64,000 nucleotides of DNA from the IMG/VR virus record IMGVR_UViG_3300045988_182866; one strand, given 5' to 3'. This document shows, in pieces, positions 1-64,000 of this stretch (within the stretch, counting starts at the first letter, position 1; the number at the start of each line of letters is the position of its first letter). The notes under the pieces are model-generated. The model was not told the origin of the DNA and ran no database searches. It worked only from the letters and a program-made list of their open reading frames with translations. The stretch comes from a virus. The translations under genes and the position numbers were made by a program.

Positions 1-501
1 AAACTTCTTTTTATCAGTCTTGCCCTGGCTCATAAATGGAATTGTATTATTTGCCTGCATGGCAATACAATTCTTAAAAACCTCTTGAGATGTAGAAAGA
101 ACCTCTAAAATATAAGTTGTCGTATTAGGAATACTATCTCTTGTTTTATCCCTCCCGTCCTTGAATACCTTTAAAGAAGACGGATTTAATTCTCGAATAA
201 TCTTAAAATTATTATTTCCCTTGGTCGAATTACAGTTAAATTCAAGAATAACTTGAGTTGTTCCTTTAACCAAATTATTAGGAATATTCCTAATTGCTAA
301 ATCTTTTAGAGTTTTTCCAAAAATAGCAAAAGAAAATGCCGCAACGATAGAACTTTTGCCAACACCATTTTTAGTGCCCGGTACATCAGAATTTGTACCA
401 GTGATGAAATTAACACCTGGTTTAAATTCAATTACAACAGACTCTTCACCAATCGATAAAAAGTTTTTAATTTGAATTTTTTTAAATGTTATAAACTTCA
501 T
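1..501 (-). CDS. Recombination/repair ATPase, T4 gp46 / SbcC-Rad50-like, N-terminal part. Start codon is at 501..499; the gene runs off the window start.
   Basis: Minus-strand translation from ATG 501: MKFITFKKIQIKNFLSIGEESVVIEFKPGVNFITGTNSDVPGTKNGVGKSS... Walker-A P-loop plus the typical gp46/SbcC N-terminal architecture. Directly downstream of the gp47-like gene as in T4. Confidence 0.7.
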   Translation of the reverse strand, partial: MKFITFKKIQIKNFLSIGEESVVIEFKPGVNFITGTNSDVPGTKNGVGKSSIVAAFSFAIFGKTLKDLAIRNIPNNLVKGTTQVILEFNCNSTKGNNNFKIIRELNPSSLKVFKDGRDKTRDSIPNTTTYILEVLSTSQEVFKNCIAMQANNTIPFMSQGKTDKKKF

Positions 502-769
502 TATCAGCCAACTTTTCTAAAATCTTTTTCTTATTTTTAACCTTTTGCTTATGCTTCTTTACAAATGAAAAACATTTTGAATAAAACTTACATTCATTCT
601 TTGAACAATTACAATGAGGCCACCAATCATTTCTGCAAAATGGTAATTCTTTCCAAGAATTTTTATGAGCACCTCCATGTACTCCATCTCTTTTATCCCG
701 GGACATTAGAAATCTCTCTATATTTCTTTTGCAAATATTGCAATACTTCTTTTGGATTAGGAACATCAA
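482..769 (-). CDS. Small Cys/Lys-rich ORF (95 aa) overlapping the gp47 3' end and gp46 5' end. Doubtful.
   Basis: ORF-track only. Several CxxC-like pairs (CNICKRN, HCNCSKNEC). It overlaps two well-supported genes, so it may be spurious. Confidence 0.2.
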   Translation of the reverse strand: MMFLIQKKYCNICKRNIERFLMSRDKRDGVHGGAHKNSWKELPFCRNDWWPHCNCSKNECKFYSKCFSFVKKHKQKVKNKKKILEKLADNEVYNI

Positions 770-1730
770 GCAAACCGATATATTCTTTAATTGCTTCCAT
801 TAATTCTAAAGCAACAAAATCAGTTTTTGTATCAATAGCAGAAGAAAATCCTTTATTATCCCAGTCAATATCGCATTCCAGAGGCTGACAAGATGACAAT
901 AATTTAATAAGTTCATCCATGTCATCTACAGTAATATTCTTATCAATCGCCAGTCGAAGATAATTATTAACAATTTCTTTACCAATCTTAGAAGGTTCTT
1001 TTCTAATTAGGGAAGAAAGAGTCATCTTAATAAATTTAGGAGAAATCTCATTATAATGATAAGAATATTTTCCTGTATCTACATCAAGAATAATAAAACC
1101 TTTCTTATCTCCCGCCTCTCCATAGTTCATCTGAAAAGGATTACCTACATAAACAATAGATCCAGATGAATATTTTCTAAACTGGGCTTTATGAAAATGC
1201 CCAGAAAAAATACTATTAAATTTCTTCAATAGATCAGATAATTTAAAACCTTCTTCACAAAGATGCTCAGATGAATTCATTTGAAACGTATTAATCTCAA
1301 AATGACCGAACAAATAATCAGAAGATTCAATTTCTGGATTTAACGGATTAAATCCCCATGGACAAAGAGTAATACTTTTATCCCCGATATTCAATCTGGC
1401 AGGCTTATCATAATATTTGATATTATTATATCCTTGAAAAATAGAAGTAGAAGATACTTCAGTGCTTCCGGAAAAATACAAATCGTGATTACCTGGAAAT
1501 ATATGAATAGAAAAATCCTCCAATAACCGGAGGATTTTTGCTGTTGAATTCAAAGTATAAACATCTACCGAATTTCTGTTATGAAACCAGTCTCCAAGAA
1601 AAAATACATCTTTAATATTTTTCTCTTTGAGAGTTTTAACCATATCTTGGATAAATTCAACTGCAACACTATGCCAATGTTGATTATCTCCTTTAATTCC
1701 AAGATGTAAATCAGAAAAAATTGCTATCAT
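693..1730 (-). CDS. Recombination endonuclease subunit, T4 gp47 / SbcD-Mre11-like calcineurin-type phosphoesterase
   Basis: Metallophosphoesterase motifs DLHLG, GDWFH and GNHD. The 345-aa size matches gp47, and it sits immediately upstream of the gp46-like gene. Confidence 0.8.
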   Translation of the reverse strand: MIAIFSDLHLGIKGDNQHWHSVAVEFIQDMVKTLKEKNIKDVFFLGDWFHNRNSVDVYTLNSTAKILRLLEDFSIHIFPGNHDLYFSGSTEVSSTSIFQGYNNIKYYDKPARLNIGDKSITLCPWGFNPLNPEIESSDYLFGHFEINTFQMNSSEHLCEEGFKLSDLLKKFNSIFSGHFHKAQFRKYSSGSIVYVGNPFQMNYGEAGDKKGFIILDVDTGKYSYHYNEISPKFIKMTLSSLIRKEPSKIGKEIVNNYLRLAIDKNITVDDMDELIKLLSSCQPLECDIDWDNKGFSSAIDTKTDFVALELMEAIKEYIGLLDVPNPKEVLQYLQKKYREISNVPG

Positions 1731-1795
1731 TACTTGCCTAAAACCATTCTTTTATCTGAACTTTATCCTTTGCCGCTAAGATTCTTGAATTTCAA

Positions 1796-2977
1796 TCATT
1801 CCGCAATAAAAACCTTATTTCCTACATCCCATATCCGGTCCCAACCGTTTGCACTCATATTTTCATATTCAGATAATTTAAGATCAAAATAATTCAAAAG
1901 ACGCGGTAATTTATGTTTTTGAAATTGAACTCGGCTTTTTCGTTGAAGAGAATTATCTTTAAAATAAAAGTAATTCGGGTCAGCATCATGAATCTCCTTA
2001 AATCCAATTTGTCGATAAAGCTGACCTTGGGACCATCGACGATCGGCATATGTAATTACACTGCCTGCATTATTTCTACGAAAATATTCAAACAACTTGG
2101 AAGCTCCTCCAATTACTGTAAAATTAGCAACTGTACAATAGCGAATCAGTTCATAATCATATTTCTTGTTAAACCTGGATTTATTAAAAGTCATTACAGC
2201 CACCATGCGATTCTTATAAAATAATCCCAGATTAATGGAAGAAGCGTAAGTTCCTTGAATATGATATTTTAAAATAAATGGCTTAACTTGCTGATAAGTC
2301 AATTCGCGAACTTTACATTTACGAGCATAGATCTTTCCGGAAGTAATTCCAAGAAGATGACGAATACGGGCCTTAACAATCTGCGGCTTCAATTCCCATT
2401 CATCTTCGAATACATGAATTAACCGTACTCCTTTTTCTTCACACTTATTTGTTTCAGTCAAATGGTACCGTTTAGTAAATCCATTTCGTTCACAATGTCC
2501 TGAAAGGGAATCAAACTCAAAAGCAATCTTCTTATCTGGAATATGAATAGCAATAGTATAAGGAGCTGCTAACTCTTTATCATTCTCAATAATCCGGCCA
2601 TTATAAACACTTTTAATATAATTTATAAAATTATTATAAGACTCAGGGTTAGATACCGGCTCAACAATAGGAGCTGGTTCTTTTTTAGAAGACGTGGAAA
2701 CTTTTTTAATTTTTTCCTTCTTTTGCTTTGGTTCTTTTGGAGCTTTGGACACTTTAGGCTCTGTATTTTTCCTTAATGCTTCAATAGCACATTGCCTGCA
2801 TCCATACTTGGAACGTATAAAATGCTGGGTTAAACAAAAGAAAGATCCATGATCCTTGCAAATAATTTCAACCGGTTTCCTGTTACTTTGATAATCAACT
2901 TTAGAGTAATCAAATTGATCTCCAAATTTTTCAAGGCAGAATTTAATAAAAGCTTCCTTACGTTGTTCTTTTTTCAT
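1796..2977 (-). CDS. Homing-endonuclease-like protein: one N-terminal Zn-ribbon repeat, a Lys-rich linker, a DUF559/Vsr-like PD-(D/E)xK nuclease domain, and an extra ~200-aa C-terminal domain of unknown function
   Basis: N-terminal FIKFCLEKFGDQFDYSKVDY...IICKDHGSFFC..H....GCRQC matches the repeat family seen at 4864-5547, 28588, 44277 and 45199. KIAFEFDSLSGH...GVRLIHVFEDEW resembles the ELKLA[IL]EYNGxxWH...IEVW DUF559 motif of the other copies. Confidence 0.6.
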   Translation of the reverse strand: MKKEQRKEAFIKFCLEKFGDQFDYSKVDYQSNRKPVEIICKDHGSFFCLTQHFIRSKYGCRQCAIEALRKNTEPKVSKAPKEPKQKKEKIKKVSTSSKKEPAPIVEPVSNPESYNNFINYIKSVYNGRIIENDKELAAPYTIAIHIPDKKIAFEFDSLSGHCERNGFTKRYHLTETNKCEEKGVRLIHVFEDEWELKPQIVKARIRHLLGITSGKIYARKCKVRELTYQQVKPFILKYHIQGTYASSINLGLFYKNRMVAVMTFNKSRFNKKYDYELIRYCTVANFTVIGGASKLFEYFRRNNAGSVITYADRRWSQGQLYRQIGFKEIHDADPNYFYFKDNSLQRKSRVQFQKHKLPRLLNYFDLKLSEYENMSANGWDRIWDVGNKVFIAE

Positions 2978-2998
2978 AGAATGAATATAACTAATTTC

Positions 2999-3634
2999 TC
3001 AATTTTTAAAGGTGCGCAGATTACACACTTTATTTTTAGTATGTATCTTGGTAAACAACAAATTTTCTATAGATTTTCTATTATTTTTCCAGTCTCTTTC
3101 TTCGACATTTATTAGTAGAATATTTGCTTCTTTACAACGCCTTTCCTTTTCGGCATGACAGCCAGGCTGTCTTTCTTCTTTAAGTTTATGCCAGTGAGAT
3201 CCATTATATTCAATGCCAATTCTTAATTCGGGAAGAAATATGTCAAGCTCCATTCTTCCTATTTGAGTCTTATCATTTTCAAGAACTTCTCCCGAATAAA
3301 TTGACTTAATATATGCACAAACTTCTTTTTCTCCTCTAGATGTCTGTTTAGATAAGGCACATATTGGACAACCTTGTTGAAGATACCAATGACTAGACGG
3401 TATTTGTTGAAATACTCCGTGTACAGGACATATGATATTAACCTTAGAATGTGCGTTTACATAATTTACTAAAGAATAATCATATTTTTCTCCATGAACT
3501 TTTCTAGACCTCTTAATAAATTCATCAATTGTTAACTTTTCAAAACCAAAACATTTAGGACACCCTGAGCCATTTAAATGACTATTTGGTTTTTGCCAAA
3601 AAATACCATGTTTAGGACAAATAATTGATAGTTG
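2999..3634 (-). pseudogene. 3' fragment of an interrupted Zn-ribbon/DUF559 homing-endonuclease-like gene: partial repeat + full repeat + DUF559 domain. The frame is open from a stop at 3635-3637 with no ATG until 3253.
   Basis: Minus-strand translation from 3625: IICPKHGIFWQKPNSHLNGSGCPKC..FIKRSRKVHGEKYDYSLVNYV..IICPVHG...MELDIFLPELRIGIEYNGSHWH. It begins mid-repeat exactly at the IS right end. The ORF track reports only the ATG-initiated 84-aa tail (2999..3253). Confidence 0.75.
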
Positions 3635-4863
3635 CTAATTTCAATGAAATTCATTGAAAATTAACTTATTTTATCATGGGGACCATATACTCCCAAGCGA
3701 AGGATATTGATAGCAGCATTAATATCAGCATCAAATGTTCCTCCACAAGTCTTACAGTGATATACTTCACCTTGTCGACTCGACTTATCAACAGTATTAC
3801 AAACGTGGCATCGTTGAGATGTATAAGCAGGAGGAACTTTAATCAACTGGAAACCTTCCGTCTCAGAAAGTGACTCAAACTTATTCATTACTTTAATGTA
3901 ACTCCACCTTTGTAACTTGTTGTTAAACTTTTTAGAAAACTTTGATTTGTACTTAATGCATTTAAGATTCTCGATAATTACTTGCCCACAATCTTTATGT
4001 TCGTTATAAAATTTCTTAACGGCTAGATTGATTGCTTCATCACGCTCCCTAAGAGCTCGTTTGAAAGCTTTAGACCGTTGTTTCTTGCGAGAAATCTTTT
4101 CATAAATGTCCTCAAGTTCTTTACCATAAACCTTTCCATCACTACATGCGAGTAACTTTTTGTAACCACAATCAACTCCTGCTGATAATTTATTCTTTTT
4201 CTTTTCAGCTTCTTCTTTTTCCCAAAATAATTTCAACGAGAAATTATCAGACAGCATGAAACTATTTTTTAATTTCCAACCATTATTTTTGAACCTCAAA
4301 CTTACTCGATGATGATTGATTGGAAGTTTAAGTAGTATAGCTCGATGTTTTGTCTCTTGAAAATATGGTGAAAATATCTTGATGAAACAGTCAAACTCCT
4401 TAGTCTTATCCTCTTCAATATCCCATAGCATATAGTTAAGATTAATACTATGGGATTTAATTACTGACTCAGTAATCTTCTTAATTCTTTTTTTCTTAAG
4501 TAAAGTAACTTGCGAACGGTAAATCTGTGAGGCCTCTCGATAACATAACGCTCTCCATCTACTATTAGAAATATCATTTAATTGTGGGCAAAACTTACTT
4601 GAAAGATTTTGTTTCAATGGTAATTCACCATCATGAATTTTATGAAGATATAACTGAAGCAACTCTTTATAATCCTTAATAATCTTCCAGTACAAATCGA
4701 TTTTATCTCGATTTGCATACTTAAGTGTATGGGAAGATGAACGAATCACTTTGTTAACATTTTTATCTAGCAAGGTAAAATTAAAACTTAGATATTTTTT
4801 TAAGAAAAAATGAAAATTTTGATTATAAATTCATTTTATTTCTTTGAAACTAATGAATAATTA
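3635..4863 (-). mobile_element. IS200/IS605-family insertion sequence, tnpB-only (IS1341-like), inserted into a homing-endonuclease-like gene
   Basis: TnpB ORF plus a perfect subterminal hairpin immediately after the tnpB stop (plus strand 3637-3659: TTCAATGAA-A-TTCATTGAA). An imperfect hairpin lies near the other end (~4820-4855: ATTCATT...AATGAAT). The flanking coding sequence on both sides belongs to the same repeat-protein family. Exact termini are not determined. Confidence 0.75.
3661..4773 (-). CDS. tnpB: TnpB (IS605 OrfB-type RNA-guided nuclease/transposase accessory protein)
   Basis: C-terminal PPAYTSQRCHVCNTVDKSSRQGEVYHCKTCGGTFDADINAAINIL carries the RuvC-III motif and CxxC...CxxC zinc finger diagnostic of TnpB/OrfB. 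370 aa. Confidence 0.85.
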   Translation of the reverse strand: MLDKNVNKVIRSSSHTLKYANRDKIDLYWKIIKDYKELLQLYLHKIHDGELPLKQNLSSKFCPQLNDISNSRWRALCYREASQIYRSQVTLLKKKRIKKITESVIKSHSINLNYMLWDIEEDKTKEFDCFIKIFSPYFQETKHRAILLKLPINHHRVSLRFKNNGWKLKNSFMLSDNFSLKLFWEKEEAEKKKNKLSAGVDCGYKKLLACSDGKVYGKELEDIYEKISRKKQRSKAFKRALRERDEAINLAVKKFYNEHKDCGQVIIENLKCIKYKSKFSKKFNNKLQRWSYIKVMNKFESLSETEGFQLIKVPPAYTSQRCHVCNTVDKSSRQGEVYHCKTCGGTFDADINAAINILRLGVYGPHDKIS

Positions 4864-5547
4864 TTATATTTTTTTCTGAGAATGCTCATAACTTACTTGA
4901 GAATAATCATAAAGAGTACCATGAACTTTTCTTGCTTTCTGAATAAAATCTTCAGTCGTTACTAACTCTTTATTTCCACATTTTGGACAACCACACCCAT
5001 TAAGATGGGAATTAGGTGTTTGCTGAAATATATGTCCACACTTTTTACATTTAATTTTTACCTTAACTTTATTACCCTGGTAATCCACTTCAGAATAATC
5101 AAATTTATCACCGTGTACTTTACTAGCTTTTTCAATAAATTCTTTAGTTGTAGATTTATTGTTATTAGAGCAAAAAGGACATCCAAAACCTTTCATATGG
5201 CTTTGTGCCTGCTGTTCAAATATATGCCCACATTTTTTACATTTAATTTTTACTTTAAGCTTATTGCCTTGATAATCTACTTCAGAATAATCAAATTTAT
5301 TGCCATGAACTTTTTGGGACTTTTCAATAAATTCTTTAGTTGTTAGCTTCTTAACACCAGCACATTCTAAACATCCGCATCCCTGGACATGGCTATAAGC
5401 TTTTTGCTGAAAAGAACCGTGAATAGGACATATTATTGTTATGACATTATGAGCTCCTGTATAAAAAGTCTCAGAATAATCATATTTGTTTCCATGAACC
5501 TCTGTACATTCTTTAATAAATTGCTCATTTGATTTTAATTTTGCCAT
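4864..5547 (-). pseudogene. 5' fragment of the same interrupted homing-endonuclease-like gene: three complete Zn-ribbon repeats plus a fourth truncated at the IS junction, no nuclease domain
   Basis: Repeats FI.K...VHG[ND]K[FY]DYS.V.Y.....[VK][IV].I.C..[HC]G.F.Q....H..G.GC..C. The last repeat ends ...VHGTLYDYSQVSYEHSQKKI-stop with the stop supplied at the IS boundary. The 3' fragment at 2999-3634 restarts with IICPKHG. Confidence 0.75.
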
Positions 5548-5588
5548 TTATTTTCATTTCGGAAACTCCTGAAAAAATTAAGGTGAAA

Positions 5589-6149
5589 TTAATCTTCTGA
5601 ATCTTCTTCCGGTCTTACATAAATTGGAGCGTCTGCGCATTGAATAAGTTCCGGATATTTTACTTCCCTATATTTTTTAACTTTTTCAGCGTGCTTCTTT
5701 TCATTTTTTATGATTGCACAGAAGGACCAGTAACAGATTTGCGTCCAAAAACTGAAAGCCTTAGACCCATAATTCACACTCCATTTCTTCCCACGCAGTG
5801 CGGTCATACATTTAATGAGAGCACTTGAAATCATTTCATCTTTATAAGAATAACGGCTAAAGCTCGAAGACCTTGCTAAACCTTGCGCAATCTTAAGGAA
5901 ACATTCCGCGATGTAATTCATATTCGGTTTATCGCTGTCCTCAACTTCATAAAACCTTTTAATTGCCGCGTCAAATTTAGCCGAATCTACATAATAGTCC
6001 TCTTTTTTAGTCTTTCCTCGATTCTGAACAGTAATAAACGCCCTTTTCTTATTCGGATCATTCAGCATTTCACGCTTTTTATCCAAATCTTCAGGCGGAC
6101 GTGTTTTAGTAGAAGGCTGTACAAATTGTTCTTTATTAGCTTCAGTCAT
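5589..6149 (-). CDS. Late-transcription sigma factor, T4 gp55 homologue
   Basis: IAQGLARSSSFSRYSYKDEMISSALIKCMTAL...AFSFWTQICYWSFCAIIKNEKKHAEKVKKY aligns by eye with T4 gp55 ([34 protein letters not shown]...[26 protein letters not shown]). 186 aa against 185 aa for T4. Confidence 0.8.
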   Translation of the reverse strand: MTEANKEQFVQPSTKTRPPEDLDKKREMLNDPNKKRAFITVQNRGKTKKEDYYVDSAKFDAAIKRFYEVEDSDKPNMNYIAECFLKIAQGLARSSSFSRYSYKDEMISSALIKCMTALRGKKWSVNYGSKAFSFWTQICYWSFCAIIKNEKKHAEKVKKYREVKYPELIQCADAPIYVRPEEDSED

Positions 6150-6172
6150 GTTAATTCAATTATAATACAACT

Positions 6173-7675
6173 TTAGGCCTTTAGGCCAATTATTTTAAAA
6201 GGAATCTTTTCTTGCTCATATAATTTGATACGTTCATCTCTATGCCTTAACGCATATTTTGTATTGGGAATTATATCGATAACCCGGGCAAGAGTTTTAT
6301 TTTCCTTTAAACGCAGTATTCGTCCGATGGATTGAATTATTCTTACATTGCTTTTTCCAATCAAACCAGGAAATACAATATTATGCAAATTTTTGATATT
6401 GATACCTGTTGAGAATATTGAAGCTTGAGCAATTAACAAAATATTGTTTTCTTTTTCCAATTGCTCCTTAATATCGGTTCGTTCTTCAATCGGCACCTCT
6501 CCTTGAATAAAGTAAACTTTTCTATTCGGATCGGCTTCTTTAAATTTTTGCAGAAGATTTTCCCCATGAATAATCCTATTGACCAAAATTAAAGTATTAT
6601 TGCTTAATTTTGAAACAATAGAAGTAATAGTTGAGTTAAACTGGTCATTATTGCTCAACCATTCGGTTTCTTCCATGAATCCAAAAGGCCTTTTAACACC
6701 TTCATCATCCAGGACATAAGTCGGAATATCATTTAATTGAATATTAATTCCAAAAGTTGAAACCTGCGTCAGGAATTTATCTTTTCTTAATTCTGCAGAA
6801 GGCAGTTCAAATCTTACAGGTCCAATTTTGCCTAAGATTGACCATTTGTCATGTTTATCATGTGGTAATGTACCTGTGAAGCCATATCTTAACTTAGCCG
6901 GAAGATCTGCGATAATCTTAGAAATTTTATTATTGGCCTTAATTGAATGAACTTCATCGATGATAATACAGTCAAATTTTTGTATCTCTTTTTTAAGGTC
7001 ATCATACTGGGCTCTGAGAATACTTGCTCCGCAAATAACGACTTGTGATTTCTTATCGAAAGGAATATTTGAAAACCATTTGGAAATAGAATATTTGAAA
7101 TTCTTTAAATGCGAAGAAATATCATTAAAAGTCTGATTGGCCAAATCAGGAAAAGGACAAACCAATAAAACTTTTCTGGCTAATTTATTCTTAAGAATAT
7201 TCCGGATTAATAATGCGCAGCATACTGTCTTGCCCGCTCCTGTTCCTAAAATATAAATACCGTTTTGCTTATTAAGGGCAATTTGCATCGATTCTTTTTG
7301 ATAAGGCCTGACTTCTGATCCTTTATCATCAATATAAATGTTCTTCGTATCAAGAACTAAATCATTGCTCTGAATATATTTTTTAATGCCGTCATCTAAT
7401 TTAAATTTAACAGAACGATCATAAAATGTATTCTTAACAAATGCAAGTATGTCTCGTAATAATCCGATTTCAAATTCACCGGACATTTTAATGCAAGATT
7501 TCTTAATATATTCTTTACTCGGTTGAATTTTGATGCCTTTTTGACGACATCTCTTGACATACATATGATTTCGTTCAACTGTAGAAAAATGATCTCTCAA
7601 TTGTTCATAAGCATCAAAGTACTCAAATATAATCCTACCAAGATTATTTGATGTTCTGTTGATTTCGATAATCAT
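6173..7675 (-). CDS. uvsW: SF2 DEAD/DEAH-box DNA helicase, UvsW-like
   Basis: Walker A GTGAGKT, DEVH box, ~500 aa. It is adjacent to a UvsY-like gene, as in T4. The symbol is tentative. Confidence 0.5.
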   Translation of the reverse strand: MIIEINRTSNNLGRIIFEYFDAYEQLRDHFSTVERNHMYVKRCRQKGIKIQPSKEYIKKSCIKMSGEFEIGLLRDILAFVKNTFYDRSVKFKLDDGIKKYIQSNDLVLDTKNIYIDDKGSEVRPYQKESMQIALNKQNGIYILGTGAGKTVCCALLIRNILKNKLARKVLLVCPFPDLANQTFNDISSHLKNFKYSISKWFSNIPFDKKSQVVICGASILRAQYDDLKKEIQKFDCIIIDEVHSIKANNKISKIIADLPAKLRYGFTGTLPHDKHDKWSILGKIGPVRFELPSAELRKDKFLTQVSTFGINIQLNDIPTYVLDDEGVKRPFGFMEETEWLSNNDQFNSTITSIVSKLSNNTLILVNRIIHGENLLQKFKEADPNRKVYFIQGEVPIEERTDIKEQLEKENNILLIAQASIFSTGINIKNLHNIVFPGLIGKSNVRIIQSIGRILRLKENKTLARVIDIIPNTKYALRHRDERIKLYEQEKIPFKIIGLKA

Positions 7676-7779
7676 TATAATTCAATTATAACGTAAAATA
7701 TTCAAAATTGATCAAAAATTATTCAAATAATTTAATATTAATAACTTAAATTACACAATATTTATTTGATTTTAATATA

Positions 7780-8215
7780 ATTTATTTAAATTTAATTAAT
7801 TATATCAAATATAATTGGTATACTGGTCTCGCGCGCGGGAGGAGAATACCAATTATATTTTAATTATATTCAATTATATTTTAATTATAATAAAATTATT
7901 TTGAAATTTATTTTCAAAATTTTAATTTTATTTTCAAATTTATTTTGAAATTTGAAACATACGAACTTATTAAGGGGTACGCGCGCGTACCCCACATAGC
8001 CCATTAGGGCAATATTCATAAGCGTGCAGCGCACGCTTTCTACTTTATATTTAATTAATTAAATATAAATAAATATTTATTTATATTTAAATTATAATAT
8101 AAAATATTAAAAATAATTTAAAATATTAAAAATTTTTTCTATGCGCGCCCGCGCCCGCACACACGCGCACACGAAATCACCGAGCGCTGTTTTGGAGGTT
8201 TAACCAAATAGATAA
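7780..8215. repeat. Intergenic cluster of GC-rich palindromes and AT-rich iteron-like direct repeats (candidate replication origin or structured ncRNA region)
   Basis: The elements are: (1) 7815-7850 GGTATACTGG-tctcgcgcgcgggagga-GAATACCAATT inverted repeat. (2) 7895-7958, four copies of TTATTTT[GC]AAA[AT]. (3) 7975-7994 perfect palindrome GGGGTACGCGCGCGTACCCC, followed by GCCCattaGGGC and AAGCGTGCaGCACGCTT hairpins. (4) 8141-8200 gcgcgcccgcgcccgcacacacgcgcacacg. The flanking sequence is >75% AT. Confidence 0.5.
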
Positions 8216-8282
8216 TTGTCTAATCCGAATAAGATTTGAATAAGTACATTTATTATCAGGATCTCTTCGGTACTCTATGGAT

Positions 8283-8323
8283 AATAAAAAACCAATCTGA
8301 CTTATAGAAATCAGATTGGTTTC
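8283..8323 (-). terminator. Rho-independent terminator for the uvsY-like gene
   Basis: Minus-strand AAACCAATCTGA-tttctataag-TCAGATTGGTTT followed by TTTTATTAT. Confidence 0.6.
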
Positions 8324-8437
8324 GACAATTTATTTTTAAAATCTCCTGGAGAATTATTTTAAATTCTTTTACCCTCCAGGTAGTAAAGTACAAGCCTAAA
8401 AGTTTTTAAAATTTTCTAGATATTTTTTAGAATTAAA

Positions 8438-8836
8438 TTACAGAACTTGAAGCTGCATGATCTCGACGATGTTCTTAACGTCATTCGTAATATAGGCGAA
8501 GATCTTTTCGACTTTATTCAAATATTCAACCAGCATCTTTTGATCTTCGATCTCTTGAGTAATTTCCTGCATAGGCTTGGTATTGGCAATAACATTTTTC
8601 ATAGAAGCAGTAGACATTTGAACCAATGGCTCCTGCTTTTCAAGGGCAGTTTTTTCAAGAGCTTTCTTCTTTCGTTCCAATCTATTGAGTTCCTGTGTTT
8701 CTAAAATCAGCTTTGTTACCCAATAATGTTTTCTTTGAGGAATTTCAAAAGATTTTTGCTGAATAACCATTTCATTTAATTTCAAATCTTCAGCAATTTC
8801 TTTTGAGTATTGTTCGAGTTTTTCTTGAGGTGTCAT
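8438..8836 (-). CDS. uvsY: UvsY-like recombination mediator (tentative)
   Basis: 132 aa against 137 aa for T4 UvsY. The central segment YWVTKLILETQELNRLERKKKALEKTALEKQ resembles UvsY WLNKHSSIKKEMLRIEAQKKVALKARLDYY. Next to the UvsW-like helicase. Confidence 0.4.
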   Translation of the reverse strand: MTPQEKLEQYSKEIAEDLKLNEMVIQQKSFEIPQRKHYWVTKLILETQELNRLERKKKALEKTALEKQEPLVQMSTASMKNVIANTKPMQEITQEIEDQKMLVEYLNKVEKIFAYITNDVKNIVEIMQLQVL

Positions 8837-8863
8837 GTCTTTAACTAATGTTATTATAACATC

Positions 8864-9301
8864 ATGAAGCTAAAAAGACATAAGGATATTGCCTCATTAT
8901 TCATTAACAAGAAAAAAGTTGAAGAAGACTGCGAAGGAATGACAGCAGGTTCTGTTTTAGCTCCTTCAGCCCAGGCGACTGGAGGAAATATTACAAATAC
9001 CGATTCGTATGCCCCAGGAGACAATAGAATTCCTAAGTCTTTATTCAAAACGAGGGTTATTAAACGAAAATATAAAGAAGAAGATGCTGAAGAATATCCT
9101 GAAATTCCGGCTGATTTCTTTACTGATAAGGAATGGGAAAAAATTGAAGAAGAGGCTGAAAGCCGTGGATGCAGTCCTTATGAAGTAGCTTATCGAGAAT
9201 ATAAAGCCAGAGGAGGAATGGACCAGGACCGCAAAATGACGGATATTGAAGTTCAAAAAGCATTTGATGAATTAAAATCGCATTTGGCGGATTATAATTG
9301 A
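8864..9301 (+). CDS. Hypothetical 145-aa protein sharing a ~25-aa motif with the major capsid protein N-terminal region
   Basis: ATGGNITNTDSYAPGDNRIPKSLFKTRVIKR against MCP GGAITQGDTYAKGDNRLPKILLPMIRR (42225 gene). Acidic C-terminal half. Confidence 0.5.
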   Translation: MKLKRHKDIASLFINKKKVEEDCEGMTAGSVLAPSAQATGGNITNTDSYAPGDNRIPKSLFKTRVIKRKYKEEDAEEYPEIPADFFTDKEWEKIEEEAESRGCSPYEVAYREYKARGGMDQDRKMTDIEVQKAFDELKSHLADYN

Positions 9302-9762
9302 TTCCAATGAATCAAGATTTAGGTCATTGGGTTACTTCGATAGACATCCCTGAAGAAATATTCGGGTTTGTCTATCGAATTACCAATTTGGAAAATAATA
9401 AAATGTACATCGGTAAAAAACTTTGTACATCGGTTAAAAAGCTTCCTCCATTAAAAGGTAAAACAAGAAAAAGACATAAAAAAGTAGAAACAGATTGGAA
9501 AACTTATACCGGGTCTTCTCCGGAATTAAATGAAGATATTAAAAAATTAGGCAAAGATAAATTTAAATTCGAGATTATAAAATTTTGTACCTGTAAATGG
9601 GAATTGAGTTATTTTGAAGCAAAGGCCCAATTTGAAGAAGATGTTTTATTCAAGCAAGATGAATATTACAATGGTATAATCAATTTAAGAATTGGCCGTT
9701 CGCCAAAAGAAAGTCTTGAAAAATTTAATTTATGCCAATCGAATTTAAAATCCGGAATTTAA
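9298..9762 (+). CDS. GIY-YIG domain endonuclease (Seg/I-TevI-like, short form)
   Basis: GFVYRITNLENNKMYIGKK matches the GIY-(x10)-YIG signature. Conserved R/H/E residues follow downstream (TRKRHKK..E). Confidence 0.5.
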   Translation: MIPMNQDLGHWVTSIDIPEEIFGFVYRITNLENNKMYIGKKLCTSVKKLPPLKGKTRKRHKKVETDWKTYTGSSPELNEDIKKLGKDKFKFEIIKFCTCKWELSYFEAKAQFEEDVLFKQDEYYNGIINLRIGRSPKESLEKFNLCQSNLKSGI

Positions 9763-10226
9763 CTGTTATTGATTTGAATTGCTTATTTGATTCAGCTTTA
9801 TTTGAAGCCAACAAGTATGCTTTAGACAATGACATTAAAAGTTCAAAAGATATTTCTACGCTTTTTAAACATTTTACCTTTACAAAATTTTTAGATGTTT
9901 GCCAAAATTTTACTACTAAAAATATTCTTCTCTATTTTGAAGATCAATCCGATTTGCCAAAGGATTATTTTCTTATTTTAAAACTCCTGAAAAATAAAAT
10001 TAAATTTCCAACCATCATTTCCAATATCTCTATTAATGAATATCTGGCAATCATTTCTGATGATTCTCCAGAATTTGATGAAGTAATGGCTGAAAATTAT
10101 AATTTTAGTTTTATAGATCATTTTACTGATTTTAAAAATTATCTTAAGAAGTCAGGTCTTCTTTTCCTTAACAAGAAGTACCAGAATTTGACTGAAGTTA
10201 TCGGTCTTCTAATAGCATGTAAATAA
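9732..10226 (+). CDS. Hypothetical protein
   Basis: ORF track. No motif recognised. Confidence 0.4.
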   Translation: MPIEFKIRNLTVIDLNCLFDSALFEANKYALDNDIKSSKDISTLFKHFTFTKFLDVCQNFTTKNILLYFEDQSDLPKDYFLILKLLKNKIKFPTIISNISINEYLAIISDDSPEFDEVMAENYNFSFIDHFTDFKNYLKKSGLLFLNKKYQNLTEVIGLLIACK

Positions 10227-10234
10227 AAATTATC

Positions 10235-10651
10235 ATGAATTCTAATTTATTCAAGACATTAGATACTTTAACAAAACAATATTTGATTAAAGAAGCTAAT
10301 GATGAAGACCTTCCTTTTCCTACTGGAGAAGAGGGAGATCAAGGCGATAAAGAAGTAGATGCTGAGGTTGAAATGGATATTAATGAGCCTCAAGCCGATG
10401 ATCCTACTGAAACTCCGGAAACTGGAGATATTCCTCAAAATGAAGAAGGAGCTTTTATTTCCGATACAAAGCTTGCAATGTTCGCTAATCTTCTTTTAAA
10501 AGCTTTCATGGCTCCTCCTTCTACTGATATTCCGGAGAATCTTCAAAATGTAACGGCAAACAATGCTAGCCAGGTTATCGCCTTTATTGAGTCTAGGATG
10601 AATCTTCAAAAGCCGACTAATAATATTGTTGATGACTTATCAAAAGTTTAA
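10235..10651 (+). CDS. Highly acidic small protein (138 aa), possible DNA-mimic / anti-restriction protein
   Basis: N-terminal half is rich in D/E: DEDLPFPTGEEGDQGDKEVDAEVEMDINEPQADDPTETPETGDIPQNEE. It lies immediately upstream of the DNA methyltransferase with only a 5-nt gap. Confidence 0.45.
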   Translation: MNSNLFKTLDTLTKQYLIKEANDEDLPFPTGEEGDQGDKEVDAEVEMDINEPQADDPTETPETGDIPQNEEGAFISDTKLAMFANLLLKAFMAPPSTDIPENLQNVTANNASQVIAFIESRMNLQKPTNNIVDDLSKV

Positions 10652-10656
10652 AGGTT

Positions 10657-12597
10657 ATGCAAGAATTTACAAAAATTTTACAAAATATTGAGCTAATTCA
10701 GGAAGCTCAAAAAAGAAAAGATCCTGTTCTTAATGTAGTAACATTATTCAGTGGAATGGGAGCTCCGGAAATTGCCCTTGATAAATTGGGAGTCAAATAC
10801 AGGATTGTTCTGGCATCTGATATTGATCCAGAGGCTGAAGCAGTTTATAAGCAACTTCATGGTAAAAAACTTGCTAAAGGAAATGATTCATTTATTCCGA
10901 ATGTTTATGATGTTTTAGACCAGGTTGAACCTTCAAAGCTTAGCGCAGATGTTTTAATTGCAGGATTTTCTTGCCAGGCTTTTTCTTTATCTGGTAAACA
11001 ATATGGCATTTATTCTCGTCAAGTAAAACCTGAAGGATCCAATAAAAAATTTGTCGTCAATATTAAAAGGCATTTAACTGATATTAATGGAGATACTGCA
11101 ATCACTGTTAATAATGATGAATCTGATCCTTTACCTGAAGGACTTCCCGAAGGAACTAAAGTAACTATTTCTCCAGATTCTGACGGTAAGCTGGCATTTC
11201 AAACATTAAAGATTGCCCAAACATTAAAGCCAAAAGTTATTATTCTTGAAAATGTTTCTACTTTTGGCCAGGCTGATATTGAAGATGAAGATGAAGTTCC
11301 TTCTGAATTTATTACAGAAGAAAAAGAAATTAAAGTAATTCAATCCAGACTGGGACAATCTGGAAAAGTAGACATATCTGAAGGAGGTTATTTGAGACTC
11401 CTTGGAAAGATTTTCAATACTATTGGATATAGTTTTTATCCAATGTACCTTGATCCGACTTCTTATACTAATTCCGTAATTCGTCGTCCACGAATTTATA
11501 TCGTTGGTATTCGAAATGATATTGAAGCAGGAATTAATCCAAATAAATTAGAAGCTTTTGATGATAAGATGGCAACTAATTTTGGATTGAACACCACTAA
11601 ATCCGAAAAGGATTATCAAAAGCTTTTGGACAAAACTTTGAACTACATTATGAGTTCAAAGTATTCTCATGGCTATATGTCCAAAAATCCTCGAGAACTT
11701 GTTAAAGGTTTAGTCTCTAAATTTGGCATTAATAGATTTGCAGAAGCTACTGACTATATCTTTAATAAGCTTGTTAAAAATGGAAGTGTTGATCCCAGAA
11801 ACCTTCAATTAAATCAATTTCAGTATGATTCTAATGTTATTGATAAAGAATTTAATGATCCTCAGGTTATTAAATTCTTCAAGAAAATCAGAAGCGAACA
11901 GCAACCTGTAATTTTGGATGTATCTGAAAAAAGCGATACTGTTGATTATCTTTCTACTGTTTTAGCGGAAGGTATTTCTGGTTATTTTGAAGAATATAGC
12001 GGTAAATTTACTATTGATAATCCGCAAGGTGAATTAAATTTAGACTTTGGAACTAAACCCGCAAAACCAAAGGTTAAGAAAGAAAAACCATTGGTTCAGG
12101 GTGAATTGGATCTTGACTATGGGGAAGATCCTTTGGGACAAGTAGTTCAAGAAGCTTTAGGAAAATATAATAATCAAAAAGTTGATGAAATTGCTATTAA
12201 GAAATTTAAAGAAATCATTGCTAAGAAGTTATTGACCCAATTTCTTTTAAATTCTTATAATAAACGTAATTTAAGTTATATTCCTACAATTCTCAAGAAT
12301 TCATCTATTCCTATGAAAGTCGGAGGAGTTGGCAATGCAAACTACTTTATTCTTCGTAATAAATCCGGACAGTTTAGCTGGGGATATATTCATCCGGCAA
12401 TTTTGATGAAGTTGATGGGAATGTATTATAATTCAAGTTCCGGAGATGATTCAATTTATCAAAGTATAGCAAAAACAAAACTTACAAATGGCCGTCCGAT
12501 TTCAGTTAATGGAATTATTCGACGAATTGGTAATTCAATGAGTGTAACAGTTCTTGAAAAATTATTCAAATCGCTAATTTCAATGAAAGCCCTATGA
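10657..12597 (+). CDS. DNA (cytosine-5)-methyltransferase family protein (646 aa) with a Ser-Cys-Gln variant of the catalytic PCQ motif and long insertions
   Basis: Motif I LFSGMGAPE (FxGxGG). Motif IV GFSCQAFS, where the Ser replaces the canonical Pro. Motif VI VIILENVSTF (ENV). Motif VIII RRPRIYIVGIRND. Motif X RRIGNSMSVTVLEK (GN[SA]V). Confidence 0.75.
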   Translation: MQEFTKILQNIELIQEAQKRKDPVLNVVTLFSGMGAPEIALDKLGVKYRIVLASDIDPEAEAVYKQLHGKKLAKGNDSFIPNVYDVLDQVEPSKLSADVLIAGFSCQAFSLSGKQYGIYSRQVKPEGSNKKFVVNIKRHLTDINGDTAITVNNDESDPLPEGLPEGTKVTISPDSDGKLAFQTLKIAQTLKPKVIILENVSTFGQADIEDEDEVPSEFITEEKEIKVIQSRLGQSGKVDISEGGYLRLLGKIFNTIGYSFYPMYLDPTSYTNSVIRRPRIYIVGIRNDIEAGINPNKLEAFDDKMATNFGLNTTKSEKDYQKLLDKTLNYIMSSKYSHGYMSKNPRELVKGLVSKFGINRFAEATDYIFNKLVKNGSVDPRNLQLNQFQYDSNVIDKEFNDPQVIKFFKKIRSEQQPVILDVSEKSDTVDYLSTVLAEGISGYFEEYSGKFTIDNPQGELNLDFGTKPAKPKVKKEKPLVQGELDLDYGEDPLGQVVQEALGKYNNQKVDEIAIKKFKEIIAKKLLTQFLLNSYNKRNLSYIPTILKNSSIPMKVGGVGNANYFILRNKSGQFSWGYIHPAILMKLMGMYYNSSSGDDSIYQSIAKTKLTNGRPISVNGIIRRIGNSMSVTVLEKLFKSLISMKAL

Positions 12598-12600
12598 TTA

Positions 12601-12634
12601 AAAACCCGAAGGATTTAATCCTTCGGGTTTTTCT
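12601..12634. terminator. Bidirectional rho-independent terminator between convergent genes
   Basis: AAAAACCCGAAGGA-tttaa-TCCTTCGGGTTTTTC. Confidence 0.75.
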
Positions 12635-14713
12635 TTATCCAAATAAAATATTCAAAATAAATTCTGAACAAGTTGTTTCAAGAAGGTTTTCTTCATTCTC
12701 TTCCTGTCCCCTTTGCCTTCGCCATTCAAGGGCATCATAAATCATGCCTGTTTCCGGATCATATTCCAAAAATCTTCCTGAAGTTGAATCTTTCCAAAGA
12801 TAATGCCCATTATTCAGGCGTTTACTCTTTTTGGGAGGAATAAATCCATCGGGAGCCTTCTTGGGATATTTTTCTTTTTTAGTTGTTTTTTGTTTAGCTT
12901 TTCTTTGTTTTTTAGAAGAATCGCTTAAACGCTTTGTATCTTGAGATGCTTGAGATTGTTTTTCTGAAGAATAATCTTCTCCGTCAGTAGCTCTGGCATC
13001 TTCTCCCTCAAATTCAGTTCCTTGATTTGGACTTTCAGGTTGAGGCGGAGGAGTTCCTCCTTCAGTTTTACCAAAAGAATCCCCCTCACCTTTATTTTCA
13101 GAAGATGTATTGTTCTTTTCAGAAGTTTTATCATTTTGAGTTCCATAATTATTAAACTTCCGGAAAGCAGCAAAAATATTAGGATTTTCTCCACCTTTAT
13201 TGCTATCTATCCATCTTTTAATTTGACTGTCTACAGGTCCTTCAGTGGCGATTGTACTTCCATTAACTGCTCGGTATTTCTTAAATCCAAATTGAGGATT
13301 ACTGGAAAAATTACCTTGTTCATCCACCGAAGAAAGTTCAGAATTGGTTAATAATTCTTCAATATAATTGATAACTTTTTCACCAAGGAATTCAGTGAAA
13401 ATAGATTTTTCAAAAGCTTCTGCGATAGGAGTAACTTTTCTGGAACCTTTAACACCACTGACTAAAACAAATTCAGTTAAAATACCTTTAGACTTAAGTC
13501 CATCAACTAACATTCTTCCCAGACGTTTAGTAGTATCAGAATAAAAATCAGATTTAATATCTGACATTATTTTGTTAAAATCAGTTTCAGCCTGAGGATA
13601 ATTATCTTTAAGAAAATCTTTAAAAGCCTCTTTCTGATTATTGTCAAAAAGAACAAGGTAAAGAATAGGCTTATTAACAGAAGCCTGTTCTCTTTGAGTC
13701 TTTTCAAATGTTGTTTCTTCTTTAATCAAATTAAAAGAATTTTCTTGATATGAAGAATTAACAATTTCTGTACTGTCGGATTGTTGCTGTTCTGGATTTT
13801 GTTCTTGATTTTGATCCTTCGACTGACCTTGTGAATTATTCTGTTTATTGCCTATTTGCTTATTTTCATAGGTATAACCAATATAATCAAGAATTTTATA
13901 AACTTGAGGATCTTTAACAAATGGGCTAATCGGTTGTCCAGATGCCATGAATTTATCATTCAAATATTTGAAGATAAGATATTTGTCATCTTTTTGGTAA
14001 TCTTGAATTTCTTTTTTAGCATCAGCCAAATTCTTTTTAAGAGTATCAATACCTTGCCCTATACTCAAATCAGTATTTCCAAGAGTTTTATAAATGTTAT
14101 AAGCTCCCCGAATCCCGCCTTTAGCAGCTTGGTAAGCTTTGCCGGCAGTGGATGTTGCTCCAGACGGATTAGTTTTTAATGATTTAGGAAGAAAATTATT
14201 TCCGCCATGCATTGCAGTTGATGTATCTTCTTCCTTCAGAGTATAATCAACTTCAATCTTCTTATCAGAAATATTATCTTTTGAAATATCGATTAAAGCA
14301 TCAAGTTCATTTTTAAGAAACTCTTGTCCTAATAAAACTTTATTTTTATTATTGGACCTGTTACCAACCGTAAAAGGAACATTTAAAAATTCATCAGTGG
14401 CAAACTTAACATCAAATAATACTACAGGACGATCTTCAGTTTGGCCGGCTCCAATATTAATTGTAATAGTGTCCTGAACTTTTTTAGAAACCCTGTGATC
14501 TTTACCATTCTCATCATAGGTAGTAAAAACTACAACATCGCCTTGATAATAAAAATCTTCGCCATGAATTACATTAAAGGCTCCATTACCGCTATCGACT
14601 TTGGCTAAAATATCTCCAACTCCCTTAATAAAAATAGGTTCTTCAACTCCAACTACTAATTTTTCCAGCCAAAGTTGATAATTTCTTTTTCTCAAATAGT
14701 TTAAAGCTTTCAT
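12635..14713 (-). CDS. Large protein (692 aa) with an N-terminal retropepsin-like aspartic protease motif, a Q/N/S/E-rich low-complexity centre and a basic C-terminal region
   Basis: ILAKVDSGNGAFNVIHGE (D[ST]G[AN] aspartyl-protease-like). Low-complexity QNNSQGQSKDQNQEQNPEQQQSDS. C-terminal K-rich tail KKQRKAKQKTTKKEKYPKK. Confidence 0.4.
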   Translation of the reverse strand: MKALNYLRKRNYQLWLEKLVVGVEEPIFIKGVGDILAKVDSGNGAFNVIHGEDFYYQGDVVVFTTYDENGKDHRVSKKVQDTITINIGAGQTEDRPVVLFDVKFATDEFLNVPFTVGNRSNNKNKVLLGQEFLKNELDALIDISKDNISDKKIEVDYTLKEEDTSTAMHGGNNFLPKSLKTNPSGATSTAGKAYQAAKGGIRGAYNIYKTLGNTDLSIGQGIDTLKKNLADAKKEIQDYQKDDKYLIFKYLNDKFMASGQPISPFVKDPQVYKILDYIGYTYENKQIGNKQNNSQGQSKDQNQEQNPEQQQSDSTEIVNSSYQENSFNLIKEETTFEKTQREQASVNKPILYLVLFDNNQKEAFKDFLKDNYPQAETDFNKIMSDIKSDFYSDTTKRLGRMLVDGLKSKGILTEFVLVSGVKGSRKVTPIAEAFEKSIFTEFLGEKVINYIEELLTNSELSSVDEQGNFSSNPQFGFKKYRAVNGSTIATEGPVDSQIKRWIDSNKGGENPNIFAAFRKFNNYGTQNDKTSEKNNTSSENKGEGDSFGKTEGGTPPPQPESPNQGTEFEGEDARATDGEDYSSEKQSQASQDTKRLSDSSKKQRKAKQKTTKKEKYPKKAPDGFIPPKKSKRLNNGHYLWKDSTSGRFLEYDPETGMIYDALEWRRQRGQEENEENLLETTCSEFILNILFG

Positions 14714-14714
14714 A

Positions 14715-15113
14715 TTAATTTAAAGGAATGGAAATAATTTGCGGGATAGTCACTCGTTTATTTCCAACATTTATAGTTTGCTGAAGATTAATCCCAGAGT
14801 TTAACTGGGTAATATAATCTTCCAGAGATAAAGAGATAGCAGTTAAATCAGCAGTCAATAAAGATCGAAGATAGGATAATTGAGGAGAATCAATTTCATT
14901 AGAGCAATTTTGAGAAATAATATCCAACTTACCTTTAATAGAACAAATCAAATCCTGCAAGCTTTGCTGAGATTCCAATGCTCCTGTCGGCGGTTGCCCT
15001 ATAGTTGGTTTTTCAACCTCCCAATTAAACGTATTCGACTGATTATAGCTTTCTTCAAAGATCCCTTCAGAAATATCTTTTAAAATCTCTAAATTTTCTT
15101 CGTCAAGAAACAT
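14715..15113 (-). CDS. Hypothetical protein
   Basis: ORF track. Abuts the previous gene with a 1-nt gap. Confidence 0.45.
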   Translation of the reverse strand: MFLDEENLEILKDISEGIFEESYNQSNTFNWEVEKPTIGQPPTGALESQQSLQDLICSIKGKLDIISQNCSNEIDSPQLSYLRSLLTADLTAISLSLEDYITQLNSGINLQQTINVGNKRVTIPQIISIPLN

Positions 15114-15162
15114 ATTTTGTATTTAAAGACAATTCTCGTGATATAATGACTTTATAAAAGTT

Positions 15163-15900
15163 ATGAAAATTGCCGTTTCAGGAACAAGTTGCTCAGGTAA
15201 ATCTACATTAATTCGTGAATTTATTAATACCTTTAAGATGTATAAAACCCCGGCCAAAACTTACAGAGATAGGTTAAAAGCCGAAAAGATAAATCATTCA
15301 AGTAAAACCTGCGAAGAAACGCAAAAGTTTATCTTGGATTATATGATTGATCAATTGACAGAACTTAAGGATGAAAAGTATATCATTTATGATCGTTGTC
15401 CTCTCGACGTTCTTGTTTATACTGTTTTAGCAGCTGAAGCAAATCAGGTTAGTGAAGAATTTTTGGTCGAGACTATTCAAAGGGTTCGAGATTCTCTTAG
15501 TTTATTAGATGTAATCTTTATTTGTCCCTTTGATGATAAGATCAAAATCATAGATAATGGCACCCGAGATACTGACATCAATTATATTAAGAAAGTTGAT
15601 TCTGTCTTTCAAAATTTAATGCAGCAGTATTATACTGATTTTGAAGCTGACGTTTTCTTCCCTGTTAAAGATTGCCCTGGTATTATTAATCTTGAAAATC
15701 TTAATAACCGTTTAGGAGACATTAAAATTATTATTAATCCAAATGGAGACCTTTATTCTGCTGAAGATGATAAGAATCTTCAGGCTTACTATCTCGGTGG
15801 GAATCAGGTTTCTAAAGCTGACAAGACTCGAGGAATGATGGAATCCTTGATTGAACGTCAGGAATTTTTGCTTCCTCGTACTGAAATTGAAGGATTATGA
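15163..15900 (+). CDS. P-loop nucleotide/nucleoside kinase-like protein (possibly dNMP kinase, T4 gp1-like in size)
   Basis: N-terminal MKIAVSGTSCSGKSTLIREF Walker A. 245 aa. A TATAAT-like box at 15144-15149. Confidence 0.4.
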   Translation: MKIAVSGTSCSGKSTLIREFINTFKMYKTPAKTYRDRLKAEKINHSSKTCEETQKFILDYMIDQLTELKDEKYIIYDRCPLDVLVYTVLAAEANQVSEEFLVETIQRVRDSLSLLDVIFICPFDDKIKIIDNGTRDTDINYIKKVDSVFQNLMQQYYTDFEADVFFPVKDCPGIINLENLNNRLGDIKIIINPNGDLYSAEDDKNLQAYYLGGNQVSKADKTRGMMESLIERQEFLLPRTEIEGL

Positions 15901-16338
15901 TTTAAGAGGAAGCGGATCTAACGGAATAGTAACTCCTGTTGGAAGATTGGGGAAAGATGCAGGGTTAAGATTGATAATTTCAATTAACGTATTAATACCA
16001 GTTACAACCTCATTATAATTTGAAATATCATTCAAGTTTAACTGGTTAACTGCATCTGACAAGTTATTCTGGTCTGAAGAAAGATTATTAACAACAATGG
16101 TAGAAGTTCCGATTTTATCGATTTGGTCAGAAGAAGCAGAATAAGAATTCCACATTTCATTAAACTGAGAGCCGAAAGAAACATTGTCAAGTGTAATGAT
16201 AAAAGATGCAAAATCAAGTAAAGTAGTTGTACCTTCAGCTGTTTGGACTAAAAATTTATCTCCATCTCGAATATCTTGAATTAAAGACAAATCATTTATG
16301 CTTGCCCAAACTTTATTTCCATCTTTCTGAATAGCCAT
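15895..16338 (-). CDS. Hypothetical protein
   Basis: ORF track. Confidence 0.4.
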   Translation of the reverse strand: MAIQKDGNKVWASINDLSLIQDIRDGDKFLVQTAEGTTTLLDFASFIITLDNVSFGSQFNEMWNSYSASSDQIDKIGTSTIVVNNLSSDQNNLSDAVNQLNLNDISNYNEVVTGINTLIEIINLNPASFPNLPTGVTIPLDPLPLKS

Positions 16339-16395
16339 GATTATTAATATTTAATGGCACCTTCTAATTTTAAGAAATAGATTAAATTAATAAAA

Positions 16396-16794
16396 ATGGA
16401 TTTTCGCACTGAATTTTTTCCTTTGTTAAACAAAGCATTATATAAAACTGAAACAGATGTCTCGGAACATATTGTTTCTAATTCGGATATGTTTTTGTTT
16501 AATCGTTATACTTCATTTTATAATCCCGGATTAGTAGGAATTATAAATGAAACAATGAATAAATTTGGTAAAAGCCTTTATTTCGATAATTCAGGACCTT
16601 ATCTTTACCAAGTTCTTAAATCAATCTTTCCAACCTTGAATAAAGGAAGAATTAATTATATTTCTAAAAAGAAGTCAGAATTAGTAAAAGGAGCAGATAA
16701 TTTTGTTAAGAAATATTCTCGAAAATATAATATATCTGAAAGAGAAGTTTGGGGAATGTTATTCCTAGTAGAAAAAATAAACGAAAAATATTAA
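16396..16794 (+). CDS. Hypothetical protein
   Basis: ORF track. Confidence 0.4.
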   Translation: MDFRTEFFPLLNKALYKTETDVSEHIVSNSDMFLFNRYTSFYNPGLVGIINETMNKFGKSLYFDNSGPYLYQVLKSIFPTLNKGRINYISKKKSELVKGADNFVKKYSRKYNISEREVWGMLFLVEKINEKY

Positions 16795-16798
16795 AACC

Positions 16799-17209
16799 AT
16801 GGTTAAAGACGTAGATGATTATTATAAGATTCCTGAATTTGTTATTGACCTTAACAAGCAGGAATATAAGGGAGATATGGGTCTTCAAGATTATTGTTTA
16901 GACTGGGTATCTTATGATACCATTCTGCTTGATATGATTGACCTTGAAGAAGGATTTAAGAAAGTAGGTCAGTTTTTAACTGCAACTAATTCCGATATTA
17001 AAGCCTGGCGAAAAGGACAAGTTAAAATGATTGGTCCTCGAGTAAAAGATTATAAGGTTGGTGATATTGTAATTTTCCCGGGAATTCATGGTCTTGAATC
17101 TGGAGGTCTTTATATTACCAATGAATCGGGTGAACGAGAATATGTTAAGCATGGACATTTCCTTAGCGAAGGACGTATTTTCGGTAAAGTACATAATATT
17201 GAAGAATAA
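16799..17209 (+). CDS. Hypothetical protein with a weak GroES/gp31 co-chaperonin-like C-terminal segment
   Basis: KVGDIVIFPGIHGLESGGLYITNESGEREYV loosely resembles the GroES pattern gD.V.f..y.G.ev...g.eyl. Confidence 0.3.
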   Translation: MVKDVDDYYKIPEFVIDLNKQEYKGDMGLQDYCLDWVSYDTILLDMIDLEEGFKKVGQFLTATNSDIKAWRKGQVKMIGPRVKDYKVGDIVIFPGIHGLESGGLYITNESGEREYVKHGHFLSEGRIFGKVHNIEE

Positions 17210-17568
17210 TGGATAGAAACAGATTAGAAAATCTCTTATTTGACAATATTTTGATTATTAGTTTTTTTCGACGGACTTACCCTGTTGGGAGAGTCCGTCG
17301 AATGATTTGTACCAAGTCGGATATTTTAACTTCTTTTCAAGGACGAGTAAATTTAAATTATCGACCGCCGAAGCATTCACCAACAATAAACCAGAAAGAA
17401 CATAATATTGTTATAGTTTGGGATATTCTTTGTCAAGATTATCGTTGGATACCTTGTGAAAGTGTTAACATTATTGAAGTAATTCCTAAAAATGAATTTT
17501 GGAATTATTATAATAATGCTTTACTTCCGATGAGTAAGAGAGATAAGATTGCATTTATGAATGGTTAA
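17209..17568 (+). CDS. Hypothetical protein
   Basis: ORF track. Confidence 0.4.
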   Translation: MDRNRLENLLFDNILIISFFRRTYPVGRVRRMICTKSDILTSFQGRVNLNYRPPKHSPTINQKEHNIVIVWDILCQDYRWIPCESVNIIEVIPKNEFWNYYNNALLPMSKRDKIAFMNG

Positions 17569-17570
17569 TC

Positions 17571-17909
17571 ATGGAATTTGTAGAAATAGAAAAATTATTT
17601 GATAACTTTTTGCTTTATGATATTAACATTTATCATGATGATAAGCTTTTTAAAACAGGAAAGCTAAAAATGGTAACAGTTAAAAATCATTATATTAAAT
17701 TTTTTATTGAAAGTGCTGGAAGTATTAAAGTATTAGAGTTATTTTATCCATTTAGTTTTAAACAAACTGATAATAAGATTATCTTTGATTATAAAGTTGA
17801 TACAGTCACCAGGGGGAATAAGCTTCTTAATCTAAAAATAGCAAATTATAAAGAAGAGATTTCTTCTAAGTTTTTGAATAGTACAGTAACTTTTGAAATT
17901 AAAGGATAA
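17571..17909 (+). CDS. Hypothetical protein
   Basis: ORF track. Confidence 0.4.
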   Translation: MEFVEIEKLFDNFLLYDINIYHDDKLFKTGKLKMVTVKNHYIKFFIESAGSIKVLELFYPFSFKQTDNKIIFDYKVDTVTRGNKLLNLKIANYKEEISSKFLNSTVTFEIKG

Positions 17910-19528
17910 TGGATTTTAAAAAATACTTTCCTTCTCAATATAAGCCTAATAAAAATCAGGAATATATTCTTGAAGAATTGAATAAAGCCTGGAATCTAGG
18001 AAAGAAATATATTATTATCAATGCTCCGACAGGTTCAGGTAAAAGTATAATTTCTAAAACAATTGCACAGTCTGCTCCCGATATTTCTGCAACTTATCGA
18101 GATTTTGTAGATTCGGGGGCAATTTATGATATAGAAGAGGATGATGTTCCAGATTCCCTTAAAGAAGGAACAGCTATTTTAACTGTTACCAAATCTCTTC
18201 AGGATCAATATAAAAAATTGTTTCCTGAAGATACTATGCTAAAAGGGAAATCAAACTATCCTTGTTCCATGGTTCCAACTCTTTCATCTGATTTGGGACC
18301 TTGTGTTTTTGAACCTGAGCAAAAGGAACTCTGCATTTCTTGTGGACAATGTGAATATTTCTTAAAAAGAGATGAGGCATTAAAGCATAAATGTTCTTTT
18401 TATTCTTATTCAATGTTTATGAGTCTTCCTCCGGCTTGCAGGGCTAAAAGGAATATTATTGCTGATGAATGTGCAGAATTAGAAGATTTATTGGTTCAAT
18501 CTTATACAGTTCCTTTTAATTTTAAGATTTTGAAAAAGCTTAATATTGAGATTCCTCCTACGCCAACTCAAGGTTCTAATTATGAAAAATATATTCTTTG
18601 GCTGAGGAGTGCGAAAGCTTCAATTTATTCTACTCTCGTAGAAAAAAGAAAAGAAATGAGAGGCAAGGACCTTAAGAAAATGAGTAAAGAAAAGAAACTT
18701 GTTTTCCGAGCCATTAATATTTTTAATGATTCTTGCGACAAGGTACTTGACATTATCGATAATAATGAATTTATTATTGAACATAATAAAGAAGAGTTAA
18801 TTTTTAAACCTTTTAAGGTTGATAAAATTGCCCAACGATTGTTTAAGCATTGTGATCTAGTGGTTCTTATGTCAGCTACTATTATTGATTATAAGAACTT
18901 TGCCAAGCAATTGGGAATTAAGGAGGACGAGTATTATTATATTGAATCGGCATCTACATTTGATCCTAAGAAAGCCCCAATTCATTTATCTAATTTTCTT
19001 TCTGTTTCTTATTCAAACAAAGCTTTAGTAATTCCCCAACTTTGCAAGATTGCTAAACAGATTTGTGAAAATTATAAAGGAAAGAAAGGTATTATTCATA
19101 CTCATACCTTTGAAATTACCGAAGCATTTAAAAAGGCAGTAGGCAATAATCCCCGTTTTCTTTTTAGAGAACCAGGAAAAACTAATGAATTTCTAATTAA
19201 TGAACATATTGAACGAAATGATGATACAATTCTTGTGTCTCCGTCAATGACTCATGGTGTTGACCTTTGTGGTGCCTTGGGAGAGTTTGCCGTTATTTTA
19301 AAAGCTCCATTTCTGCCATTGGGCGATGAACGAGTTAAACGATTAGCGCAAGATGATAAAGAATGGTACACTAATAAAATGCTAGGCGCTTGTATTCAAA
19401 TGTGCGGGCGCACTATTAGAAATGCTTCTGACGAGGCAGTAACTTATATTTTAGATGGAACATTAACTAAAAGCCTAATTCAAAATAAAGATAAACTTCC
19501 AAAATATTTCCTAGAAAGATTTGTATAA
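17909..19528 (+). CDS. SF2 helicase of XPD/Rad3/DinG type with a Cys-rich (putative Fe-S) insertion
   Basis: Walker A NAPTGSGKS. Cys cluster CSMVPTLSSDLGPCVFEPEQKELCISCGQCEYF between Walker A and the DEcA box (IIADECAELEDL). Motif III LMSAT. Confidence 0.55.
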   Translation: MDFKKYFPSQYKPNKNQEYILEELNKAWNLGKKYIIINAPTGSGKSIISKTIAQSAPDISATYRDFVDSGAIYDIEEDDVPDSLKEGTAILTVTKSLQDQYKKLFPEDTMLKGKSNYPCSMVPTLSSDLGPCVFEPEQKELCISCGQCEYFLKRDEALKHKCSFYSYSMFMSLPPACRAKRNIIADECAELEDLLVQSYTVPFNFKILKKLNIEIPPTPTQGSNYEKYILWLRSAKASIYSTLVEKRKEMRGKDLKKMSKEKKLVFRAINIFNDSCDKVLDIIDNNEFIIEHNKEELIFKPFKVDKIAQRLFKHCDLVVLMSATIIDYKNFAKQLGIKEDEYYYIESASTFDPKKAPIHLSNFLSVSYSNKALVIPQLCKIAKQICENYKGKKGIIHTHTFEITEAFKKAVGNNPRFLFREPGKTNEFLINEHIERNDDTILVSPSMTHGVDLCGALGEFAVILKAPFLPLGDERVKRLAQDDKEWYTNKMLGACIQMCGRTIRNASDEAVTYILDGTLTKSLIQNKDKLPKYFLERFV

Positions 19529-19530
19529 AA

Positions 19531-19782
19531 ATGAAAAGAGATTATAACGAAAAATGTTTAGAAGCGTTGGAATTGGTCTATACAAAGTATGGAATTGATA
19601 TGAATAACGCACCGGCTGAAAAGATGATTGATGCAATTACTTCTGAATTGGGTTGTTCAATAGGTTATCATATCATGTCTACTAAAGATGCGAAGCCAAT
19701 TGATGAAAAAGAATTAGTACTTAATGCTCTAGAAGATGATTATCTCAATGAAATTGGATTGAAGAATATTCTTTTAGCCTAA
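19531..19782 (+). CDS. Hypothetical protein
   Basis: ORF track. Confidence 0.4.
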   Translation: MKRDYNEKCLEALELVYTKYGIDMNNAPAEKMIDAITSELGCSIGYHIMSTKDAKPIDEKELVLNALEDDYLNEIGLKNILLA

Positions 19783-20309
19783 TGAAGATCTTTTACACTG
19801 GAGTTGGGAATAGAGATACTCCTCATGAGTATCTTGAAAAGATGACAGCCCTGGCTTCTTTATTAGAAAAAGAAGGCTGTATTCTCAGAAGCGGAGGAGC
19901 GGAAGGAGCTGATACCGCTTTTGAAAATGGTGTAAGATCTCTTTACAATAAAGAGATTTATCTTCCATGGACTTTTTTCAATAATAAAGTCCATGGATAT
20001 GTTACACCTTTAGATTTAATAAATTGTATTGATGAAATTCTTAGTAGAGTTCATCCCAATTTCAGTAATCTTCGAGAAAGCACATTAAAGCTTCATCGAA
20101 GAAATGTTCTTCAGATTTTAGGGCAGGATTTAGTGACTCCTTCTCATTTTGTTTTATGTTATACCCGGGACGGAGCTGAAACTTTTACTTCTTTTGAAAC
20201 TGGAGGAACTGGAACTGTTATAAGATTGGCAAATCATTATAATATACCTGTTTTTAATTTAAGAAATAAAAACTGGGCTGATCGATTTAAAGAATTTATG
20301 AAAGGCTAG
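19782..20309 (+). CDS. SLOG-superfamily (DprA/LOG/YpsA-like) Rossmann-fold nucleotide-binding protein
   Basis: ILRSGGAEGADTAFENG matches the SLOG/DprA signature GGAxGADxxA. Confidence 0.4.
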   Translation: MKIFYTGVGNRDTPHEYLEKMTALASLLEKEGCILRSGGAEGADTAFENGVRSLYNKEIYLPWTFFNNKVHGYVTPLDLINCIDEILSRVHPNFSNLRESTLKLHRRNVLQILGQDLVTPSHFVLCYTRDGAETFTSFETGGTGTVIRLANHYNIPVFNLRNKNWADRFKEFMKG

Positions 20310-20318
20310 TCATTAAAG

Positions 20319-21428
20319 TTGACTAGTCTTTTTCATTTTAAATACTTGACAATGTTGGACCAGCAATATAATTCTGAAATTGAAATTCTTTTAGCCCAAT
20401 TCCTTAGTGCTTTTGATGATTGTGTAATTAGAAGAGGCAAGGATGAAAATGGAAAAGAAAAATATATTGTTCCACGTTATCTTATCGGAAATAAAACACG
20501 GGTTTTTACCGACATTGTAAATGCCGCTGGTAATATTACCTTACCGGTTGTAGTTGGAGAGGTCCAGTCAATTGCTTTCGACAGTACAAGATCTTTTAAT
20601 AAGCAGCTACAGCCAAGAACATATATGTCTCCTAAGGAGATAAGATATAAACAGCCTACTCCTATTAAAATCAATCTTAGCGTAAATTTTTATACAAAAT
20701 TCTTCGGAGATATTTGGCAAATGTTTACTAATTTTGCTGCATTTACTAATCCCTATTTTTTTATATCCTGGCAGACTCCTCAGGAATTACAGACTGGCTC
20801 TCAAGAAATAAGATGTCAAGCTTTATGGGGCGGTAATTTTGTAATTGATTACCCTCGAACAGCCGAAGAAAATCAAAATTGGCTTATTCATGGAACATCC
20901 GAATTTACTATTGAAGGATGGATTTTCAACAGGCCTTCTCAAAAATTCGGAGTTATTACTTCGGTAGAGAACGAAATGGCTTATAATACAAATGTAGCTA
21001 AAATTGGAGAAAAAGGAATAGAATATTTTAATAAAGATGGATGGCCTTCCATTACTAATGTAATTGTCGATAATATTCGGTTGAGAAAAGGAATTGAAAA
21101 TTATATTTCGATTGAATCTGAAAAAACTTTAATAATTGAAGGGCGGTCTTTTTTCGCCAATCAATGCACAGGACTCTTAGTTAAACCAGTTGATCCTATT
21201 GATTTAGAGCCAGAAGGACTGACCCCTGTTACCATTGATACAATTAAGATGGGAGAAGTTTCTGGATTTGCAATTACTGAAGAAATAATCTCAATGAGTG
21301 AAAATCTTATTAAATTTAAACTGCCTAAAAGTTTAGTTACAGGAACTATATTTGACATTTATGTTTTTAATAATGCCGGATTTACTTCTATCTCAAAAGA
21401 AAAAGGATTCTTTATTAAGATTGTTTAA
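20319..21428 (+). CDS. Hypothetical protein, likely virion structural (immediately upstream of portal)
   Basis: ORF track and position only. Confidence 0.4.
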   Translation: MTSLFHFKYLTMLDQQYNSEIEILLAQFLSAFDDCVIRRGKDENGKEKYIVPRYLIGNKTRVFTDIVNAAGNITLPVVVGEVQSIAFDSTRSFNKQLQPRTYMSPKEIRYKQPTPIKINLSVNFYTKFFGDIWQMFTNFAAFTNPYFFISWQTPQELQTGSQEIRCQALWGGNFVIDYPRTAEENQNWLIHGTSEFTIEGWIFNRPSQKFGVITSVENEMAYNTNVAKIGEKGIEYFNKDGWPSITNVIVDNIRLRKGIENYISIESEKTLIIEGRSFFANQCTGLLVKPVDPIDLEPEGLTPVTIDTIKMGEVSGFAITEEIISMSENLIKFKLPKSLVTGTIFDIYVFNNAGFTSISKEKGFFIKIV

Positions 21429-21543
21429 ATTCCACACTTAAACATTTTAAGAATATTTTAAAATAAAATGAAAGTATTTTAAATGGCAGCAAACTAAAGA
21501 TTTAATAAAGACTTATTTTAAAGGACTTTAAATATAGAAAATT

Positions 21544-23352
21544 ATGGCAGAGACCAAAAAGAGATTTAAAACTAATCTTGGTAAAGCATTGTCCAAGCTT
21601 AGCCAGAATTCAAGAGTTCTTGGTAACTTTATTGAACTCGATACGGCGGGAGCGAATCCAAAATATGAATTATTTTACAATACAGGAATCCGCCGCAGGG
21701 AAGGGTTAGCTAATAATGCAGTCTCTGTCACTTATGATAAGCCTGATGAAAAATTTGCCCAGGGAGTTTTCGGGCGTTATCCATACGGTTCAATTTATTA
21801 TTCGACGCTTAACGACAACAAAAGCGCAAGACTCTATGAGTACAGAATGATGGCGCAGTACTCAGAAATTTTAAATGCTTTGGAGCATATTACTAATGAG
21901 TTTATTACGGTTGATGACCGGGGACGTGTCGCTACAATGAGGTATTCCAAGCCTAATGCTGACGTAGTAGAGGAATCAACTCTTTTGGATGAATTTGATT
22001 ATTTTCAAAAACTTTTCAATTTTGAAGAAAAAGGGTCTTCTTATTGTTGGCGTTATCTTGTCGAGGGAGAAGTTTTTCTGGAACTTATTGTAAATGATGC
22101 AAAACCTGAAAATTTAAAGGAAGGAATTTTAGGAGTAATTGATATTTCGGCAGATCTTGTAGATACGATTTGGAAGTCAAAGGCTGCCCGAGTTATTGAT
22201 TCCTTCATAGGAAGAAAGCCGATTTATGACCCGAATGACGGCAATAAGATTCAAAAGATTGAATTAGTGCCTTATCAAGCTAATCAGCTTTTTTATGTTT
22301 ATTCCGGACAATGGGATGCTGACGGAGAATATATGGTTCCTTTTATTGAACGTGCAAGAAGGAGATATATCCAGCTTTCTTACATTGAAGATGCTATTGT
22401 AATTTATCGTTTGGTACGTGCTCCTGAACGATTAGTCTTTACAATTCCAACAGGAAACATGACTCCATCTGCTGCTGAGCGTTATCTTAAAACGCTCATG
22501 GATAATTATTGGAAATCCAAAGTTATGGATATTAATACTGGGGATATTAGCCAACGCTATAATCCTCAAGCCATGACTGATGCTTACTATTTTGCTAAGC
22601 CTATGAATGGTGAAGCAATTAGTGTTACATCGTTAAAGGGCGGGGATAATCTTGGGGAAATTAAAGACTTGGATTTCTTCTTAAAAGCTCTTTATCGAGA
22701 TTTAAAAGTTCCTTCTTCTTATCTTAATTTTTCCGAAAAAGCAGTTAATTCTGATCCTAGCCAGATCTTGGTAGAAGAATTGCGGTTTGCTGATTTTATT
22801 ACTGATATTCAACGTTCATTTGCTTATGCTTTAAAACAAGCCTTTATTACTCATCTTAAGTTTAAAGGTTTATGGCAACGTTATCATCTTCATGAAAATC
22901 ATATAGATATTAAGTTTAACCAGCCTGGTTCTTATTATCTCATGAGAGAGCTTCAAATTGCTCAAATGAGAAATGACATCTTTAATGCCGTTTCTTCTAA
23001 TGAAATTATTTCTAAGATTTATGCCCTTAAGAAATATTTTGACTGGTCGGATAAGGAAATTCTTGCTAATATTGCATTCCTTAAGACTGAGGCGGCTTTG
23101 CTTTGGGAAATTGAACAGCGTCGTCAATATGGCCCTACTTGGAAAAATATGATTACAGGTGAAGGTGGAGAACAACCCGGCGGAGGAATGGGTGGAGAAG
23201 GGTTACCTAGTGAAGGTATGAATCTTGGGGGAGGTTCTCCAGAAGGTGAAATGGGAGGTTCTGAAAATCCGCCCGAATTTGGAGGCGGACCAGCGGCGAC
23301 TAGTGAAATAGGAGCTCCAGAGGAAGGAGCCGGAGATATTCAACCCGTTTAA
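21544..23352 (+). CDS. Portal vertex protein, T4 gp20 homologue, with a Gly-rich acidic C-terminal tail
   Basis: IEDAIVIYRLVRAPERLVFTIPTGNMTPSAAERYL...MTDAYYFAKPMNGEAISVTSLKGGDNLGEIKDLDFFLKALYRDLKVP aligns with T4 gp20 [35 protein letters not shown]...[47 protein letters not shown]. Confidence 0.85.
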   Translation: MAETKKRFKTNLGKALSKLSQNSRVLGNFIELDTAGANPKYELFYNTGIRRREGLANNAVSVTYDKPDEKFAQGVFGRYPYGSIYYSTLNDNKSARLYEYRMMAQYSEILNALEHITNEFITVDDRGRVATMRYSKPNADVVEESTLLDEFDYFQKLFNFEEKGSSYCWRYLVEGEVFLELIVNDAKPENLKEGILGVIDISADLVDTIWKSKAARVIDSFIGRKPIYDPNDGNKIQKIELVPYQANQLFYVYSGQWDADGEYMVPFIERARRRYIQLSYIEDAIVIYRLVRAPERLVFTIPTGNMTPSAAERYLKTLMDNYWKSKVMDINTGDISQRYNPQAMTDAYYFAKPMNGEAISVTSLKGGDNLGEIKDLDFFLKALYRDLKVPSSYLNFSEKAVNSDPSQILVEELRFADFITDIQRSFAYALKQAFITHLKFKGLWQRYHLHENHIDIKFNQPGSYYLMRELQIAQMRNDIFNAVSSNEIISKIYALKKYFDWSDKEILANIAFLKTEAALLWEIEQRRQYGPTWKNMITGEGGEQPGGGMGGEGLPSEGMNLGGGSPEGEMGGSENPPEFGGGPAATSEIGAPEEGAGDIQPV

Positions 23353-23362
23353 TGTAATTTAT

Positions 23363-23575
23363 ATGAAAACAAACTCACTTCCCCAACAATATAAATCCGA
23401 ACCATTAAAACACATAAAGGAAGACGATGATTCGATTTATAAATTTTATCAACAATCATATCTTTTGAAAGATCCACAGTTTGTAGAAGCTATAAAAAAG
23501 AGTCCAGAATATTTAGATCTTGTTGAGTCAGTAGAAAATTTTTTGACTGAATTAAGAAATCACAATCACAAATAA
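23363..23575 (+). CDS. Hypothetical small protein (70 aa)
   Basis: ORF track. Confidence 0.35.
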   Translation: MKTNSLPQQYKSEPLKHIKEDDDSIYKFYQQSYLLKDPQFVEAIKKSPEYLDLVESVENFLTELRNHNHK

Positions 23576-23865
23576 GTATTTTTAATAGCTTTCCCCAAAT
23601 CACTATTTTCCTCAATTCTTAACATTTGTATATCTTTTACTGACTCACTAAACCAAGTCAATTGTTTTGCTAATTTTTGAACTGCCAAAACGCATGATAC
23701 TGCATTTATCTTATCTTTATCTCCAAAATATACTGATTCCTGTTGCCTTTTAAAACCTTCTTTTACTAATACTTTTTCAATATCTTTATAAGCATTATTC
23801 CATGAAGTATTATAATACAAAGCTTTCAATTTATCTGTATCTAAATCAAACACAATCGCATACAT
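23566..23865 (-). CDS. vapD: VapD-family (Cas2-like) endoribonuclease. The likely start is Met7 of the tracked ORF (MYAIVFDL); the alternative start is 23883.
   Basis: MYAIVFDLDTDKLKALYYNTSWNNAYKDIEKVLVKEGFKRQQESVYFGD...AVQKLAKQLTWFSESVKDIQMLRIEENSDL matches VapD (MYAIAFDLKI...GFEWTQGSVYV...AMKHLAKQSWFAESIRDIRAFEL.DWSDL). Confidence 0.75.
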   Translation of the reverse strand: MYAIVFDLDTDKLKALYYNTSWNNAYKDIEKVLVKEGFKRQQESVYFGDKDKINAVSCVLAVQKLAKQLTWFSESVKDIQMLRIEENSDLGKAIKNTYL

Positions 23866-23888
23866 ACGTTCATTATTAGACATGCAAT

Positions 23889-23896
23889 TATTTATA
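23889..23896 (-). promoter_or_regulatory. TATAAATA box (T4 late-promoter consensus) 23 nt upstream of the proposed vapD start
   Basis: Minus-strand TATAAATA. gp55 is encoded in this window. This is a single occurrence and is not validated. Confidence 0.25.
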
Positions 23897-23951
23897 ATAT
23901 ATTGTCTATTAATTTGTTATTGTAAATGAAACGTCAAGCTTGTGTAAAGTT

Positions 23952-24767
23952 TCACTCAATATCATACTGAATTCCACCATTGTTTAAAGCATTTTGAAGG
24001 TCATTTTCTACACTACAGTTATTAAATTTAACATAACTTAAACGGTTGGCTTTCTGAGTAAGAAAATCTGTGTTAGAAGTATTCAATACGGTATGATCTC
24101 CATTAATAATCAAAGTCTGGATAACATTATTGGAAAGATTAATATTTTGAATTTGCGAATTTAAATTTATTTCAAAGGTTCCTGTGATTAATGAATCTCT
24201 TATATCAAGATAAGTAAATCTCATTTCTGGGGCTAAATTCAAATAACAAAGATTTGTTTCATAGACAGTTAATTCTGGACAAGAAGGAAGATTCAATTCT
24301 AAAGAAGTAATATTTTGATTTCTGGAAGTAAAACTCTTGATTAAATCTTTATTCTGAATAATCATACCGCTTGAATCAAGGGCAACAGGAGAAAATATTA
24401 AAGAATTAATTGCCTGATTTCCTTCATAAATTGTAAATTGTGCATTAATATCTTCTTCGGTTGAATTAATGTCAAGGTATCTAAAAACTTTATTATTTGT
24501 TTCTACATAAAGCTTTCTTGTTTCTGTTTCGGCAACTTGGTTAATATGATAACCAAAAGATACTGTATTAATATCTGGTAATAAAGTTAAAGCAATACAG
24601 TCGGGAGATAATGTATTTTTATATTGAACAAACCTGGCTGTTTGGTTAAGATCCGATAATTCTCCATTATCTGATAATCCAGGTAAAAAAACTTGATTAT
24701 CATTAGGAAGTAAATTTTCTAATGATGATGAAGTAATTTGGGAAAGTTTAATATAGCTATCGGACAT
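23952..24767 (-). CDS. Leucine-rich-repeat-like protein (271 aa)
   Basis: Repeated L..L.L..N.I patterns (LELNLPSCPELTVYETNLCYLNL; INLSNNVIQTLIINGDHTVL). Its start overlaps the upstream gene end by 11 nt. Confidence 0.45.
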   Translation of the reverse strand: MSDSYIKLSQITSSSLENLLPNDNQVFLPGLSDNGELSDLNQTARFVQYKNTLSPDCIALTLLPDINTVSFGYHINQVAETETRKLYVETNNKVFRYLDINSTEEDINAQFTIYEGNQAINSLIFSPVALDSSGMIIQNKDLIKSFTSRNQNITSLELNLPSCPELTVYETNLCYLNLAPEMRFTYLDIRDSLITGTFEINLNSQIQNINLSNNVIQTLIINGDHTVLNTSNTDFLTQKANRLSYVKFNNCSVENDLQNALNNGGIQYDIE

Positions 24768-25521
24768 TGATCGGAATAATATTTTTATCTGCTGCTATTT
24801 GAAGTTCGTTTTCTGTGAACTGTTCATTAAGGTAATTCACCATATAAAATGGAGTAGGGACATTATAAGGACTTAATGAAGAAATAAACGGAGTAATATT
24901 ACTCATATTATTACTCATAATTCTTCCATGGGTAAAATTACTTAAAATATAATATTTTTTATGAAGTTTAGAATATCCTAGAATAATTTTAATAGAATTG
25001 CCTTCATCTACATTTAAAGTATTAAAATTATGAAGATTTCTAATATCTAAAATATCAGTATCAATCGTATTTGGTCCATTAAAATAAATTGTTCTTATTG
25101 TCGGGCAAGCTGAAAGGTCTAATTTACCAACCGTTCCGGTATAAATGAATAATGAAACGGGAGAGCCTTCTTTACATGTAATATAGCAGCTTTTATCAAA
25201 AGCTAAATCAAAATTTACCGGAATAGTCCCGGTAATGGGACTATATGATGTACTTACTTCAGAATAAGGATATTGTATTATTGTTGTCTTAGTACCTCCA
25301 GCCGAATCATCATAGCAACTTATTGTTCCGTTAGATGTCCATTTACTCCAAATAAAACGTCCTTTGGGAAAGACCATAGTAGTTGGCTTAAGCATATCAC
25401 CTAATTCTTCTATTAAGAGAGAAGCTTTAATAGAAGATTCATCTTGTAAAATCAATATTGGACTTTTCAATCCAAGAGATTTACATTTCTCTAAATCACT
25501 AAATTGTACAATATTAGACAT
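24757..25521 (-). CDS. Leucine-rich-repeat-like protein (254 aa)
   Basis: LDLSACPTIRTIYFNGPNTIDTDILDIRNLHNFNTLNV. Its start codon overlaps the stop of the 618-aa gene. Confidence 0.45.
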   Translation of the reverse strand: MSNIVQFSDLEKCKSLGLKSPILILQDESSIKASLLIEELGDMLKPTTMVFPKGRFIWSKWTSNGTISCYDDSAGGTKTTIIQYPYSEVSTSYSPITGTIPVNFDLAFDKSCYITCKEGSPVSLFIYTGTVGKLDLSACPTIRTIYFNGPNTIDTDILDIRNLHNFNTLNVDEGNSIKIILGYSKLHKKYYILSNFTHGRIMSNNMSNITPFISSLSPYNVPTPFYMVNYLNEQFTENELQIAADKNIIPINVR

Positions 25522-27377
25522 TATAGATAGAAAAGCCAGTTATAAGTTTTAAGAGTATCTAAAGTTTTGGCAATGGCTTTAGAAGAACCCTGAATACCGC
25601 CTGAAGTATATTTTTTACCGTACATGTATATAATTCCAGCTTCTTTCCCGAATCTATTCGGAAGAAGATTAAGAAATTTTTCCAAATTTGCCTTATTTGT
25701 TAAAAGATTGGTTTCTGAAATATTAATATACTGCAAGTCATTTTGAACATTAATAACTCCTTCTCCAAATGTATCGGGATTTTTTAACTTAATTCCAGTA
25801 ATATCAAGGCTTGTTAATGTCAGCTGGTCAAAAACTAATTCCAGATCAACTTTAGAAGTATTAAGGTCAGATAAATCAATTCTACTAATTTTGGTATTTG
25901 AGATATTAAGATATTCTAATTTAGAATCAGTGCCTTTGGGAAGAATTAATCTAGTGAGCTGGGAACAATTAGAAACATTAATACTAGTAAGATTGGAATT
26001 TGCTGATAAATCCAATTCTTGAATAGGATTGTCACTTAAATCTAATATTTGAAGATTGGAACAACTTTTTAAGTTAATTCGAGCTATTTTTTTACCTGGA
26101 TTTTCAAAAGAAGTGATACTGCCTTTATCTCCGGAAATTTTTAATGTTTTATTTTTCTTTTGGAAATAGTCAAAATTAAAAGTTTCATCTGCCGGAAACC
26201 ATTCTTTGTCAAAAGTAATTTTTCCAGAACTTAAATCAATTTGATTTTGTCGATTATTAAAGAACCAATCAATATTAACATTTCCTGTTCCTCCAATATT
26301 ATAAGAATAATTATCAAAACAATAATTAACTAAATCAACAGAAGACTGGAAAATAACTCCGTTCAGAGTATACCTATACTCTGAACGGATGAATGCTTTA
26401 AAATTAAAATCCCTAACAACAATAGTCCCTACACCTGGCGTTGAGTAACATCCCCATTCCGGAGCATTTTTATATGTAGCAGCATCGGTAGAAGCTATAA
26501 AATTTTCACGAATAATATTCCAATCTCCGGTTGTTTCATCTAAGATATATAATCTGCCGATGATGCCATCATCGGCAGAAGGAGCATATTCAAATTTGAA
26601 TTTTTTAAAAGATAATCCATCCCAGCCTTCTACAGGAGCACAATTAGCTAAAGGCTCGCTAACTGAATTACCTATATAAACCATCCAGGTATCTGTAGCT
26701 GAATCATAGATATTTCTAAAATTCACAACAAATCTAAATTGAAGATTTGGTTTATTATTATCATAAGCTCCAAATGAAATGAAAGAGTGCTGGTTAGGTC
26801 TATTTTTAAAGAAGTTCCTATCAATGACATTGATAGGAGTAAAATTATATGGCGAAGGCCTCTGAATCTTCATTGGAGGAAGAGCTACAGTAAATGTAGA
26901 TTCTCCAATGCCTGTACTTTTAATTTGTTCTTGTTGCTCATTGGTTAATTGTTTGTAATAATAAGCAATTGTGCCTGTTGACGTATCATTAATCCAAACA
27001 CCTTCTTCATTTAAAAGAGGGGCAGTTTGTTCATCTGGCGTACCAATATTACAATTTGCATAAAGTGAACCATACCTTGACCATTTTCCATTTTCTTCTA
27101 GCATGGGGTCAGGATTTTCCGGATTCCATGTATAATTCCCAAATGTATAAAATCCGCCTGGAATTAATTCCAGTCTTTGAATATCATCCAATTCAAAGGA
27201 AAGAAAATCTTGCTGATTATCTAGAGTATGAGTAAAACCTTTACATGCGTCAACTAATGTATTAAAATCAGCCCTTTTGCTAATAAAATTATCATTAATT
27301 AAAACATTGTTGCTCATAAAAGGTCGATAGTATTTAAATGGAAAAAGAGAACTGAGAATTAAGATTTTAAATATCAA
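25521..27377 (-). CDS. Large protein (618 aa) with a C-terminal leucine-rich-repeat region
   Basis: INLKSCSNLQILDLSDNPIQELDLSANSNLTSINVSNCSQLTRLILP...LEYLNISNTKISRIDLSDLN are canonical LxxLxLxxN LRR units. Confidence 0.5.
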   Translation of the reverse strand: MIFKILILSSLFPFKYYRPFMSNNVLINDNFISKRADFNTLVDACKGFTHTLDNQQDFLSFELDDIQRLELIPGGFYTFGNYTWNPENPDPMLEENGKWSRYGSLYANCNIGTPDEQTAPLLNEEGVWINDTSTGTIAYYYKQLTNEQQEQIKSTGIGESTFTVALPPMKIQRPSPYNFTPINVIDRNFFKNRPNQHSFISFGAYDNNKPNLQFRFVVNFRNIYDSATDTWMVYIGNSVSEPLANCAPVEGWDGLSFKKFKFEYAPSADDGIIGRLYILDETTGDWNIIRENFIASTDAATYKNAPEWGCYSTPGVGTIVVRDFNFKAFIRSEYRYTLNGVIFQSSVDLVNYCFDNYSYNIGGTGNVNIDWFFNNRQNQIDLSSGKITFDKEWFPADETFNFDYFQKKNKTLKISGDKGSITSFENPGKKIARINLKSCSNLQILDLSDNPIQELDLSANSNLTSINVSNCSQLTRLILPKGTDSKLEYLNISNTKISRIDLSDLNTSKVDLELVFDQLTLTSLDITGIKLKNPDTFGEGVINVQNDLQYINISETNLLTNKANLEKFLNLLPNRFGKEAGIIYMYGKKYTSGGIQGSSKAIAKTLDTLKTYNWLFYL

Positions 27378-27379
27378 AA

Positions 27380-28522
27380 ATGAGTAATCAAGATGTCTGT
27401 GAAATTAAGCCCGTAAAGGCATTTTTATCTACAAATCTGAATAATAAAACCAAAACATTTAAAGATTTGGCTGATCGAATTATGCGGAGTCTTGGTTATC
27501 CTATTGTCAGCGTAGAGCTGCACCGCGATATGGTTTTTGAATTTATTTCAATTGCTATTGAATTCTTTTCCAAATATGTCCAGGACCGGGAAATTCTTTT
27601 ATTTGATTCTAGAATTTACGAAAAAGGAAAAGGAATTAATATCGGCAAACTTTGTACAATCGCTTCCAAAGCAGCAGCTCAAGAAGGACATGTAAGGCCT
27701 GAAAATCTTTTTAATAAGACATATGATAAAACTATTGAACGGTTAGAACGTGTTTATATTGCCCTGCGGGATATACCGGCTGAAGAGCTACCTTCAACAT
27801 GGGACAGGCCTGTTAAGAATTGCGAAGTGATTACTGCTGAGCAATATGATGAAATTACTACATATAATTCTTCATTATGTGGATTCTTCAAGATTAGTAA
27901 AAAACAAGATTTTACCATTGAAGGAGAAAAAGTAGATAATGTCCCAACTGAATTTGCCAATGCCTTTGACTATGACTTGATGGATTACAGGCGGTGTGCT
28001 CAAGTAATCAGTTATGATGAAAGTTCTAATAGAAGTCCTTATTCATTATTTTCTATTCAAAGTGTTCTTTCAGCGCAAGCTTTTTATAGTTACCAGTTTT
28101 CAAACCGTGGATTCGACCTTCTTAGTTTTCACTGTCTTCAAGAATTTTTGAAAACGCGCCGAAGAGTTCTCGCTTTAGATCGTTCTTTTTACTTTAATCC
28201 TGAAACGCAGTATTTTACAATTCTTCCTGAACCTCGATATACCGATTCATTTTATGCGGTTCTTCAAGTTTATCTGGAAAAACCGCTTAGAGAGATCTTG
28301 CGTGAAATGTGGGTATACAAATATTCTCTTGCTCAAGCTAAAGTAGCATTGGGATCAATTAGAGGAAAATTTGGTTCTGTTGCTCTTACTGGAGGAGGTC
28401 AATTAACAGATGGTCTTGGATTACGGGCAGAAGGCCAAAGAGAAATTGAAGAACTTGAAAAAGAACTTATTGACCGAAATGCTTTTGGAGTAAAAGAAAA
28501 TCCGTTGTTCTTTGTTGGATAA
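27380..28522 (+). CDS. Hypothetical protein (380 aa), possibly a virion/neck component
   Basis: ORF track. Divergently arranged relative to the LRR operon. Confidence 0.4.
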   Translation: MSNQDVCEIKPVKAFLSTNLNNKTKTFKDLADRIMRSLGYPIVSVELHRDMVFEFISIAIEFFSKYVQDREILLFDSRIYEKGKGINIGKLCTIASKAAAQEGHVRPENLFNKTYDKTIERLERVYIALRDIPAEELPSTWDRPVKNCEVITAEQYDEITTYNSSLCGFFKISKKQDFTIEGEKVDNVPTEFANAFDYDLMDYRRCAQVISYDESSNRSPYSLFSIQSVLSAQAFYSYQFSNRGFDLLSFHCLQEFLKTRRRVLALDRSFYFNPETQYFTILPEPRYTDSFYAVLQVYLEKPLREILREMWVYKYSLAQAKVALGSIRGKFGSVALTGGGQLTDGLGLRAEGQREIEELEKELIDRNAFGVKENPLFFVG

Positions 28523-28587
28523 AGACATTTATTTTCGTTAAATTCATTCAATTAATACCTTAAAGAATTCAGATATATTTTATTCTT

Positions 28588-29517
28588 TTGTCTATGATAA
28601 AAAGACAAAGAAGATTTTTAAACACTGAAATTTTTATAGAATTAGCAAAACAAATTCATGGAAGCAAATATGATTATTCAAAAGTCAGCTATAAAAATGC
28701 TAATACAAATGTTTTAATAATTTGTCCTATTCATGGTTTGTTCAGTCAAAATCCAAGATCTCACCTAAAAGGGTTTGGATGTGCAAAATGTTCAAATCGA
28801 ACAGCTAAGACTACTGAAGATTTTATCAAAGAATCAAAGCAGGTTCATGGAGACAAATATGATTATTCAGAAACAGTTTACGTCAATAATCACACAAATG
28901 TAAAAATCTTTTGCAAAAAAGATAAAATATTCTTTATACAAAATCCTAGAGTTCATCTTCAAGGAACGGGATGTCCCAAGTGTGCAAGAAATCAAAAGTT
29001 GACAACTAAGGGATTTATAGAAAGAGCTATAGCTATTCATGGTAACAAATATGATTATTCTTCAGTAGTTTATCAATCACATGCCAAAAAGATTATTATA
29101 ATTTGTCCTATCCATGGGCCTTTCGAGCAAAGAGCAAATGGTCATTTGAACGGCAAAGGCTGTTATAAATGTGCAAAGAGTTATAAGCGTTCAAGGGGAG
29201 AGATTGAACTTTGTAAATTTATTAAATCAATTTATTCCGGTCAAGTTTTGGAGAATGACAGAACAGTTATTAAGCCAAAAGAACTAGACATTTATCTTCC
29301 TGAATTAAAGTTGGCTCTTGAATATAATGGCGAATATTGGCATGATGAAACTAAGAAACGAAAACCGGGTTATCATAAAGAAAAGCAAAAAGCTTGTGAA
29401 AAGAAAGGCATTAAATTAATTGAGGTTTGGGATTCAGAATGGCATGCAGATAAAGATAGATTTAAAAATCTTATTCAAGAAGTAATAAATTCTATTCAAT
29501 CACCTTTAAAAATTTAG
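28588..29517 (+). CDS. Homing-endonuclease-like protein: three Zn-ribbon repeats + DUF559/Vsr-like nuclease domain (intact copy)
   Basis: Three units of ...HG.KYDYS.V.Y.....V.I.CP.HG.F.Q....HL.G.GC.KC, then ELDIYLPELKLALEYNGEYWH...GIKLIEVWDSEW (DUF559 pattern). Confidence 0.7.
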   Translation: MSMIKRQRRFLNTEIFIELAKQIHGSKYDYSKVSYKNANTNVLIICPIHGLFSQNPRSHLKGFGCAKCSNRTAKTTEDFIKESKQVHGDKYDYSETVYVNNHTNVKIFCKKDKIFFIQNPRVHLQGTGCPKCARNQKLTTKGFIERAIAIHGNKYDYSSVVYQSHAKKIIIICPIHGPFEQRANGHLNGKGCYKCAKSYKRSRGEIELCKFIKSIYSGQVLENDRTVIKPKELDIYLPELKLALEYNGEYWHDETKKRKPGYHKEKQKACEKKGIKLIEVWDSEWHADKDRFKNLIQEVINSIQSPLKI

Positions 29518-29540
29518 ATTTTTTATAAAATATAAAATGT

Positions 29541-29620
29541 AATTACGTTGCCGTAATTCATTTTATTATTTGTGGTTAAAAATCCGAAGAACTTTAATTA
29601 GTTCTTCGGATTTTTTGTTT
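29541..29620 (+). terminator. Tandem rho-independent terminators
   Basis: AATTACG-ttgc-CGTAATT followed by cattttatt. Then TCCGAAGAAC-tttaatta-GTTCTTCGGA followed by TTTTTTG. Confidence 0.65.
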
Positions 29621-29668
29621 TTACATTAATCACCTTCGATTTTAAAGAAAAGAGTATAATAGTAATAA

Positions 29669-30205
29669 ATGGGATTGTTTAAATCAAATATTCAAAAAAC
29701 AATAAAGAAATTAAAAGAGGATCAATTAAACAAAATTGAACCCCTGAAATTATCTTTTAATGTTCTTATTCAGCGGTTGAATAACGAACGAAGAAAATTA
29801 AAAGATTTAGAAGAGCTTATTAAACTTCAAGAATCTTCTAAAGATATTGCTCAAAGGAGAGGAAAAGATATTTTAGTAGAAGAGTATGAAAAGCAAATTG
29901 AAAATACTCTTGAAAAATGTAATAAACAAGAAGCATTAATTGTTCAACTTCAACCTGTAATTAATAATTGTAAAAAAATTATTGAGGCCTTGGAAGAGAA
30001 CTTTCAAGCTAAGTTATTTGATTTAGAAGTCCTGGCTAATATGCAGTATGCTTCAGATTTAACAGATGGAATCTCCTCAATTGGAGGAAGTAAGCATTCA
30101 TCTAAAAATAATAAGATTTTAGTAAACAAAATTAAAAGAAAACTTGAGGCTGAATCTGAACGATTGATTGCCAAGTTTGATGTGGAACAAGATATAAACC
30201 TTTGA
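29669..30205 (+). CDS. Hypothetical coiled-coil protein
   Basis: ORF track. Heptad-like K/E/L-rich sequence. Confidence 0.4.
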   Translation: MGLFKSNIQKTIKKLKEDQLNKIEPLKLSFNVLIQRLNNERRKLKDLEELIKLQESSKDIAQRRGKDILVEEYEKQIENTLEKCNKQEALIVQLQPVINNCKKIIEALEENFQAKLFDLEVLANMQYASDLTDGISSIGGSKHSSKNNKILVNKIKRKLEAESERLIAKFDVEQDINL

Positions 30206-30206
30206 T

Positions 30207-30995
30207 ATGAGAATTGCTTTTTTAGCCAGTTTAGCTATTTTTATAGTTTTGTATATCTATATTGTTTATATTCATGAAAACCTTAAAGATAAAAAAGAAA
30301 ATAAAGAATTCCTTAAGAAAAGAAATAAACTTTCTTACTGGATTAGAAATTGCCCAACATTTCTAAATCCTGAAAACTTTTTAGGAATGTTTAATAATAT
30401 TGATACTAATACCCTTAATCTTCAATATTTTCCTGAAGCAATTGGCCGATATAATTTTATTGACGAATATAAATTTACATTCAAGGAAATGAAAAATCTT
30501 ATCAATGATTTTATTCCTTGTTTAATTTATGAAAATATTAAAGGAGATGAAATTATAGTCATTCCTAATACTGACCCTAATGCTAATCCGGTTATTTTAT
30601 TTGATATTGTTCCCCGGACAAAATTTGAAGATTTAAACGATATTGGGTTTCTTCCTGAAACTTTTAGCAACTCTAAAACTTATACTATTAAAACTGACCA
30701 TGAAATAGACGCTATGGATTTTAGAGTTTTTGCAGAAAAGAGTTTTCAAACTTATAAAATAGGAGCTGCTTCTATCTTGGTTGATAGAGATAAACTTCAA
30801 GAAAAAGGTTTTAATGGTTATGGTGTAATTATTCTTTATCTTTCTGATAAAATGGCAAAAGAATGTATTGATAATGCTGAAAGGAATTGTTTAGGTTCTT
30901 GTATAGATAGACTTTACCGGGAAGGACGATTTAAGGGAATTGTAGCAACTTATGCAACATTTAATCCTAAAGAATATCACATAAATGAATATTGA
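30207..30995 (+). CDS. Hypothetical protein with an N-terminal transmembrane segment
   Basis: MRIAFLASLAIFIVLYIYIVYI hydrophobic stretch. Confidence 0.4.
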   Translation: MRIAFLASLAIFIVLYIYIVYIHENLKDKKENKEFLKKRNKLSYWIRNCPTFLNPENFLGMFNNIDTNTLNLQYFPEAIGRYNFIDEYKFTFKEMKNLINDFIPCLIYENIKGDEIIVIPNTDPNANPVILFDIVPRTKFEDLNDIGFLPETFSNSKTYTIKTDHEIDAMDFRVFAEKSFQTYKIGAASILVDRDKLQEKGFNGYGVIILYLSDKMAKECIDNAERNCLGSCIDRLYREGRFKGIVATYATFNPKEYHINEY

Positions 30996-31707
30996 ACACA
31001 CAATAAATGGTAATGTTTATCTTTGTGGAGATCTTCATAAAGATATAAATGGCATTTTTCAAAAAATTAAAGAACTTAATATTAGAGATTCCTATATTAT
31101 TATTCTAGGTGATTGCGAAATAGGATTTTATAAAGAAAAGCCGGCTAAATTTTATAATTATTTCTCTAAACAGCTTAAATTAAGAAATAATACCGTTTAT
31201 CTTATCCGAGGAAATCACGATAATCCGGAATATTGGCTAAATCCTATAAGATCTGAGGTAGAGGAAAAATGGCCAAATATTATTCATCTTAGAGATAATA
31301 GCCTTGTTTCTATTAACGATAAAATTTATTTTATTTGGGGCGGCGCCGTATCAATTGACCGGGCTATTTTGAAAGAAGGTAGTACTTGGTTTAGATCAGA
31401 AAGAACAACGCTTAATATTGCAAAACTTTTATTGTTTAAGGATATTAAAATTTTTGGAGTATTGGCACATACTGGTCCACGTCCAGATACTTTAGATGAT
31501 AAACAATTTAAAAGACGTTGTAAATTTGACAAAAGGTTAATTGATGATATTATGGAAGAACAATCAAATATTTGTCAAATTATTAATATGTTAAATCCCG
31601 AAGTCTGGTTTAACGGACATTATCATACTTCTTTTGAGAAGACCACAACCAATGGGACTAAAGTAACATGTCTTGATATTTTGGAAATAAGAAAACTTAT
31701 TGCTTAA
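30985..31707 (+). CDS. Calcineurin-like metallophosphoesterase (Ser/Thr phosphatase or nucleotide phosphoesterase-like)
   Basis: GDLH, GD..., LIRGNHD motifs. Confidence 0.6.
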   Translation: MNIEHTINGNVYLCGDLHKDINGIFQKIKELNIRDSYIIILGDCEIGFYKEKPAKFYNYFSKQLKLRNNTVYLIRGNHDNPEYWLNPIRSEVEEKWPNIIHLRDNSLVSINDKIYFIWGGAVSIDRAILKEGSTWFRSERTTLNIAKLLLFKDIKIFGVLAHTGPRPDTLDDKQFKRRCKFDKRLIDDIMEEQSNICQIINMLNPEVWFNGHYHTSFEKTTTNGTKVTCLDILEIRKLIA

Positions 31708-31727
31708 TTGTCATTAACTAATGACAT

Positions 31728-32507
31728 ATGACGGATTCAGCTGAACCAATTTATCCTGACATTAGACTTTTATATTATTTGTTTGATCCTGAGACAAAAG
31801 AATATCTTTGCTTATATTCTCCTGTCCCTAATCCTTATTATAGTCCTAAGAAAAACCCGGAATCTAAACCTTATATGCCGTTGCCTTCCAATGTAACGGA
31901 TAAAGAACCATTGGAAACTGCTGAAAATCAAGTTACAGTCTTTGACAAGAAGACTCAAAAATGGAGTATTAAGGTTGATTTCAGGAATAAAAAATATTGG
32001 GATAAGCAAAGTAAAAAGCTTAATATCATTACCGAAATCGGTAAAAATCCAGCCAAAACTTGGACGGATATTGAACCCGATGATGACCGAAAAGTTTGGG
32101 ATGAAGAATCTAATTCTTGGATTTTTCCGATTGAAGTTCTTTATGAGCTAAAAATTAAAGAAGTTCGAGAGGCTGCCGATAATGCTGCAAATCTCCTTAA
32201 ATTAAATTATTCTCAAGCAGAATTTGATACTTGGGAGAAACAAGAAAAAGGAGCCCGGGCTCTTCAAGCAGATCCAGATTCAACAATCCCAGAAGCTGAT
32301 TTTGTTCGAACATTAGCGGCAACTCGAGGTTTAACTCTTGATGAAATGATTACTAAAATTTTAAATGCTGCTGCTCGAGCATTACTTCCAGGGGCTCAAA
32401 TCATTGGTATTCAACAACGATTAGAGGATGAAGCAAAAGTTGCTTTAGAGAATAATGATCAAAAGATATTAGAAAATATTAAATTTCCAGATATTAACAG
32501 TCTTTGA
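31728..32507 (+). CDS. Hypothetical protein
   Basis: ORF track. Confidence 0.4.
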   Translation: MTDSAEPIYPDIRLLYYLFDPETKEYLCLYSPVPNPYYSPKKNPESKPYMPLPSNVTDKEPLETAENQVTVFDKKTQKWSIKVDFRNKKYWDKQSKKLNIITEIGKNPAKTWTDIEPDDDRKVWDEESNSWIFPIEVLYELKIKEVREAADNAANLLKLNYSQAEFDTWEKQEKGARALQADPDSTIPEADFVRTLAATRGLTLDEMITKILNAAARALLPGAQIIGIQQRLEDEAKVALENNDQKILENIKFPDINSL

Positions 32508-32510
32508 ATG

Positions 32511-32548
32511 AAATCCCATGGAGATCAATTCTCCATGGGATTTTTTAT
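32511..32548 (+). terminator. Rho-independent terminator
   Basis: ATCCCATGGAGA-tcaat-TCTCCATGGGAT followed by TTTTTTATTT. Confidence 0.75.
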
Positions 32549-32565
32549 TTTAAATAAAAGTCATA

Positions 32566-33411
32566 ATGACTGTCTTAGAATTTGACAAATTTAAAAAGCT
32601 GATTACTCCCTGGCCTATTGCCTATTATGGAGAAACTCAAGATCTTTCTTTAGAGTTTGATCTTCCTACTTGTGCTTGTTTTGAATCAGTTAATAATATT
32701 ACTTTGAATTTTTATAAGAAAGGCCAAGTTGGAGTTGAAGATAGTCTTTTAGTTACTTCTGGTGATTTTACATTATTTGACCAAACTACTTGGACTGGAC
32801 AAGTCTCTTTTACTGGAGAAGCTTTACTTGAATATATTCAATCGGTGGCTGAAGGGACTGCAGTTATGGATGGAGAATTTATCTTTCAGGTTGCCGGTAA
32901 TAAAACAATTAAATCTCAAGTTTTTTATGTAAAGATTTATGACTGCAAGCCTCCTCTTCCTCCGGAGCCAGAATATCCTAACAAGGATGAAATGGATAAA
33001 GCTATTGCAGATGCTATTGAAAAGCATAATACTGATTTAAATGCTCATAAAGATTTATTAATTTCTCGAGTAAATGAAATTGATGTTCTTAATACAACTT
33101 CTTTAGAAAATCATTATGTTTATGATGAGATTAATAAAAAATGGATTTTTGATACTACTTTAAACGGTAATGTAATTTATATTAATTCTGTAGATTCAAC
33201 TATCGAATCTTTAATTTTAGATTTCACTAATAATCGAATTGGCGATTTAATTAGAATAGTAATCTATAAACCGCTTAATTGTTCTATTTCTTTTATTGCT
33301 AAAGACGGTTCTACAGTTTCTTTGGTTGAAGCAGAAAAACCATTAGATTGGTATATTTTAGAATTCGTACCAATTCGAGATATGGATCAAATTAAAGTTA
33401 TTAATAAATGA
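32566..33411 (+). CDS. Hypothetical protein
   Basis: ORF track. Confidence 0.4.
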   Translation: MTVLEFDKFKKLITPWPIAYYGETQDLSLEFDLPTCACFESVNNITLNFYKKGQVGVEDSLLVTSGDFTLFDQTTWTGQVSFTGEALLEYIQSVAEGTAVMDGEFIFQVAGNKTIKSQVFYVKIYDCKPPLPPEPEYPNKDEMDKAIADAIEKHNTDLNAHKDLLISRVNEIDVLNTTSLENHYVYDEINKKWIFDTTLNGNVIYINSVDSTIESLILDFTNNRIGDLIRIVIYKPLNCSISFIAKDGSTVSLVEAEKPLDWYILEFVPIRDMDQIKVINK

Positions 33412-33432
33412 TTTTTTCATAATATAAACTTA

Positions 33433-33466
33433 AAACCCGGATAAGTTTTTCTTATCCGGGTTTTTA
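33433..33466 (+). terminator. Rho-independent terminator
   Basis: ACCCGGATAAG-ttttt-CTTATCCGGGT followed by TTTT. Confidence 0.75.
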
Positions 33467-33475
33467 TGTTATAAT

Positions 33476-34711
33476 ATGTTTATAATGTGTTTGTCAAAGC
33501 AAGTCAGAATTGCAGTTGTAGGACCACCAGATTCTGGTAAATCAACTTTCATTTCCAAAGCAGTAAAAATATTAACAGGGAGAACAGTTAATCCTGATGC
33601 CTTAATGAAAGAAGTTCATTATTCCGATGGTAAAGACATTTATGGAAATGACGATACTAGAACTATTAAATGTGCAAAAATCTTTTGCAATTATTTCGGG
33701 CTTGAAATTTGTTTTTATGATTGTCCCGGACATAAAGAATATATTGACCAAATTAAACAGGGAATAAATGCTGCTTCATTTGTAATTTTCATTAGTGATT
33801 ATAATAGAAAAGAGGAAAGTGAAAGATATTTTGAATTTATTAAGGAACTTCTTCCGAAAAATAAAATATTATATAAAATAAATTCTCATTATCCAGTCGA
33901 TAATAAAAATACAAGTCCTAATTGTTATAATTTCGATACTGAATTAGGTGAGGATAATTTTCGATCTATAATTTTTGATTTAATAAAAGAAATAAGAGAT
34001 AATGAATCTATAGAGCTTATTGATGTAGAGGCAGAAGCTATTTCTTTATTAAAGGAAAATATTGATTCAACAAAGCATAATGCTATTTTCTTTTCTGGAG
34101 GTAAAGATTCTTTAGTCGGACTTCATCTTATTAAACAAGCAGGATTAATTGATAATTTTTCTGTTTATGTTCCCTGGTCAGGATTTGATTTTCCGGAAGT
34201 AAATCATATAATCAATATCTATGAGCTTCTCTTTAAGAAAAAGTTTTTTAAATTTGATAATTCTTTAGGTCTAGACTATCAAAGAAATACTTCTTATGAA
34301 TTAATGGAAGCCAAAGCTTTAGCTAATGAAAAACTTATTAAAGAAAAGAATATTGATTTAGTTTCTATTCAATTCAGAGCTTCTGACGAAGGAGTAAGAA
34401 GTAAAGACCATTATATTGTTCAAAAAGAAAATCATACTAGATTTTCTCCTGTTTTTAATTTTACCGAAGAAAATATTTGGCGATATATTCAAAAATATAC
34501 TCTTCCTGTTTGCGAACTCTATTTTAAAGGTTACCGTAGTTTAGGAGATTCTTTTGTTACCGAACCATGTATGCCTCATTTTAAAACAGTAGAAGAAATA
34601 ATCAAATATATATATGAACACCCTCATACTTCTGAGCGAGATGGAAGAAAAGCACAAGATAATTCGGTTCCTTTTGCTATGGAACATTTGAGGGATAAAG
34701 GATTTTTTTGA
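33476..34711 (+). CDS. cysD: Fusion protein: N-terminal translation-factor-type GTPase G-domain (CysN-like) + C-terminal sulfate adenylyltransferase small subunit (CysD, PAPS-reductase-fold PP-loop ATPase)
   Basis: G1 VGPPDSGKST and G3 DCPGH. PP-loop FFSGGKDSLVGLHL. NFTEENIWRYIQKYTLPVCELY and YRSLGDSF resemble CysD [22 protein letters not shown] / RTLGCWPLT. C-terminus TSERDGRKAQDNSVPFAMEHLRDKGFF resembles CysD [26 protein letters not shown]. Confidence 0.7.
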   Translation: MFIMCLSKQVRIAVVGPPDSGKSTFISKAVKILTGRTVNPDALMKEVHYSDGKDIYGNDDTRTIKCAKIFCNYFGLEICFYDCPGHKEYIDQIKQGINAASFVIFISDYNRKEESERYFEFIKELLPKNKILYKINSHYPVDNKNTSPNCYNFDTELGEDNFRSIIFDLIKEIRDNESIELIDVEAEAISLLKENIDSTKHNAIFFSGGKDSLVGLHLIKQAGLIDNFSVYVPWSGFDFPEVNHIINIYELLFKKKFFKFDNSLGLDYQRNTSYELMEAKALANEKLIKEKNIDLVSIQFRASDEGVRSKDHYIVQKENHTRFSPVFNFTEENIWRYIQKYTLPVCELYFKGYRSLGDSFVTEPCMPHFKTVEEIIKYIYEHPHTSERDGRKAQDNSVPFAMEHLRDKGFF

Positions 34712-35157
34712 TGGATGAAGAAAAATTTAGAAAAATAAATCAATTTAATAAATGCTTTAAAGCTGAAGATTCACCTTCTATCCTTTGTATTTGTGGAGAA
34801 AGCGGATCTGGAAAATCGACATTGGCTAAAAAGATTCTTGAATATCGGGAATCTAATGGAAATATTCATCCGACAGTTGTTCTTGATGGAGATGGAGTAC
34901 GACATTTTGTTACCCATGATTTAGGATATTCTGACGAAGATCGAATAAAAAATAATGAAATAATTGCAGGAATTGCTTTTTTATTAGTCGTCCAGGGTTT
35001 TAATGTAATTATTTCTACTGTTCGGGCCAATGTCGCCTATAACATTCTAAGTCAATATTGGAATCATAATATTCATTGTTTTGTTTGTGACAAATACACC
35101 AGAGATACAGAAGAATATAAAGAAGCATATAATAATTTTATTAAAAATGAAATCTGA
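34708..35157 (+). CDS. cysC: Adenylyl-sulfate (APS) kinase, CysC-like (short form)
   Basis: ICGESGSGKSTLA, VVLDGDGVRH, DLGYSDEDRIKNNEIIAGIAFLL match the APS kinase motifs GLSGSGKST / LDGDNVRHGLN.DLGFS.EDR.ENIRR. Its start overlaps the upstream stop (ATGA). Confidence 0.7.
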   Translation: MMDEEKFRKINQFNKCFKAEDSPSILCICGESGSGKSTLAKKILEYRESNGNIHPTVVLDGDGVRHFVTHDLGYSDEDRIKNNEIIAGIAFLLVVQGFNVIISTVRANVAYNILSQYWNHNIHCFVCDKYTRDTEEYKEAYNNFIKNEI

Positions 35158-35980
35158 ATTAGTTCAAGGACCAATTAAATTTCCTATTGACATTGACCTG
35201 GAGAAAATGATTATAACTTCTCCAAATATGAATTTAGAAATAAAAATTTATCATGAAGATGAACAAGGATTTTATGTAGATTATCAAAATCAAGTTTACC
35301 GTTTAGAATATAATCCAATTTCCAAAAATTATTGGTTTATGTATTTGAACAAAACACCATTTATTAGAGGATGCTGGTTTGTTCGAGCTAATATTTGTCA
35401 TAAATTAAAATTTATTTCTTTTATTATCAGCAAAAATGGTTGTTCTTCTATTTTAAAAACTTCAATGGTTCATGACGGAACATATGATACTATTCAGGAT
35501 CATTCTTTTATCTGGAATAATCCGCAATATTGTTTCGAAAAGAATGTTATTCAAAATATAGCAAAATGCCATGCTTATCCTGACTATATTAAGTTTGTAG
35601 TTTTAGAAGATCCATTTAAAAGATTTCTAAGATGGCTGAATTGGTCCTGGAAAAACAAATATAACAAATACTATAATTTTAATTTATCAAAAGAGGATTT
35701 TATTAAAGAACATCTTTGGTCTCTTCCTTATATTACAAGAGAATTAGTTTGCTGCGATGAACATGTAATTCAACAGGAAAAATATTTTGAACATATCAGA
35801 AAAGAAGGATTTGAACCATTAGTTGTTCAATTATCTGATTTACCGATTTTCTTTAAAAATCAATTTGGAGTTGAGTTAATTAAAAATAATGTTTCTTCTC
35901 CTTCTGAACGTATTTTTACAAAGGAAGATTTTACTGAAGATCAACTAAAGGAAATTTATAAGTTTTTGAATATCAAATGA
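35147..35980 (+). CDS. Putative PAPS-dependent sulfotransferase (carbohydrate-sulfotransferase-like). Start taken at MKSELVQ; the ORF track offers an upstream ATG at 35081.
   Basis: 5'-PSB-like FIISKNGCSSILK (K.G.[ST][ST]). 3'-PB-like FVVLEDPFKRFLRWL (R/E-DP..R..S/R). It is in an operon with the PAPS-forming enzymes. The assignment is motif-level only. Confidence 0.45.
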   Translation: MKSELVQGPIKFPIDIDLEKMIITSPNMNLEIKIYHEDEQGFYVDYQNQVYRLEYNPISKNYWFMYLNKTPFIRGCWFVRANICHKLKFISFIISKNGCSSILKTSMVHDGTYDTIQDHSFIWNNPQYCFEKNVIQNIAKCHAYPDYIKFVVLEDPFKRFLRWLNWSWKNKYNKYYNFNLSKEDFIKEHLWSLPYITRELVCCDEHVIQQEKYFEHIRKEGFEPLVVQLSDLPIFFKNQFGVELIKNNVSSPSERIFTKEDFTEDQLKEIYKFLNIK

Positions 35981-36723
35981 AAAAGTTTTTTGTAAACATT
36001 TTTACATATAAAGAAGATGAAGAGATTGTAAAATACAGTGCTCTTTCAGCCAAATATGTATTAGGCGATGATGTTGAAGTAAATGTTATTGATGATAATA
36101 AACATCCCATTTCAGAAGAAAAGATTAAAGAATTAAATGAACTTGGCATTTTTTATCGTCAATCCACTTTTGACAGAAAACATAATTTAAACGGTAAAGA
36201 ATGTGTCGTTGGTATTTTAGAAGAAATAAAAAAATCTACTAAAGGGAGGGCCGGAGTATCAATTAAGCTTGATTCAGATACAATGATTGCACATCGGGAG
36301 ATATTTGATAAGTTTTATGATACTGAAAGCTGTATGTTTGCTGCTTCTCATCGGCCAGGCAGTATTTTTTCTGGAATATGCTATCTTATTAAAAATGATA
36401 TTTTAGATAAGATGATTAAAATGGCTAATGACTGTGATATTCATGAAACGTCAGCCCCCGAAGATATGACCATTGGATGCTTGGCAACTATTTGTTCTAT
36501 GCCTAATAGCATTTATATTATGCCTGAATGGAATCCCAATAAAAAAGAGGATGATGGACTTTGTACTGCCTGGAATTATGATTGTGATTTAAAATATATT
36601 GAAAAATATTATAAACTTTTCTTTATTGTTACATTTGGAAACTGGTTTACGGTCAAAGGCAATACCAAAGCTTGCCGAAATAAACCTATGGAGCTCTTCC
36701 TTGATCAAATCTTAAATATTTGA
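35977..36723 (+). CDS. Putative GT-A fold glycosyltransferase
   Basis: N-terminal beta-strand FVNIFTYKEDEE, NVIDDNKHP (DD motif), KLDSDT (DxD-like). Its start overlaps the upstream stop. Confidence 0.45.
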   Translation: MKKFFVNIFTYKEDEEIVKYSALSAKYVLGDDVEVNVIDDNKHPISEEKIKELNELGIFYRQSTFDRKHNLNGKECVVGILEEIKKSTKGRAGVSIKLDSDTMIAHREIFDKFYDTESCMFAASHRPGSIFSGICYLIKNDILDKMIKMANDCDIHETSAPEDMTIGCLATICSMPNSIYIMPEWNPNKKEDDGLCTAWNYDCDLKYIEKYYKLFFIVTFGNWFTVKGNTKACRNKPMELFLDQILNI

Positions 36724-39107
36724 ACATCATGCAAAAGTCCGGTATTAGTGACAAGACAGGGAAATCTTATATCAATGGAATTTCAGTAACAAACAGTACC
36801 ATAACTGTTACTGAAGCTACCTCTTTAAATTTCACCATTGGAGGACCAATTACTACTACTGTACAAGGAAGTGAAGAAGCATTAATTTCCTTCAATCTTG
36901 ATGCAGTAAAAAGCAGGGAAGCTTTAGGATTAGGTACTGCTGCTCTTATTAATACCGGTACAGCATCTGGACAAATTCCTGTTTTAGACGCCCGGGGTAA
37001 ATTACCTGAGTCTGTCATTGGAGATATTGCCCTATATGATAAGTTTGATATAGCTTCTGCTGATAATATAAATGATATTGTAATATTTATTAATGGCATT
37101 ACTACTGGAATTACTCCTAAACAAGGAGATATGATTTTTGTTCTAGGAGGAAATGTCCAAGGAACCTATTGGATTACAGTCACTAAAACTCCGGGAACTT
37201 ATACTGCGGATGATATTTCTGGAATTACTACACCGTCTGGAACCATTAGTTCTATTACCTTTTTAGGAACAAATTATACTCCTGTCAATGGTATTATTAC
37301 TCTCCCGGCAAATATTGGCTGGAGTTCTTTAACTGGAATTCCTGCAGCTTCTGTATCGGCTTCAGGTATTGTTAAATTAAATGATAATACAAATTCTACT
37401 TCTACTACTGAAGCAGCAACTGCAAATGCTGTTAAGAAAGTTCAAGATTTTGCTAGTACCAAAATTTCTGGTATTTGGTTCGAAACTAACCAAGGATTAA
37501 CTTCAGAACGAAATAGTTTTACTATATTTGGAACTGGCCCAATTTATATTGTAGGGAGTGATGCTGGAGATAAATCTCTTATATCAGTAAATTTAGATAC
37601 TGCAAGAGTTAAAGACTCTTTAAATATTCAATCTATCGCCCCAGCAGGACCTTATCCTCCGACTATTCCTGAAACCTACGGAACAGGAGCTGCGCCTGAA
37701 CTTTTAGGTAAACTTGATAGAAGCTTCATGCCAAGAAATATTATTGGTTTTACATCTTCTTCTAGTTTGCCGCCAGTAAATCCTCCGTCTGATTTTATTC
37801 AAGGTTTTGCTTTTACAGCACAGGATAATAATGGTGAGGAAACTCCTGGTTTTAGTGTTTCTGTTTTTGAAAAGTATTATTCAACTGGAGAAATATGGAA
37901 AGGTATTAATTATTTCCTCAATTCTTCTTTAACAGCAACATCCGGACCTGACCCAGTTATTCCAGCAACTGGGGCTGATGGTAAATTAGATGCTTCATTT
38001 ATTCCAGATAGTGTGAGCGGAGGAATTGGCATTGTTAATTCTAGTAATCCGGGTACAACACTAACTGCTAAAACTTTAAGAATCGGAGCACTAGACGGGT
38101 TAGGCGTATCTATTGCACCTCTTGGCCCGAATAGTTCAGAAATTAATGTTTTTTATGGATTAGAAGAAACTTCATTTAAATCTTATCTGACTAATACTAT
38201 TGGCATTAAAACTGCTGCTTATCAAAATACAGGAACTACAAATGGAACAATCCCTTTAATCGGTGCTAATGATAAATTACCAGCAAGTATTATTCCAGAT
38301 GAAATTGGCGGAAATTTTAGTTCCTTTACTATTAATAATGGATATGAAGCTACTCAAAGTATAAGCTCTAATCCTAATCAAATTAAAATTTGGAACTCTC
38401 CATTTTTTATTGGACCTCATGAAGCCACTGATTTAGTTAATGAATTATATCTTAATAATGAGGGTGAAGTTACTTTATCTCAGCGTTTTACTGATAGGGC
38501 CGCCCTTCGTTATATTACTTGTGTTGAAGATTCAGGTAATTATCGCTTTACTACATATTATTGTGGCCCCTTATTGATATTTGAATCATTTTCAGCTTAT
38601 ACTAAAGGACCATTTTTAAAGAATTCTACTAATTTTAATTATACTGGTACTCATCCCGGTGAACTAAGTAATAACGCTTATACTAAAATACAAATAGATC
38701 CTTATTTTGCTTTAGCAAGAAGTAATTATATTATAAATAATACAACTAGTGGAAGTTTAATTGATATTTATACAGATCTTTTAACTAGAAAATATTATTT
38801 TCGGCCAAGCTCATTATCTTCAACAAATACTCTTATCGTTAATCTTTATATTGATGAAATAACATTACAAAATTACCATATTGATAATACTCTTATTTTA
38901 GACCCCAGGAACCTTTCAGTTGCTCCTCAAAATATTCAAATATTATTGCCGAATGAAACTACAGGAAACTATAAGCTGTTTATAGACCAGGGCGATGTTG
39001 GGACATTAACGAATACTCATCTGTATAATATTAGTATTGGTATTATTCGACCAACGGAAAGTCCAGCTCTAATAATGGTAAAATATTCTCAGTTTGTACC
39101 AGTTTAA
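36720..39107 (+). CDS. Large tail fibre / receptor-binding protein (795 aa). The tracked start is TTG; an ATG lies at 36729.
   Basis: G/T/S-rich. Contains the phage tail-fibre repeat ASGIVKLNDNTNSTSTTEAATANAVKKVQDF and repeated IP..IGG / LDASFIP segments. Confidence 0.7.
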   Translation: MNIMQKSGISDKTGKSYINGISVTNSTITVTEATSLNFTIGGPITTTVQGSEEALISFNLDAVKSREALGLGTAALINTGTASGQIPVLDARGKLPESVIGDIALYDKFDIASADNINDIVIFINGITTGITPKQGDMIFVLGGNVQGTYWITVTKTPGTYTADDISGITTPSGTISSITFLGTNYTPVNGIITLPANIGWSSLTGIPAASVSASGIVKLNDNTNSTSTTEAATANAVKKVQDFASTKISGIWFETNQGLTSERNSFTIFGTGPIYIVGSDAGDKSLISVNLDTARVKDSLNIQSIAPAGPYPPTIPETYGTGAAPELLGKLDRSFMPRNIIGFTSSSSLPPVNPPSDFIQGFAFTAQDNNGEETPGFSVSVFEKYYSTGEIWKGINYFLNSSLTATSGPDPVIPATGADGKLDASFIPDSVSGGIGIVNSSNPGTTLTAKTLRIGALDGLGVSIAPLGPNSSEINVFYGLEETSFKSYLTNTIGIKTAAYQNTGTTNGTIPLIGANDKLPASIIPDEIGGNFSSFTINNGYEATQSISSNPNQIKIWNSPFFIGPHEATDLVNELYLNNEGEVTLSQRFTDRAALRYITCVEDSGNYRFTTYYCGPLLIFESFSAYTKGPFLKNSTNFNYTGTHPGELSNNAYTKIQIDPYFALARSNYIINNTTSGSLIDIYTDLLTRKYYFRPSSLSSTNTLIVNLYIDEITLQNYHIDNTLILDPRNLSVAPQNIQILLPNETTGNYKLFIDQGDVGTLTNTHLYNISIGIIRPTESPALIMVKYSQFVPV

Positions 39108-39109
39108 AA

Positions 39110-39565
39110 ATGGGAGAATTAGGATTAGCTAGAAATAAACGATATAATCAAGGTTATTTTTATCCAAAAAATAAACATAAGTTTATCGGAGAATATGCAA
39201 TTTACCGTTCAGGTTTAGAGTTAAAGTATTTTCAATTTTTGGATAATAATCCCAAGTGTATCAAATGGAATTCAGAAGGAGTAAAAATTCCTTATTTCTG
39301 GGAAGGAGATAATAAGTGGCATACTTATTATATCGATTTGGCTGCTTCTTTTAAAAAAGAAAATAAGATAGAAACTTTTTTAATTGAAATTAAGCCTTAC
39401 CGGCAAACTATAGAGCCTGAAGCAACAAAGCGAAAAAGGAAAAAGACTTTATTAACTGAACAAATAACATTCAGTCAAAATCAAAGTAAATGGAAAGCCG
39501 CTTCTGAATTTGCATCCAAAAACGGCTTAAAATTTATTATTCTTACTGAAAAAGATATTGGTTAA
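39110..39565 (+). CDS. TnsA-like / PD-(D/E)xK endonuclease domain protein
   Basis: YRSGLELKYFQFLDNNP...YYIDLAASF...FLIEIKPY follows the TnsA_N pattern (SxLE ... Y.PDF ... E[IV]K). Confidence 0.45.
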   Translation: MGELGLARNKRYNQGYFYPKNKHKFIGEYAIYRSGLELKYFQFLDNNPKCIKWNSEGVKIPYFWEGDNKWHTYYIDLAASFKKENKIETFLIEIKPYRQTIEPEATKRKRKKTLLTEQITFSQNQSKWKAASEFASKNGLKFIILTEKDIG

Positions 39566-40185
39566 ATTTCTTCTTCAGTTTCTTTATATTGTTCTTTACC
39601 GGTGGGATTAAAGGCAATCAATGTTTCTTCAGAAGGCATTTTCGGAGTTACCAATACTCGATAAGAATGCCTGTTTGCTCCGGAAGGGCTCATTTCATCA
39701 AAATTAAAAGTAATAATATCAGGATATTTCTTTAACGCAGAAACATTAGAAATATCTTTAAATTTGATATTTTGAGCTGAACCTTTTCGTCCATATCCTA
39801 AGGCTTTTTCTCCACGGTTAAATGTTTTAATTTGACGAGGAATAAAACTATTATTAATAGGTTCAGTAATTTTAATCGGAGGAACTCGAGTACCGGATCC
39901 AATTTGATCGGTATCAACAACAGTAATATAAAAGCCGGGGTTTAACTTCATCCATTTTCTTAATTGATCTACGGAAGCCCTTCTCCATTCAGATCCTTTA
40001 TTAAAGATTTTAGCTAAACTGCCATACTTGTTATCATCATATTTTAATAAATCCTTAGCCTCTTCTCTGGCTGAAGCTCTTCGTTCTTTATCGGCAAGCT
40101 TCCTTTCCCATTCGTCCCACTTTGCGGGATCATCAAAAACTCCTTCATTAAAAATTTCTAAAGCGATTTGAGATAAATCAGTCAT
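39562..40185 (-). CDS. Hypothetical protein
   Basis: ORF track. Confidence 0.4.
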   Translation of the reverse strand: MTDLSQIALEIFNEGVFDDPAKWDEWERKLADKERRASAREEAKDLLKYDDNKYGSLAKIFNKGSEWRRASVDQLRKWMKLNPGFYITVVDTDQIGSGTRVPPIKITEPINNSFIPRQIKTFNRGEKALGYGRKGSAQNIKFKDISNVSALKKYPDIITFNFDEMSPSGANRHSYRVLVTPKMPSEETLIAFNPTGKEQYKETEEEI

Positions 40186-40290
40186 GAAAGATATTTAAGG
40201 AATGAAATTTAATTAAAAATCTTTGCAAAAAGCGCTAATCTTTTAAAAATTAGTTGTTCATACGTAAATAAGTTTAATTATTAATAAAGT

Positions 40291-41004
40291 ATGGTTTCAA
40301 CAACCCCTTATAAATTAATTTGTGAAATGCCTGATCCTTCCCGAATGGATCCTTTACAAATATTATATGAAGAAGAAAGTCTTCACAAAGAACGGGCTTT
40401 ATATTTGACTGGTCCTTATCTTGGTTCTGAAATTATTAATAGAAATAATCGTTTATATCCAGCTGAAGAACTTCGCCGCGAAGTTAATCGCTATACTGAA
40501 GAAAAGATTAAATTTGGGCGTGCACTTGGAGAATTAAATCACCCCGAATCTGCTTCAGTTGATCTTGGAGCCGCTTGCCATTTGGTTGTTGAATTAAAGG
40601 AAGATAATAATGTTTGGTACGGCAAGTCTAAAGTTTTAGTTGGTACGCCTAAAGGCGATCTTTTGAAATCTCTCCTTAATAATGGCGTTCAAGTTGGTAT
40701 GTCTTCTCGCTGTCTTGGTCAGCTGACAGAAACATCTGAAGGATATTCAAGAGTTTCAAATTTGCGCATGGTCGCCATAGATGCGGTTTCGGATCCAAGT
40801 TTTTCGAGCGCCTATGTAGACGGTATTTTAGAGTCTGCCCAGTTTGTTTGTGAATCTGACGGTTCTATTCGAATGGAAAAACTTTACGATGATACTAGTA
40901 AGAAATTTGCGAATCTTCCAGTTGGAGACCGAAACGACTATATTAAACGATCAGTGATTGACTTCCTTAAGAGCTTTAACGAAATTACTACAAATCGTAA
41001 ATAA
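40291..41004 (+). CDS. Prohead core protease, T4 gp21-like (U9 family)
   Basis: 237 aa. LYPAEELRREVNRYTEEKIKFGRALGELNHPE and overall layout resemble the gp21 prohead protease. It sits upstream of the scaffold and MCP genes as in T4. Confidence 0.65.
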   Translation: MVSTTPYKLICEMPDPSRMDPLQILYEEESLHKERALYLTGPYLGSEIINRNNRLYPAEELRREVNRYTEEKIKFGRALGELNHPESASVDLGAACHLVVELKEDNNVWYGKSKVLVGTPKGDLLKSLLNNGVQVGMSSRCLGQLTETSEGYSRVSNLRMVAIDAVSDPSFSSAYVDGILESAQFVCESDGSIRMEKLYDDTSKKFANLPVGDRNDYIKRSVIDFLKSFNEITTNRK

Positions 41005-41008
41005 CCTT

Positions 41009-41179
41009 ATGTCTAAGAAAACAAAGAAAGTAAAACAATTAGATAAAGATTGCTTATCTTTTGTACAGGCAATTTTAGAAGAAGACGCCAAATCTGCCGC
41101 TTCTGTACTAAAAACCATCGTTAAGAAAAATATCGCCAAGAAGCTTAAAAAGGCTGAACGCGAAACCGACTTATTTTAA
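41009..41179 (+). CDS. Small basic protein (56 aa), possible prohead core component
   Basis: MSKKTKKVKQLDKD... The tracked ORF (40958) begins inside the protease gene. The internal ATG at 41009 follows the protease stop. Confidence 0.3.
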   Translation: MSKKTKKVKQLDKDCLSFVQAILEEDAKSAASVLKTIVKKNIAKKLKKAERETDLF

Positions 41180-41188
41180 TAATAGAAT

Positions 41189-42058
41189 ATGAAAATTCCC
41201 GAAAGTTTAAAGAATGTTTTATCGGAAGCCGATCTTGCCGATATTAAAAAAGAATTTGACAAGCAGGTTCAAATTCAAGTAGAATCTGCACTTCATCAAT
41301 ATGACGATGAAGCTGAAAAGCGAATTTTAGAACTCGTCAAGCAGATTGATGAAAACCATAAGGTAAAGTTGGTTAATCTTCTTAAGAAGAAAGACGCTAA
41401 AGATAAGGCTTTGCTTGAATCAATTAAAGCCAAATATACTGAAGCTCTTCGAACAGATGCTGAAAAGTTCAAAGCTTCCCTTGCCAAAAATATCGAACGA
41501 TTCATTGAATCTAAAATTGGCAATATTGTAGATTATTCTATTATCAAAGAGGCTGCCCTTAATAATACGGCCCGCATTGTTCTTGAAGGCCTTCGCACTC
41601 AGCTTGGCGTTGATTCCGCTTTAATGAAGGAATCTATTTCCGGCCCAATTCTTGAAGCTCGTGAAAAAATGACCAAAGCTCTTTCTTATATTAAAAAGCT
41701 TAAAGAAGAAAACCAGCGCCTTGAAGAATCTCTTTATAATTCCGAGGCTAATCTTTTGATTGAATCCAGGACTGCCAAGCTGCCGGAAGCTGAAGCCTCT
41801 CATATGAAACGCATGCTTCATGGCAAGGATATTAAGTTCATTAATGAAAATTTCAATTATATTTTAGATCTTTATAGGCAAGGTCAAGAAAAGAAACGTA
41901 CTGTTCTTAAGGAAGAAGCCCTGAAGGTACGAGATAAGAAAAAGCTTCCGACCGAACCCCGCCGTACAAAAGATCTAATGACAGAAAACTCTTCTAATAA
42001 CTCCGGTTTCTCTCTTATTGATGAAATTGCTGCCGAAATGGCGTCTTCTGATTATTAA
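41189..42058 (+). CDS. Prohead scaffolding protein, gp22-like coiled-coil protein
   Basis: Coiled-coil-rich, K/E/A/L-biased, 289 aa against 269 aa for T4 gp22. Located between the protease and MCP. Confidence 0.55.
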   Translation: MKIPESLKNVLSEADLADIKKEFDKQVQIQVESALHQYDDEAEKRILELVKQIDENHKVKLVNLLKKKDAKDKALLESIKAKYTEALRTDAEKFKASLAKNIERFIESKIGNIVDYSIIKEAALNNTARIVLEGLRTQLGVDSALMKESISGPILEAREKMTKALSYIKKLKEENQRLEESLYNSEANLLIESRTAKLPEAEASHMKRMLHGKDIKFINENFNYILDLYRQGQEKKRTVLKEEALKVRDKKKLPTEPRRTKDLMTENSSNNSGFSLIDEIAAEMASSDY

Positions 42059-42224
42059 GAGTTGCTTTAAAAACCTAAATATCAATTGTTATTAGAGTAT
42101 AACCAAAGAAATTAACTATACAATTTTCAAGCATCAGTTAATTTAATCTTACGGACAAGAATTCCGTCTCCTCAAAAATCGCTTGATATTCAAGCAAAAA
42201 CAAAGATAAATTAATATAATTTTT

Positions 42225-44135
42225 ATGAAAAAGACTCAACAAGTACAAACTCAGTCTGTTGGCGCTGCTGTTCAGCAGAACAAGCAGTTCTATCAGAACT
42301 GTGTGAATAAGTGGAAGAAGCTGCTCGTTTCTGAACACGTTGCTCCTATTGAAAATAAGCATACGCGTGCCGTTACAGCTGTTCTTCTTGAAAACCAGGC
42401 TAACGCCCTGATGGAAGATATGAACCCGAACAGCTCCAGCATTTGGGGTGCCAACGCCTCTTTTGGTGGTGCGATTACTCAAGGCGATACCTATGCGAAG
42501 GGCGACAATCGTTTACCGAAGATTCTTCTTCCGATGATTCGTCGTACGTTCCCGGAACTTATTTCCAATGAAGTTGTCGGTGTCCAGCCGATGTCCGGAC
42601 CTGTTTCCCTTGCGTTTGCTATTCGTTATCGCTATGACCAAGGGCCTCTTCATGAAGCTCGTTCTTCCGGTACGCTGACTAAGCCGCCTACGGCTGGACC
42701 TCAATACGGTGTGAATACTTTCCGTGCCGAAGATACTGCCAATCCTCCGGCTCCTGCGGATATGAAGCAGCTTGAAGCTACGGTTAAGTCCCCTGGAACT
42801 GAAATGGGTTATAACTACCTCGACACTTCCTTTACTGGTCGTCGTAACAACCTCTTTAACCGTACGATCAATAAAGAAACGGGTGCTCCTTATACCGATG
42901 CTGATATTGTAACCACTTGGAATGCTTCTGATGCTGGTGCTACCTATCGGATTAAGGCTGTTGCCGACCTTGTGATTATCTCCGGAGCTACTCCTGATGT
43001 TGAATTCACATTGTCCGACGGTACAACCAAGTATACAATTCTTGACCATGATGAAGGTAAGAAAGCGATTGCTGCTGCGAATGCTCTCTTTAAGGCTACC
43101 CACATTGCCGGTGGTAAGTTTACATTCTCTGATCAGGACCTCGGTACTGCCGCTCTCTTGGGTGACTATGAAGCTACTGGCCGTATTCCTCGTACGAAGT
43201 TTACCTTCGAGAAGAAAGCTGTTGAAGCTGGTACCCGCCGTATCGGTACCTCCTGGACGCTTGAACTCGAACAGGATATTCGTAACATGAACGGTATCGA
43301 CATCGAACAGGAAGTTACTTCCATGATGTCCTACGAACTTCAGGCCGAAATTGACCGTGAAATGATTGTTCGTATGCTCTATGCCGCTCTTTCTGCTAAT
43401 GAATATTCCTATTGGGATGGTTCTAAGGCTGATGCTCGTTGGATGGGTGAACGTGACCGCGCGTTTTATCAGTTCATCATTCAGATGGCTAACCGTATGG
43501 CTGTTCGTAACCGTCGTGGCCCAGCTAACTTCATTATCGCTACTCCGGATGTCTGCTCCTTATTGGAAACGCTTCCTCAGTATGCTATTATGGAAGTTAA
43601 CGGTACGATCTCTACGGATAGTTCCGGTATTGCTAAGGTTGGTACAATCGGTAATGGCCGATTCACTGTCTTCCGTGATACCCGTACGCCTGTTCAGAAT
43701 AATTCCTGGATGAATAATTCCTGGGATAATCAAGGACAGTATACCATTGGTGGAGAAGCTCGTACTCAGGGTATTCCGGACTTTGCTCTACTTGGCTATA
43801 AGGGTAGCGAATACTGGGACGCAGGCATTCTGTTTTGTCCGTACATCCCAATACTCCTGCAAAGGGTTGTGGATCCTGTGTCGTTTGAACCTCAGGTTGG
43901 TTTAATGACCCGATATGGTGTTGTTGATAACCTTTTTGGCGCCAATCTCTATTATCATGTCGTATTAATCGATACGCTCGGAAATAGCTTGCCGCCGTCT
44001 GGCGCTCCTGCCAATAACTGGCCTGGAACATTCCCGAATGGTTCCGCTCTTACTGATGTTCGTCAGCAAGGTGGTTATCCGGTTCAGGTTACCAACACTC
44101 CTGAAAATCCGGTTAATACGAAGCCTATTGCTTAA
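42225..44135 (+). CDS. Major capsid protein, T4 gp23 homologue
   Basis: NKWKKLL...ENQ...FPELISNEVVGVQPMSGPVSLAFAIRYRY aligns with T4 gp23 NKWKPLL...ENQ...IPNLIAFDICGVQPMNSPTGQVFALRAVY. 636 aa. GC content is much higher than the surrounding DNA. Confidence 0.85.
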   Translation: MKKTQQVQTQSVGAAVQQNKQFYQNCVNKWKKLLVSEHVAPIENKHTRAVTAVLLENQANALMEDMNPNSSSIWGANASFGGAITQGDTYAKGDNRLPKILLPMIRRTFPELISNEVVGVQPMSGPVSLAFAIRYRYDQGPLHEARSSGTLTKPPTAGPQYGVNTFRAEDTANPPAPADMKQLEATVKSPGTEMGYNYLDTSFTGRRNNLFNRTINKETGAPYTDADIVTTWNASDAGATYRIKAVADLVIISGATPDVEFTLSDGTTKYTILDHDEGKKAIAAANALFKATHIAGGKFTFSDQDLGTAALLGDYEATGRIPRTKFTFEKKAVEAGTRRIGTSWTLELEQDIRNMNGIDIEQEVTSMMSYELQAEIDREMIVRMLYAALSANEYSYWDGSKADARWMGERDRAFYQFIIQMANRMAVRNRRGPANFIIATPDVCSLLETLPQYAIMEVNGTISTDSSGIAKVGTIGNGRFTVFRDTRTPVQNNSWMNNSWDNQGQYTIGGEARTQGIPDFALLGYKGSEYWDAGILFCPYIPILLQRVVDPVSFEPQVGLMTRYGVVDNLFGANLYYHVVLIDTLGNSLPPSGAPANNWPGTFPNGSALTDVRQQGGYPVQVTNTPENPVNTKPIA

Positions 44136-44160
44136 TAGGTTAAGCTAACCAAAACTTTAA

Positions 44161-44196
44161 AAATCCCGATGAGAATTGATCTCATCGGGATTTTTA
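44161..44196 (+). terminator. Rho-independent terminator after the MCP gene
   Basis: AAATCCCGATGAGA-attg-ATCTCATCGGGATTT followed by TTATTTT. Confidence 0.8.
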
Positions 44197-44276
44197 TTTT
44201 ATACCTGTCCAAACCACCTATTATTTTTCAGACATTTATTAAATTAAAAAAAAAGAATTTAATTTTAATTTATAAA

Positions 44277-45254
44277 ATGCCAAAGAAGCTTTCGCAAGAA
44301 GAATTTATTGAACGATGTAAAAAGAAACATAATAATTATTACAGTTATGATAAAACAGTTTATACTGGTATGAGCAATGATGACTATATTATTGTAACTT
44401 GCCCTATTCATGGTGACTTTAAACAACTGGCTGCCGGACATATACGAGGAAAAGGCTGTAAAGATTGTGCCGGAACCATTACCAAAACTACTGAACAATT
44501 TATCATAGACGCCAGAAAAGTTCATGGAGATGAATATGATTATTCAAAATCAAAATATATTAATGCAATGACATATATTGAAATCATTTGTCGAAAACAT
44601 GGTTCATTCTGGCAAAAACCTAATACTCATTTAATCGGCAAAGGATGTTTTGAATGTTATGGCTCTAAAATGCTAACACAGGAAGAGTTTATCAATCGCT
44701 GTATTGAAAAACATAATGGGTTTTATATCTATGACAAAACAGTTTATACAGGTTGTAATTATACAATTACCATTACTTGTCCTGTCCATGGCGATTTTCA
44801 ACAAAAAGCAGGAGCCCATTTATATGGGCAAGGATGCAGTCAATGTGCTCATTTAATTTCTACTCAAGAGCTTGAACTTAGAGAATTTCTCGGAACAATT
44901 TATGAAAATGAAATGATTTTTAATTCAAGAGCTTTTATTAAGCCCAAAGAATTAGACATTTACCTTCCTGATATAAAAACTGCCTTTGAATATAATGGGA
45001 ATTATTGGCATGCTCTATATGAAGAAAATGATCCAGGGTACCATGACTATAAAAGGCAACTTTGTAAAAATGCCGGAATTACTTTAATTGAAGTATGGGG
45101 AAATGACTGGACTGAATTTAATAAAGAAACCAAAAATGAAATTAAAGATTTTTTCTCAGCAAAAAGGTTAAAAGAGTATAAGCATATACAGATAAGCAAT
45201 GCCGAAGAAGCAAACATTAGAAGAATTTATCAAGAAATCAAATATTGCCCATAA
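44277..45254 (+). CDS. Homing-endonuclease-like protein: three Zn-ribbon repeats + DUF559 nuclease domain. Start taken at MPKKLSQ; the tracked ORF begins at 44169 inside the terminator.
   Basis: Repeats ...IIVTCPIHGDF.Q.A.GHIRGKGCKDC.. etc. ELDIYLPDIKTAFEYNGNYWH...GITLIEVWGNDW. Confidence 0.7.
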   Translation: MPKKLSQEEFIERCKKKHNNYYSYDKTVYTGMSNDDYIIVTCPIHGDFKQLAAGHIRGKGCKDCAGTITKTTEQFIIDARKVHGDEYDYSKSKYINAMTYIEIICRKHGSFWQKPNTHLIGKGCFECYGSKMLTQEEFINRCIEKHNGFYIYDKTVYTGCNYTITITCPVHGDFQQKAGAHLYGQGCSQCAHLISTQELELREFLGTIYENEMIFNSRAFIKPKELDIYLPDIKTAFEYNGNYWHALYEENDPGYHDYKRQLCKNAGITLIEVWGNDWTEFNKETKNEIKDFFSAKRLKEYKHIQISNAEEANIRRIYQEIKYCP

Positions 45255-45849
45255 TTTCAAGTACAACTATGATAAATCAATTTATATCAACAAACAAACA
45301 AAAGTAATCGTAATATGCCCGGAACATGGAGATTTTGAGGTTACTCCAGGCGCTCATTATATTTTAAAAAGCGGATGTCCAGAATGTGCAAAAATATCTC
45401 GTTCCAAAACAAAATCAAAAGGATTAGAAAAGTTCATTAAACAAGCTAATCTAAAGTGGAATAGCTTTTATAATTATTCCAAAGTCAACTATATCAATAA
45501 TTATACTAAAGTAGAAATTATTTGTCCAATTCATGGTTCATTTTTTAAAGATCCTAGATCTCATATTGACCCACAAAGATATGGAGGCTGCCAAAGCTGT
45601 TCAAAAGAAAGACTTAGCAAAATAATATCTAAAGTTCAGCAGCAAAAACCAAAAGGGACAAATAGAGAAGCTTTTATTGACTATTGTAATGGCATTCATA
45701 ATAACAAATATTCTTATGATAAAATGAATTATGTGAATATGATGACTCCAATTGAAATCATATGTCCTATTCATGGAACTTTTACTCAAGATTGTTTCTT
45801 TAGACCAGAAAAAATAGATATACAAAAGAAACTCTTGAATTTTGCTTAA
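45199..45849 (+). CDS. Homing-endonuclease-like paralogue lacking a nuclease domain, with a degenerate last repeat. It overlaps the previous gene by 56 nt in another frame.
   Basis: MPKKQTLEEFIKKS... N-terminus parallels MPKKLSQEEFIERC of the neighbour. Repeats VIVICPEHGDF..TPGAHYILKSGCPEC and EIICPIHGSF...H.....GGCQSC. The third repeat (IICPIHGTFTQDCFFRP) has lost the CxxC. Confidence 0.55.
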   Translation: MPKKQTLEEFIKKSNIAHNFKYNYDKSIYINKQTKVIVICPEHGDFEVTPGAHYILKSGCPECAKISRSKTKSKGLEKFIKQANLKWNSFYNYSKVNYINNYTKVEIICPIHGSFFKDPRSHIDPQRYGGCQSCSKERLSKIISKVQQQKPKGTNREAFIDYCNGIHNNKYSYDKMNYVNMMTPIEIICPIHGTFTQDCFFRPEKIDIQKKLLNFA

Positions 45850-46057
45850 TAAAATAAAGAGTAGAGGCTATAATGGTGTAGCCAATTATTAAACATAATA
45901 AACTAATTTTAATAATTTTTAATAAAATTAGAAACCATGACAATTTGCTCATTTAATAGTAACTTTTTCAAATTCAAACCTGATTTTGATCTCGGATTCA
46001 AATATGATTTTGAACTCGAATTCGAATTTTAAATTATTCATTAAAACAATTTAACCT

Positions 46058-46100
46058 TAAAAAAGGCTTAGGCAGAAACTAATCTGCCTAAGCCTTTTTA
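46058..46100. terminator. Bidirectional rho-independent terminator
   Basis: AAAAAGGCTTAGGCAGA-aactaa-TCTGCCTAAGCC followed by TTTTTATTTT. Confidence 0.8.
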
Positions 46101-46154
46101 TTTTAAGCGCAGTCTAATCATCTGCCTATCTAAAGTAATTTAAATATTCATATT

Positions 46155-47489
46155 ATGCAAAAAGATGTTACGCAAGGCAAAAGTTATTGCCTCACTGTTT
46201 ATTCTGTTCCATGTAAAGTAACAGCAATTGGTGAAAATAATATAGAATATACTCTATTAAATGTTTCTGAAACTGGACAATATTTGTTTATTGCTCCTAC
46301 TTGGAAAGTTAATATTTCTCAAGATGACGCATCTATCGTTGAAACTTTTAATTTAGCCGGAACCGGTAAAGTTGGCGGATCTGGTTCCGGCTCTGACCCA
46401 ACTTATGGATTTTTAAAAATTATATTTGTCGATGCTCTTCCTCCTATTTCTGAAGCAAAAGAAAATACTTTATATTTTGTTCCTAAAAATGGTTCAGCCC
46501 CTGATAATTATGATGAATATATTTTTGACCCGGTTAATCAACAATTTGAATTAGTAGGTCAAAGTGCTATCGATACATCTGATTTTGCAAAACTTTCCTC
46601 TACAAATATCTTTTTAGCTCCTAATACTTTTAATGAAATTATTACTTTTAAAAAGGGCTTAAAAGTTTCAGAATCTGGACCTGTAATTACATCAAATGAT
46701 ACCACTCTTAATTTGCCAAACACTAGTACACCTTTATTAAAAGCACAAGGTCTAATTTTAACTGGAGTAAGTACATTTAATAATGAAATAAGAGTTCCTA
46801 CTATAGCTGGTTTAACTTCAACACCAATTAAGGTAACTAGTGCTGTTAATTTTAATAAACCGATTAAATTTAATGATACCATACGGGTTGAAACCGGGAA
46901 GATTGACCCCGGCAAGTTCGGCAACACCTGGACGTTCGGCTCGCTGATTGATTCCCCCACGACTGCCGACAACAACAATCACCGGTTGTGCTGCAAATCC
47001 ACCTCCGACAACGGGGCCTACATCATCTACCACGAGCGGGTGATCAACGGCGCATGGATGAAAGATAAGATTATTCCCGCCTGCCAGTTCGATTTTACCT
47101 GGCACAACGACGCTTCCATTCTTGTCAAAACCCCCACCAAAGCGGAACAGGCTGCCAATAAGAATTATGTAGATACCCAAATAAGTACAATTTCTCAGTT
47201 TGATTCTTCAAGTGATCAAACTATTTCCGGTACTTGGAAATTTTCTAAGCCTTTAAAAATTACAGAAGCACAACTTACAGATGAAGCTGTAAGTAAAGGT
47301 TATGTTGATGAGACAATTCAACAAAATCTCAATACAACATTAGAAGGTGTTATTAAGTTTGTTTCCATGACAAAAGCTGAATATAAAGCATTAGAAACAA
47401 AATCACCGTCAACCATTTATCATTTGACTGATGTTTCTATGTGGGCTATTGGTGACCAAGAGATTGTTACATCGAACATGCCTGCATAA
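46155..47489 (+). CDS. Tail fibre protein (444 aa) with a ~260-bp high-GC mosaic segment
   Basis: Tail-fibre repeat motifs ANKNYVDTQ and AVSKGYVDE. T/S/N-rich. Region 46900-47165 is ~55% GC within a ~30% GC gene. Confidence 0.6.
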   Translation: MQKDVTQGKSYCLTVYSVPCKVTAIGENNIEYTLLNVSETGQYLFIAPTWKVNISQDDASIVETFNLAGTGKVGGSGSGSDPTYGFLKIIFVDALPPISEAKENTLYFVPKNGSAPDNYDEYIFDPVNQQFELVGQSAIDTSDFAKLSSTNIFLAPNTFNEIITFKKGLKVSESGPVITSNDTTLNLPNTSTPLLKAQGLILTGVSTFNNEIRVPTIAGLTSTPIKVTSAVNFNKPIKFNDTIRVETGKIDPGKFGNTWTFGSLIDSPTTADNNNHRLCCKSTSDNGAYIIYHERVINGAWMKDKIIPACQFDFTWHNDASILVKTPTKAEQAANKNYVDTQISTISQFDSSSDQTISGTWKFSKPLKITEAQLTDEAVSKGYVDETIQQNLNTTLEGVIKFVSMTKAEYKALETKSPSTIYHLTDVSMWAIGDQEIVTSNMPA

Positions 47490-47541
47490 TAAAACAATTT
47501 AATTTTATAACTGTATGATGCTAATTTAAATAAAGGTAATT

Positions 47542-47850
47542 ATGGCTTTACCTCCAACATTTAAAGTAGATGTCTTTTCCGATGTAGGTTGGAAAACAAA
47601 TCAATTTGCATTAATTGCAGAAGCTTCAACTTACGATGAAATGAAAGTTGCAATTACAAATAATGTAAAGGGAAAAAAGACAATCGATGAAACGCCTAAA
47701 CCGGCTAGTCTTTCTCTTCGAGTACATTGTTATGATGGTGTTGCAACCTTTGATTTCGATCAAACTGATGAGGGAGCATTCACTTTAAAATTTTCTGTTT
47801 GGGCTGAAATCGGTTTTCAAGCAGAAATTACAACTTTAATTAATTCTTAA
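47542..47850 (+). CDS. Hypothetical protein
   Basis: ORF track. Confidence 0.4.
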   Translation: MALPPTFKVDVFSDVGWKTNQFALIAEASTYDEMKVAITNNVKGKKTIDETPKPASLSLRVHCYDGVATFDFDQTDEGAFTLKFSVWAEIGFQAEITTLINS

Positions 47851-47851
47851 G

Positions 47852-48112
47852 ATGTCAGTTTCTGAAGATGAGTTATTGGGTAAATTTATCGATCGCTACA
47901 TGAAAAAAGCGATCGATAATTTAATTTTTAAACTAGAATCCAAGTATAATGTTGAATTAAGTGAAAGTTCAACTTTAGAAGTTGTATTATTAAGTTCCGA
48001 TTTTATTAATCGAATTTCTCAAGTAATTGAAAGTGAACAATTAAGAGAACCTGAAGCATTTGAGAATGAACCAAATGACCAATCTGGAAATTATCGATAT
48101 AAAAAATACTAA
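47852..48112 (+). CDS. Hypothetical protein
   Basis: ORF track. Confidence 0.4.
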   Translation: MSVSEDELLGKFIDRYMKKAIDNLIFKLESKYNVELSESSTLEVVLLSSDFINRISQVIESEQLREPEAFENEPNDQSGNYRYKKY

Positions 48113-48125
48113 TAAATATTAATTA

Positions 48126-48350
48126 ATGAATACTAATGGTTTAAGATTAGATGAGCATGGTCGAGTTGTTCTTTGCGGAGATAAGATTTGCTGTGCTAAT
48201 TTAGAAAGATGTGGAGACGGTAGGTATAAACTTACCGATGACAATGGTAATTTCTGCTATATTACTGCTCAAGAAGCTGCATTAATGGAAGCTGGAATTA
48301 AAGCTTGCGATAATCAACCCGTAGTTAAAGAACAACTTATTTTAGGCTAA
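48126..48350 (+). CDS. Hypothetical Cys-containing small protein
   Basis: ORF track. CGDKICCANLERCGDGRYK. Confidence 0.35.
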   Translation: MNTNGLRLDEHGRVVLCGDKICCANLERCGDGRYKLTDDNGNFCYITAQEAALMEAGIKACDNQPVVKEQLILG

Positions 48351-48351
48351 T

Positions 48352-48681
48352 ATGTATTACGGTATTGATGGTCTTACTGAAATTATAGAAGAGATGCTTA
48401 ATGATGAACCATCTCAAATGAGTGACACTGAATCTCTAGTTTATAATTTTATTCAAAATCCTTATATAAGTCGGTTAGTTCGAAGTGGAGATGGCATTGA
48501 GATTAATAAATCTCCTGTTCGGGGAACTAATGTTGAAATGATTTTTAGATCTTTAAATTCCGACGGTAAAACAAAAATTAAAAAACGGGATATTGAGTAT
48601 GCAGTTCTTGACTTATTGGCCGATGACAAAATCAAATTTGCCCGTATGAACGGCGGATTCTTTTTGGTTCCTCGAGAATAA
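48352..48681 (+). CDS. Hypothetical protein
   Basis: ORF track. Confidence 0.4.
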   Translation: MYYGIDGLTEIIEEMLNDEPSQMSDTESLVYNFIQNPYISRLVRSGDGIEINKSPVRGTNVEMIFRSLNSDGKTKIKKRDIEYAVLDLLADDKIKFARMNGGFFLVPRE

Positions 48682-48971
48682 TGACTGAATTTTTTGCAGC
48701 ATTAGGTATAGCCTTAATTATTAAACAAGGACGAATCTTCAAAGAAGTTCGTTCTTTTTTAATTTCTAAATTTCCAATATTTCAAGATTTCTTTTCTTGC
48801 TTAATGTGTATTGGATTTTGGACTGGCTTATTTATTGGAATCATTACTGAAAAGTCTTTAATAGATTTAATACTATTCAGCTTTTCTTGCTCATTTTTTG
48901 GGCTAATATTTCAAACAATTTTGACTTTCCTTGAAAAGATATTTTTAAAATACTTTAAAGATATTTCTTAG
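48681..48971 (+). CDS. Hypothetical membrane protein (2-3 predicted TM segments)
   Basis: FFAALGIALII...CLMCIGFWTGLFIGII...LILFSFSCSFFGLIF hydrophobic stretches. Confidence 0.4.
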   Translation: MTEFFAALGIALIIKQGRIFKEVRSFLISKFPIFQDFFSCLMCIGFWTGLFIGIITEKSLIDLILFSFSCSFFGLIFQTILTFLEKIFLKYFKDIS

Positions 48972-49040
48972 ATTAGAATAAAATGAAAGTGGTTAACTCT
49001 ATTAAATGTAAATTTAATCTTATAAATCAAATTTAGAAAA

Positions 49041-49280
49041 TTGGAGTTAATCTTTCAAAATCACCTCAACTTTTTAAGAATAAAACCAATATTAAAGAAA
49101 ATGGACTTTTTTAATAAGTGTTCTTGTAATCCTCGGACTGTTACTAAATGGACAGTTTATAAAGAAGGTTCTTATTTCATTTATAAATGTACTGAATGTG
49201 GAAACTCCTTTAAACGTCCAGTTAATTGGGAAACAATCCAGAAGGATAAAATGAAAAATTTAATGAAGCATGGAAGATAA
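49041..49280 (+). CDS. Small zinc-ribbon protein
   Basis: CSCN...(x26)...CTECGN pairs of Cys. Confidence 0.35.
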   Translation: MELIFQNHLNFLRIKPILKKMDFFNKCSCNPRTVTKWTVYKEGSYFIYKCTECGNSFKRPVNWETIQKDKMKNLMKHGR

Positions 49281-49656
49281 AAAAACTTTAAAGGTTAAAT
49301 GTTTTATTACCGGAGAAGAAAGTATTTTTTCTGGTGATTATTTGAATAAACTTATTGAAAGATATGGTTCAAGAGAAAATATTTTAAAATATTACATTAC
49401 ATATCGAGCTAAGAATTTCCTTTTTAAAGGATATACAATTCCAGAAATCAGGAAAATTCTTCTTTTAAAGAAGACTGAACTTGAAGATCCTTCTTCTCCT
49501 AAAGGAATCGAATTAATAAAATATTGGCAAGACCAGAAAAATCTCAAGGTTAAGTATAAAATGAAAGATCAAAAAGATAATGTTTCTTTCATTAAAACTG
49601 ATCCGGAAGTAAAAGATTTTATTAACAATTGGATTAAATCTAAAAAAATAGAATAA
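49270..49656 (+). CDS. Hypothetical protein
   Basis: ORF track. Confidence 0.4.
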   Translation: MEDKKTLKVKCFITGEESIFSGDYLNKLIERYGSRENILKYYITYRAKNFLFKGYTIPEIRKILLLKKTELEDPSSPKGIELIKYWQDQKNLKVKYKMKDQKDNVSFIKTDPEVKDFINNWIKSKKIE

Positions 49657-49716
49657 AAAATTAAAATTTTATCACTGATTTATTATCAATAATTTTTTAA
49701 TTTATATACATTTTTA

Positions 49717-49758
49717 AAATTGATAAGTCCCTTAAAATAAGGGACTTATCAATTTTTA
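49717..49758 (+). terminator. Rho-independent terminator
   Basis: AAATTGATAAGTCCC-ttaaaataa-GGGACTTATCAATTT followed by TTTAAT. Confidence 0.7.
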
Positions 49759-49795
49759 ATTTGAAAAAATTTTATACATAAATACAAAATACACT

Positions 49796-52669
49796 ATGTT
49801 GAATGGATTAGAAGATGTATTAAAGGCAGATACAGCAAAGAGTACAAAAATTGATTGTACACAGTCAGTAGAAGAATATATTAATAAAAGTGACTGGCGT
49901 ATATTTGCTAATGCTAATACAGGATATAGTAATGCTGGATTAGTAAATGGACTAGCTGGTAAAGTAATAGCCAATTATTGGTTAGATAAAGTTTATTCAA
50001 AAAAAGAGGGTGATGCACATAGAAATGGCGATTATCACATTCATGATTTAGATTGTTTAAGTGGTTATTGTTGTGGTCATGATTTACAACGATTATTAAA
50101 TGAGGGTTTTAATGGTGTAGTGGGAAGAGTAGGTTCAAAAGCACCAAAACATTTTAGAGAAGCTTTATATCAAATGGCTAATTTCATTGGTATTTTACAA
50201 GCTGAATGGGGTGGTGCTCAAGCGTTTAGTTCTTTTGATACATATCTTGCACCTTATGTTTTTTTTGATATGTATTATAGTGGTTTAACTTATAAAGATA
50301 TTAAGAAAGCCATCTTAAATTTCATTTATAATTTAAATGTGCCATCACGCTGGGGACAATCTCCGTTTTCAAATATTACAATTGACTGGATTGTCCCTAA
50401 TGATATGTCTGCCCAATATCCTCTAAGAAATGATAAGAATTATTTTAAAACAATTTATGAAGATTTATCAGATGAAGAAAAAACAAAATTTAGAACGACA
50501 GTTATTGAAGAACTTAAAAAACGTTTAGAGAATATAGAAAATTCTATAGATAGTCTATTTGATAAAATAACATATAAGTTATTTCAAAAAGAAATGAATC
50601 TTATTAATAAAGCTTTTTATGAATGTTTAAACGAGGGCGATATTAATGGATTACCTTTTACATTCCCAATTCCTACAGTTAATATTACAGAAAATTTTGA
50701 TTGGGATGGAGAAAATACTGATCTTCTTTTTGAAAATGCTGCAAAATATGGATCTTCTTATTTCCAAAATTTTATTGGTTCGCAATATAAACGAGATGAA
50801 AATGGTAATTTAGTTCCTGATCCAAATGCTTATAGTCCAAATGATGTACGAAGTATGTGTCCACTAACTGGTGATACGGAAGTATTAACACTTAGTAACA
50901 GAGGTATTAGTAAGACACAAATAGTACATTTAAATGAAAATAGCCATAAAGTATTTTCTAATGGAAATTGGTTTAATTTTAAACGTATCGAAATTAAGCC
51001 ACAAAAAGTATATGAAATTAAATTATCAAATGGTACTTCTATAAAAATGGGAGAACATCATTTACAACCAATATATGGTAGTACTAAAGAATGTAAAGAT
51101 CTTAAAGTTGGTGATTTAATACCATTTAATAGTCAAATAATTAATTGGGACAAAGCTGTTGGTGATTATCATCTTGGTTATGCAATCGGTGCTTATTATG
51201 GTGATGGCTCAACCGATGGTAATACTGTAATATATTCTCTTTCTGTTGATGAAAAAGATAATATAACTGAAGAAAAATTACGAAAATTTTGGACTTCTAA
51301 TGGGTATCATGTTAAAACAATAAATGTTAACAATGTTCGTTCAATAGTGGTTACTGGAAATGCTTTTAATTTAATTGGACGATTTTGTAGTGGTAATAAT
51401 GCTCTTACTAAAGGTATTCACAGTTTAGCATTTAGTTTATCAGTAGATGCTCGTCAGGGAATTATAGATGGATATATTGCTACAGATGGTAATAAAGATC
51501 GCAGGCGAATTAGTACTTCATCCCAAGCAATGGTTAATGATTTATTAACTTTGTTTACTTTACAGGGTAAAAAAGCTTTATTATCATCTATAGATAATCG
51601 TGAAAATCGTCTAGGAAGTAATCCAAATTATATTGTTTCTTATCCTGAAAAAGACAATTATAGTGATTTTTATCAAACTATTGATGGTATAATATATTTT
51701 ATAATTAAAGAAATAAAAGAAATTCCGCAACAAAAACTTTATTGTATTGAGGTTGATAATGAAGATCATACATTTGTATTAGGTAACGGGATGATTACGC
51801 ATAATTGTCGTCTTCAATTAGATAAGCGAGAATTACGAAAACGTGGAGGAGGCTTATTTGGTTCAGATGCACAAACTGGCAGCATAGGCGTAGTAACAAT
51901 TAATATGGCCCGCCTTGGCTATCTTTACAAAGGTAACTTTCCGCTTCTTAAGAAAAAACTTATTCATTTAATGGAATTGGCTAAATCGACTTTAGAAAAA
52001 AAGCGTTCTTTTATTAATGAATTATATCTAAGAGGATTATACCCATATACAAGACGATATCTTAAAGGCTTTAATACATTTTTTAGTACAATCGGCGTTA
52101 ATGGAATGAATGAAATGGTTCGTAATTTTTCAAATGACGAATATGATATTACTTCATATGAAGGCCAGAAAATGTGTATAGAACTATTAGATTTAATTCG
52201 CTCTAAAATGTCTGATTATCAAGAAGAAACTGGAAATCTTTATAACCTTGAAGCTACCCCGGCAGAAGGAACAACTTATCGATTTGCCAAAGAGGATATT
52301 AAACGTTTTCCGGACATTATTCATGCTGGTACTGAAAAAGAACCTTACTATACAAATAGCTCTCAGCTCCCGGTAAATTTTACGGATGATCCCTTTGAAG
52401 CACTTGATAAGCAAGATGAGCTTCAATGCAAATATACTGGTGGTACAGTAATCCATTTATATATGACAGAAAGACTTTCTAATGCAACAGCTTGTAAAAA
52501 TCTTATAAAAAAGGTACTTACAAATTATCGCTTGCCATATATATCTATAACTCCAACATATTCTACATGTCCAATACATGGTTATATTCCTGGAAATCAT
52601 GAATTTTGTCCAAAATGTGACCAAATAATTTTAGAAGAATATGCTAAAGAAATTGATTTTAACGAATAA
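49796..52669 (+). CDS. nrdD: Anaerobic ribonucleoside-triphosphate reductase NrdD (class III), interrupted in frame by an intein and lacking the glycyl-radical tail, which is encoded by the next ORF
   Basis: Class III RNR layout. C-terminal Zn ribbon CPIHGYIPGNHEFCPKCD. 957 aa, of which 316 aa are intein, leaving ~641 aa of extein (T4 NrdD is ~605 aa). Adjacent to nrdG. Confidence 0.8.
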   Translation: MLNGLEDVLKADTAKSTKIDCTQSVEEYINKSDWRIFANANTGYSNAGLVNGLAGKVIANYWLDKVYSKKEGDAHRNGDYHIHDLDCLSGYCCGHDLQRLLNEGFNGVVGRVGSKAPKHFREALYQMANFIGILQAEWGGAQAFSSFDTYLAPYVFFDMYYSGLTYKDIKKAILNFIYNLNVPSRWGQSPFSNITIDWIVPNDMSAQYPLRNDKNYFKTIYEDLSDEEKTKFRTTVIEELKKRLENIENSIDSLFDKITYKLFQKEMNLINKAFYECLNEGDINGLPFTFPIPTVNITENFDWDGENTDLLFENAAKYGSSYFQNFIGSQYKRDENGNLVPDPNAYSPNDVRSMCPLTGDTEVLTLSNRGISKTQIVHLNENSHKVFSNGNWFNFKRIEIKPQKVYEIKLSNGTSIKMGEHHLQPIYGSTKECKDLKVGDLIPFNSQIINWDKAVGDYHLGYAIGAYYGDGSTDGNTVIYSLSVDEKDNITEEKLRKFWTSNGYHVKTINVNNVRSIVVTGNAFNLIGRFCSGNNALTKGIHSLAFSLSVDARQGIIDGYIATDGNKDRRRISTSSQAMVNDLLTLFTLQGKKALLSSIDNRENRLGSNPNYIVSYPEKDNYSDFYQTIDGIIYFIIKEIKEIPQQKLYCIEVDNEDHTFVLGNGMITHNCRLQLDKRELRKRGGGLFGSDAQTGSIGVVTINMARLGYLYKGNFPLLKKKLIHLMELAKSTLEKKRSFINELYLRGLYPYTRRYLKGFNTFFSTIGVNGMNEMVRNFSNDEYDITSYEGQKMCIELLDLIRSKMSDYQEETGNLYNLEATPAEGTTYRFAKEDIKRFPDIIHAGTEKEPYYTNSSQLPVNFTDDPFEALDKQDELQCKYTGGTVIHLYMTERLSNATACKNLIKKVLTNYRLPYISITPTYSTCPIHGYIPGNHEFCPKCDQIILEEYAKEIDFNE
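50858..51805 (+). other. Intein (316 aa) with a LAGLIDADG-type homing endonuclease domain inside NrdD
   Basis: Begins CPLTGDTEVLTL immediately after extein ...VRSM. Ends ...GNGMITHN followed by extein CRLQLDKRE (His-Asn + Cys+1). Internal DOD motifs LGYAIGAYYGDGSTDG and QGIIDGYIATDGNKD. Confidence 0.7.
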
Positions 52670-52680
52670 TAATTTATAAT

Positions 52681-52848
52681 ATGAGTAAAACTGAATTATT
52701 GAAACAATTAGAAGCTAAACGTACACGTTGTCAAGTTTGGACGCGTGTAATGGGTTATCTTAGGAATACTGATAATTTTAATATTGGTAAAAAAGGTGAA
52801 TTTAAAGAACGAACATTTTTTACTGAGTCAAAGTGTCGGTGTTTATAA
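52681..52848 (+). CDS. nrdD: NrdD C-terminal glycyl-radical domain encoded as a separate 55-aa ORF (split nrdD)
   Basis: MSKTELLKQLEAKRTRCQVWTRVMGYLRNTDNFNIGKKGEFKERTFF. RVMGY matches the class III RNR glycyl-radical motif RV.GY, followed by the N.GK..E...R tail. It starts 11 nt after the main nrdD stop. It is below the ORF-track size cut-off and was translated by hand. Confidence 0.6.
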   Translation: MSKTELLKQLEAKRTRCQVWTRVMGYLRNTDNFNIGKKGEFKERTFFTESKCRCL

Positions 52849-52879
52849 AAAATAAAAAATAAAAAATTAATATTAAAAA

Positions 52880-52916
52880 AATTAACTGATATAAATTATA
52901 TCAGTTAATTTTTTAT
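52880..52916. terminator. Perfect 15-bp-stem palindrome with flanking A/T runs (bidirectional terminator) between nrdD and nrdG
   Basis: AATTAACTGATATAA-A-TTATATCAGTTAATT followed by TTTTAT, preceded by AAAAAA. Confidence 0.6.
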
Positions 52917-52927
52917 ACAATAATGAA

Positions 52928-53641
52928 ATGAATTTATTTGAAAATAGAATAGGCGGCGTTGAACCATTTACGTTAATCGATTTTCCTAATAAAATAGCCG
53001 GTATTTTATTCTATACAAATTGTAATCTGCATTGTCCATATTGTTATAATGTAGAACTTGTTAAGAATATATGTACTAAATTAAATTCTAACGACGTCCT
53101 TAATTTTATAAAAAAACGAAAAAATAAATTAGACGGTTTTGTATTTTCTGGAGGTGAATGTACTATACATGGTAATAATTTAATAAATGATATTATTTTT
53201 GTTAAAAACGCAGGATTTGACATTAAAGTTGATACAAATGGAACTAATCCTGATGTTATTCAAAAATTATTAAATTTAAATCTTGTCAATTATTTTGCTT
53301 TAGATTATAAAGCTCCTATTAATAAAAAAGATTTATTTTTTTCAAATATACAAACCTATGATAATTTTATCAAGACATTATCTTTATTAAATTCTTCTGA
53401 AATTCCTTTTGAAATCAGAACAACAATTCATACTGATATTATTGATGAAAATGATATTAATTTAATTCTAAAACATTTAGAAAGTATAAATTATAAAGGT
53501 AATTATTATATCCAATTTTATTTTAAAACTAAAAAAACTCTCGGTAACGTATCAAATAATCCAAGATATTTTGATATTACAAAAATTATTAATAAAAAAA
53601 ATATTAATATCCAATATAGAAACATTGAAGCTAATATATGA
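52928..53641 (+). CDS. nrdG: Anaerobic RNR activating enzyme NrdG (radical SAM)
   Basis: CNLHCPYCYN (Cx3Cx2C) and FSGGECT SAM-binding motif. Immediately downstream of nrdD. Confidence 0.75.
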   Translation: MNLFENRIGGVEPFTLIDFPNKIAGILFYTNCNLHCPYCYNVELVKNICTKLNSNDVLNFIKKRKNKLDGFVFSGGECTIHGNNLINDIIFVKNAGFDIKVDTNGTNPDVIQKLLNLNLVNYFALDYKAPINKKDLFFSNIQTYDNFIKTLSLLNSSEIPFEIRTTIHTDIIDENDINLILKHLESINYKGNYYIQFYFKTKKTLGNVSNNPRYFDITKIINKKNINIQYRNIEANI

Positions 53642-54255
53642 GTGAACAATCTAAAAATGAAGATTATATCTCCTTAATTGAATCTGAAAATGAAAAACAT
53701 TTATTTTTCTCTGGATCATTAAACCGGCTTTCTGCCTTTAACTTAAATGGCCAGCTAGTTGCATGCGATATGGCTTATCGAGAAAAAAAAACTGAAAATG
53801 AATTTGGTTTTATACAAAAAGATGAACAAAAAGAAGTCAATGATAAACTTATTATTCATTTAAATTGTCCAGGAGGCCAGGTATCTTATGCTTTCTTAAT
53901 TGCCGATGTTATTAAATCTTTAGAAATTCCTGTTTATTGTATAGGTGAAGGATCTATCGCTTCTGCAGGAACTGTCTTATTATTAGCCTGTGAAAAACGG
54001 ACAGCTCTTCCTCATTGTACCTTTTATTTTCATGAAACAATTCATTCTATTGAACAATTAAGCTTTGATGAATTAGAATCTTTTATGGAAGAGTCAAAGA
54101 GAGTTAATGAAGAGCTTAAAAATTATTATCGTATCAGAAGTAATATATCTATAGCTGATATTGATACATTAATGAGGTCTGAGGCTATCATTAGTGCTTT
54201 AGAGGCATATAATAAAGGCTTTTTAACTGATTTACCAGGAACTATTTTAGTTTAA
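53638..54255 (+). CDS. ClpP-family (S14) serine protease-like protein
   Basis: LNCPGGQVSYAFLIADVI, VYCIGEGSIASAGTVLLLA (compare ClpP TICMGQAASMGAFLLAAG) and the His region TFYFHETIHS (compare IMIHQP). Confidence 0.55.
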   Translation: MSEQSKNEDYISLIESENEKHLFFSGSLNRLSAFNLNGQLVACDMAYREKKTENEFGFIQKDEQKEVNDKLIIHLNCPGGQVSYAFLIADVIKSLEIPVYCIGEGSIASAGTVLLLACEKRTALPHCTFYFHETIHSIEQLSFDELESFMEESKRVNEELKNYYRIRSNISIADIDTLMRSEAIISALEAYNKGFLTDLPGTILV

Positions 54256-54291
54256 TAAATTAAAATAAAAAGGCCCATTAAATATTGACTA

Positions 54292-55008
54292 ATGGGCCTT
54301 AATAGCTTAAAAAATTTAGCCAATGGCTTGGCAGCTACTGGAGCTAATTTTAAAATTGGAGGATTTACTGTTAATCTTCCAACTCTTAATATTTTTAATT
54401 CAAATATTGAATCTCCTTCTACTGGAACTTTTATTGCATCAGCCGGTTCTATTGTTCAAACTTTAACTCAGGGGGCTAAAGGGGTTATGTGTATCGGGAC
54501 ACTTTTAATGAATCCCAATCAAATGTTAAAAGCCCTCAACCTTGCTGGAGATTTTATTCTTGGCCTTGGCCTTCAATTATTAAATGATGTTTATCGGACT
54601 TGCATGGCGCGAGTTAATAATATCCTTGCTACTTCTTATGGATTAGTTTTAGGATATTTTAAAACAATTAAAAACATTATTTCAGCCATCCAAGGTGTAG
54701 GAGATATGCTCAACAATATCTACGAATTCTTTACCGACAGGTCAAAGAGTAAAGTAGATTTTATAATGAAAAGCGATGATTGCGCATACTTCATCGCTAA
54801 CATTTTGCGTTGTATGATTGGCAAAATGGTTACTCCATATTTGAATGAGCTACAACTTAAGGCAGATCAAAAAATTAATAATATTGCTGGAGGAATTGAA
54901 AATAAAATTACTCAAAATACTGAAGTTTTAAACTCAATGTCTTCTTATCTCAATAATCAGGCAATGTTTGTTAATAAATTCACTTCTCAAGTAAACTCTA
55001 TATTCTAA
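54292..55008 (+). CDS. Hypothetical protein, probably baseplate-associated
   Basis: ORF track. First gene of the baseplate-hub-like cluster. A hairpin (AAGGCCCATTA...TAATGGGCCTT) overlaps its start. Confidence 0.4.
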   Translation: MGLNSLKNLANGLAATGANFKIGGFTVNLPTLNIFNSNIESPSTGTFIASAGSIVQTLTQGAKGVMCIGTLLMNPNQMLKALNLAGDFILGLGLQLLNDVYRTCMARVNNILATSYGLVLGYFKTIKNIISAIQGVGDMLNNIYEFFTDRSKSKVDFIMKSDDCAYFIANILRCMIGKMVTPYLNELQLKADQKINNIAGGIENKITQNTEVLNSMSSYLNNQAMFVNKFTSQVNSIF

Positions 55009-55009
55009 T

Positions 55010-55615
55010 ATGTCTAATAAATTATTTGGATCTTATATTGGGATAGTAATTGATGCTGTTGATCCAGAACATTTAGGAAGAGTTCAAGTTTTTATTCCAA
55101 GCCTGGATTGTAATTTAATAAGTTCTTTCACCGGACAAAGTTCTTATATTTTTCCAGGAAACGATACAGGAGGAGATTTATCAATAAGAGATTTAAATCT
55201 TCTTAAAAAAAGTTGTGTCTGGGCATATACTTCTCAGCCTATTTTTGGAGGATCTTCAATTGGCCGAGTAAATGAGTCAACTGGAAAAACAACAGTTTCT
55301 GATTCTGTAACTGATACTGAAGCTTTTTCTATTTCGGAAAATGGAGAAGCTCCAAAAGCTTTCGGAGCAAAGTTCAACTATTATGGAGCAAGACATGATG
55401 CTTTCGCTGTTCCTTCTAATACATTAACTCAAAAAGGTAATTTTACCGGAGAAGATTATTTTCCGGAAAATTATATTAACTCCCCTAAAGGTTCATTTTC
55501 TTTGCCTAATGTCGGTGCCAGAGTACTTGTCACTTTTATTGGCGGAATTAAAAATCAAGCAGTAATTACTGGTAAAGTTCCTTTTGCCCGAGAATATCAA
55601 ATGATGATAGAATAA
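55010..55615 (+). CDS. Baseplate spike N-terminal OB-fold protein, gpV/gp5-like
   Basis: GIVIDAVDPEHLGRVQVFIPSLD resembles the gpV/gp5 OB-domain signature (G.V...DP...GRVRV.IP). Confidence 0.5.
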   Translation: MSNKLFGSYIGIVIDAVDPEHLGRVQVFIPSLDCNLISSFTGQSSYIFPGNDTGGDLSIRDLNLLKKSCVWAYTSQPIFGGSSIGRVNESTGKTTVSDSVTDTEAFSISENGEAPKAFGAKFNYYGARHDAFAVPSNTLTQKGNFTGEDYFPENYINSPKGSFSLPNVGARVLVTFIGGIKNQAVITGKVPFAREYQMMIE

Positions 55616-55616
55616 T

Positions 55617-56240
55617 ATGCAAGTTTCCCCTAATACTAAATCTATTTTGGCTTCTCCCGGAGGTACTATCGAAGCTTCTGATACAGTTACTGGAAGTGTT
55701 CTTAATATTACTCATCCGTCAGGATCTAATGTTCAATTCGGAGATCAAACAACCTCTTATTTTAATTCCGGGAAAAGTCAATCTTTAACACTATCTGATT
55801 CATTTGCAACAATTTATGGAGGTAGTTCAACTTATATTAAAGGAACTGCGGAAATAAGAAATGAAGGAGATCAATTTAATTTAGTTGGACCTACTTCTAT
55901 TATCCAGGAAGAGGTAATCGATAAATGGATTGAAGCTTATGGGCAAGGCATAGGGGCTCTCAAATCTCAATGGAGAGATAACCGGTTTGATTTAGCTATT
56001 ACCGATTATCCAATTAATACTGTTTATTCAGTTCCTTCCGGATTAAGTTCAGTTACAGTTTGTCCACCATTATTAAATGGTACTGCTGAAAATAATAAAG
56101 ATGCAAATACTAAAGCTGAATTCGAAAAACAAATGATGGAGGCCGGACAAAAAAGTACTGAAGAATTACAAAAATCAATAATGGAAACGTATTCTAATTT
56201 TAATGCTAATGCAAAAGCATTGTATAATTTAAACAAATAA
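55617..56240 (+). CDS. Hypothetical baseplate-cluster protein
   Basis: ORF track. Tight coupling with the neighbours (2-nt gaps). Confidence 0.4.
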   Translation: MQVSPNTKSILASPGGTIEASDTVTGSVLNITHPSGSNVQFGDQTTSYFNSGKSQSLTLSDSFATIYGGSSTYIKGTAEIRNEGDQFNLVGPTSIIQEEVIDKWIEAYGQGIGALKSQWRDNRFDLAITDYPINTVYSVPSGLSSVTVCPPLLNGTAENNKDANTKAEFEKQMMEAGQKSTEELQKSIMETYSNFNANAKALYNLNK

Positions 56241-56242
56241 TT

Positions 56243-57925
56243 ATGGCAGACAGAGATACAGTAATTGTCGGCATTGGTCATTCTTCTTTACATCCAAATG
56301 CTACATCCCAGAAATTGGTTAATCCCGGCTTATTAAAATTGGCTAAACAAGATTCTGGATATGATTCTAAAAGAAATGTTATTACCGAATATTTCTATTG
56401 CCGAGGTTTAGCCTTAATGATTTGTGAAGAACTTTCTAAACTTGGGTTAAAAGGAGTGACTTCCAATCGTTATAAAGATTCTGATATTAATGGAGGGTCT
56501 ATGCAAGATCGTGCAATGGGGGCGGAAATTTCTGCTATTAATAGGGCTCTTCCTTCTCTTAATAATCCTAAATGTGCTATTAATCTTCATTTAAATGCCT
56601 TTAAAGCTAATCAAGCTTCAGGTGCAGAAGCTTATTGTCCAAATACTGAGCATGGTAAAATTCTTGGACGGATGCTTAATAAGGCAGTAAGTAATACTCT
56701 TGGGATTAATTTCCGTAAAGTTGTTCCTGCTTCAGTTACTACTAAAGATCTTCCAGGAATGGGTTTTCCCCGCTCGGTTAGAGTACCTGGTGTCCTTTTA
56801 GAATTATTTTTTGTTGATAATAATGAAGATTTAAAAAAAGGTTTAGAAAAAAAGAAGGAATTAGCTGTTAATCTTGCAAAAGCTTTAAAAGATTTTTGTG
56901 ATAAAAATTATCCTGCCTTTGATCCTAACCAGGCATTAGAAGAATCTTATGTCAAATCTTCAGCCTTAGTTCAGGATAAAATTCAAAATAAGGTAGATGA
57001 TGACCAATTAAAAACTATTGCTATTCAAACACAAGAAAATCTTCTTCCTATTGAAAGGGCATTAGGAGAAGGCGGAGATAATTATGATTATTATCTCAAA
57101 AATAATATTCGAATTGTCGGTACTAAACCTGTACCGTTTACTCCATCATTAATTGATGCAACTGGGAATGTTACCACTACTATTACTTTAAGAGAAGGCG
57201 GAACAGTTAATAAACAAATTCCTTATCCTTTATTTCAAAATACTGATTATACTTCTGACTTTCCTACCGGTAAAGAAATAGTATATGTTCAGACGCTTTA
57301 TGAGATGAATTCCTATGAGATTAATTTTAATTCATCTGGACATACTCGCATTAATGCCGGAGGAAATGTAAAAATTACAGCAGGGCAGCAGGTTGATATT
57401 ATTTCTCCTTATGTTCTTAATATGGAAGGCGGAGAAATAGTAAGTATTTCAGCAAATAATATTGCAGTCTCGGGCAATACTACAATAGAAGGAGTTCTTG
57501 GAGTTACTAAAGGCGTTATTTCTTCTGGTCCAATTTATGCCCAGGGAGGATTAGCTGCACCGGCTTTTAATGGTCCCGCAACTATTGATAAAACTAACGA
57601 GCAAGAATTATATGGTTATCTTGCAGCAGCATTAGAATTAATGATTCAGCAAGGTAGAATCAATGTTAATGTAACTGGTACTTTAGCAACTGCTCCTATT
57701 TCAGAAAGTGCCACTTCAATTACTGTCACTGGAGGTTCTTTAGACTTTACTGTTTTAGGAGGAGGAAGCTTGACAGTAAATGATGTTAAATCTGGATTAG
57801 GAGTTGAAGGTAAAGCTTTAGTAACTACACCGCCACATTTGCATTATTTTAAACGTCTTAATGGAACATTGGCAAATTCAGCCATAGATATTCAACAATC
57901 TGTCGCTCCTACTCTAAATCAGTAA
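56243..57925 (+). CDS. Tail-associated peptidoglycan hydrolase: N-terminal N-acetylmuramoyl-L-alanine amidase (Amidase_3-like) + C-terminal beta-helix/needle-like domain (functional analogue of T4 gp5)
   Basis: VIVGIGHSS ... AINLHLNAF ... GAEAYC ... VPGVLLELFFVDNNEDLKKG follows the Amidase_3 pattern (GHGG ... SiHaNa ... G.e.yy ... P.vLvE.gF.sN..d). C-terminal G/V/T/S-rich repeats GNVKITAGQQVDIISPYVLNMEGGEIVSISANNIAVSGNTTIEG. Confidence 0.55.
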   Translation: MADRDTVIVGIGHSSLHPNATSQKLVNPGLLKLAKQDSGYDSKRNVITEYFYCRGLALMICEELSKLGLKGVTSNRYKDSDINGGSMQDRAMGAEISAINRALPSLNNPKCAINLHLNAFKANQASGAEAYCPNTEHGKILGRMLNKAVSNTLGINFRKVVPASVTTKDLPGMGFPRSVRVPGVLLELFFVDNNEDLKKGLEKKKELAVNLAKALKDFCDKNYPAFDPNQALEESYVKSSALVQDKIQNKVDDDQLKTIAIQTQENLLPIERALGEGGDNYDYYLKNNIRIVGTKPVPFTPSLIDATGNVTTTITLREGGTVNKQIPYPLFQNTDYTSDFPTGKEIVYVQTLYEMNSYEINFNSSGHTRINAGGNVKITAGQQVDIISPYVLNMEGGEIVSISANNIAVSGNTTIEGVLGVTKGVISSGPIYAQGGLAAPAFNGPATIDKTNEQELYGYLAAALELMIQQGRINVNVTGTLATAPISESATSITVTGGSLDFTVLGGGSLTVNDVKSGLGVEGKALVTTPPHLHYFKRLNGTLANSAIDIQQSVAPTLNQ

Positions 57926-58184
57926 GTTTAGGCTTATAAGAATCTGATATGATAAAATTATTAAACTTCTTTGTATCAAAATCATAATCAAAGCTAATGC
58001 AAAGATAATAATTTCGAAAATTAATCAGCATATCTTCAAATTCAGAATAAGGAATCTTTTCCTTACAATATCTGATGAATTCTTTATACCCTTCTTTCCA
58101 TTTATCAGGATTAGAGTTCATATTCTTTTCATTAAGAAACTTCCACAAATAAGTTTCTTCTTTAGTCAAATGTTCATATGCCAT
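57909..58184 (-). CDS. Hypothetical protein
   Basis: ORF track. Confidence 0.35.
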   Translation of the reverse strand: MAYEHLTKEETYLWKFLNEKNMNSNPDKWKEGYKEFIRYCKEKIPYSEFEDMLINFRNYYLCISFDYDFDTKKFNNFIISDSYKPKLTDLE

Positions 58185-58833
58185 ACAGCCTTTTAACTTC
58201 TTTATAAAGATTAATATTAGGATTATTCACGATAAATTTAAAATAATCATTGAATTTACCATATTCATCTTCAGGAATAGGAGATGCTCCATATTTTAAT
58301 AAATTTAAAATGACATTTTTAGAGAACTTTTCAGAATCAGGCCAATTAATTCTTTCATGATTAATATAGTTGAACCCGACAGTATTATAAATTAATTTAT
58401 TTTTATATTTTGTAATAAATGGAATAATGTCTTCAGTCTTACAATAAATTGTAAAAAAATCTGATTTAAAATTAAAAAAGATATAATCTGAATTTAAAGA
58501 AATATTATCTTCATCAATACTTTGAAAATTATTATTAATGATAATCCTATTAGACATATAGGTATTTTTCATTTTTTGCTTAGGAATAATTCTTTTCTGA
58601 GTTGACTTTACTTCAATTTTCTTGTTTGGAAATAATTTAGAGTTAATAATGTCACAACCAACTTCATATGCTACTTCCCCCTGTAAGATGTCAGCAATGA
58701 TATATTCTTCTAATTTTGATGTAACAAATCGGGATTCTCTGGAATTACAAGCTGTATTCAAATCTATATAACTTTGAAATCCATTCATTAATGATGAAAA
58801 TGTCCGGAATTTATCTGATTTTAATTTTTTCAT
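58174..58833 (-). CDS. Hypothetical protein
   Basis: ORF track. Confidence 0.4.
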   Translation of the reverse strand: MKKLKSDKFRTFSSLMNGFQSYIDLNTACNSRESRFVTSKLEEYIIADILQGEVAYEVGCDIINSKLFPNKKIEVKSTQKRIIPKQKMKNTYMSNRIIINNNFQSIDEDNISLNSDYIFFNFKSDFFTIYCKTEDIIPFITKYKNKLIYNTVGFNYINHERINWPDSEKFSKNVILNLLKYGASPIPEDEYGKFNDYFKFIVNNPNINLYKEVKRLYGI

Positions 58834-59025
58834 TTTTTATTCATTAAAAATATATTCTGAAAAATAACAGGTGACTTGGCAATTTTCAAGAATAATATAT
58901 GAAATTTTCAATTGAGCACCACTGAAAATTCAGATTCAGTTTATATTCACATTTGTGAAATTTATTGATAAAAATATATTATAAAATTGATTTAAAATAA
59001 TAAAAGAAATAATAGATCAAATTTA

Positions 59026-59652
59026 ATGGCTAATTTTTATGTTCCAAATTATACAGAAGAAGAATTTGAAGAATTAGATAATAAAGTTCTTCTTTTATCA
59101 AAAGAAAAATATACTCAACTGGGAATTAAATTTAACGATTATAATCCAATAGTTGACACGAAGAAAATAATTTGTTCAATATCTTATAATGATCCAAAAG
59201 TTAATTATATTATATATGATGATATTGAAAATGTAAAATTATTTGATGAACTTGGTGTAAATTTTTGGTATACAGTTCTTATTCAATATTTTTTACTTAC
59301 TGCCAGAATAGGATCAAATGAAGCTCAAGATAATTTAAAGTATTTCTTTAATATTTCGGCAAGAAAAGATAGGACAGCTTTAAACTTTCTTAAAGTAAAT
59401 CAGAATAAAAATTCAGGGATATTTTTAAAAAAAGGCTATCTTACTGAAATTGCATATTATCTTTCTAAAAAAGATTTATCTAGTTTAAGATATAATTTTA
59501 TTGCTCAAGATGTATTAGATAAATTTTTTTATGTTTTTAAAAAGCTTGGGGAAAATAAAAATATTGAAATTAAAAGTAAAGATAAAATCTTGGTAAAAAT
59601 TGGTATGGCAGCATTAGAAGCAATTTTAACTTTTCCTGAAACATGCGTTTAG
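59026..59652 (+). CDS. Hypothetical protein
   Basis: ORF track. Confidence 0.4.
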   Translation: MANFYVPNYTEEEFEELDNKVLLLSKEKYTQLGIKFNDYNPIVDTKKIICSISYNDPKVNYIIYDDIENVKLFDELGVNFWYTVLIQYFLLTARIGSNEAQDNLKYFFNISARKDRTALNFLKVNQNKNSGIFLKKGYLTEIAYYLSKKDLSSLRYNFIAQDVLDKFFYVFKKLGENKNIEIKSKDKILVKIGMAALEAILTFPETCV

Positions 59653-59960
59653 ATAATTATACTAGAAAAACTTTATCTGTACAAATAACATGCAATTATC
59701 AATATGGTAAAGGTGAGAGAGAACTTGGTATTTGGCGCATTTTTGATAAAAATATTGGAATATGTACAATTAATGAAGCTATTATCAATAATTTTAATGA
59801 GATAAAACAATATTATGCAGTAAAATTTAAACCTATTCTTAGACAAATTAATATTTTAATTTGTTTTATTACTCCTAAACAGGAAAAGGCTCAATTAGAA
59901 AATCCTTATAAGGATTTTCAAGGAGCTATGCTTATTGGGAAAAATTCTGTATTGATGTAG
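59643..59960 (+). CDS. Hypothetical protein
   Basis: ORF track. Confidence 0.35.
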   Translation: MRLDNYTRKTLSVQITCNYQYGKGERELGIWRIFDKNIGICTINEAIINNFNEIKQYYAVKFKPILRQINILICFITPKQEKAQLENPYKDFQGAMLIGKNSVLM

Positions 59961-60180
59961 AATATGGAAGAAATAATCAGTCAAAAGAAATATTTTTTTC
60001 ATCTTCTACTTTTGAGTATATCAAAACAATTTATGATTTTCTTGATATAAATCTTTATAATGAAGATATATTAGAAAAATTTAAAGAAAAATGCTGTAAT
60101 GTTTGCCATAAAAATAAAAGAAAGTATTTGAAAGTTAATATACTGAAGTTTCTTTATTTTTGTAATGAAATTGGATATAA

Positions 60181-60645
60181 ATGGTTACAGCACCATTAAA
60201 ATTTAAGAAAAATAATTTAATTATTTTAATGAGTAAATGGATTTCATGGGATTTTGATGATACTCTTTATGATCCATATTCTGGCCAATTAATTGGACAA
60301 ACTTATAAGATCTTTAAAAATCAATTAAAATCTGGAGCAAAACTTTGTATTACAACATATAGATACAGAGATGAATGTGAGACTATTGAAAAATTGTTTC
60401 CAAATATTCCAATTTTTGCAACTGGAAGAGAATCTAAAGTTGAGTTATTAAGAGGTTTAGAAGGCGGAGTAAAGAGTCATTATGACGATCATTTAACATT
60501 ATGTCTTGAATTATTAAACACTAAAATTTGTCAGCCAATTTTTATTAAGCATCATTGGATGCCAAATTATGATTTGCCAAAAGAATTAAAGATAATTAAT
60601 ATTACAGAAGTAAAACAAAAAGGATTTAGAGGATTATATGGATAA
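60181..60645 (+). CDS. Small HAD-like hydrolase (possible nucleotidase/phosphatase)
   Basis: WDFDDTLYD matches HAD motif I (DxDxT). Confidence 0.35.
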   Translation: MVTAPLKFKKNNLIILMSKWISWDFDDTLYDPYSGQLIGQTYKIFKNQLKSGAKLCITTYRYRDECETIEKLFPNIPIFATGRESKVELLRGLEGGVKSHYDDHLTLCLELLNTKICQPIFIKHHWMPNYDLPKELKIINITEVKQKGFRGLYG

Positions 60646-60874
60646 AGAATTATTTGAACCATGGTTTGGAGAAGTTTTCTTTGATGGTATTGTTGCCGGG
60701 TTTATTACTATCTCTGAACCAAAAGTAATTATATTTGTTTCTGAAATTGGTAATTGCCCAACATACGGTGGTGTTTTGCTTTCTGAAAAAGATAAAGTAG
60801 GAAAAATAATTTTATTTCCTCCGGATAATAAAATTGAAAATATAGTAGAGACTGTTCGAAATGGAGGAGAATAA
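60638..60874 (+). CDS. Hypothetical protein
   Basis: ORF track. Confidence 0.35.
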   Translation: MDKELFEPWFGEVFFDGIVAGFITISEPKVIIFVSEIGNCPTYGGVLLSEKDKVGKIILFPPDNKIENIVETVRNGGE

Positions 60875-61643
60875 AGAAGTTGATTATTCTTATGTGACTT
60901 TTTATCGAGATAAAACTGGAGAAGTTTTGAGGTATAAATTTGGAAGATGCCTTAATGACTGTATTTCTGATTTTAAAGTTTATCTTGATGAAAATAAAAA
61001 TCTGATTCAACTTTATAAAAATAATAAAAGAATTTTTTCTGGAAATTTATCTAATGAAGATACTTGGAAACGTAAAGTTTATTTCTATCTTTTGAAAGAC
61101 ATATTTCCAAATGAACCAATTAAAATTGACTGGAATTGGAACAATCAAAATATTCATATTCTTCAAAAAGAATTAAGCAAGGAACGAAAAGAAAGATTTG
61201 AGAAAAATCCAAGACATTATGTTCTCAAATATGGGCTTGACTCTGAAGAAGGAAAATTATTAATAGAAGCCCCCTATATTCCAGGAAAAGAATTTAAGAA
61301 AATTATAGGAGGACCTAAATGGAAAGATTGGAAACTTGCAATTAAAAAAGATCCGAAAATGCCTCTTCGAGTCATATTGACTCATATACGACACACTAAG
61401 ACCAATTATGATTTATATATGAGACAAAGAATGTGTATAAAGCTAGCCCGAGAAAAGGTTAAAGATGAAATTTTTAATATTGCTTTATCTTGGGGAATTG
61501 ACGAAAAGAAACTAGAAAAAGCTTTAACTCCAAGAATTATTAAAAGGGAAAGTCGCAATATACAAACAATAATTAAAAAAGCCATGAGGCTTACTAGAAC
61601 TAATGAATGGCAGAATCAAAGACTACGCTCCAAGAAAGCTTGA
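60861..61643 (+). CDS. Hypothetical protein
   Basis: ORF track. Confidence 0.4.
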   Translation: MEENKEVDYSYVTFYRDKTGEVLRYKFGRCLNDCISDFKVYLDENKNLIQLYKNNKRIFSGNLSNEDTWKRKVYFYLLKDIFPNEPIKIDWNWNNQNIHILQKELSKERKERFEKNPRHYVLKYGLDSEEGKLLIEAPYIPGKEFKKIIGGPKWKDWKLAIKKDPKMPLRVILTHIRHTKTNYDLYMRQRMCIKLAREKVKDEIFNIALSWGIDEKKLEKALTPRIIKRESRNIQTIIKKAMRLTRTNEWQNQRLRSKKA

Positions 61644-61866
61644 AGAAAAACAATTGAGTACATTAACTTTTGTTGAAAAGATTTATTCTCCTTCAGATAA
61701 TTTATTAGAATTCACTTGTTTTTTACCTATTGAAGATACTATGTATAAGATAAACTATTCTAGAAAAAAATTTGATGATGGAGGAGAACCCGTTGGAGAT
61801 TTTTACCTTATTGGCGGAAGATGTATCCCTTGCAGTATAAAGTATAAAATTACAGACGAAGACTAA
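61603..61866 (+). CDS. Hypothetical protein
   Basis: ORF track. Confidence 0.35.
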   Translation: MNGRIKDYAPRKLEEKQLSTLTFVEKIYSPSDNLLEFTCFLPIEDTMYKINYSRKKFDDGGEPVGDFYLIGGRCIPCSIKYKITDED

Positions 61867-61867
61867 A

Positions 61868-62230
61868 ATGGACGAATCATATACATTTAAAAAATATTTG
61901 TTGGGCCTGGTTAAAAACACAGAAAATCACGATATATTTTATTTTAAACCAGGAACAATTTTTATAAATTGCTATTTCCCAGGTAATTTTATAATTGAGA
62001 TTAATAAAGAATATCCTATGGGAGGAGCTACAAAATTTATTGCTAGCTTAATAGATGCTAAATTTAGAACAACTATTCTTACTTGTTTCCTTGATGAAGA
62101 TGAATATCATACGTTTCACTCGGCAGCAAGAAATTATCGAACTAAACGAGGAAAACAGATTGAAAATCACATGAAATATATTTTAGAACAGTGGAAGAAA
62201 GACGAGTTCTATGATAGAGATAAAATGTAA
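61868..62230 (+). CDS. Hypothetical protein
   Basis: ORF track. Confidence 0.4.
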   Translation: MDESYTFKKYLLGLVKNTENHDIFYFKPGTIFINCYFPGNFIIEINKEYPMGGATKFIASLIDAKFRTTILTCFLDEDEYHTFHSAARNYRTKRGKQIENHMKYILEQWKKDEFYDRDKM

Positions 62231-62269
62231 AGCACCTTTGATTTTATAGAAAAAATATAAAAATAAGTT

Positions 62270-62839
62270 ATGTTTAAAAACCTATCCATCATTTTTCTGA
62301 TGGCAATTTTACCATCGTCTGCCCTTGAATATGGTTTTAGTCTTTCGGGTTCAGCTTATACAGGGCATGGTAAAATAACTGAGAATTTCGATATTCCAGA
62401 TCTTTCTGGATTCGAATTATCATTATGGGGTAAGCAACAAAAGGTTGATTCAAAGTTTTCTCATACTTTTTCTTTTATTTTTGGCCAATTGGGAGGAGAA
62501 AAAGAATATCTTAATAAAAATATTGGCCTAGATCTTACCATTTATCCATTCATGTTTGGTTATAAAGCCCAGTACAATTATACTGATCGAATTGGATTTT
62601 ATGGTGAAGTTCTAGGCGGAATATCTTATGGAGAAGTTAAAGTTGATTGGCCGTCTCAATTTGGACCAGGTTTCGAAGAAAACCGATATAAAGCGGCTAT
62701 GGGAACCTTTGAATTTGGAACAGGTATTTCAATTAGACTTGATGAAGATGTTCGTCTAAATGTTGGATATTCAATGTATAAATTTGAATATTGCCAACCA
62801 TTCAATGGTGTTAAGATCGGGCTTTCCTTGTCTTTTTAG
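62270..62839 (+). CDS. Outer-membrane beta-barrel protein (Ail/Lom/OmpX-like) with signal peptide
   Basis: N-terminal hydrophobic signal MFKNLSIIFLMAILPSSA. Alternating amphipathic beta-strands rich in Y/G/F. C-terminal ...GVKIGLSLSF ending in Phe, the typical OMP beta-barrel signature. Confidence 0.5.
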   Translation: MFKNLSIIFLMAILPSSALEYGFSLSGSAYTGHGKITENFDIPDLSGFELSLWGKQQKVDSKFSHTFSFIFGQLGGEKEYLNKNIGLDLTIYPFMFGYKAQYNYTDRIGFYGEVLGGISYGEVKVDWPSQFGPGFEENRYKAAMGTFEFGTGISIRLDEDVRLNVGYSMYKFEYCQPFNGVKIGLSLSF

Positions 62840-63053
62840 TAGGCTTAACTTCTTTAATTAATTCTTCGGTTTTAACTTCAGCAGAAGGCGTTTCAGAAAC
62901 AATTTCTTCGGCTTTCTTCGCTTCAAATATTTCAGCTAACTTAATTTCTTCAGGAGTCATATCAGCCTCAGTAACAGGTTGAGGCTTAGTAACTGGAAAC
63001 TGGCTGTTAAGCATTTCAACTAAACTCATTACAGGTCCATTAGTCATAGACAT
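62811..63053 (-). CDS. Hypothetical protein
   Basis: ORF track. Confidence 0.35.
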   Translation of the reverse strand: MSMTNGPVMSLVEMLNSQFPVTKPQPVTEADMTPEEIKLAEIFEAKKAEEIVSETPSAEVKTEELIKEVKPTKKTRKARS

Positions 63054-63059
63054 ATATTT

Positions 63060-63290
63060 ATGATAAACATTATAATTTATATAATACTATCAATAGTTGT
63101 AGTTATTGCGAATTTTTGCGCTCTTTTATTAATAGGCGATTCTATTACTATTATTTGGACCTGGTTTAAAAAGAAAGAAATTTGTGAAACCAAAAAGGAA
63201 TTGTTGTTCAGTAATACTACTGGGCTTGGATTGATTTTTATGCTAGATGTTATTGTAATTCCTTGTATGTATTTGATTGCAACAAATTAA
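63060..63290 (+). CDS. Hypothetical small membrane protein
   Basis: IIIYIILSIVVVIANFCALLLIG TM segment. Confidence 0.35.
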   Translation: MINIIIYIILSIVVVIANFCALLLIGDSITIIWTWFKKKEICETKKELLFSNTTGLGLIFMLDVIVIPCMYLIATN

Positions 63291-63324
63291 GCTATATAGC
63301 AAGTTTTGAATTTAAAAGCGATAT

Positions 63325-63630
63325 TTGATGATGAATACCTATGACATTAGAGAATATTTTGATAATATTTTATTAGGAAATCCTGAAGAAATTATTGATA
63401 ATCTTTCTATTATAGAAGATCATTTTTTCTATGTTGTTAATTTTATAAATGAAAATAATGAAGATTACATCTATAGTATAGATAAATCTTTAATTTTTAA
63501 TTTATGGGGATTGTTAGGACATCATGTTCGGGTATATTTGAATAACGAAGAACATAATTATAAGTTTACATATAGAATATCTCATAAAAAGTATAAGAAA
63601 ATTTTGCAAGAAATAAAGGAACGAAAGTAA
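63325..63630 (+). CDS. Hypothetical protein
   Basis: ORF track. Confidence 0.4.
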   Translation: MMMNTYDIREYFDNILLGNPEEIIDNLSIIEDHFFYVVNFINENNEDYIYSIDKSLIFNLWGLLGHHVRVYLNNEEHNYKFTYRISHKKYKKILQEIKERK

Positions 63631-63635
63631 CAAAA

Positions 63636-64000
63636 ATGATAAAAAATCTTATTATAAAAGTTATAAAGGAAAATATTAAAAAAGGAAAATATTATACCTT
63701 TGATGATAAAGTAATTAGTCAAAATATTTGTATTGAAGATTATTTTGATAATTTTGGTCTTGAAATTAGAATTCATACTGATGAAGATTCTTTAGATAAT
63801 ACTATTCAAATTAAGCATAATGGTATCTTGATTAAAGAATTTAATATTGATAAAAGTAATTTAGATATTGCTTCTCTTCAAGAAGAATATCATCAGGAAA
63901 AACTTTCCGAAATTGAAAATGCTATTTTAGAAAAATATAATATCATTAAAACCAAACCTATTAAAATGGGTGTCGATAAAGATACCGGTCTTCCTTTTAC
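63636..64000 (+). CDS. Hypothetical protein, 5' part (runs off the window end)
   Basis: ATG at 63636, then MIKNLIIKVIKENIKKGKYYTFDDKV... The frame is open to the window edge. Confidence 0.4.
   Translation, partial: MIKNLIIKVIKENIKKGKYYTFDDKVISQNICIEDYFDNFGLEIRIHTDEDSLDNTIQIKHNGILIKEFNIDKSNLDIASLQEEYHQEKLSEIENAILEKYNIIKTKPIKMGVDKDTGLPF

What the first reader, a model, noticed from the sequence alone, without database searches (positions are those of the whole stretch)
2999..5547. IS200/IS605-type TnpB element inserted into, and splitting, a multi-repeat homing-endonuclease-like gene
Two ORFs are fragments of one ancestral gene of the Zn-ribbon-repeat/DUF559 family. The piece at 4864-5547 holds repeats 1-4, with repeat 4 truncated after ...SYEHSQKKI. 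The piece at 2999-3634 starts mid-repeat with IICPKHG and continues through DUF559. Between them lies a 1.2-kb element (3635..4863) on the minus strand. The element has a TnpB ORF (RuvC-III plus zinc finger) and no tnpA. A perfect hairpin TTCAATGAA-A-TTCATTGAA sits immediately after the tnpB stop, and a weaker hairpin lies at the other end. The junction reconstructs ...KKI|IICPKHG, which matches the intact paralogue at 28588 (...HAKKIIIICPIHG). The DNA immediately 3' of the right end is where a TnpB omega-RNA guide would be templated. That sequence (ATTATTTGTCCTAAACATGG) is the conserved nucleotide motif encoding the IICP.HG core of this repeat family. Variants of it occur at ~5420, ~29100, ~44400 and ~45525. 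This suggests an RNA-guided element that homes into the repeat family.
Basis: seen in the sequence. Interest (0 to 1): 0.75.

Follow-up and report, generated by a model that had tools for sequence, protein, structure and literature searches.

The report
Phage TnpB insertion splitting endonuclease gene
A 1.2-kb mobile element that carries only an RNA-guided nuclease gene (TnpB) has cut a homing-endonuclease-like gene in two in a T4-like human-gut phage. Nearly identical phages keep that gene intact, which proves the insertion, but this kind of element is already known.

Summary
On the minus strand, a 1238-bp element (window 4865->3628) interrupts a 436-aa Zn-ribbon-repeat endonuclease gene. Two viral contigs whose flanks are 97-99% identical to the window carry the uninterrupted gene. 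Their junction is exactly the one I predicted before searching (AAAAAAATAT|CAATTATTTGTCC = ..QKKISIICP..).

The element has the anatomy of a TnpA-less IS200/IS605-type element:
- an intact TnpB with the D-E-D triad and zinc finger invariant across relatives;
- hairpins near both ends;
- no room for a transposase;
- a conserved 5' flank, A-R-Y-A-T, whose YAT matches the last three bases of the right end across six independent insertion sites;
- a 3' ~250-nt region with compensatory base-pair changes, compatible with an omega RNA.

Copies 99.4% identical sit at a different site (the end of a Macro-domain gene) in related phages. A 99%-identical phage carries a second family member exactly where this window has the empty site (551|550). 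The family is therefore recently mobile.

The idea that it homes into the repeat family is not supported. The paralogous sites have at least 4 of 20 mismatches to the guide and lack the 5' motif, and other copies sit in unrelated DNA.

Verdict: a new member of a known kind, and a good natural test case for TnpB homing between co-infecting phages.

The parts
4866..5547 (-). 5' fragment of the host Zn-ribbon-repeat endonuclease-like gene. The ORF as called (4864-5547, 227 aa) ends at a stop made of T4866 plus the first two element bases.
   Evidence: It aligns to residues 1-227 of the intact 436-aa orthologue in L002/L003. It hits Pfam DUF4379/DUF723 and PHROGs 559/681/3339.
4866..4870 (-). TAM-like 5' flank AATAT, directly upstream of the left end.
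   Evidence: The same position reads AATAT, AATAT, AACAT, AGCAT, AACAT and AGCAT at six independent insertion sites. The YAT always equals the last three bases of that element's right end.
3628..4865 (-). The inserted element, 1238 bp. It is a non-autonomous IS200/IS605-type element with tnpB only. The boundary is ambiguous by the 3-nt TAT.
   Evidence: It is absent from the 97-99% identical L002/L003. It is present at 94-99.4% identity at another site in L001/L084/L085.
4774..4865 (-). Non-coding left end, with an imperfect hairpin near the end (about 4844-4802, AAATGA..TCATTT).
   Evidence: centroid fold. About 90% conserved against the 74%-identical subfamily (L088, L176b).
3661..4773 (-). 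tnpB ORF, 370 aa from TTG at 4773. Relatives suggest the real start may be GTG at 4749, giving 362 aa.
   Evidence: Pfam. PDB matches to Cas12f, TnpB and CasPhi. D201, E268, D350 and the CxxC..CxxC zinc finger are invariant in 22 relatives.
3628..3870 (-). Putative omega-RNA scaffold, covering the 3' end of tnpB plus the right end. The 5' limit is not determined.
   Evidence: RNAalifold and pair counts on 10 close relatives: 96.5% of cells paired against 28-45% in slid controls, and 9 pairs with compensatory changes against at most 1. There is no Rfam match.
3628..3660 (-). Non-coding right end, with the perfect hairpin at 3640-3658 and the terminal ..TTAGCAACTAT.
   Evidence: The terminus TTAG(C/T)AAC-NNT is conserved in all close relatives.
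3608..3627 (-). Flank that would template the guide: CAATTATTTGTCCTAAACAT.
   Evidence: It lies directly 3' of the right end. It matches 20/20, with the AATAT 5' motif, only at the empty allele in L002/L003. Paralogous sites have at least 4 mismatches.
2999..3627 (-). 3' fragment of the host gene: the rest of repeat 4, repeat 5 and the C-terminal nuclease-like domain. It has no start codon of its own until Met at 3253.
   Evidence: It aligns to residues 228-436 of the intact orthologue. It gives a weak REase_MTES_1575 hit.
531..555 (-). Empty target site of a second family member: AGCAT|AAGCAAAAGGTTAAAAATAA, with the junction between 551 and 550.
   Evidence: L176 is 99.15% identical to window 3843..551. 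It carries a 71%-identical TnpB element inserted exactly here.

Best explanation
A non-autonomous IS200/IS605-type insertion sequence, carrying tnpB and a presumed omega RNA but no tnpA, sits in a free-standing homing-endonuclease-like gene of a T4-like human-gut phage and inactivates it.

Shown:
- The insertion is precise and sits 3' of an AATAT motif.
- Sister phages have the intact gene.
- Near-identical copies occupy other sites.
- A sister phage has another family member where this window is empty.

Inferred from the established behaviour of IS605-family TnpB (Karvelis 2021; Meers 2023, PMC10055086):
- The element transcribes an RNA from the 3' end of tnpB through the right end into about 16-20 nt of flank.
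- TnpB loaded with this RNA cuts DNA that has the motif followed by CAATTATTTGTCC.., which is the uninterrupted allele.
- In a cell co-infected by an occupied and an empty phage, the break is repaired by recombination with the occupied genome. The element is copied in, like a T4 homing endonuclease gene.
- Movement to new sites needs a Y1 transposase supplied in trans, whose source is unknown.
For: - The predicted empty junction was found exactly in two viral contigs whose flanks are 97-99% identical to the window, with an intact 436-aa gene.
- An independent copy at 94% identity (L001), and copies at 99.4% identity (L084/L085/L177), sit at the end of a Macro-domain gene. Homology stops exactly at the same ends.
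- Six independent sites share the A-R-Y-A-T 5' flank, with the YAT matching the right-end terminus.
- The window holds the empty site of a second family member that is inserted in a 99%-identical contig.
- The TnpB catalytic D-E-D and zinc finger are invariant, and TnpB matches solved Cas12f and TnpB structures.
- Both ends have hairpins sharing ATGAA/TTCAT.
- The 3' region shows compensatory base-pair changes.
- The window is T4-like, with Gp23 and SegE, a setting where homing by recombination is established (review PMC13565253).
- The exact TnpB protein occurs at this same site on 20 contigs read, the largest about 200 kb and named as human gut metagenome.
Against: - No transposase was found in the 64-kb window or beside any close relative. 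How new sites are reached is therefore not shown.
- The omega RNA is inferred. No Rfam family matches. The predicted structure rests on about four lineages and is not kept in 61 distant relatives (58.8% paired against about 42% in slid controls).
- The first two bases of the left end differ (AA against TG) between copies that are otherwise 99.4% identical. Simple cut-and-paste of one sequence does not predict this.
- The three bases shared by the 5' flank and the right end could also be read as a site-specific 3-bp duplication or as microhomology.
- No nuclease activity or homing has been measured.
Confidence: 0.78

Rival explanations
1. One reading: the guide matches the conserved IICP.HG-coding motif, so the element spreads by RNA-guided homing into all members of the Zn-ribbon repeat gene family.
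Against: - Against the real guide, the best paralogous sites have 4-5 of 20 mismatches, 1-3 of them in the first 12. None has a YAT 5' flank.
- No paralogue in the window carries an element.
- Other family copies lie in unrelated sequences.
- The similarity among these sites is explained by protein-level conservation of the repeat.
Confidence: 0.04
2. The element is an immobile relic. It is a dead insertion carried passively by the phage, with no current nuclease or RNA function.
For: There is no transposase in cis. All 20 contigs read that carry the exact protein have it at the same site.
Against: - The ORF is intact and the catalytic residues are invariant.
- Copies 99.4% identical occupy a second site.
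- Occupied and empty alleles exist at three sites among phages that are 97-99% identical.
- The ends are more conserved than the coding region.
Confidence: 0.1
3. The family spreads without any TnpA. It spreads only by TnpB-driven homing between phages, and new sites arise by rare microhomology-mediated capture at breaks.
For: - Across the 190 loci fetched up, a Y1 transposase lies beside only one viral relative (L065). The others are beside distant cellular ones.
- The junctions share only 3 nt with the right end.
- The left-end tip is variable.
Against: - The 5' flank motif extends beyond the 3 nt (A-R-Y-A-T).
- Both ends keep hairpins with a shared motif and are highly conserved, as expected for transposase recognition.
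- Insertions are precise to the base at three sites that have an empty allele to compare.
Confidence: 0.12
4. It is an IStron-like element that splices itself out of the mRNA, so the host gene still makes a full protein.
For: The element lies inside a coding sequence, in the same orientation as the gene.
Against: - There is no group I intron, or any other Rfam family, in the element, even at E up to 5.
- Only 92 nt lie upstream of tnpB, too little for a ribozyme core.
- The Macro-site copy lies at the very end of a gene, and the L176 copy is intergenic.
Confidence: 0.02

Closest known systems
IS200/IS605-family elements with TnpB and omega RNA (ISDra2, IS608 and their TnpA-less derivatives)
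   Same: - TnpB has the RuvC D-E-D triad and a zinc finger.
- There are no terminal inverted repeats, and there are hairpins near both ends.
- Insertion is 3' of a short conserved motif, with no duplication beyond the three bases that the flank shares with the right end.
- The RNA-coding region overlaps the tnpB 3' end and runs into the flank.
   Different: - There is no tnpA in the element, in the 64-kb window, or beside close relatives.
- The 5' motif (A-R-Y-A-T) differs from published motifs such as TTGAT and TTAC (recalled from the literature).
- The clade is carried almost only by phages.
- TnpB is distant from ISDra2 TnpB at the sequence level (E 4.5e-4, C-terminal stretch only).
Free-standing homing endonuclease genes of T4-like phages (Seg, Mob) and intron/intein homing
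   Same: - Both are selfish DNA polymorphic among closely related phages.
- The predicted spread is by cutting the empty allele in a co-infecting genome, followed by recombinational repair.
- The same genome also carries a SegE-like gene and an intein.
   Different: - Target recognition would be by RNA guide plus a short motif, not by protein.
- Self and non-self are told apart by presence or absence of the element, as in intron homing.
- Here the element has landed inside another endonuclease-like gene.
'Transposon non-restorative homing' as set out in the review PMC13565253 (2026), building on Meers et al. 2023 (PMC10055086)
   Same: This is the predicted mechanism: TnpB cuts the orthologous empty site in a co-resident replicon, and the break is repaired from the occupied copy, independently of TnpA.
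   Different: The review cites plasmid experiments and treats phages as a theoretical case. This window offers natural occupied and empty phage alleles but no functional data.
IStrons (group I intron fused to an IS605/IS607 element)
   Same: A TnpB element inside a protein-coding gene, in the gene's orientation.
   Different: No ribozyme was detected, and the left end is only 92 nt.

Membership tests
IS200/IS605 family (TnpB-bearing element) | TnpB protein with the split RuvC catalytic triad D-E-D and a CxxC..CxxC zinc finger | tested here: met
   Pfam Cas12f1-like_TNB at 3e-16, plus weak RuvC and OrfB_IS605 hits. D201, E268, D350, C322, C325, C340 and C343 are invariant in 22 relatives. PDB matches to Cas12f and TnpB. 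Assigning these residues to RuvC-I/II/III rests on known motif patterns.
IS200/IS605 family (TnpB-bearing element) | No terminal inverted repeats, and hairpins near both ends | tested here: met
   There is no long inverted repeat between the ends. The right-end hairpin is at 3640-3658 and the left-end hairpin at about 4844-4802, sharing ATGAA/TTCAT. The left-end fold is not better than shuffles (z -0.26), so that hairpin rests on conservation.
IS200/IS605 family (TnpB-bearing element) | Insertion 3' of a short conserved target motif, without a variable target-site duplication | tested here: met
   Empty and occupied alleles were compared at three sites. The 5' flank is A-R-Y-A-T at six independent sites, with YAT equal to the right-end terminus in each subfamily.
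IS200/IS605 family (TnpB-bearing element) | Y1 (HUH) TnpA transposase | tested here: not met
   There is no room in the 1238-bp element. tblastn and an HMM built from five TnpAs found nothing in the window or in the flanks of close relatives. The same search recovered TnpA beside distant relatives, which serves as a positive control. The element is therefore filed as a non-autonomous derivative, a common state for tnpB elements.
IS200/IS605 family (TnpB-bearing element) | Omega (right-end) RNA overlapping the tnpB 3' end, with the guide read from the flank | tested here: inconclusive
   The structure is conserved with 9 compensatory pairs in 10 close relatives. It is not conserved in 61 distant relatives. 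There is no Rfam family. No expression data are available.
IS200/IS605 family (TnpB-bearing element) | RNA-guided cleavage of motif-flanked target DNA | not testable with these tools
   This needs biochemistry or an in vivo interference assay.
IStron | Group I intron ribozyme at the element's 5' end | tested here: not met
   No Rfam hit at the gathering threshold in the whole window, and none at E up to 5 in 3500-5000.
Nuclease-dead domesticated TnpB (TldR-type regulators) | Loss of RuvC catalytic residues, and a fixed non-mobile genomic context | tested here: not met
   The catalytic residues are intact. The element is polymorphic and found at several sites.
IS607-type TnpB elements | Serine recombinase TnpA, and ends without hairpins | not tested
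   No serine-recombinase search was run. The hairpins and the 5' motif argue for the IS605 type.
Free-standing homing endonuclease gene (the interrupted host gene) | Nuclease domain plus DNA-binding repeats, in a phage, with patchy distribution | tested here: inconclusive
   PHROGs 559/681/3339, annotated as HNH or homing endonuclease, at 1e-19 to 1e-86. Pfam gives only Zn-ribbon DUF4379/DUF723 and a sub-threshold REase_MTES_1575 hit, with no DUF559 hit. Activity is unknown.

The most novel reading that the evidence does not exclude
A phage-restricted lineage of TnpA-less TnpB/omega-RNA elements behaves as an RNA-guided gene drive among co-infecting T4-like gut phages. Each copy cuts the empty allele in rival genomes, which copies the element in or excludes the rival. 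The empty Macro-site allele whose motif has changed from TAT to TAC (a synonymous change) would then be a drive-resistant allele. New sites may be reached without any dedicated transposase.
Probability: 0.2. Interest if true: 0.7.

Novelty: new member of a known kind. Interest (0 to 1): 0.4.

Why it matters
TnpB homing has been shown for bacterial chromosomes and plasmids. For phages it is so far an expectation. This window and its sister contigs provide natural pairs of occupied and empty alleles at three sites. The flanks are 97-99% identical, and exact predicted targets and a candidate 5' motif are in hand. Whether a solo TnpB element drives itself, or excludes competitors, during phage co-infection is therefore directly testable. 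The data also give a compact 362-370-aa TnpB with a possibly new AT-rich target motif. They show one selfish element disrupting another, which is relevant to how homing-endonuclease genes are lost from phage genomes.

Tried and rejected
- Megablast of the region against deposited phages found nothing. tblastn of TnpB found only relatives at 42% identity or less.
- Rfam found no family for the element.
- The exact predicted Macro-site empty junction with TAT was not found. A gapped pattern then found it with TAC.
- A search for a right-end to left-end circle or tandem junction in viral contigs found nothing.
- The right-end pattern scan of metagenomes also returned seven contigs (L178, L179, L181, L182, L184, L187, L189). 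There the motif lies inside an unrelated bacterial 432-aa gene, and there is no similarity to the element outside the motif. I rejected these as chance matches.
- I extended the predicted RNA structure to 61 distant relatives through a codon-threaded alignment. It is not conserved there. The first attempt had a coordinate-mapping error and was discarded.
- The species-representative genome scan gave no plausible host copy. It found one 63% hit on a 33-kb contig binned to a Bacilli MAG, and everything else was at 47% or less.
Full report
**What is in the sequence.** All features below are on the minus strand.
- An ORF of 227 aa (5547->4864) holds Zn-ribbon repeats of the type xxEFIxKAxxVHGxKYDYSxVxYxxxxxKVxIxCPxHGxFxQxPxSHLxGxGCPxC. 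It stops after ..SYEHSQKKI.
- Further downstream, an open frame from 3634 to 2999 starts QLS-IICPKHG. It continues through one more repeat and a C-terminal domain.
- Between the two lies an ORF of 370 aa (4773->3661). It hits Pfam Cas12f1-like_TNB at 3e-16, with weaker C2c1_RuvC-like and OrfB_IS605 hits. It also matches solved Cas12f, TnpB and CasPhi chains.
- The hairpin TTCAATGAA-N-TTCATTGAA is at 3640-3658. A weaker hairpin lies in the 92 nt upstream of tnpB.

**Exact ends.**
- A scan of viral contigs with the TnpB protein found one close copy, L001, on a 126.6-kb IMG/VR contig. It is 94% identical in DNA but sits in a different context, after a Macro-domain gene.
- Homology with the window runs from TAATTATTCATTAG.. 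to ..TTAGCAACTAT and stops there on both sides.
- In both copies the 5' flank reads AATAT followed by two differing bases.
- From this I predicted the empty site to be AAAAAAATAT|CAATTATTTGTCC. That would read QKKISIICP and restore the 14-residue spacing between DYS and the Cys seen in the other repeats.
- An exact-match scan found this 23-mer in two viral contigs, L002 and L003. Their flanks are 97.0-98.9% identical to the window on both sides of the insertion. They encode an uninterrupted 436-aa protein.
- L002 lies on the same contig that carries the element at the Macro site.
- The insertion is therefore window 4865->3628, 1238 bp. A 3-nt TAT is shared by the 5' flank and the element's last bases.
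A Ser codon is split, and the 5' fragment's stop codon is made from one target base plus two element bases.

**What the element is.**
- In an alignment of 22 relatives, D201 (GVDCG), E268 (IIENL), D350 (DADINAA) and the four zinc-finger cysteines are invariant. The nuclease is probably active. The assignment of these residues to RuvC motifs rests on the known TnpB pattern.
- The element has no room for a second gene.
- Motif, tblastn and HMM searches with Y1 transposases found none in the 64-kb window or in the flanks of close relatives. The query transposases were recovered beside distant TnpBs in the fetched loci, so the search does detect them.
- The gene tables of nine looked-up loci show no transposase either.
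- Rfam has no match at any threshold, and in particular no group I intron. The element is therefore not an IStron.

**Family, ends and target motif.**
- Protein searches found 664 relatives. The closest, at 55-99% identity, come from ENA and Logan metagenome assemblies. Where context was retrieved, it is phage: T4 baseplate, tail tube, amidase.
- A scan with the right-end pattern brought more copies.
- All close relatives end in TTAG(C/T)AAC-NNT.
- Six independent insertion sites have a recognisable left end. The bases just upstream of it, and the matching right-end terminus, are as follows:

| Site | 5' flank | Right end terminates in |
|---|---|---|
| window | AAATAT | ..CTAT |
| Macro site | GAATAT | ..CTAT |
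| L088 | AAACAT | ..CCAT |
| L176b | AAGCAT | ..CCAT |
| L183 | TAACAT | ..CCAT |
| L185/L188 | AAGCAT | ..CCAT |

- A short motif fixed for each subfamily, sitting 5' of the left end and mirrored at the right end, is what IS200/IS605 elements show. So is the absence of inverted repeats and of a site-dependent duplication.
- The left end is about 90% conserved between subfamilies whose overall DNA identity is about 74%. This fits recognition by a transposase.

**Evidence of recent mobility.**
- The Macro-site copies in L084, L085 and L177 are 99.4% identical to the window copy, with 6 mismatches and 1 gap in 1236 nt.
- An empty Macro site exists in L190, a contig from the same IMG sample. Its flanks are 98.4-98.8% identical. 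It reads GTTGAATAC|GCAGGAAATT, so the gene ends ..EYAGN*.
- L176 is a 136.6-kb human-gut contig, 99.15% identical to window 3843..551. It has the same insertion in the endonuclease-like gene. It also has a second element, 71% identical in DNA, inserted exactly where the window reads AAAGAAGCAT|AAGCAAAAGG (551|550, minus strand).
- Three sites are thus polymorphic among near-identical phages.
- The exact TnpB protein of the window was found on 20 contigs, and at every place returned or summarised (7 shown, 13 marked as similar) it sits at this same site. The largest is about 200 kb and is named as human gut metagenome.

**Omega RNA.**
- On ten close relatives, the last 260 nt of the element give a consensus fold of 52 pairs. 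Of cells, 96.5% are paired against 28-45% when partners are slid by 1-3 columns. Nine pairs carry changes on both sides, against at most one in the slid controls. A protein-guided codon alignment gave the same result.
- The fold includes a long-range helix between CUGCU, in the PAYTSQ codons, and UAGCA, next to the guide.
- Caveats: the ten sequences represent about four lineages, and the structure was derived from this same alignment. In 61 distant viral relatives only 58.8% of cells pair, against about 42% in controls.
- I therefore treat the RNA as likely but not shown.

**The guide and the repeat family.**
- The flank that would be read as guide is CAATTATTTGTCCTAAACAT (3627->3608).
- In the window the next-best matches are the paralogous repeat sites, with 4-5 mismatches in 20 and 1-3 in the first 12. 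Their 5' flanks are AAGTAG, ATGTTT, ATATTG, TCATAA and AGATTA, so none ends in YAT.
- Other family copies lie in unrelated DNA.
- The only perfect target is the empty allele of this site in sister phages.

**Mechanism.**
- Established knowledge for IS605-family TnpB is that the RNA-nuclease complex cuts the transposon-less site and the break is repaired from a copy that has the element (PMC10055086).
- The 2026 review PMC13565253 names the version that acts on a co-resident replicon 'non-restorative homing'. It lists co-infecting phages as possible targets on theoretical grounds, with plasmid data as support.
- The window is a T4-like phage: it has a Gp23 capsid protein, a SegE-like GIY-YIG gene, an sbcD-like nuclease and an intein in NrdD. 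Homing by recombination is the norm in such genomes.
- I infer that this element spreads between co-infecting strains in that way, and that jumps to new sites need a Y1 transposase from elsewhere. Neither step is shown.

**The host gene.**
- PHROGs place the intact protein in families annotated as HNH, endonuclease or homing endonuclease, at 1e-19 to 1e-86.
- Pfam sees the Zn-ribbon repeats (DUF4379, DUF723) and only a sub-threshold REase_MTES_1575 match in the C-terminal domain, not DUF559.
- The insertion leaves a 227-aa N-terminal product. The nuclease-like part is stranded without a start codon until 3253.

**Unexplained points.**
- The first two bases of the left end are AA in the window and L088, but TG in all Macro-site copies. 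This is despite 99.4% identity elsewhere.
- The window and L001 copies are mosaic. They are identical over the first ~680 nt, about 75-80% identical over 4040-3850, and almost identical again over the last ~190 nt. The divergent patch of each matches a different subfamily. Elements evidently recombine with one another.
- The only empty Macro-site allele differs from the occupied one at the last motif base (TAC against TAT, synonymous). This could be chance at about 1.5% divergence, or a cleavage-resistant allele.

**Verdict.**
It is wrong about homing into the repeat family.
- This is a new member of a known kind. TnpB genes in phages have been noted before (one search lists deposited phages with distant relatives).
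- Its value is as a well-defined natural system for testing TnpB homing between phages.

Noticed in passing
window 531-555 (minus strand; junction 551|550), between the sbcD-like gene (693-1730) and the next gene: This is the empty target site (AGCAT|AAGCAAAAGGTT..) of a second TnpB element of the same family. A 99.15%-identical human-gut contig (L176) has that 71%-identical element inserted exactly here.
   Followed up: yes
window 4865-4864 compared with L001 2914-2915 (also L084, L085, L177, L180): The first two bases of the left end are AA in the window copy, and in the distant L088 copy, but TG in every Macro-site copy. The rest of the element is 99.4% identical. No explanation so far.
   Followed up: partly
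window 4040-3850 compared with L001 3630-3930: Identity between element copies is mosaic: 100% over the 5' ~680 nt, about 75-80% in this patch, and near 100% at the 3' end. The window's patch matches L086/L088, and L001's patch matches L176b/L183. This points to recombination between family members.
   Followed up: partly
L190 (IMGVR_UViG_3300045988_182131), reverse strand around position 9548: The only empty Macro-site allele found reads GAATAC|GCAGG, where occupied alleles read GAATAT|..|GCAGG. It is a synonymous change at the last base of the target motif. It may be a cleavage-resistant allele or it may be chance.
   Followed up: partly
window 49796-52669 (+): The anaerobic ribonucleotide reductase NrdD is interrupted by an intein (Pfam Intein_splicing, residues ~393-670), with a LAGLIDADG-like stretch (LGYAIGAYYGDGS). 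This is another selfish element in the same genome.
   Followed up: partly
window 9298-9762 (+); 1796-2977 (-); 28588-29517, 44169-45254, 45199-45849 (+): There is a SegE-like GIY-YIG endonuclease gene and four more genes with the same Zn-ribbon repeats. The one at 45199-45849 ends without the C-terminal nuclease-like domain and overlaps its neighbour by 56 nt, so it may also be truncated.
   Followed up: no
window 42225-44135 (+): The Gp23-type major capsid gene sits in a 2-kb block of 45% G+C, in a genome that averages about 30%.
   Followed up: no
protein cluster of the window's TnpB: One partial member of the 90% cluster is deposited as a protein of a Candidatus Gastranaerophilales bacterium MAG, on a 31.7-kb contig. 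This is a possible hint to the host, or a mis-binned phage contig.
   Followed up: no

What the first reader, a model, noticed from the sequence alone, without database searches (positions are those of the whole stretch)
7676..8437. 760-bp non-coding region between the uvsW-like and uvsY-like genes packed with GC-rich palindromes and iterons: candidate replication origin or structured RNA
The sequence is otherwise >75% AT, yet three islands of near-pure GC palindromes occur here. They are tctcgcgcgcggga, flanked by a 10-bp inverted repeat at 7815-7850; GGGGTACGCGCGCGTACCCC with two further hairpins at 7975-8037; and gcgcgcccgcgcccgcacacacgcgcacacg at 8141-8175. AT-rich direct repeats are also present. 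One set is 4x TTATTTT[GC]AAA at 7895-7958. Another is 3x AATTATATT at 7862-7885. TATAAATA occurs on both strands at ~8073 and ~8087. In T4 one of the best-studied origins (oriF) lies at uvsY, and UvsW acts on origin R-loops. A structured iteron and unwinding element exactly between these two genes is therefore suggestive. Alternatives are a pac site, binding sites for a phage regulator, or small RNAs.
Basis: partly seen in the sequence, partly recalled or inferred. Interest (0 to 1): 0.55.

Follow-up and report, generated by a model that had tools for sequence, protein, structure and literature searches.

The report
AT-rich spacer with GC palindromes, candidate origin
Between two recombination genes of a very common, uncultured human-gut T4-like phage lies a real non-coding DNA module that related phages also keep: stretches of almost pure A/T bracketed by short G/C-rich alternating palindromes, most plausibly a replication origin combined with gene-control signals, though its function is unproven.

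Summary
Window 7676-8437 is non-coding and lies between a UvsW-like helicase gene and a UvsY-like gene. The islands are not merely GC-rich. They are alternating purine-pyrimidine, CpG-rich tracts of the kind that can form Z-DNA or cruciforms, far beyond chance.

The phage is a ~201-205 kb human-gut phage found in thousands of assemblies. This allele is near-identical in 10 samples. Other strains carry a strongly diverged allele, with or without a TnpB insertion.

Eight related lineages (UvsW 48-63% identical) keep the same architecture near uvsY/uvsW. The sequence is otherwise unalignable apart from short GC motifs such as GCGCGCGAG. In one lineage the module has moved with uvsY. More distant T4-like phages have uvsY overlapping uvsW and no spacer.

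I found no known RNA family, no tRNA, no DnaA-box cluster and no significant RNA covariation. GC skew follows gene orientation.

Best reading (about 0.4): a self-contained cis-acting DNA module, probably a T4-style promoter-plus-unwinding-element origin, with the uvsY terminator and uvsW promoters at its edges. The main rival (0.3) is a terminator/promoter insulator.

The parts
8438..8836 (-). uvsY-like recombination mediator gene (flanking context)
   Evidence: PHROG 231, E = 5e-8. The Pfam UvsY match is weak. Homologues flank the module in all relatives.
8345..8380 (-). Hairpin CCTGGAG...CTCCAGG in the uvsY 3' region
   Evidence: 7-nt inverted repeat. One arm is mutated in L003 and L085 without compensation, so selection for it is doubtful.
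8288..8323 (-). Canonical intrinsic terminator of uvsY: 16-bp stem, 4-nt loop, then a T6 run
   Evidence: Terminator scan and fold. Stem and loop are identical in all alleles; L007 has a T run one base shorter.
8176..8287 (-). Segment of 33% GC shared by all alleles of the species. Includes a stem-loop at about 8212-8236 that stays paired through transitions.
   Evidence: The covariation is not significant (109 of 500 shuffles reach the observed value).
8141..8175 (.). GC island 3. Alternating purine-pyrimidine tract CGCACACACGCGCACACG plus GCGCCC x2. G-rich on the uvsY/uvsW sense strand. This is the point where alleles A and B diverge.
   Evidence: The L003 contig ends exactly at its edge.
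8039..8140 (.). AT desert 3 (3% GC, with one 80-bp stretch at 0% GC). Least stable 100 bp of the 64 kb. Contains a central AT palindrome at 8045-8104 and a 20-bp tandem unit whose copy number varies between samples.
   Evidence: Palindrome: I4. Indel.
7974..8038 (.). Central GC cluster: perfect 20-bp palindrome (7974-7993), GCCC-ATTA-GGGC (7999-8010) and AAGCGTGC-AGC-GCACGCTT (8020-8038). The last resembles a terminator on the + strand.
   Evidence: The motif GTGCGCYGCA is shared with L033 and L025 (read).
7861..7973 (.). AT desert 2 (9% GC) carrying the direct repeats: AATTATATT x3-4 (which reads AATATAATT, containing TATAAT, on the uvsW sense strand) and TTATTTTSAAA x4
   Evidence: (D1, D4, D9). 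Similar AAAATATAATT repeats occur in L027.
7807..7860 (.). GC island 1: 27+27-nt interrupted palindrome with core TCTCGCGCGCGGGA. The only copy of the motif CTCGCGCGCG in the 64 kb.
   Evidence: (I9). The motif is conserved in L007, L025, L026 and L027, and GCGCGCGAG also in L033. The L001 contig ends inside it.
7799..7807 (-). Perfect extended -10 promoter-like element TGATATAAT reading towards uvsW, directly followed by AT desert 1
   Evidence: Read directly from the sequence. Conserved in L007 and L001. Function not tested.
7783..7790 (-). TTTAAATA, a copy of the motif enriched 7-16 nt upstream of start codons in this phage (candidate late promoter), 108 nt upstream of the uvsW ATG
7676..7806 (.). 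AT desert 1 (9% GC), holding the presumed uvsW leader and promoter region. Second least stable 100-bp window of the 64 kb.
6173..7675 (-). uvsW-like SF2 helicase gene (flanking context)

Best explanation
The core of the spacer (about 7690-8175) is a self-contained, cis-acting DNA module. It consists of three blocks of 100-130 bp of almost pure A/T that melt very easily. These are separated and bracketed by short CpG-rich, alternating purine-pyrimidine, largely palindromic islands.

I think it most likely serves as a replication origin of the T4 type. In that type a promoter fires into an A+T-rich unwinding element, where the transcript or the opened duplex lets the phage replisome assemble. 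The GC islands would act as fixed structural boundaries or protein-binding sites that can adopt cruciform or Z-form DNA under negative supercoiling.

The edges of the spacer carry ordinary gene signals. The uvsY intrinsic terminator is at 8288-8323. An extended -10 element (7799-7807) and a TTTAAATA motif (7783-7790) read into uvsW.

Shown: the anatomy, its statistical significance, its conservation as an architecture, its independence from either flanking gene, and its allelic mosaicism. Inferred: that it initiates replication, and how.
For: 1. The module contains the three least stable 100-bp windows of the 64 kb, 3.5-4.3 sd below the mean stability, and stretches of 0-9% GC.

2. The GC islands show 70% alternating purine-pyrimidine steps, against 44% in GC-rich patches elsewhere in the window. 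The same bias appears in L025, L026, L032, L033 and allele B.

3. In six related lineages, every GC-rich alternating run within 5-8.5 kb of sequence falls in this one spacer.

4. The module is kept in eight lineages with 48-63% UvsW identity, although its sequence is unalignable. Only short motifs persist: GCGCGCGAG is exact in five lineages, always single-copy and always inside the module.

5. In L033, L026 and L032 the islands form inverted repeats that flank an AT desert. This symmetry is typical of bidirectional origins.

6. The module is independent of its neighbours. In L032 it lies 3' of an inverted uvsY and not next to uvsW. In L026 two ORFs separate it from uvsY.

7. It sits in the uvsY-uvsW-gp55-gp47-gp46 gene block, 0.4-1.1 kb from a switch in transcription direction and nucleotide skew. 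T4 oriE, oriF and oriG lie near such switches. The minimal T4 oriF/oriG is a promoter plus an A+T-rich unwinding element with no specific sequence requirement (PMC3016281). Here TGATATAAT is followed directly by a 9%-GC block.

8. The locus is a hotspot of allele replacement and of insertion by TnpB (IS200/IS605-family) elements.
Against: There is no replication data of any kind.

GC skew follows coding strand, and its minimum (8800) lies at the divergent gene junction rather than in the spacer.

No initiator gene, conserved iterons or DnaA-box cluster is present.

Allele B of the same species lacks island 1 and most of the allele-A sequence. No single island other than island 3 and the central GCGTGCG motif is therefore indispensable.

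The module is absent from more distant T4-like phages.

A terminator/promoter cassette would explain many of the same features.

Only 64 kb of a genome of about 200 kb was examined, so uniqueness within the genome is unknown.
Confidence: 0.4

Rival explanations
1. The spacer is a transcriptional insulator made of terminators and promoters. It uncouples uvsY from uvsW, which are translationally coupled in more distant relatives. The hairpins stop transcription in both directions. The AT blocks carry promoters and UP-like elements. The long AT leader and the 5' hairpin regulate uvsW, which in T4 must be expressed late.
For: A canonical terminator follows uvsY. Terminator-like hairpins lie at 8020-8038 (+) and at island 1. 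An extended -10 element TGATATAAT and the gene-proximal motif TTTAAATA lie 108-130 nt upstream of uvsW. Allele B has TGTGCTATAAT in the same sense. In outgroup phages uvsY overlaps uvsW, so the insertion creates separate transcription units. The locus is plastic, like the promoter-terminator cassettes called PeSLs (PMC4122927).
Against: The spacer is much larger and more elaborate than a terminator plus a promoter: three AT deserts and five or more hairpins. Terminator function does not explain the alternating purine-pyrimidine and CpG bias of the islands, and the phage's clear terminator at 8288-8323 lacks that bias. In L032 the module is not upstream of uvsW at all. Promoter-like hits are only mildly above shuffles (17 against 10 +/- 3.8).
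Confidence: 0.3
2. The spacer is the decaying remnant of one or more mobile elements, such as a MITE bounded by inverted repeats or relics of IS200/IS605-TnpB elements. It would have been inserted between uvsY and uvsW in the ancestor of the clade and have no current function.
For: The spacer is a clade-specific insertion between genes that otherwise overlap. Inverted repeats bound the module in L033, L026 and L032. The module has a different position and orientation in L032. TnpB elements sit in or next to the spacer in some strains. Allele B contains an AT-decayed relic of the region 3' of tnpB. The neighbourhood is full of homing endonuclease genes.
Against: The islands have no other copy in the 64-kb window. 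The architecture has persisted through roughly 50% protein divergence in genomes under strong deletion pressure, while its sequence turned over, which points to selection. The GC islands do not resemble the TnpB element ends seen in L008 and L085.
Confidence: 0.13
3. The GC islands are the structured cores of two or three small RNA genes. Each would be driven by a promoter in the preceding AT block and would end at a hairpin terminator. In AT-rich genomes, RNA genes show up as GC-rich islands.
For: The folds are stable on either strand (z = -4.6 to -5.5). The + strand order of AT block, hairpins and U-rich tail at 7965-8045 looks like an RNA of about 75 nt. A stem at about 8212-8236 stays paired through five variable positions, with G-U pairs only on the - strand.
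Against: No Rfam family matches, even at E up to 10 (best 27 bits against a gathering score of 80), and there is no tRNA. The covariation is not significant. The homologous central clusters of L025, L026 and L033 conserve primary sequence but no common structure. The stems are perfect palindromes and so are equally good as DNA cruciforms or dimer-binding sites. RNA function does not explain the purine-pyrimidine alternation.
Confidence: 0.12
4. The spacer is a packaging (pac) site or a physical genome terminus.
For: Six related contigs end inside the spacer: L001, L003, L004, L006, L023 and L002.
Against: Nine contigs of 200-205 kb run straight through it at arbitrary internal positions. One contig end is a read-through Nextera adapter. 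The other breaks coincide with GC islands or allele boundaries, as expected from strain heterogeneity and extreme composition. T4-like phages package by headful, without a pac site (established knowledge).
Confidence: 0.03

Closest known systems
Phage T4 oriF (uvsY) and oriG (34), the R-loop origins
   Same: The element is non-coding and cis-acting and lies next to uvsY in a T4-like replication and recombination gene block. A promoter-like element is followed by an A+T-rich, easily unwound stretch. No specific sequence or initiator protein is required. It lies near a switch of transcription direction. UvsW, which removes such R-loops in T4, is encoded next door (PMC3016281).
   Different: T4 oriF lies at the promoter and 5' end of uvsY and is about 100 bp long. 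This module lies 3' of uvsY, measures 235-866 bp, contains several AT blocks and carries conserved CpG-rich alternating palindromes that T4 origins lack. No MotA-type middle promoter was identified. R-loop formation and replication are untested.
PeSLs, the composite terminator/promoter cassettes of T4-type phages (Arbiol 2010; Comeau 2014, PMC4122927)
   Same: Stem-loops lie next to AT-rich promoter sequences in a plastic part of a T4-like genome, and allele-exchange breakpoints fall at the elements.
   Different: PeSLs are short, dispersed, multi-copy repeats placed just upstream of many small ORFs, with a Shine-Dalgarno sequence and a start codon. This module is single-copy in 64 kb, far larger, and its stems are CpG-rich alternating palindromes.
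Origins built as an AT-rich unwinding element flanked by inverted GC-richer recognition sites, such as archaeal ORB-flanked origins and herpesvirus oriS (from memory, not tested here)
   Same: Inverted GC-rich repeats bracket an A/T-only core, most clearly in relatives L033, L026 and L032.
   Different: Those origins need a dedicated initiator (Orc1/Cdc6, UL9). No candidate initiator gene was found next to this module, and the islands vary greatly between lineages.
Z-DNA and cruciform-forming tracts, (CG)n and (CA)n, that compete with strand opening in supercoiled DNA (PMC3343103, PMC3024258)
   Same: Runs of 14-42 nt of alternating purine-pyrimidine sequence with CG and CA/TG steps, several of them perfect palindromes, sit directly beside highly meltable DNA.
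   Different: Only the sequence criterion is met. Formation in vivo is unknown, and a role for such tracts in a phage origin or regulatory region has not, to my knowledge, been described.
IS200/IS605-TnpB elements and their miniature derivatives
   Same: TnpB genes occupy this very spacer, or the other side of uvsY, in some strains. Relics of the 3' flank of tnpB persist in allele B.
   Different: The GC islands and AT deserts are not part of the TnpB element. They are present in alleles that lack any tnpB and do not resemble its ends.

Membership tests
T4-type R-loop origin (oriF/oriG) | [quoted passage not shown] | tested here: met
   The three least stable 100-bp windows of the 64 kb lie here, with 3-9% GC.
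T4-type R-loop origin (oriF/oriG) | A promoter (middle-mode in T4) firing into the unwinding element | tested here: inconclusive
   TGATATAAT at 7799-7807 (-) precedes AT desert 1. Sigma-70-like hits are only mildly above shuffles. No MotA box was sought successfully, and the host and its promoter type are unknown.
T4-type R-loop origin (oriF/oriG) | A persistent R-loop, and autonomous replication of a plasmid carrying the element during infection | not testable with these tools
   This needs a cultured phage and host, or read-depth data.
Iteron-type origin (lambda, P1, RK2, T4 oriE-like) | Three or more conserved direct repeats that bind an initiator encoded nearby | tested here: not met
   The repeats are 9-11 nt and A/T-only. 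They are absent from allele B. No Rep-like gene flanks the module.
Host DnaA-dependent origin | A cluster of DnaA boxes (TTATCCACA) | tested here: not met
   One 1-mismatch box lies in the spacer. The window holds 23 against 20.8 expected, and that box is not conserved between alleles.
PeSL cassettes | A dispersed multi-copy repeat in many intergenic spaces, consisting of a stem-loop, an early promoter, a Shine-Dalgarno sequence and a start codon | tested here: not met
   No other copy of any island or of the CTCGCGCGCG motif occurs in the 64 kb. The definition was taken from PMC4122927.
Known RNA families (Rfam 15) and tRNA/tmRNA | A covariance-model match at the gathering score | tested here: not met
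   The best hit scores 27 bits against a gathering score of 80. Ten related loci gave no hits. ARAGORN found nothing.
Novel structured RNA | Base pairs maintained by compensatory changes beyond controls | tested here: inconclusive
   One 9-bp stem is 97% paired with two double changes, but 109 of 500 shuffles do as well. The central clusters of three lineages share no common structure.
Z-DNA-prone sequence | Alternating purine-pyrimidine tract rich in CG or CA steps, at least about 12 bp long | tested here: met
   GTACGCGCGCGTAC (14 nt) and CGCACACACGCGCACACG (18 nt). Relatives carry runs of up to 42 nt.
Z-DNA-prone sequence | Actual B-to-Z transition or cruciform extrusion in vivo | not testable with these tools
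   This needs chemical or antibody probing.
MITE or IS-derived element | Terminal inverted repeats, target-site duplication and multiple genomic copies | tested here: inconclusive
   Inverted repeats occur in L033, L026 and L032 but not clearly in the window. No other copies occur in the 64 kb. The rest of the genome was not seen.
Intrinsic terminator (for 8288-8323 only) | A GC-containing stem-loop followed by a T run, downstream of a gene on the same strand | tested here: met
   A 16-bp stem plus TTTTTT lies 115 nt after the uvsY stop codon. Stem and loop are identical in all alleles; L007 has a T run one base shorter.

The most novel reading that the evidence does not exclude
The module is an origin, or replication/recombination initiation site, specified by DNA structure rather than by an initiator protein. 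CpG-rich alternating palindromes would flip to Z-form or extrude as cruciforms under negative supercoiling. That would gate the opening of the adjacent pure-A/T unwinding blocks. Cytosine-5 methylation by the DNA methyltransferase encoded 2 kb away in some lineages could tune the switch. The motifs ACGT, CACG and CGCG are depleted 3-4 fold elsewhere in the genome but concentrated here, which would fit motifs reserved for this function.
Probability: 0.1. Interest if true: 0.8.

Novelty: new variant of a known kind. Interest (0 to 1): 0.5.

Why it matters
Origins of T4-like phages are known experimentally only for T4 itself and are not conserved in sequence. A recognisable, clade-wide origin signature would therefore be useful in one of the most prevalent large phages of the human gut, which was found in more than 2000 blocks of the assembly collection.

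Such a signature would let replication activity be read from metagenomic coverage. It would help define the biology of an uncultured phage group. It would also offer a natural test case for whether Z-DNA and cruciform-prone tracts have a function in bacterial viruses.

Even if the module proves to be an insulator, it shows how a tight uvsY-uvsW gene pair was split and given independent control. It also marks a hotspot where TnpB elements and allele replacement reshape an otherwise 98-99% conserved genome.

Tried and rejected
- **Known RNA families.** Rfam at E up to 10 on the region, and at gathering score on 10 related loci, gave nothing credible. ARAGORN found no tRNA.
- **GenBank phages.** There was no DNA match for the spacer or for 7 kb around it.
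- **IMG/VR searches.** The exact 20-mer palindrome gave no hits. A conserved 16-mer gave 51 loci, of which only L059 comes from a contig already tied to this phage (it is the L003 contig); the other 50 were not inspected.
- **Bacterial genomes.** The 20-mer palindrome gave three Streptomyces hits, which I take as chance matches in GC-rich genomes; it is not a host repeat.
- **TATAAATA as late promoter.** Rejected: it occurs only 3 + 3 times in 64 kb and is not positioned before genes.
- **Bacteroidota -7 promoter motif TAnnTTTG.** Not enriched.
- **DnaA boxes.** At chance level.
- **GC skew as origin evidence.** Rejected, because skew follows coding strand.
- **Contig ends as genome termini.** Rejected: one end is adapter read-through, and nine contigs of 200-205 kb span the site.
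- **RNA covariation.** The shared segment is not significant. The central clusters of three lineages show no common structure on either strand.
- **G-rich R-loop nucleation at the first island.** This holds in the window, in allele B and in L025, but not generally (read), so I dropped it as a general rule.
- **The 45-aa and 49-aa ORFs inside the spacer.** They span hairpins or repeats. The 49-aa ORF lies in sequence that allele B replaces. I treated both as non-coding.
Full report
**What is there**

Window 7676-8437 is a 762-bp gap between two minus-strand genes. One is a UvsW-like SF2 helicase gene at 6173-7675 (Pfam ResIII/DEAD/Helicase_C; 32% identical to cyanophage UvsW). The other is a UvsY-like gene at 8438-8836 (PHROG 231, E = 5e-8). 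Downstream of uvsW lie a gp55-like late sigma factor, homing endonuclease genes, a TnpB gene and a gp47-like phosphoesterase. This is therefore the replication and recombination block of a T4-like phage.

The spacer alternates between blocks of 100-130 bp at 3-9% GC and short islands at 39-74% GC. No credible ORF, tRNA or Rfam family lies in it.

**Is it more than chance?**

Yes.
- Three of the six most GC-dense 14-mers of the window are here.
- The islands are alternating purine-pyrimidine tracts. GTACGCGCGCGTAC and CGCACACACGCGCACACG are the two longest GC-rich alternating runs in the 64 kb. Two such runs were observed against 0.015 expected per dinucleotide shuffle.
- 70% of dinucleotide steps in the islands alternate, against 44% in GC-rich patches elsewhere in the window.
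- 9 of the 22 CGCG tetramers lie in this 1.2% of the window. CGCG, ACGT, CACG and CGTG are depleted 3-4 fold elsewhere.
- By nearest-neighbour stability, the three least stable 100-bp windows of the 64 kb are 8041-8140, 7716-7815 and 7852-7951.
- The hairpins fold far better than shuffles, with z from -4.6 to -5.5.

**Where the sequence comes from**

Relatives 98-100% identical in UvsW come from human-gut metagenomes, on contigs of 195-205 kb. The exact UvsY protein is indexed in 2146 blocks of the assembly collection. GenBank phages have no DNA match. The phage is thus a very prevalent, uncultured gut phage of about 200 kb.

The window's version of the spacer (allele A) is essentially identical in 10 independent assemblies. 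The only notable difference is one 20-bp A/T tandem unit. The feature is therefore real and not an assembly artefact.

**Allelic mosaicism**

The flanking genes are 98-99% identical between strains, yet the spacer exists in sharply different forms.
- L007 is 94% identical, with indels.
- Allele B (L005, L020) matches only from uvsY to GC island 3. It then carries about 500 bp of barely alignable sequence that still contains an AT desert and a central alternating island, GCACGCGAGCGTGCGAGC.
- L008, L002 and L085 are allele B plus a 385-387-aa TnpB gene inserted just upstream of uvsW.
- Allele B without tnpB retains an AT-decayed relic of the region 3' of tnpB.
- A second TnpB insertion site lies on the other side of uvsY, in L020 and probably as the 1.6-kb insert in L005.

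Six related contigs end inside the spacer, two of them exactly at a GC island. One of these ends is a Nextera adapter, and nine contigs of 200-205 kb cross the site internally. I attribute the breaks to strain heterogeneity and extreme composition, not to physical genome ends.

**Deeper comparison**

I examined eight lineages whose UvsW is 48-63% identical: L024, L025, L026, L027/L028, L029, L031/L032 and L033. All keep the same gene neighbourhood and a non-coding gap of 235-519 bp. These gaps cannot be aligned with the window, but they have the same build: A/T-only stretches punctuated by GC-rich hairpins and alternating tracts.

In L024, L025, L026, L033 and L031/L032, every GC-rich alternating run in 5-8.5 kb of sequence falls in this one gap. 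L025 has a 42-nt run. L027 and L029 have GC hairpins but no long alternating run.

Short motifs do persist. CTCGCGCGCG/GCGCGCGAG occurs once per locus, only inside the module, in the window, L007, L025, L026, L027 and L033. The central island shares GTGCGCYGCA with L033 and L025.

In L033, a 22-nt, 95% complementary inverted repeat (GCGTTACGTGAATTAA... / ...TTAATTCACGTAACGC) brackets the AT core. L026 and L032 are similar.

The module is independent of its neighbours. In L032 the UvsY homologue (53% identical) is on the opposite strand. There the module lies 3' of uvsY, between it and the SegE-like gene, while uvsW directly follows another ORF. In L026 two ORFs separate uvsY from the module.

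In more distant T4-like phages (UvsW 37-38% identical; L089, L090) the uvsY stop overlaps the uvsW start and there is no spacer. The module is thus a clade-specific insertion. It has been kept as an architecture while its sequence turned over, which argues for function.

**RNA or DNA?**

The stems are mostly perfect palindromes, so they would serve equally well as DNA cruciforms or as binding sites for protein dimers.

The segment between the uvsY terminator and island 3 is shared by all alleles. It contains a 9-bp stem that stays paired through five variable positions, with G-U pairs only on the minus strand. The changes are all transitions, and the shuffle control is not significant (109 of 500). 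Divergence simply rises towards the variable core.

The homologous central clusters of L025, L026 and L033 conserve primary sequence but no common fold on either strand.

RNA function would not explain the purine-pyrimidine alternation either. I therefore favour a DNA-level role for the core, and I regard small RNAs as a minority possibility.

**Ordinary signals at the edges**

- 8323-8288 (-) is a textbook intrinsic terminator 115 nt after uvsY. Its stem and loop are identical in all alleles; L007 has a T run one base shorter.
- On the uvsW sense strand, TGATATAAT (7807-7799) is a perfect extended -10 element immediately after island 1.
- TTTAAATA (7790-7783) is a copy of the motif that is 12-fold enriched upstream of ORFs in this phage, usually 7-16 nt before the ATG.
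- Three more TTAAATA copies lie in the AT palindrome at 8048-8090. That number is expected by chance in A/T-only DNA.

**Function**

The T4 review (PMC3016281) makes three relevant points. Minimal oriF and oriG are a promoter plus an A+T-rich unwinding element with no specific sequence requirement. The active origins oriE, oriF and oriG sit near switches of transcription direction and nucleotide skew. UvsW removes the origin R-loops late in infection.

The present module offers the strongest unwinding elements in the window and promoter-like elements firing into them. It has inverted GC repeats around AT cores, and it lies 0.4-1.1 kb from a strand switch (cumulative skew minimum at 8800). It also keeps its identity wherever it sits. 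These points make a replication origin the best single explanation, at about 0.4.

Several weaknesses remain.
- There are no replication data.
- Skew follows coding strand, so it is not independent evidence.
- There are no DnaA boxes, no conserved iterons and no initiator gene.
- Allele B lacks island 1.
- T4 oriF is at the 5' end of uvsY, not the 3' end.

The main rival, at 0.3, is a terminator/promoter insulator that split a formerly coupled uvsY-uvsW pair. It explains the edges well. It does not explain the size of the module, the alternation bias or the L032 arrangement. The remaining rivals are a relic of mobile DNA (0.13), small RNA genes (0.12) and a pac site (0.03).

**Novelty and score**

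A non-coding AT-rich region with palindromes beside replication genes is a familiar kind of candidate origin. What is unusual is the clade-wide signature of CpG-rich alternating palindromes, prone to Z-DNA or cruciform formation, that bracket pure-A/T blocks. It is also unusual that these motifs are concentrated here while being depleted elsewhere in the genome, and that this occurs in a very prevalent gut phage.

I rate it a new variant of a known kind, with interest 0.5. The most novel reading still allowed is a structure-specified, supercoil-gated origin, possibly tuned by the phage's cytosine methyltransferase. I give that reading a probability of about 0.1.

Noticed in passing
window 3661-4773 (-): The window carries its own TnpB (IS605 OrfB / Cas12f-like) gene of 370 aa with a TTG start. 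It sits among homing-endonuclease-like genes (1796-2977 HNH; 4864-5547 DUF723/DUF4379). The sequence just downstream of it reads like a further zinc-finger endonuclease-type ORF.
   Followed up: partly
L008 497-1660 (-), L085 1275-2432 (-), L020 1463-2701 (-), L005 2097-3722: In some strains of the same phage, TnpB elements are inserted at two different sites beside uvsY. One site is immediately upstream of uvsW. The other lies between uvsY and the divergent 145-aa gene. Allele B without tnpB keeps an AT-decayed relic of the region 3' of tnpB, the presumed guide-RNA end.
   Followed up: partly
window, e.g. 21528, 27367, 32550, 36712, 46140, 54278 (+); 15120, 16348, 40192 (-): TTAAATA(T) is 12-fold enriched upstream of ORFs and usually lies only 7-16 nt before the ATG. 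It is a candidate late promoter for the gp55-like sigma factor at 5589-6149, giving nearly leaderless mRNAs. The T4 consensus TATAAATA is rare, at 6 copies in 64 kb.
   Followed up: partly
whole window; methyltransferase gene at 10657-12597 (+): ACGT (56 observed, 185 expected), CACG (21 against 83), CGTG (30 against 87) and CGCG outside the spacer (13 against about 38) are strongly depleted. This suggests restriction avoidance or reserved motifs. A 646-aa protein with a cytosine-5 DNA methyltransferase domain is encoded 2 kb from the spacer and is syntenic in some relatives (L024, L026) but absent in others (L025, L027, L033).
   Followed up: no
L009 1-2205 joined to window-like sequence at L009 2202 (about window 7785): A 3.5-kb contig with 4.7x coverage joins a complete bacterial EF-G (fusA) gene to the AT block upstream of uvsW. 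This is probably a chimeric assembly, but it could hint at the host.
   Followed up: no
L023 3' end (about window 7815): A 201-kb contig ends with the Nextera mosaic-end adapter CTGTCTCTTATACACATC right after island 1. Untrimmed adapter sequence stopped the assembly at this low-coverage spot.
   Followed up: yes
L024 about 3336-3364; L029 about 3312-3340; L027 about 3463-3491: A homopurine/homopyrimidine mirror repeat, CTTTCTTTCTTTATATATTTCTTTCTTTA, is conserved inside the module of three lineages. It is of the type that can form triplex DNA. It is inverted in L027 relative to L024 and L029. The window has only a partial match, CTTTCTACTTTATATTT, at 8035-8051.
   Followed up: no
window about 8100-8135 versus L014-L023: Most other samples carry one extra 20-bp A/T unit (TATTTTAAATTATTTTAAAT) in AT desert 3. 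Island 3 differs between alleles by one 6-bp GCGGGC unit. Both are slippage-type length polymorphisms.
   Followed up: yes
window 9298-9762 (+) and syntenic genes in L024-L033, L090: A SegE-like GIY-YIG endonuclease gene is kept at the same position near uvsY in nearly all relatives examined, including an outgroup phage. That is unusually stable for a homing endonuclease. Its ORF overlaps both neighbouring ORFs.
   Followed up: no
L089 3606-4001/4001-5467; L090 3564-4001/4001-5446: In more distant T4-like phages the uvsY stop codon overlaps the uvsW start codon, which suggests translational coupling. This is the likely ancestral state before the spacer was acquired.
   Followed up: yes

What the first reader, a model, noticed from the sequence alone, without database searches (positions are those of the whole stretch)
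33476..39107. Phage-encoded PAPS-synthesis plus sulfotransferase plus glycosyltransferase cassette directly upstream of a tail-fibre gene
Four translationally coupled genes encode what looks like a complete sulfation pathway. Their stops and starts overlap at 34708/34711, 35147/35157, 35977/35980 and 36720/36723. Gene 1 is a fusion of a CysN-like GTPase G-domain and CysD ATP sulfurylase. Gene 2 is CysC APS kinase. Gene 3 carries sulfotransferase 5'-PSB and 3'-PB-like motifs. Gene 4 is a GT-A glycosyltransferase with DD and DxD-like motifs. They run straight into a 795-aa tail fibre. The features entries list the specific motifs. The CysN-before-CysD fusion order is unusual, and a whole sulfate-activation route in a virulent T4-like phage is, to my knowledge, not a described module. 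Candidate substrates are the phage's own fibre glycans, the host surface polysaccharide or LPS (a receptor-modifying lysogenic-conversion-like function), or conceivably a hypermodified DNA base. An alternative is that the CysC-like kinase phosphorylates a non-sulfate nucleotide, as CysC homologues do in phosphoramidate (MeOPN) capsule pathways.
Basis: partly seen in the sequence, partly recalled or inferred. Interest (0 to 1): 0.85.

Follow-up and report, generated by a model that had tools for sequence, protein, structure and literature searches.

The report
Gut-phage sulfate-activation and sulfotransferase cassette
A common T4-like phage of the human gut carries a compact gene block that looks able to activate sulfate and attach it to a sugar; such blocks are known in bacteria, but I found no description of one in a phage, and here the enzymes are unusually stripped down.

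Summary
Window 33476-36723 carries four tightly packed + strand genes, followed by a tail-fibre gene.

- **g1:** an EF-Tu/CysN-type G domain fused in front of a minimal CysD-type ATP-sulfurylase domain.
- **g2:** an APS-kinase core that lacks most of the lid and the C-terminal part.
- **g3:** a Sulfotransfer_2-type sulfotransferase, supported by family-level Pfam hits, motifs and fold.
- **g4:** a GT-A glycosyltransferase with a DxD motif, whose fold is closest to GT31 enzymes.

The fusion defines a family of about 94 protein clusters, all metagenomic. It sits on T4-like and other large phage contigs. No fused copy turned up in one genome per bacterial or archaeal species.

Across 11 phage lineages a sulfotransferase lies next to the fusion in 10, and a mini-kinase lies nearby in 9. 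The glycosyltransferase partner and the genomic site vary (tail fibre, nrdD/nrdG, DNA polymerase).

PAPS-dependent sulfation of a carbohydrate acceptor is therefore the best reading. Sulfur assimilation and a phosphoramidate pathway are not supported.

Three things stay open: whether the lid-less kinase works, which nucleotide the G domain uses (no NKxD motif), and what is sulfated. The link to the tail fibre is not conserved.

Verdict: a real feature and a new variant of a known kind.

The parts
33432..33464 (+). 14-bp G+C-rich hairpin followed by T-run, a terminator-like site that closes the upstream gene and marks the 5' border of the cassette. GTTATAAT follows at 33468-33475.
33476..34711 (+). 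g1: fusion protein, 411 aa from ATG 33476 or, more likely, 408 aa from ATG 33485. It joins an N-terminal G domain to a C-terminal CysD-type ATP-sulfurylase domain.
33476..33991 (+). g1 G domain (aa 1-172). G1 is GPPDSGKS, the switch-I region carries DTRTI, and G3 is DCPGH. There is no NKxD (YSHS-type in the family), and CysN domains II and III are absent.
34010..34711 (+). g1 CysD-like domain (aa 179-411). It has the PP-loop FSGGKDS, RASDEGVRSKD, SPVFNFTEENIW, GYRSLGD and the CysD-type tail ERDGRK.QD...MEHLRDKGFF. Two insertions of canonical CysD are missing.
34711..35157 (+). g2: mini APS-kinase-like protein, 148 aa from ATG 34711. It keeps the P-loop GESGSGKST, LDGDGVR, LGYSDEDR..N and IISTVRA. 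Only a vestigial lid remains (TRDTEEYKEAYNNF), and strand beta5 and the C-terminal helix are absent.
35147..35980 (+). g3: Sulfotransfer_2-type sulfotransferase, 277 aa. A beta-rich N-terminal domain (aa ~15-93) precedes the sulfotransferase core, which has ISKNGCSSI (5'-PSB), LEDPFKRFLRWLN (3'-PB region) and DEHVIQQ.
35977..36723 (+). g4: GT-A fold glycosyltransferase, 248 aa. It has VIDD, the invariant KLDSDT (DxD) and APEDMTIGC. Its closest folds are GT31 enzymes.
36711..36718 (+). CTTAAATA, a copy of the YTTAAATA motif that precedes structural genes in this window. It lies 11 nt before the fibre ATG, inside the 3' end of g4.
36729..39107 (+). g5: tail-fibre protein, 792 aa from ATG 36729 (795 aa from TTG 36720). 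It is a neighbour of the cassette, not shown to be its substrate.

Best explanation
g1-g4 form a phage-borne sulfation module.

1. The CysD-type domain of g1 adenylylates sulfate to APS. This unfavourable step is driven by nucleotide hydrolysis in the fused EF-Tu/CysN-type G domain, as in bacterial CysDN, but with a single polypeptide, swapped domain order and no CysN domains II and III.
2. g2, an APS-kinase core, converts APS to PAPS. It may do so alone, in complex with g1, or with help from the host CysC.
3. g3, a carbohydrate-type (Sulfotransfer_2) sulfotransferase, moves the sulfo group from PAPS to a sugar.
4. g4, a soluble GT-A glycosyltransferase, adds or extends that sugar.

Neither g3 nor g4 shows an obvious hydrophobic N-terminal segment on reading the sequence (no predictor was run). 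The acceptor is therefore probably met in the cytoplasm of the infected cell: a phage protein glycan, or a lipid-linked precursor of a host surface polysaccharide.

Shown here: the domain identities, the motifs, the folds of g3 and g4, and the gene co-occurrence. Inferred: every catalytic activity, the division of labour, and the acceptor.
For: **g1**
- CysD is the best NCBIfam model: 82 bits against 42 for CysH.
- The PP-loop, the RxxDE motif and the CysD-specific C-terminal tail are nearly invariant across 90 family members.
- The tail aligns to CysD of 1zun_A.
- The G-domain profile hits eRF3, EF-1alpha, EF-Tu and CysN 1zun_B.
- A distant phage lineage (L012) has the unfused order cysD, G-domain-only gene, kinase, with a Sulfotransfer_2 gene upstream.

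**g2**
- APS_kinase 58 bits against a cut-off of 21. The best solved relatives are all APS kinases.
- The P-loop, LDGD and the Arg/aromatic/Arg APS contacts named in PMC4373884 are kept.

**g3**
- 23 of 44 family members hit PF03567, best E 1e-11.
- The model is good (pLDDT 88.9).
- Its top BFVD matches are viral 'sulfotransferase family' proteins.

**g4**

**Co-occurrence**
- A sulfotransferase lies next to the fusion in 10 of 11 lineages, and a mini-kinase nearby in 9 of 11.
- L011 has a GT92-sulfotransferase fusion protein.

**Precedent**
- Bacteroides has PAPS-synthesis genes beside the sulfotransferase BT_0416 (PMC9417993).
Against: - No activity was measured.
- g1 and g2 score far below the curated NCBIfam cut-offs: 82 against 195 bits, and 62 against 139 bits.
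- g2 has no equivalent of the lid lysine (Lys562 in M. tuberculosis CysC) and lacks the C-terminal ATP-adenine contacts. The sister mini-kinases (112-129 aa) have no lid at all, and lid closure is reported as essential for APS kinase.
- The G domain has no NKxD, so GTP use is unproven.
- Two lineages show no kinase within the flanks (L001, L065), and one shows no sulfotransferase (L004).
- The acceptor is unknown.
Confidence: 0.6

Rival explanations
1. Auxiliary metabolic genes for sulfur assimilation. The phage boosts host APS/PAPS supply for cysteine and methionine synthesis during infection, which is how viral cysD, cysN and cysC have been read in virome surveys.
For: Kieft et al. list cysD, cysN, cysC and cysH as viral metabolic genes and note that human-associated samples hold most viral cysD. 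g1 and g2 match exactly these families.
Against: - No cysH or sulfite-reductase partner is seen in the cassette or in any related locus.
- Instead, a sulfotransferase sits next to the fusion in 10 of 11 lineages, often with glycosyltransferases.
- A sulfotransferase consumes PAPS without yielding reduced sulfur.
Confidence: 0.08
2. Modification of phage DNA. The sugar-adding and sulfate-adding enzymes act on a hypermodified base, as T4-like phages glucosylate hydroxymethylcytosine.
For: The block lies beside DNA polymerase B genes in L063 and L066. T-even phages are known to glycosylate their DNA (established knowledge). Only the fusion and the sulfotransferase are near-constant, while the glycosyltransferase varies.
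Against: - g3 belongs to a carbohydrate-type sulfotransferase family.
- Among the 33 window proteins scanned, none matched a thymidylate-synthase-like base hydroxymethylase or a base-kinase family. About half of the window's ORFs of 110 aa or more were scanned.
- No sulfated DNA base is known.
- In the window and in L001 the block lies among structural, adhesin or nrd genes.
Confidence: 0.08
3. A non-sulfate pathway. The CysC-like kinase phosphorylates another nucleotide (as Cj1415 does in the Campylobacter O-methyl phosphoramidate route), g4 is a nucleotidyltransferase, and g1 adenylylates some other anion or substrate.
For: - g1 and g2 are too divergent to pass equivalog cut-offs.
- The kinase active site is remodelled.
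Against: - The CysD-specific tail and motifs are conserved.
- The residues that contact the APS phosphosulfate in M. tuberculosis CysC (Arg483 and Arg497 equivalents) are kept.
- A PAPS-type sulfotransferase is the constant neighbour.
- No glutamine kinase, amidohydrolase or NTP_transf_3 homologue was found.
- g4 has DxD and lacks the glycine-rich N-terminal loop of nucleotidyltransferases (the loop criterion is from my own knowledge).
Confidence: 0.05
4. A decaying or partly inactive module. The kinase is a relic, and the cassette works only through host CysC, or not at all.
For: The lid and C-terminus are lost in all mini-kinases. L063's kinase-like ORF has a degenerate P-loop and DGE in place of DGD. 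The kinase is absent from the flanks of L001 and L065.
Against: - The mini-kinase core stays 41-53% identical to g2 in four lineages whose fusion proteins are themselves about 45-52% identical to g1 (L004, L008, L009, L066), and 32% in L010, whose fusion is 39% identical. P-loop, LDGD and ISTVRAD are invariant among these.
- Intact ORFs are seen in hundreds of metagenomes.
- The truncation point is the same in independent lineages, which suggests a selected minimal form.
Confidence: 0.15

Closest known systems
Bacterial CysD/CysN ATP sulfurylase with CysC: E. coli CysDNC, the M. tuberculosis sulfate-activating complex CysD + CysNC, and rhizobial NodP/NodQ
   Same: It has a PP-loop CysD catalytic domain with the CysD-type C-terminal tail, paired with an EF-Tu-family G domain, and an APS-kinase core encoded alongside (PMC4373884).
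   Different: - One polypeptide, with the G domain in front of CysD.
- CysN domains II and III are missing.
- NKxD is replaced.
- The CysD domain lacks two insertions.
- The kinase has no functional-looking lid or C-terminus.
- Scores are far below the curated family cut-offs.
Bacteroides PAPS-synthesis cluster BT_0411-0415 next to the sulfotransferase BT_0416
   Same: Both are from the gut and share the same gene logic: sulfate activation genes placed beside the sulfotransferase that uses the PAPS (PMC9417993).
   Different: The Bacteroides cluster is chromosomal, has full-size separate enzymes and a sterol acceptor. The one here is phage-borne and miniaturised, has a Sulfotransfer_2-type enzyme, and is paired with glycosyltransferases.
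Viral cysD/cysN/cysC/cysH 'auxiliary metabolic genes'
   Same: The same families have been catalogued on viral contigs, with cysD mostly in human-associated samples (10.1101/2021.01.05.425418).
   Different: Those were read as sulfur assimilation. That paper does not contain the word sulfotransferase (0 occurrences), and the passages I read mention neither a G-domain fusion nor truncated kinases.
Sulfotransferase-family proteins annotated in cultured viruses: Synechococcus phages ACG-2014f and S-T4, Prochlorococcus phage P-SSM7, Ralstonia phage phiRSL1, and giant viruses
   Same: They share the fold and family label (Foldseek probability 0.97-1.0). Several are T4-like phages.
   Different: Sequence identity is 10-18%. 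I did not examine their neighbourhoods, so I cannot say whether any carries its own sulfate activation genes.
GT31 glycosyltransferases (B3GalT5/6, chondroitin synthase CHSY/CHPF, Fringe, C1GalT1)
   Different: g4 has no Pfam hit to Galactosyl_T or Fringe. It is a soluble 248-aa protein, and its donor and acceptor are unknown.

Membership tests
CysD (sulfate adenylyltransferase subunit 2) | PP-loop SGGKDS-type ATP pyrophosphatase motif | tested here: met
   FSGGKDS. S207, G209, K210, D211 and S212 are invariant in 46 family members.
CysD (sulfate adenylyltransferase subunit 2) | CysD-specific C-terminal tail (...ER.GR..D....ME..K..G[YF]F), which CysH lacks | tested here: met
   TSERDGRKAQDNSVPFAMEHLRDKGFF aligns to the tail of 1zun_A and of 19 annotated CysD proteins. 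It is nearly invariant in the family.
CysD (sulfate adenylyltransferase subunit 2) | Score above the curated family cut-off | tested here: not met
   NF003587 gives 82.3 bits against a cut-off of 195, and TIGR02039 gives 58 against 397. CysD is still the best model, ahead of CysH at 42 bits.
CysD (sulfate adenylyltransferase subunit 2) | Full-length architecture of about 300 aa | tested here: not met
   Two insertions of canonical CysD, about 28 and about 32 residues, are absent.
CysD (sulfate adenylyltransferase subunit 2) | APS formation from ATP and sulfate | not testable with these tools
   This needs an enzyme assay.
CysN (GTPase subunit of ATP sulfurylase) | G1 P-loop and G3 DxPGH of the EF-Tu/EF-1alpha/CysN group | tested here: met
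   GPPDSGKS and DCPGH are invariant in the family. The profile hits eRF3, EF-1alpha, EF-Tu and CysN 1zun_B at 1.3e-5.
CysN (GTPase subunit of ATP sulfurylase) | G4 NKxD guanine-specificity motif | tested here: not met
   The aligned position reads YSHS or INSH, and no NKxD is conserved.
CysN (GTPase subunit of ATP sulfurylase) | Beta-barrel domains II and III | tested here: not met
   The G domain ends near aa 172 and runs directly into the CysD domain. The unfused L012 homologue is only 246 aa.
CysN (GTPase subunit of ATP sulfurylase) | Specific relationship to CysN rather than to translation factors | tested here: inconclusive
   No CysN-specific model was reported, and EF-G/EF-Tu models score best. 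Gene order in L012 (cysD, then the G-domain gene) argues for a CysN origin.
APS kinase (CysC, PF01583) | P-loop, LDGD motif, and the Arg/aromatic/Arg contacts to APS | tested here: met
   GESGSGKST, VLDGDGVR, LGYSDEDR and IIST are present. Residue roles are taken from PMC4373884. Pfam gives 58.2 bits against a cut-off of 21.1.
APS kinase (CysC, PF01583) | Lid region with its Arg, Lys and Phe (552-581 in M. tuberculosis CysC), reported as essential | tested here: not met
   g2 keeps only TRDTEEYKEAYNNF, with no Lys562 equivalent. The mini-kinases of L004, L008, L009, L010 and L066 end before the lid.
APS kinase (CysC, PF01583) | Fifth strand and C-terminal ATP-adenine contacts | tested here: not met
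   The protein ends at aa 148/149. The Pfam match covers profile positions 3-82 of 152. TIGR00455 gives 62 bits against a cut-off of 139.
Sulfotransfer_2 (PF03567) PAPS-dependent sulfotransferases | Family HMM match | tested here: inconclusive
   g3 itself scores 18.9 bits against a cut-off of 22. However, 23 of 44 relatives match (best E 1e-11), and the cassette partners in L012 and L064 match outright.
Sulfotransfer_2 (PF03567) PAPS-dependent sulfotransferases | 5'-phosphosulfate-binding loop (K/R-x-G/A-x-S/T-S/T) and 3'-phosphate-binding Arg region | tested here: met
   g3 has ISKNGCSSI and DPFKRF. R159 is conserved in at least 90% of the family. Motif definitions are from my own knowledge.
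Sulfotransfer_2 (PF03567) PAPS-dependent sulfotransferases | Sulfotransferase fold | tested here: met
GT-A glycosyltransferases (GT31-like) | GT-A Rossmann-like fold with a DxD motif | tested here: met
GT-A glycosyltransferases (GT31-like) | Sequence-family membership (Galactosyl_T or Fringe HMM) | tested here: not met
   There is no Pfam, NCBIfam, PHROG or PDB sequence hit.
O-methyl phosphoramidate (MeOPN) pathway | Glutamine kinase, gamma-glutamyl hydrolase and phosphoramidate cytidylyltransferase partners | tested here: not met
   None of the four proteins or their neighbours matches such families. The pathway composition is from my own knowledge.
MeOPN pathway | The kinase groups with cytidine diphosphoramidate kinases in a tree | not tested
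T4-like phage | gp20 portal, gp23 capsid, gp21 protease, gp15, gp13 and gp4 homologues | tested here: met
   Hits: Portal_T4 4e-85, T4-gp15_tss, Peptidase_S77 and Gp23 on L006, and a head-closure PHROG at 2e-43. The capsid protein is at most 31% identical to cultured phages.

The most novel reading that the evidence does not exclude
The phage builds a sulfated, glycosaminoglycan-like or mucin-like glycan on its own virion (fibre or head) in the cytoplasm, using a self-contained minimal PAPS factory. In that factory the G-domain-CysD fusion and the lid-less kinase would form one channelling complex. The sulfated coat would serve as bait for the glycan-binding outer-membrane proteins of a Bacteroidota host, or as an anchor in gut mucus.

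What is compatible with this reading:
- The GT31-like and CHST-like enzyme pair.
- The lack of Shine-Dalgarno sites.
- TAG recoding in a sister lineage.
- The BspA-type LRR and PA14 neighbours.

None of these tests it.
Probability: 0.12. Interest if true: 0.9.

Novelty: new variant of a known kind. Interest (0 to 1): 0.68.

Why it matters
If the cassette works as read, abundant gut phages carry their own sulfate-activating machinery to sulfate a glycan, not to feed sulfur assimilation.

- **Virome surveys:** it would change how viral 'cysD' hits in human viromes are interpreted.
- **Phage biology:** it would add sulfation to the short list of phage-directed glycan modifications.
- **Enzymology:** it would offer the smallest known versions of the ATP sulfurylase/G-protein pair and of APS kinase. 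These are useful for asking what the missing CysN domains and the kinase lid are really needed for.
- **Gut ecology:** sulfated glycans are central to mucus and to Bacteroides nutrition, so the acceptor could bear on phage-host-mucus interactions.

Tried and rejected
- **Cultured phages:** DNA search of the cassette found no match. Protein searches of g1 and g3 found only unrelated PAPS-reductase-like genes for g1 and nothing for g3.
- **First IMG/VR scan:** the single g1 sequence found nothing. An alignment-based scan was needed.
- **Solved structures by sequence:** g3 and g4 gave nothing useful.
- **Bacterial 'full-length' matches:** the genome-contig hits at residues 6-411 looked like bacterial fusions. 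They turned out to be separate cysD and cysN genes in the usual order.
- **T4 late promoter:** TATAAATA is not enriched (6 copies against 15 expected), so I dropped it. A related motif, YTTAAATA, does mark structural genes.
- **GTTATAAT before g1:** it is not enriched in the window (7 against 6), so it says nothing about timing.
- **Radical SAM gene in L001:** I rejected it as part of the cassette. It sits downstream of the nrdD genes in that locus, and the window has the same Radical_SAM/Fer4_12 pair right after its own nrdD, so it is probably NrdG.
- **Small ORFs after the mini-kinases:** they are not the missing lid. They are hydrophobic and unrelated.
- **AlphaFold database fold library:** it was not available.

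Full report
**What is in the sequence.** The window carries, on the + strand, ORFs at 33476-34711 (g1), 34708/34711-35157 (g2), 35147-35980 (g3), 35977-36723 (g4) and 36720/36729-39107 (g5). The junctions read TGATG (g1/g2), an 11-nt overlap (g2/g3) and ATGA (g3/g4). g4 ends at 36723, 5 nt before the likely fibre start at ATG 36729. That start and the g1 start at 33485 are the ones called in two 99% identical metagenome scaffolds (L006, L007). A 14-bp hairpin with a T-run lies at 33432-33464, directly before g1. No comparable terminator-like site lies inside g1-g4; only weak 5-7-bp stems lie inside g5.

**Genomic setting.** Around the cassette are homologues of T4 gp15, gp20 portal, gp13, gp4, gp21 protease, scaffold and gp23 capsid. 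There is also an anaerobic ribonucleotide reductase with an intein, and its activase. The capsid protein is at most 31% identical to any cultured phage, and the cassette DNA matches no deposited phage. The g1 protein cluster has 567 members. One exact variant is on 172 contigs, and many contigs are about 200 kb long. The scaffold names point to human faecal metagenomes (this is my inference from the names). This is a common, uncultured, roughly 200-kb T4-like gut phage.

**g1.**
- Pfam finds GTP_EFTU (aa 10-110) and PAPS_reduct (aa 203-363).
- Among curated bacterial models, CysD is best (82 bits) and CysH second (42 bits). Both are far below the cut-offs.
- In an alignment of 90 family members, these motifs are nearly invariant: the PP-loop FSGGKDS, YRASDEGVRSKD, SPVFyFSE.NIW, GYRSLGD and the tail ERDGRk.QD.s..fMEkLRn.GFF.
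- The tail is the CysD signature. It aligns to the end of the solved CysD 1zun_A and of 19 annotated CysD proteins.
- Two insertions of canonical CysD are missing.
- The G domain keeps G1 (G.PD.GKS), a DTRTI switch-I segment and G3 (DcPGH.EY). Where EF-1alpha has NKMD, the family has YSHS.
- A profile of the G domain finds eRF3, EF-1alpha, EF-Tu and CysN (1zun_B, 1.3e-5).
- CysN domains II and III are absent.

**Origin of the fusion.** One genome per species of bacteria and archaea gave no fused homologue. The hits that seemed to span the whole query are separate cysD and cysN genes in the usual order. A distant phage lineage in IMG/VR (L012-L014) has, in order, a Sulfotransfer_2 gene, an unfused compact cysD, a 246-aa G-domain-only gene, and a 154-aa APS kinase that still has ERDVKGLYKKG in its lid. 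This supports a CysN origin for the G domain. It also suggests stepwise miniaturisation followed by fusion in swapped order.

**g2.**
- It matches APS_kinase above the Pfam cut-off, but only over the first half of the profile. Its best solved relatives are all APS kinases.
- I took residue roles from the M. tuberculosis CysC structure paper (PMC4373884). By that standard g2 keeps the P-loop, LDGD, the two arginines and the aromatic residue that hold APS, and the I-S backbone contacts.
- Only a vestige of the lid remains (TRDTEEYKEAYNNF). It has no equivalent of Lys562, and the fifth strand and C-terminal adenine contacts are missing.
- The homologues in L004, L008, L009, L010 and L066 are 112-129 aa and stop right after the fourth strand. 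The ORFs that follow them are small hydrophobic proteins, not a split lid.
- The core is 41-53% identical to g2 in L004, L008, L009 and L066, and 32% in L010. That is similar to the divergence of the fusion proteins in those lineages (39-52% identical to g1), so the truncated form looks maintained by selection rather than decaying.
- Whether it phosphorylates APS is open, since that paper reports lid closure as essential.

**g3.**
- On its own it is just below the Sulfotransfer_2 threshold.
- An exhaustive search found 53 relatives. Of 44 aligned, 23 match PF03567, the best at 1e-11.
- The alignment shows IPKNGCSSI-type, RDP..RF-type and D.H..PQ-type motifs, with R159, H206 and Q210 nearly invariant.
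- The AlphaFold model is confident (pLDDT 88.9).
- Its best matches among predicted viral structures are proteins labelled sulfotransferase family in T4-like cyanophages, phiRSL1 and giant viruses.

**g4.**
- It has no sequence-family hit and only four distinct relatives, plus one in L001.
- The invariant KLDSDT supplies the DxD motif, and APEDMTIGC resembles the GT31 ED...G motif (the motif comparison is from my own knowledge).
- The N-terminus has no glycine-rich nucleotidyltransferase loop.

**Co-occurrence.** I built HMMs of the four families and searched every fetched locus. I also used the gene tables.

| Lineage | Fusion | Kinase | Sulfotransferase | Glycosyltransferase or other partner |
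|---|---|---|---|---|
| Window type | yes | yes | yes | GT31-like |
| L001 | yes | none in flanks | yes | GT31-like |
| L004 | yes | yes | not detected | 792-aa multi-domain glycosyltransferase |
| L008/L011 | yes | yes | fused to GT92 | further GT92; ORF that by eye resembles a CMP-sugar synthetase (no Pfam hit) |
| L009 | yes | yes | two copies | three glycosyltransferases |
| L010 | yes | yes | yes | none noted |
| L012 | unfused cysD + G-domain gene | yes | yes | none noted |
| L063 | yes | yes | yes | none noted |
| L064 | yes | yes | yes | GT2 |
| L065 | yes | none in flanks | yes | none noted |
| L066 | yes | 6 kb away | yes | none noted |

A sulfotransferase therefore accompanies the sulfurylase in 10 of 11 lineages, and a kinase in 9 of 11. 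No cysH or sulfite reductase was seen. This is the strongest argument that the module makes a sulfate ester rather than reduced sulfur.

**Where the block sits.** In the window it lies before a tail fibre. In L001 it lies with PA14 and LRR genes, downstream of nrdD and before a radical SAM gene that is probably the nrdG activase. In L063 and L066 it lies next to DNA polymerase B. In the window, the fibre gene has a CTTAAATA motif 11 nt before its ATG. The YTTAAATA motif is depleted overall (13 copies against 39 expected), yet it precedes many structural genes. g1-g4 lack it and follow a terminator-like hairpin. The tail-fibre adjacency is therefore not conserved and may not reflect co-regulation, so I do not take the fibre as the likely substrate on that ground.

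**Mechanism and rivals.** The most likely mechanism runs as follows:
1. NTP-driven APS synthesis by g1.
2. 3'-phosphorylation by g2, possibly with help from g1 or from host CysC.
3. Sulfo-transfer by g3 to a sugar placed by g4.

All of this would happen in the cytoplasm. The acceptor is either a phage protein glycan or a lipid-linked precursor of a host surface polysaccharide. I put 0.6 on PAPS-dependent (or APS-dependent) glycan sulfation overall.

The rivals, with the reasons against each:
- **Sulfur-assimilation metabolic genes** (the published reading of viral cysD): contradicted by the partners.
- **DNA hypermodification:** not excluded, but no base-modifying partner was seen among the proteins scanned.
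- **A phosphoramidate-type route:** the partner enzymes are absent and the CysD signature is present.
- **A partly inactive module** that depends on host CysC.

**Comparison with what is known.** The enzyme logic is that of bacterial CysDN/CysC feeding a sulfotransferase. Examples are NodPQ-NodH and RaxPQ-RaxST (from my own knowledge) and the Bacteroides BT_0411-0416 cluster (PMC9417993). Six of the seven full-text searches looked for a phage-encoded sulfate-activation plus sulfotransferase cassette, a G-domain-CysD fusion or lid-less APS kinases, and none found one. The library does not cover most subscription journals, so this is not proof of absence.

**Verdict.** This is a real feature. 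It is a new variant of a known kind: a phage-borne, miniaturised and rearranged version of the bacterial sulfate-activation plus sulfotransferase logic. Interest 0.68.

Noticed in passing
window, all 56 gene starts examined: None of 56 genes has GGAG or GAGG at -18 to -4 (random positions: 4.6%). The upstream regions are A/T-rich. Lack of Shine-Dalgarno sites is typical of Bacteroidota and their phages, which hints at the host.
   Followed up: partly
window 15120-15127(-), 21527-21534, 27366-27373, 32549-32556, 36711-36718, 40192-40199(-), 46139-46146: YTTAAATA is three-fold depleted in the window (13 copies against 39 expected). Even so, most copies lie 7-17 nt before start codons of structural genes. 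It may be a late-promoter-like signal related to T4's TATAAATA, with very short leaders.
   Followed up: partly
window 42001-44000 (capsid gene 42225-44135): The major capsid gene has 45% G+C, against about 30% in the rest of the window.
   Followed up: no
window 49796-52669 and 52928-53641: The anaerobic ribonucleotide reductase NrdD is interrupted by an intein (Intein_splicing, aa 393-670). A radical SAM activase-like gene follows it.
   Followed up: no
L064 8001-9200 (also 6458-7900, 9200-10221): The fusion gene has five in-frame TAG codons, two of them (aa 6 and 386) at positions where the family has a conserved Gln. Neighbouring genes have in-frame stops too. This lineage appears to read TAG as glutamine. 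The sulfotransferase gene of L063 is likewise broken by stops.
   Followed up: partly
L011 6544-8025: A single 493-aa protein joins a GT92-like glycosyltransferase half to a Sulfotransfer_2-like half. It sits directly upstream of the fusion gene. A second GT92-like gene and an ORF that by eye resembles a CMP-sugar synthetase (no Pfam hit) lie downstream.
   Followed up: partly
L004 11520-11762; L008 2374-2664; L064 10215-10463: A small hydrophobic ORF of 80-96 aa follows the mini-kinase in L004 and L008, where the two copies resemble each other. An 82-aa ORF holds the same position in L064, but its sequence was not read. It may be a membrane partner (a sulfate uptake helper?) or may be unrelated.
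   Followed up: no
L001 3508-12717: In this 169-225 kb relative, the sulfotransferase-fusion-GT31 block and PA14/LRR genes sit downstream of the nrdD genes and are followed by a radical SAM gene that is probably its activase. The block therefore moves between genome sites like a moron.
   Followed up: partly
window 30985-31707; L004 14233-14949: A Metallophos phosphoesterase of about 240 aa lies within a few kb of the cassette in two lineages. Whether it removes the PAP by-product is pure speculation.
   Followed up: no
window 3661-4773(-), 1796-2977(-), 45199-45849, 28588-29517: Several likely selfish elements are scattered through the phage genome: a TnpB/Cas12f-like gene, several DUF723 or zinc-ribbon proteins, and an REase-like protein.
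   Followed up: no
L009 9239-11132: A resolvase and an SSO2105-like gene on the opposite strand are inserted between the fusion gene and its kinase, splitting the cassette in that lineage.
   Followed up: no
L010 11985-14297: A 770-aa protein has an RNA polymerase Rpb1 domain 5 and a faint Hint (intein) hit. So the fusion family also occurs in phages that seem to encode a multisubunit-type RNA polymerase.
   Followed up: no
window 32510-32544: A second strong hairpin (15 bp) follows the tail-fibre-assembly-like gene. Each of the two genes before the cassette therefore ends in its own terminator-like site.
   Followed up: no
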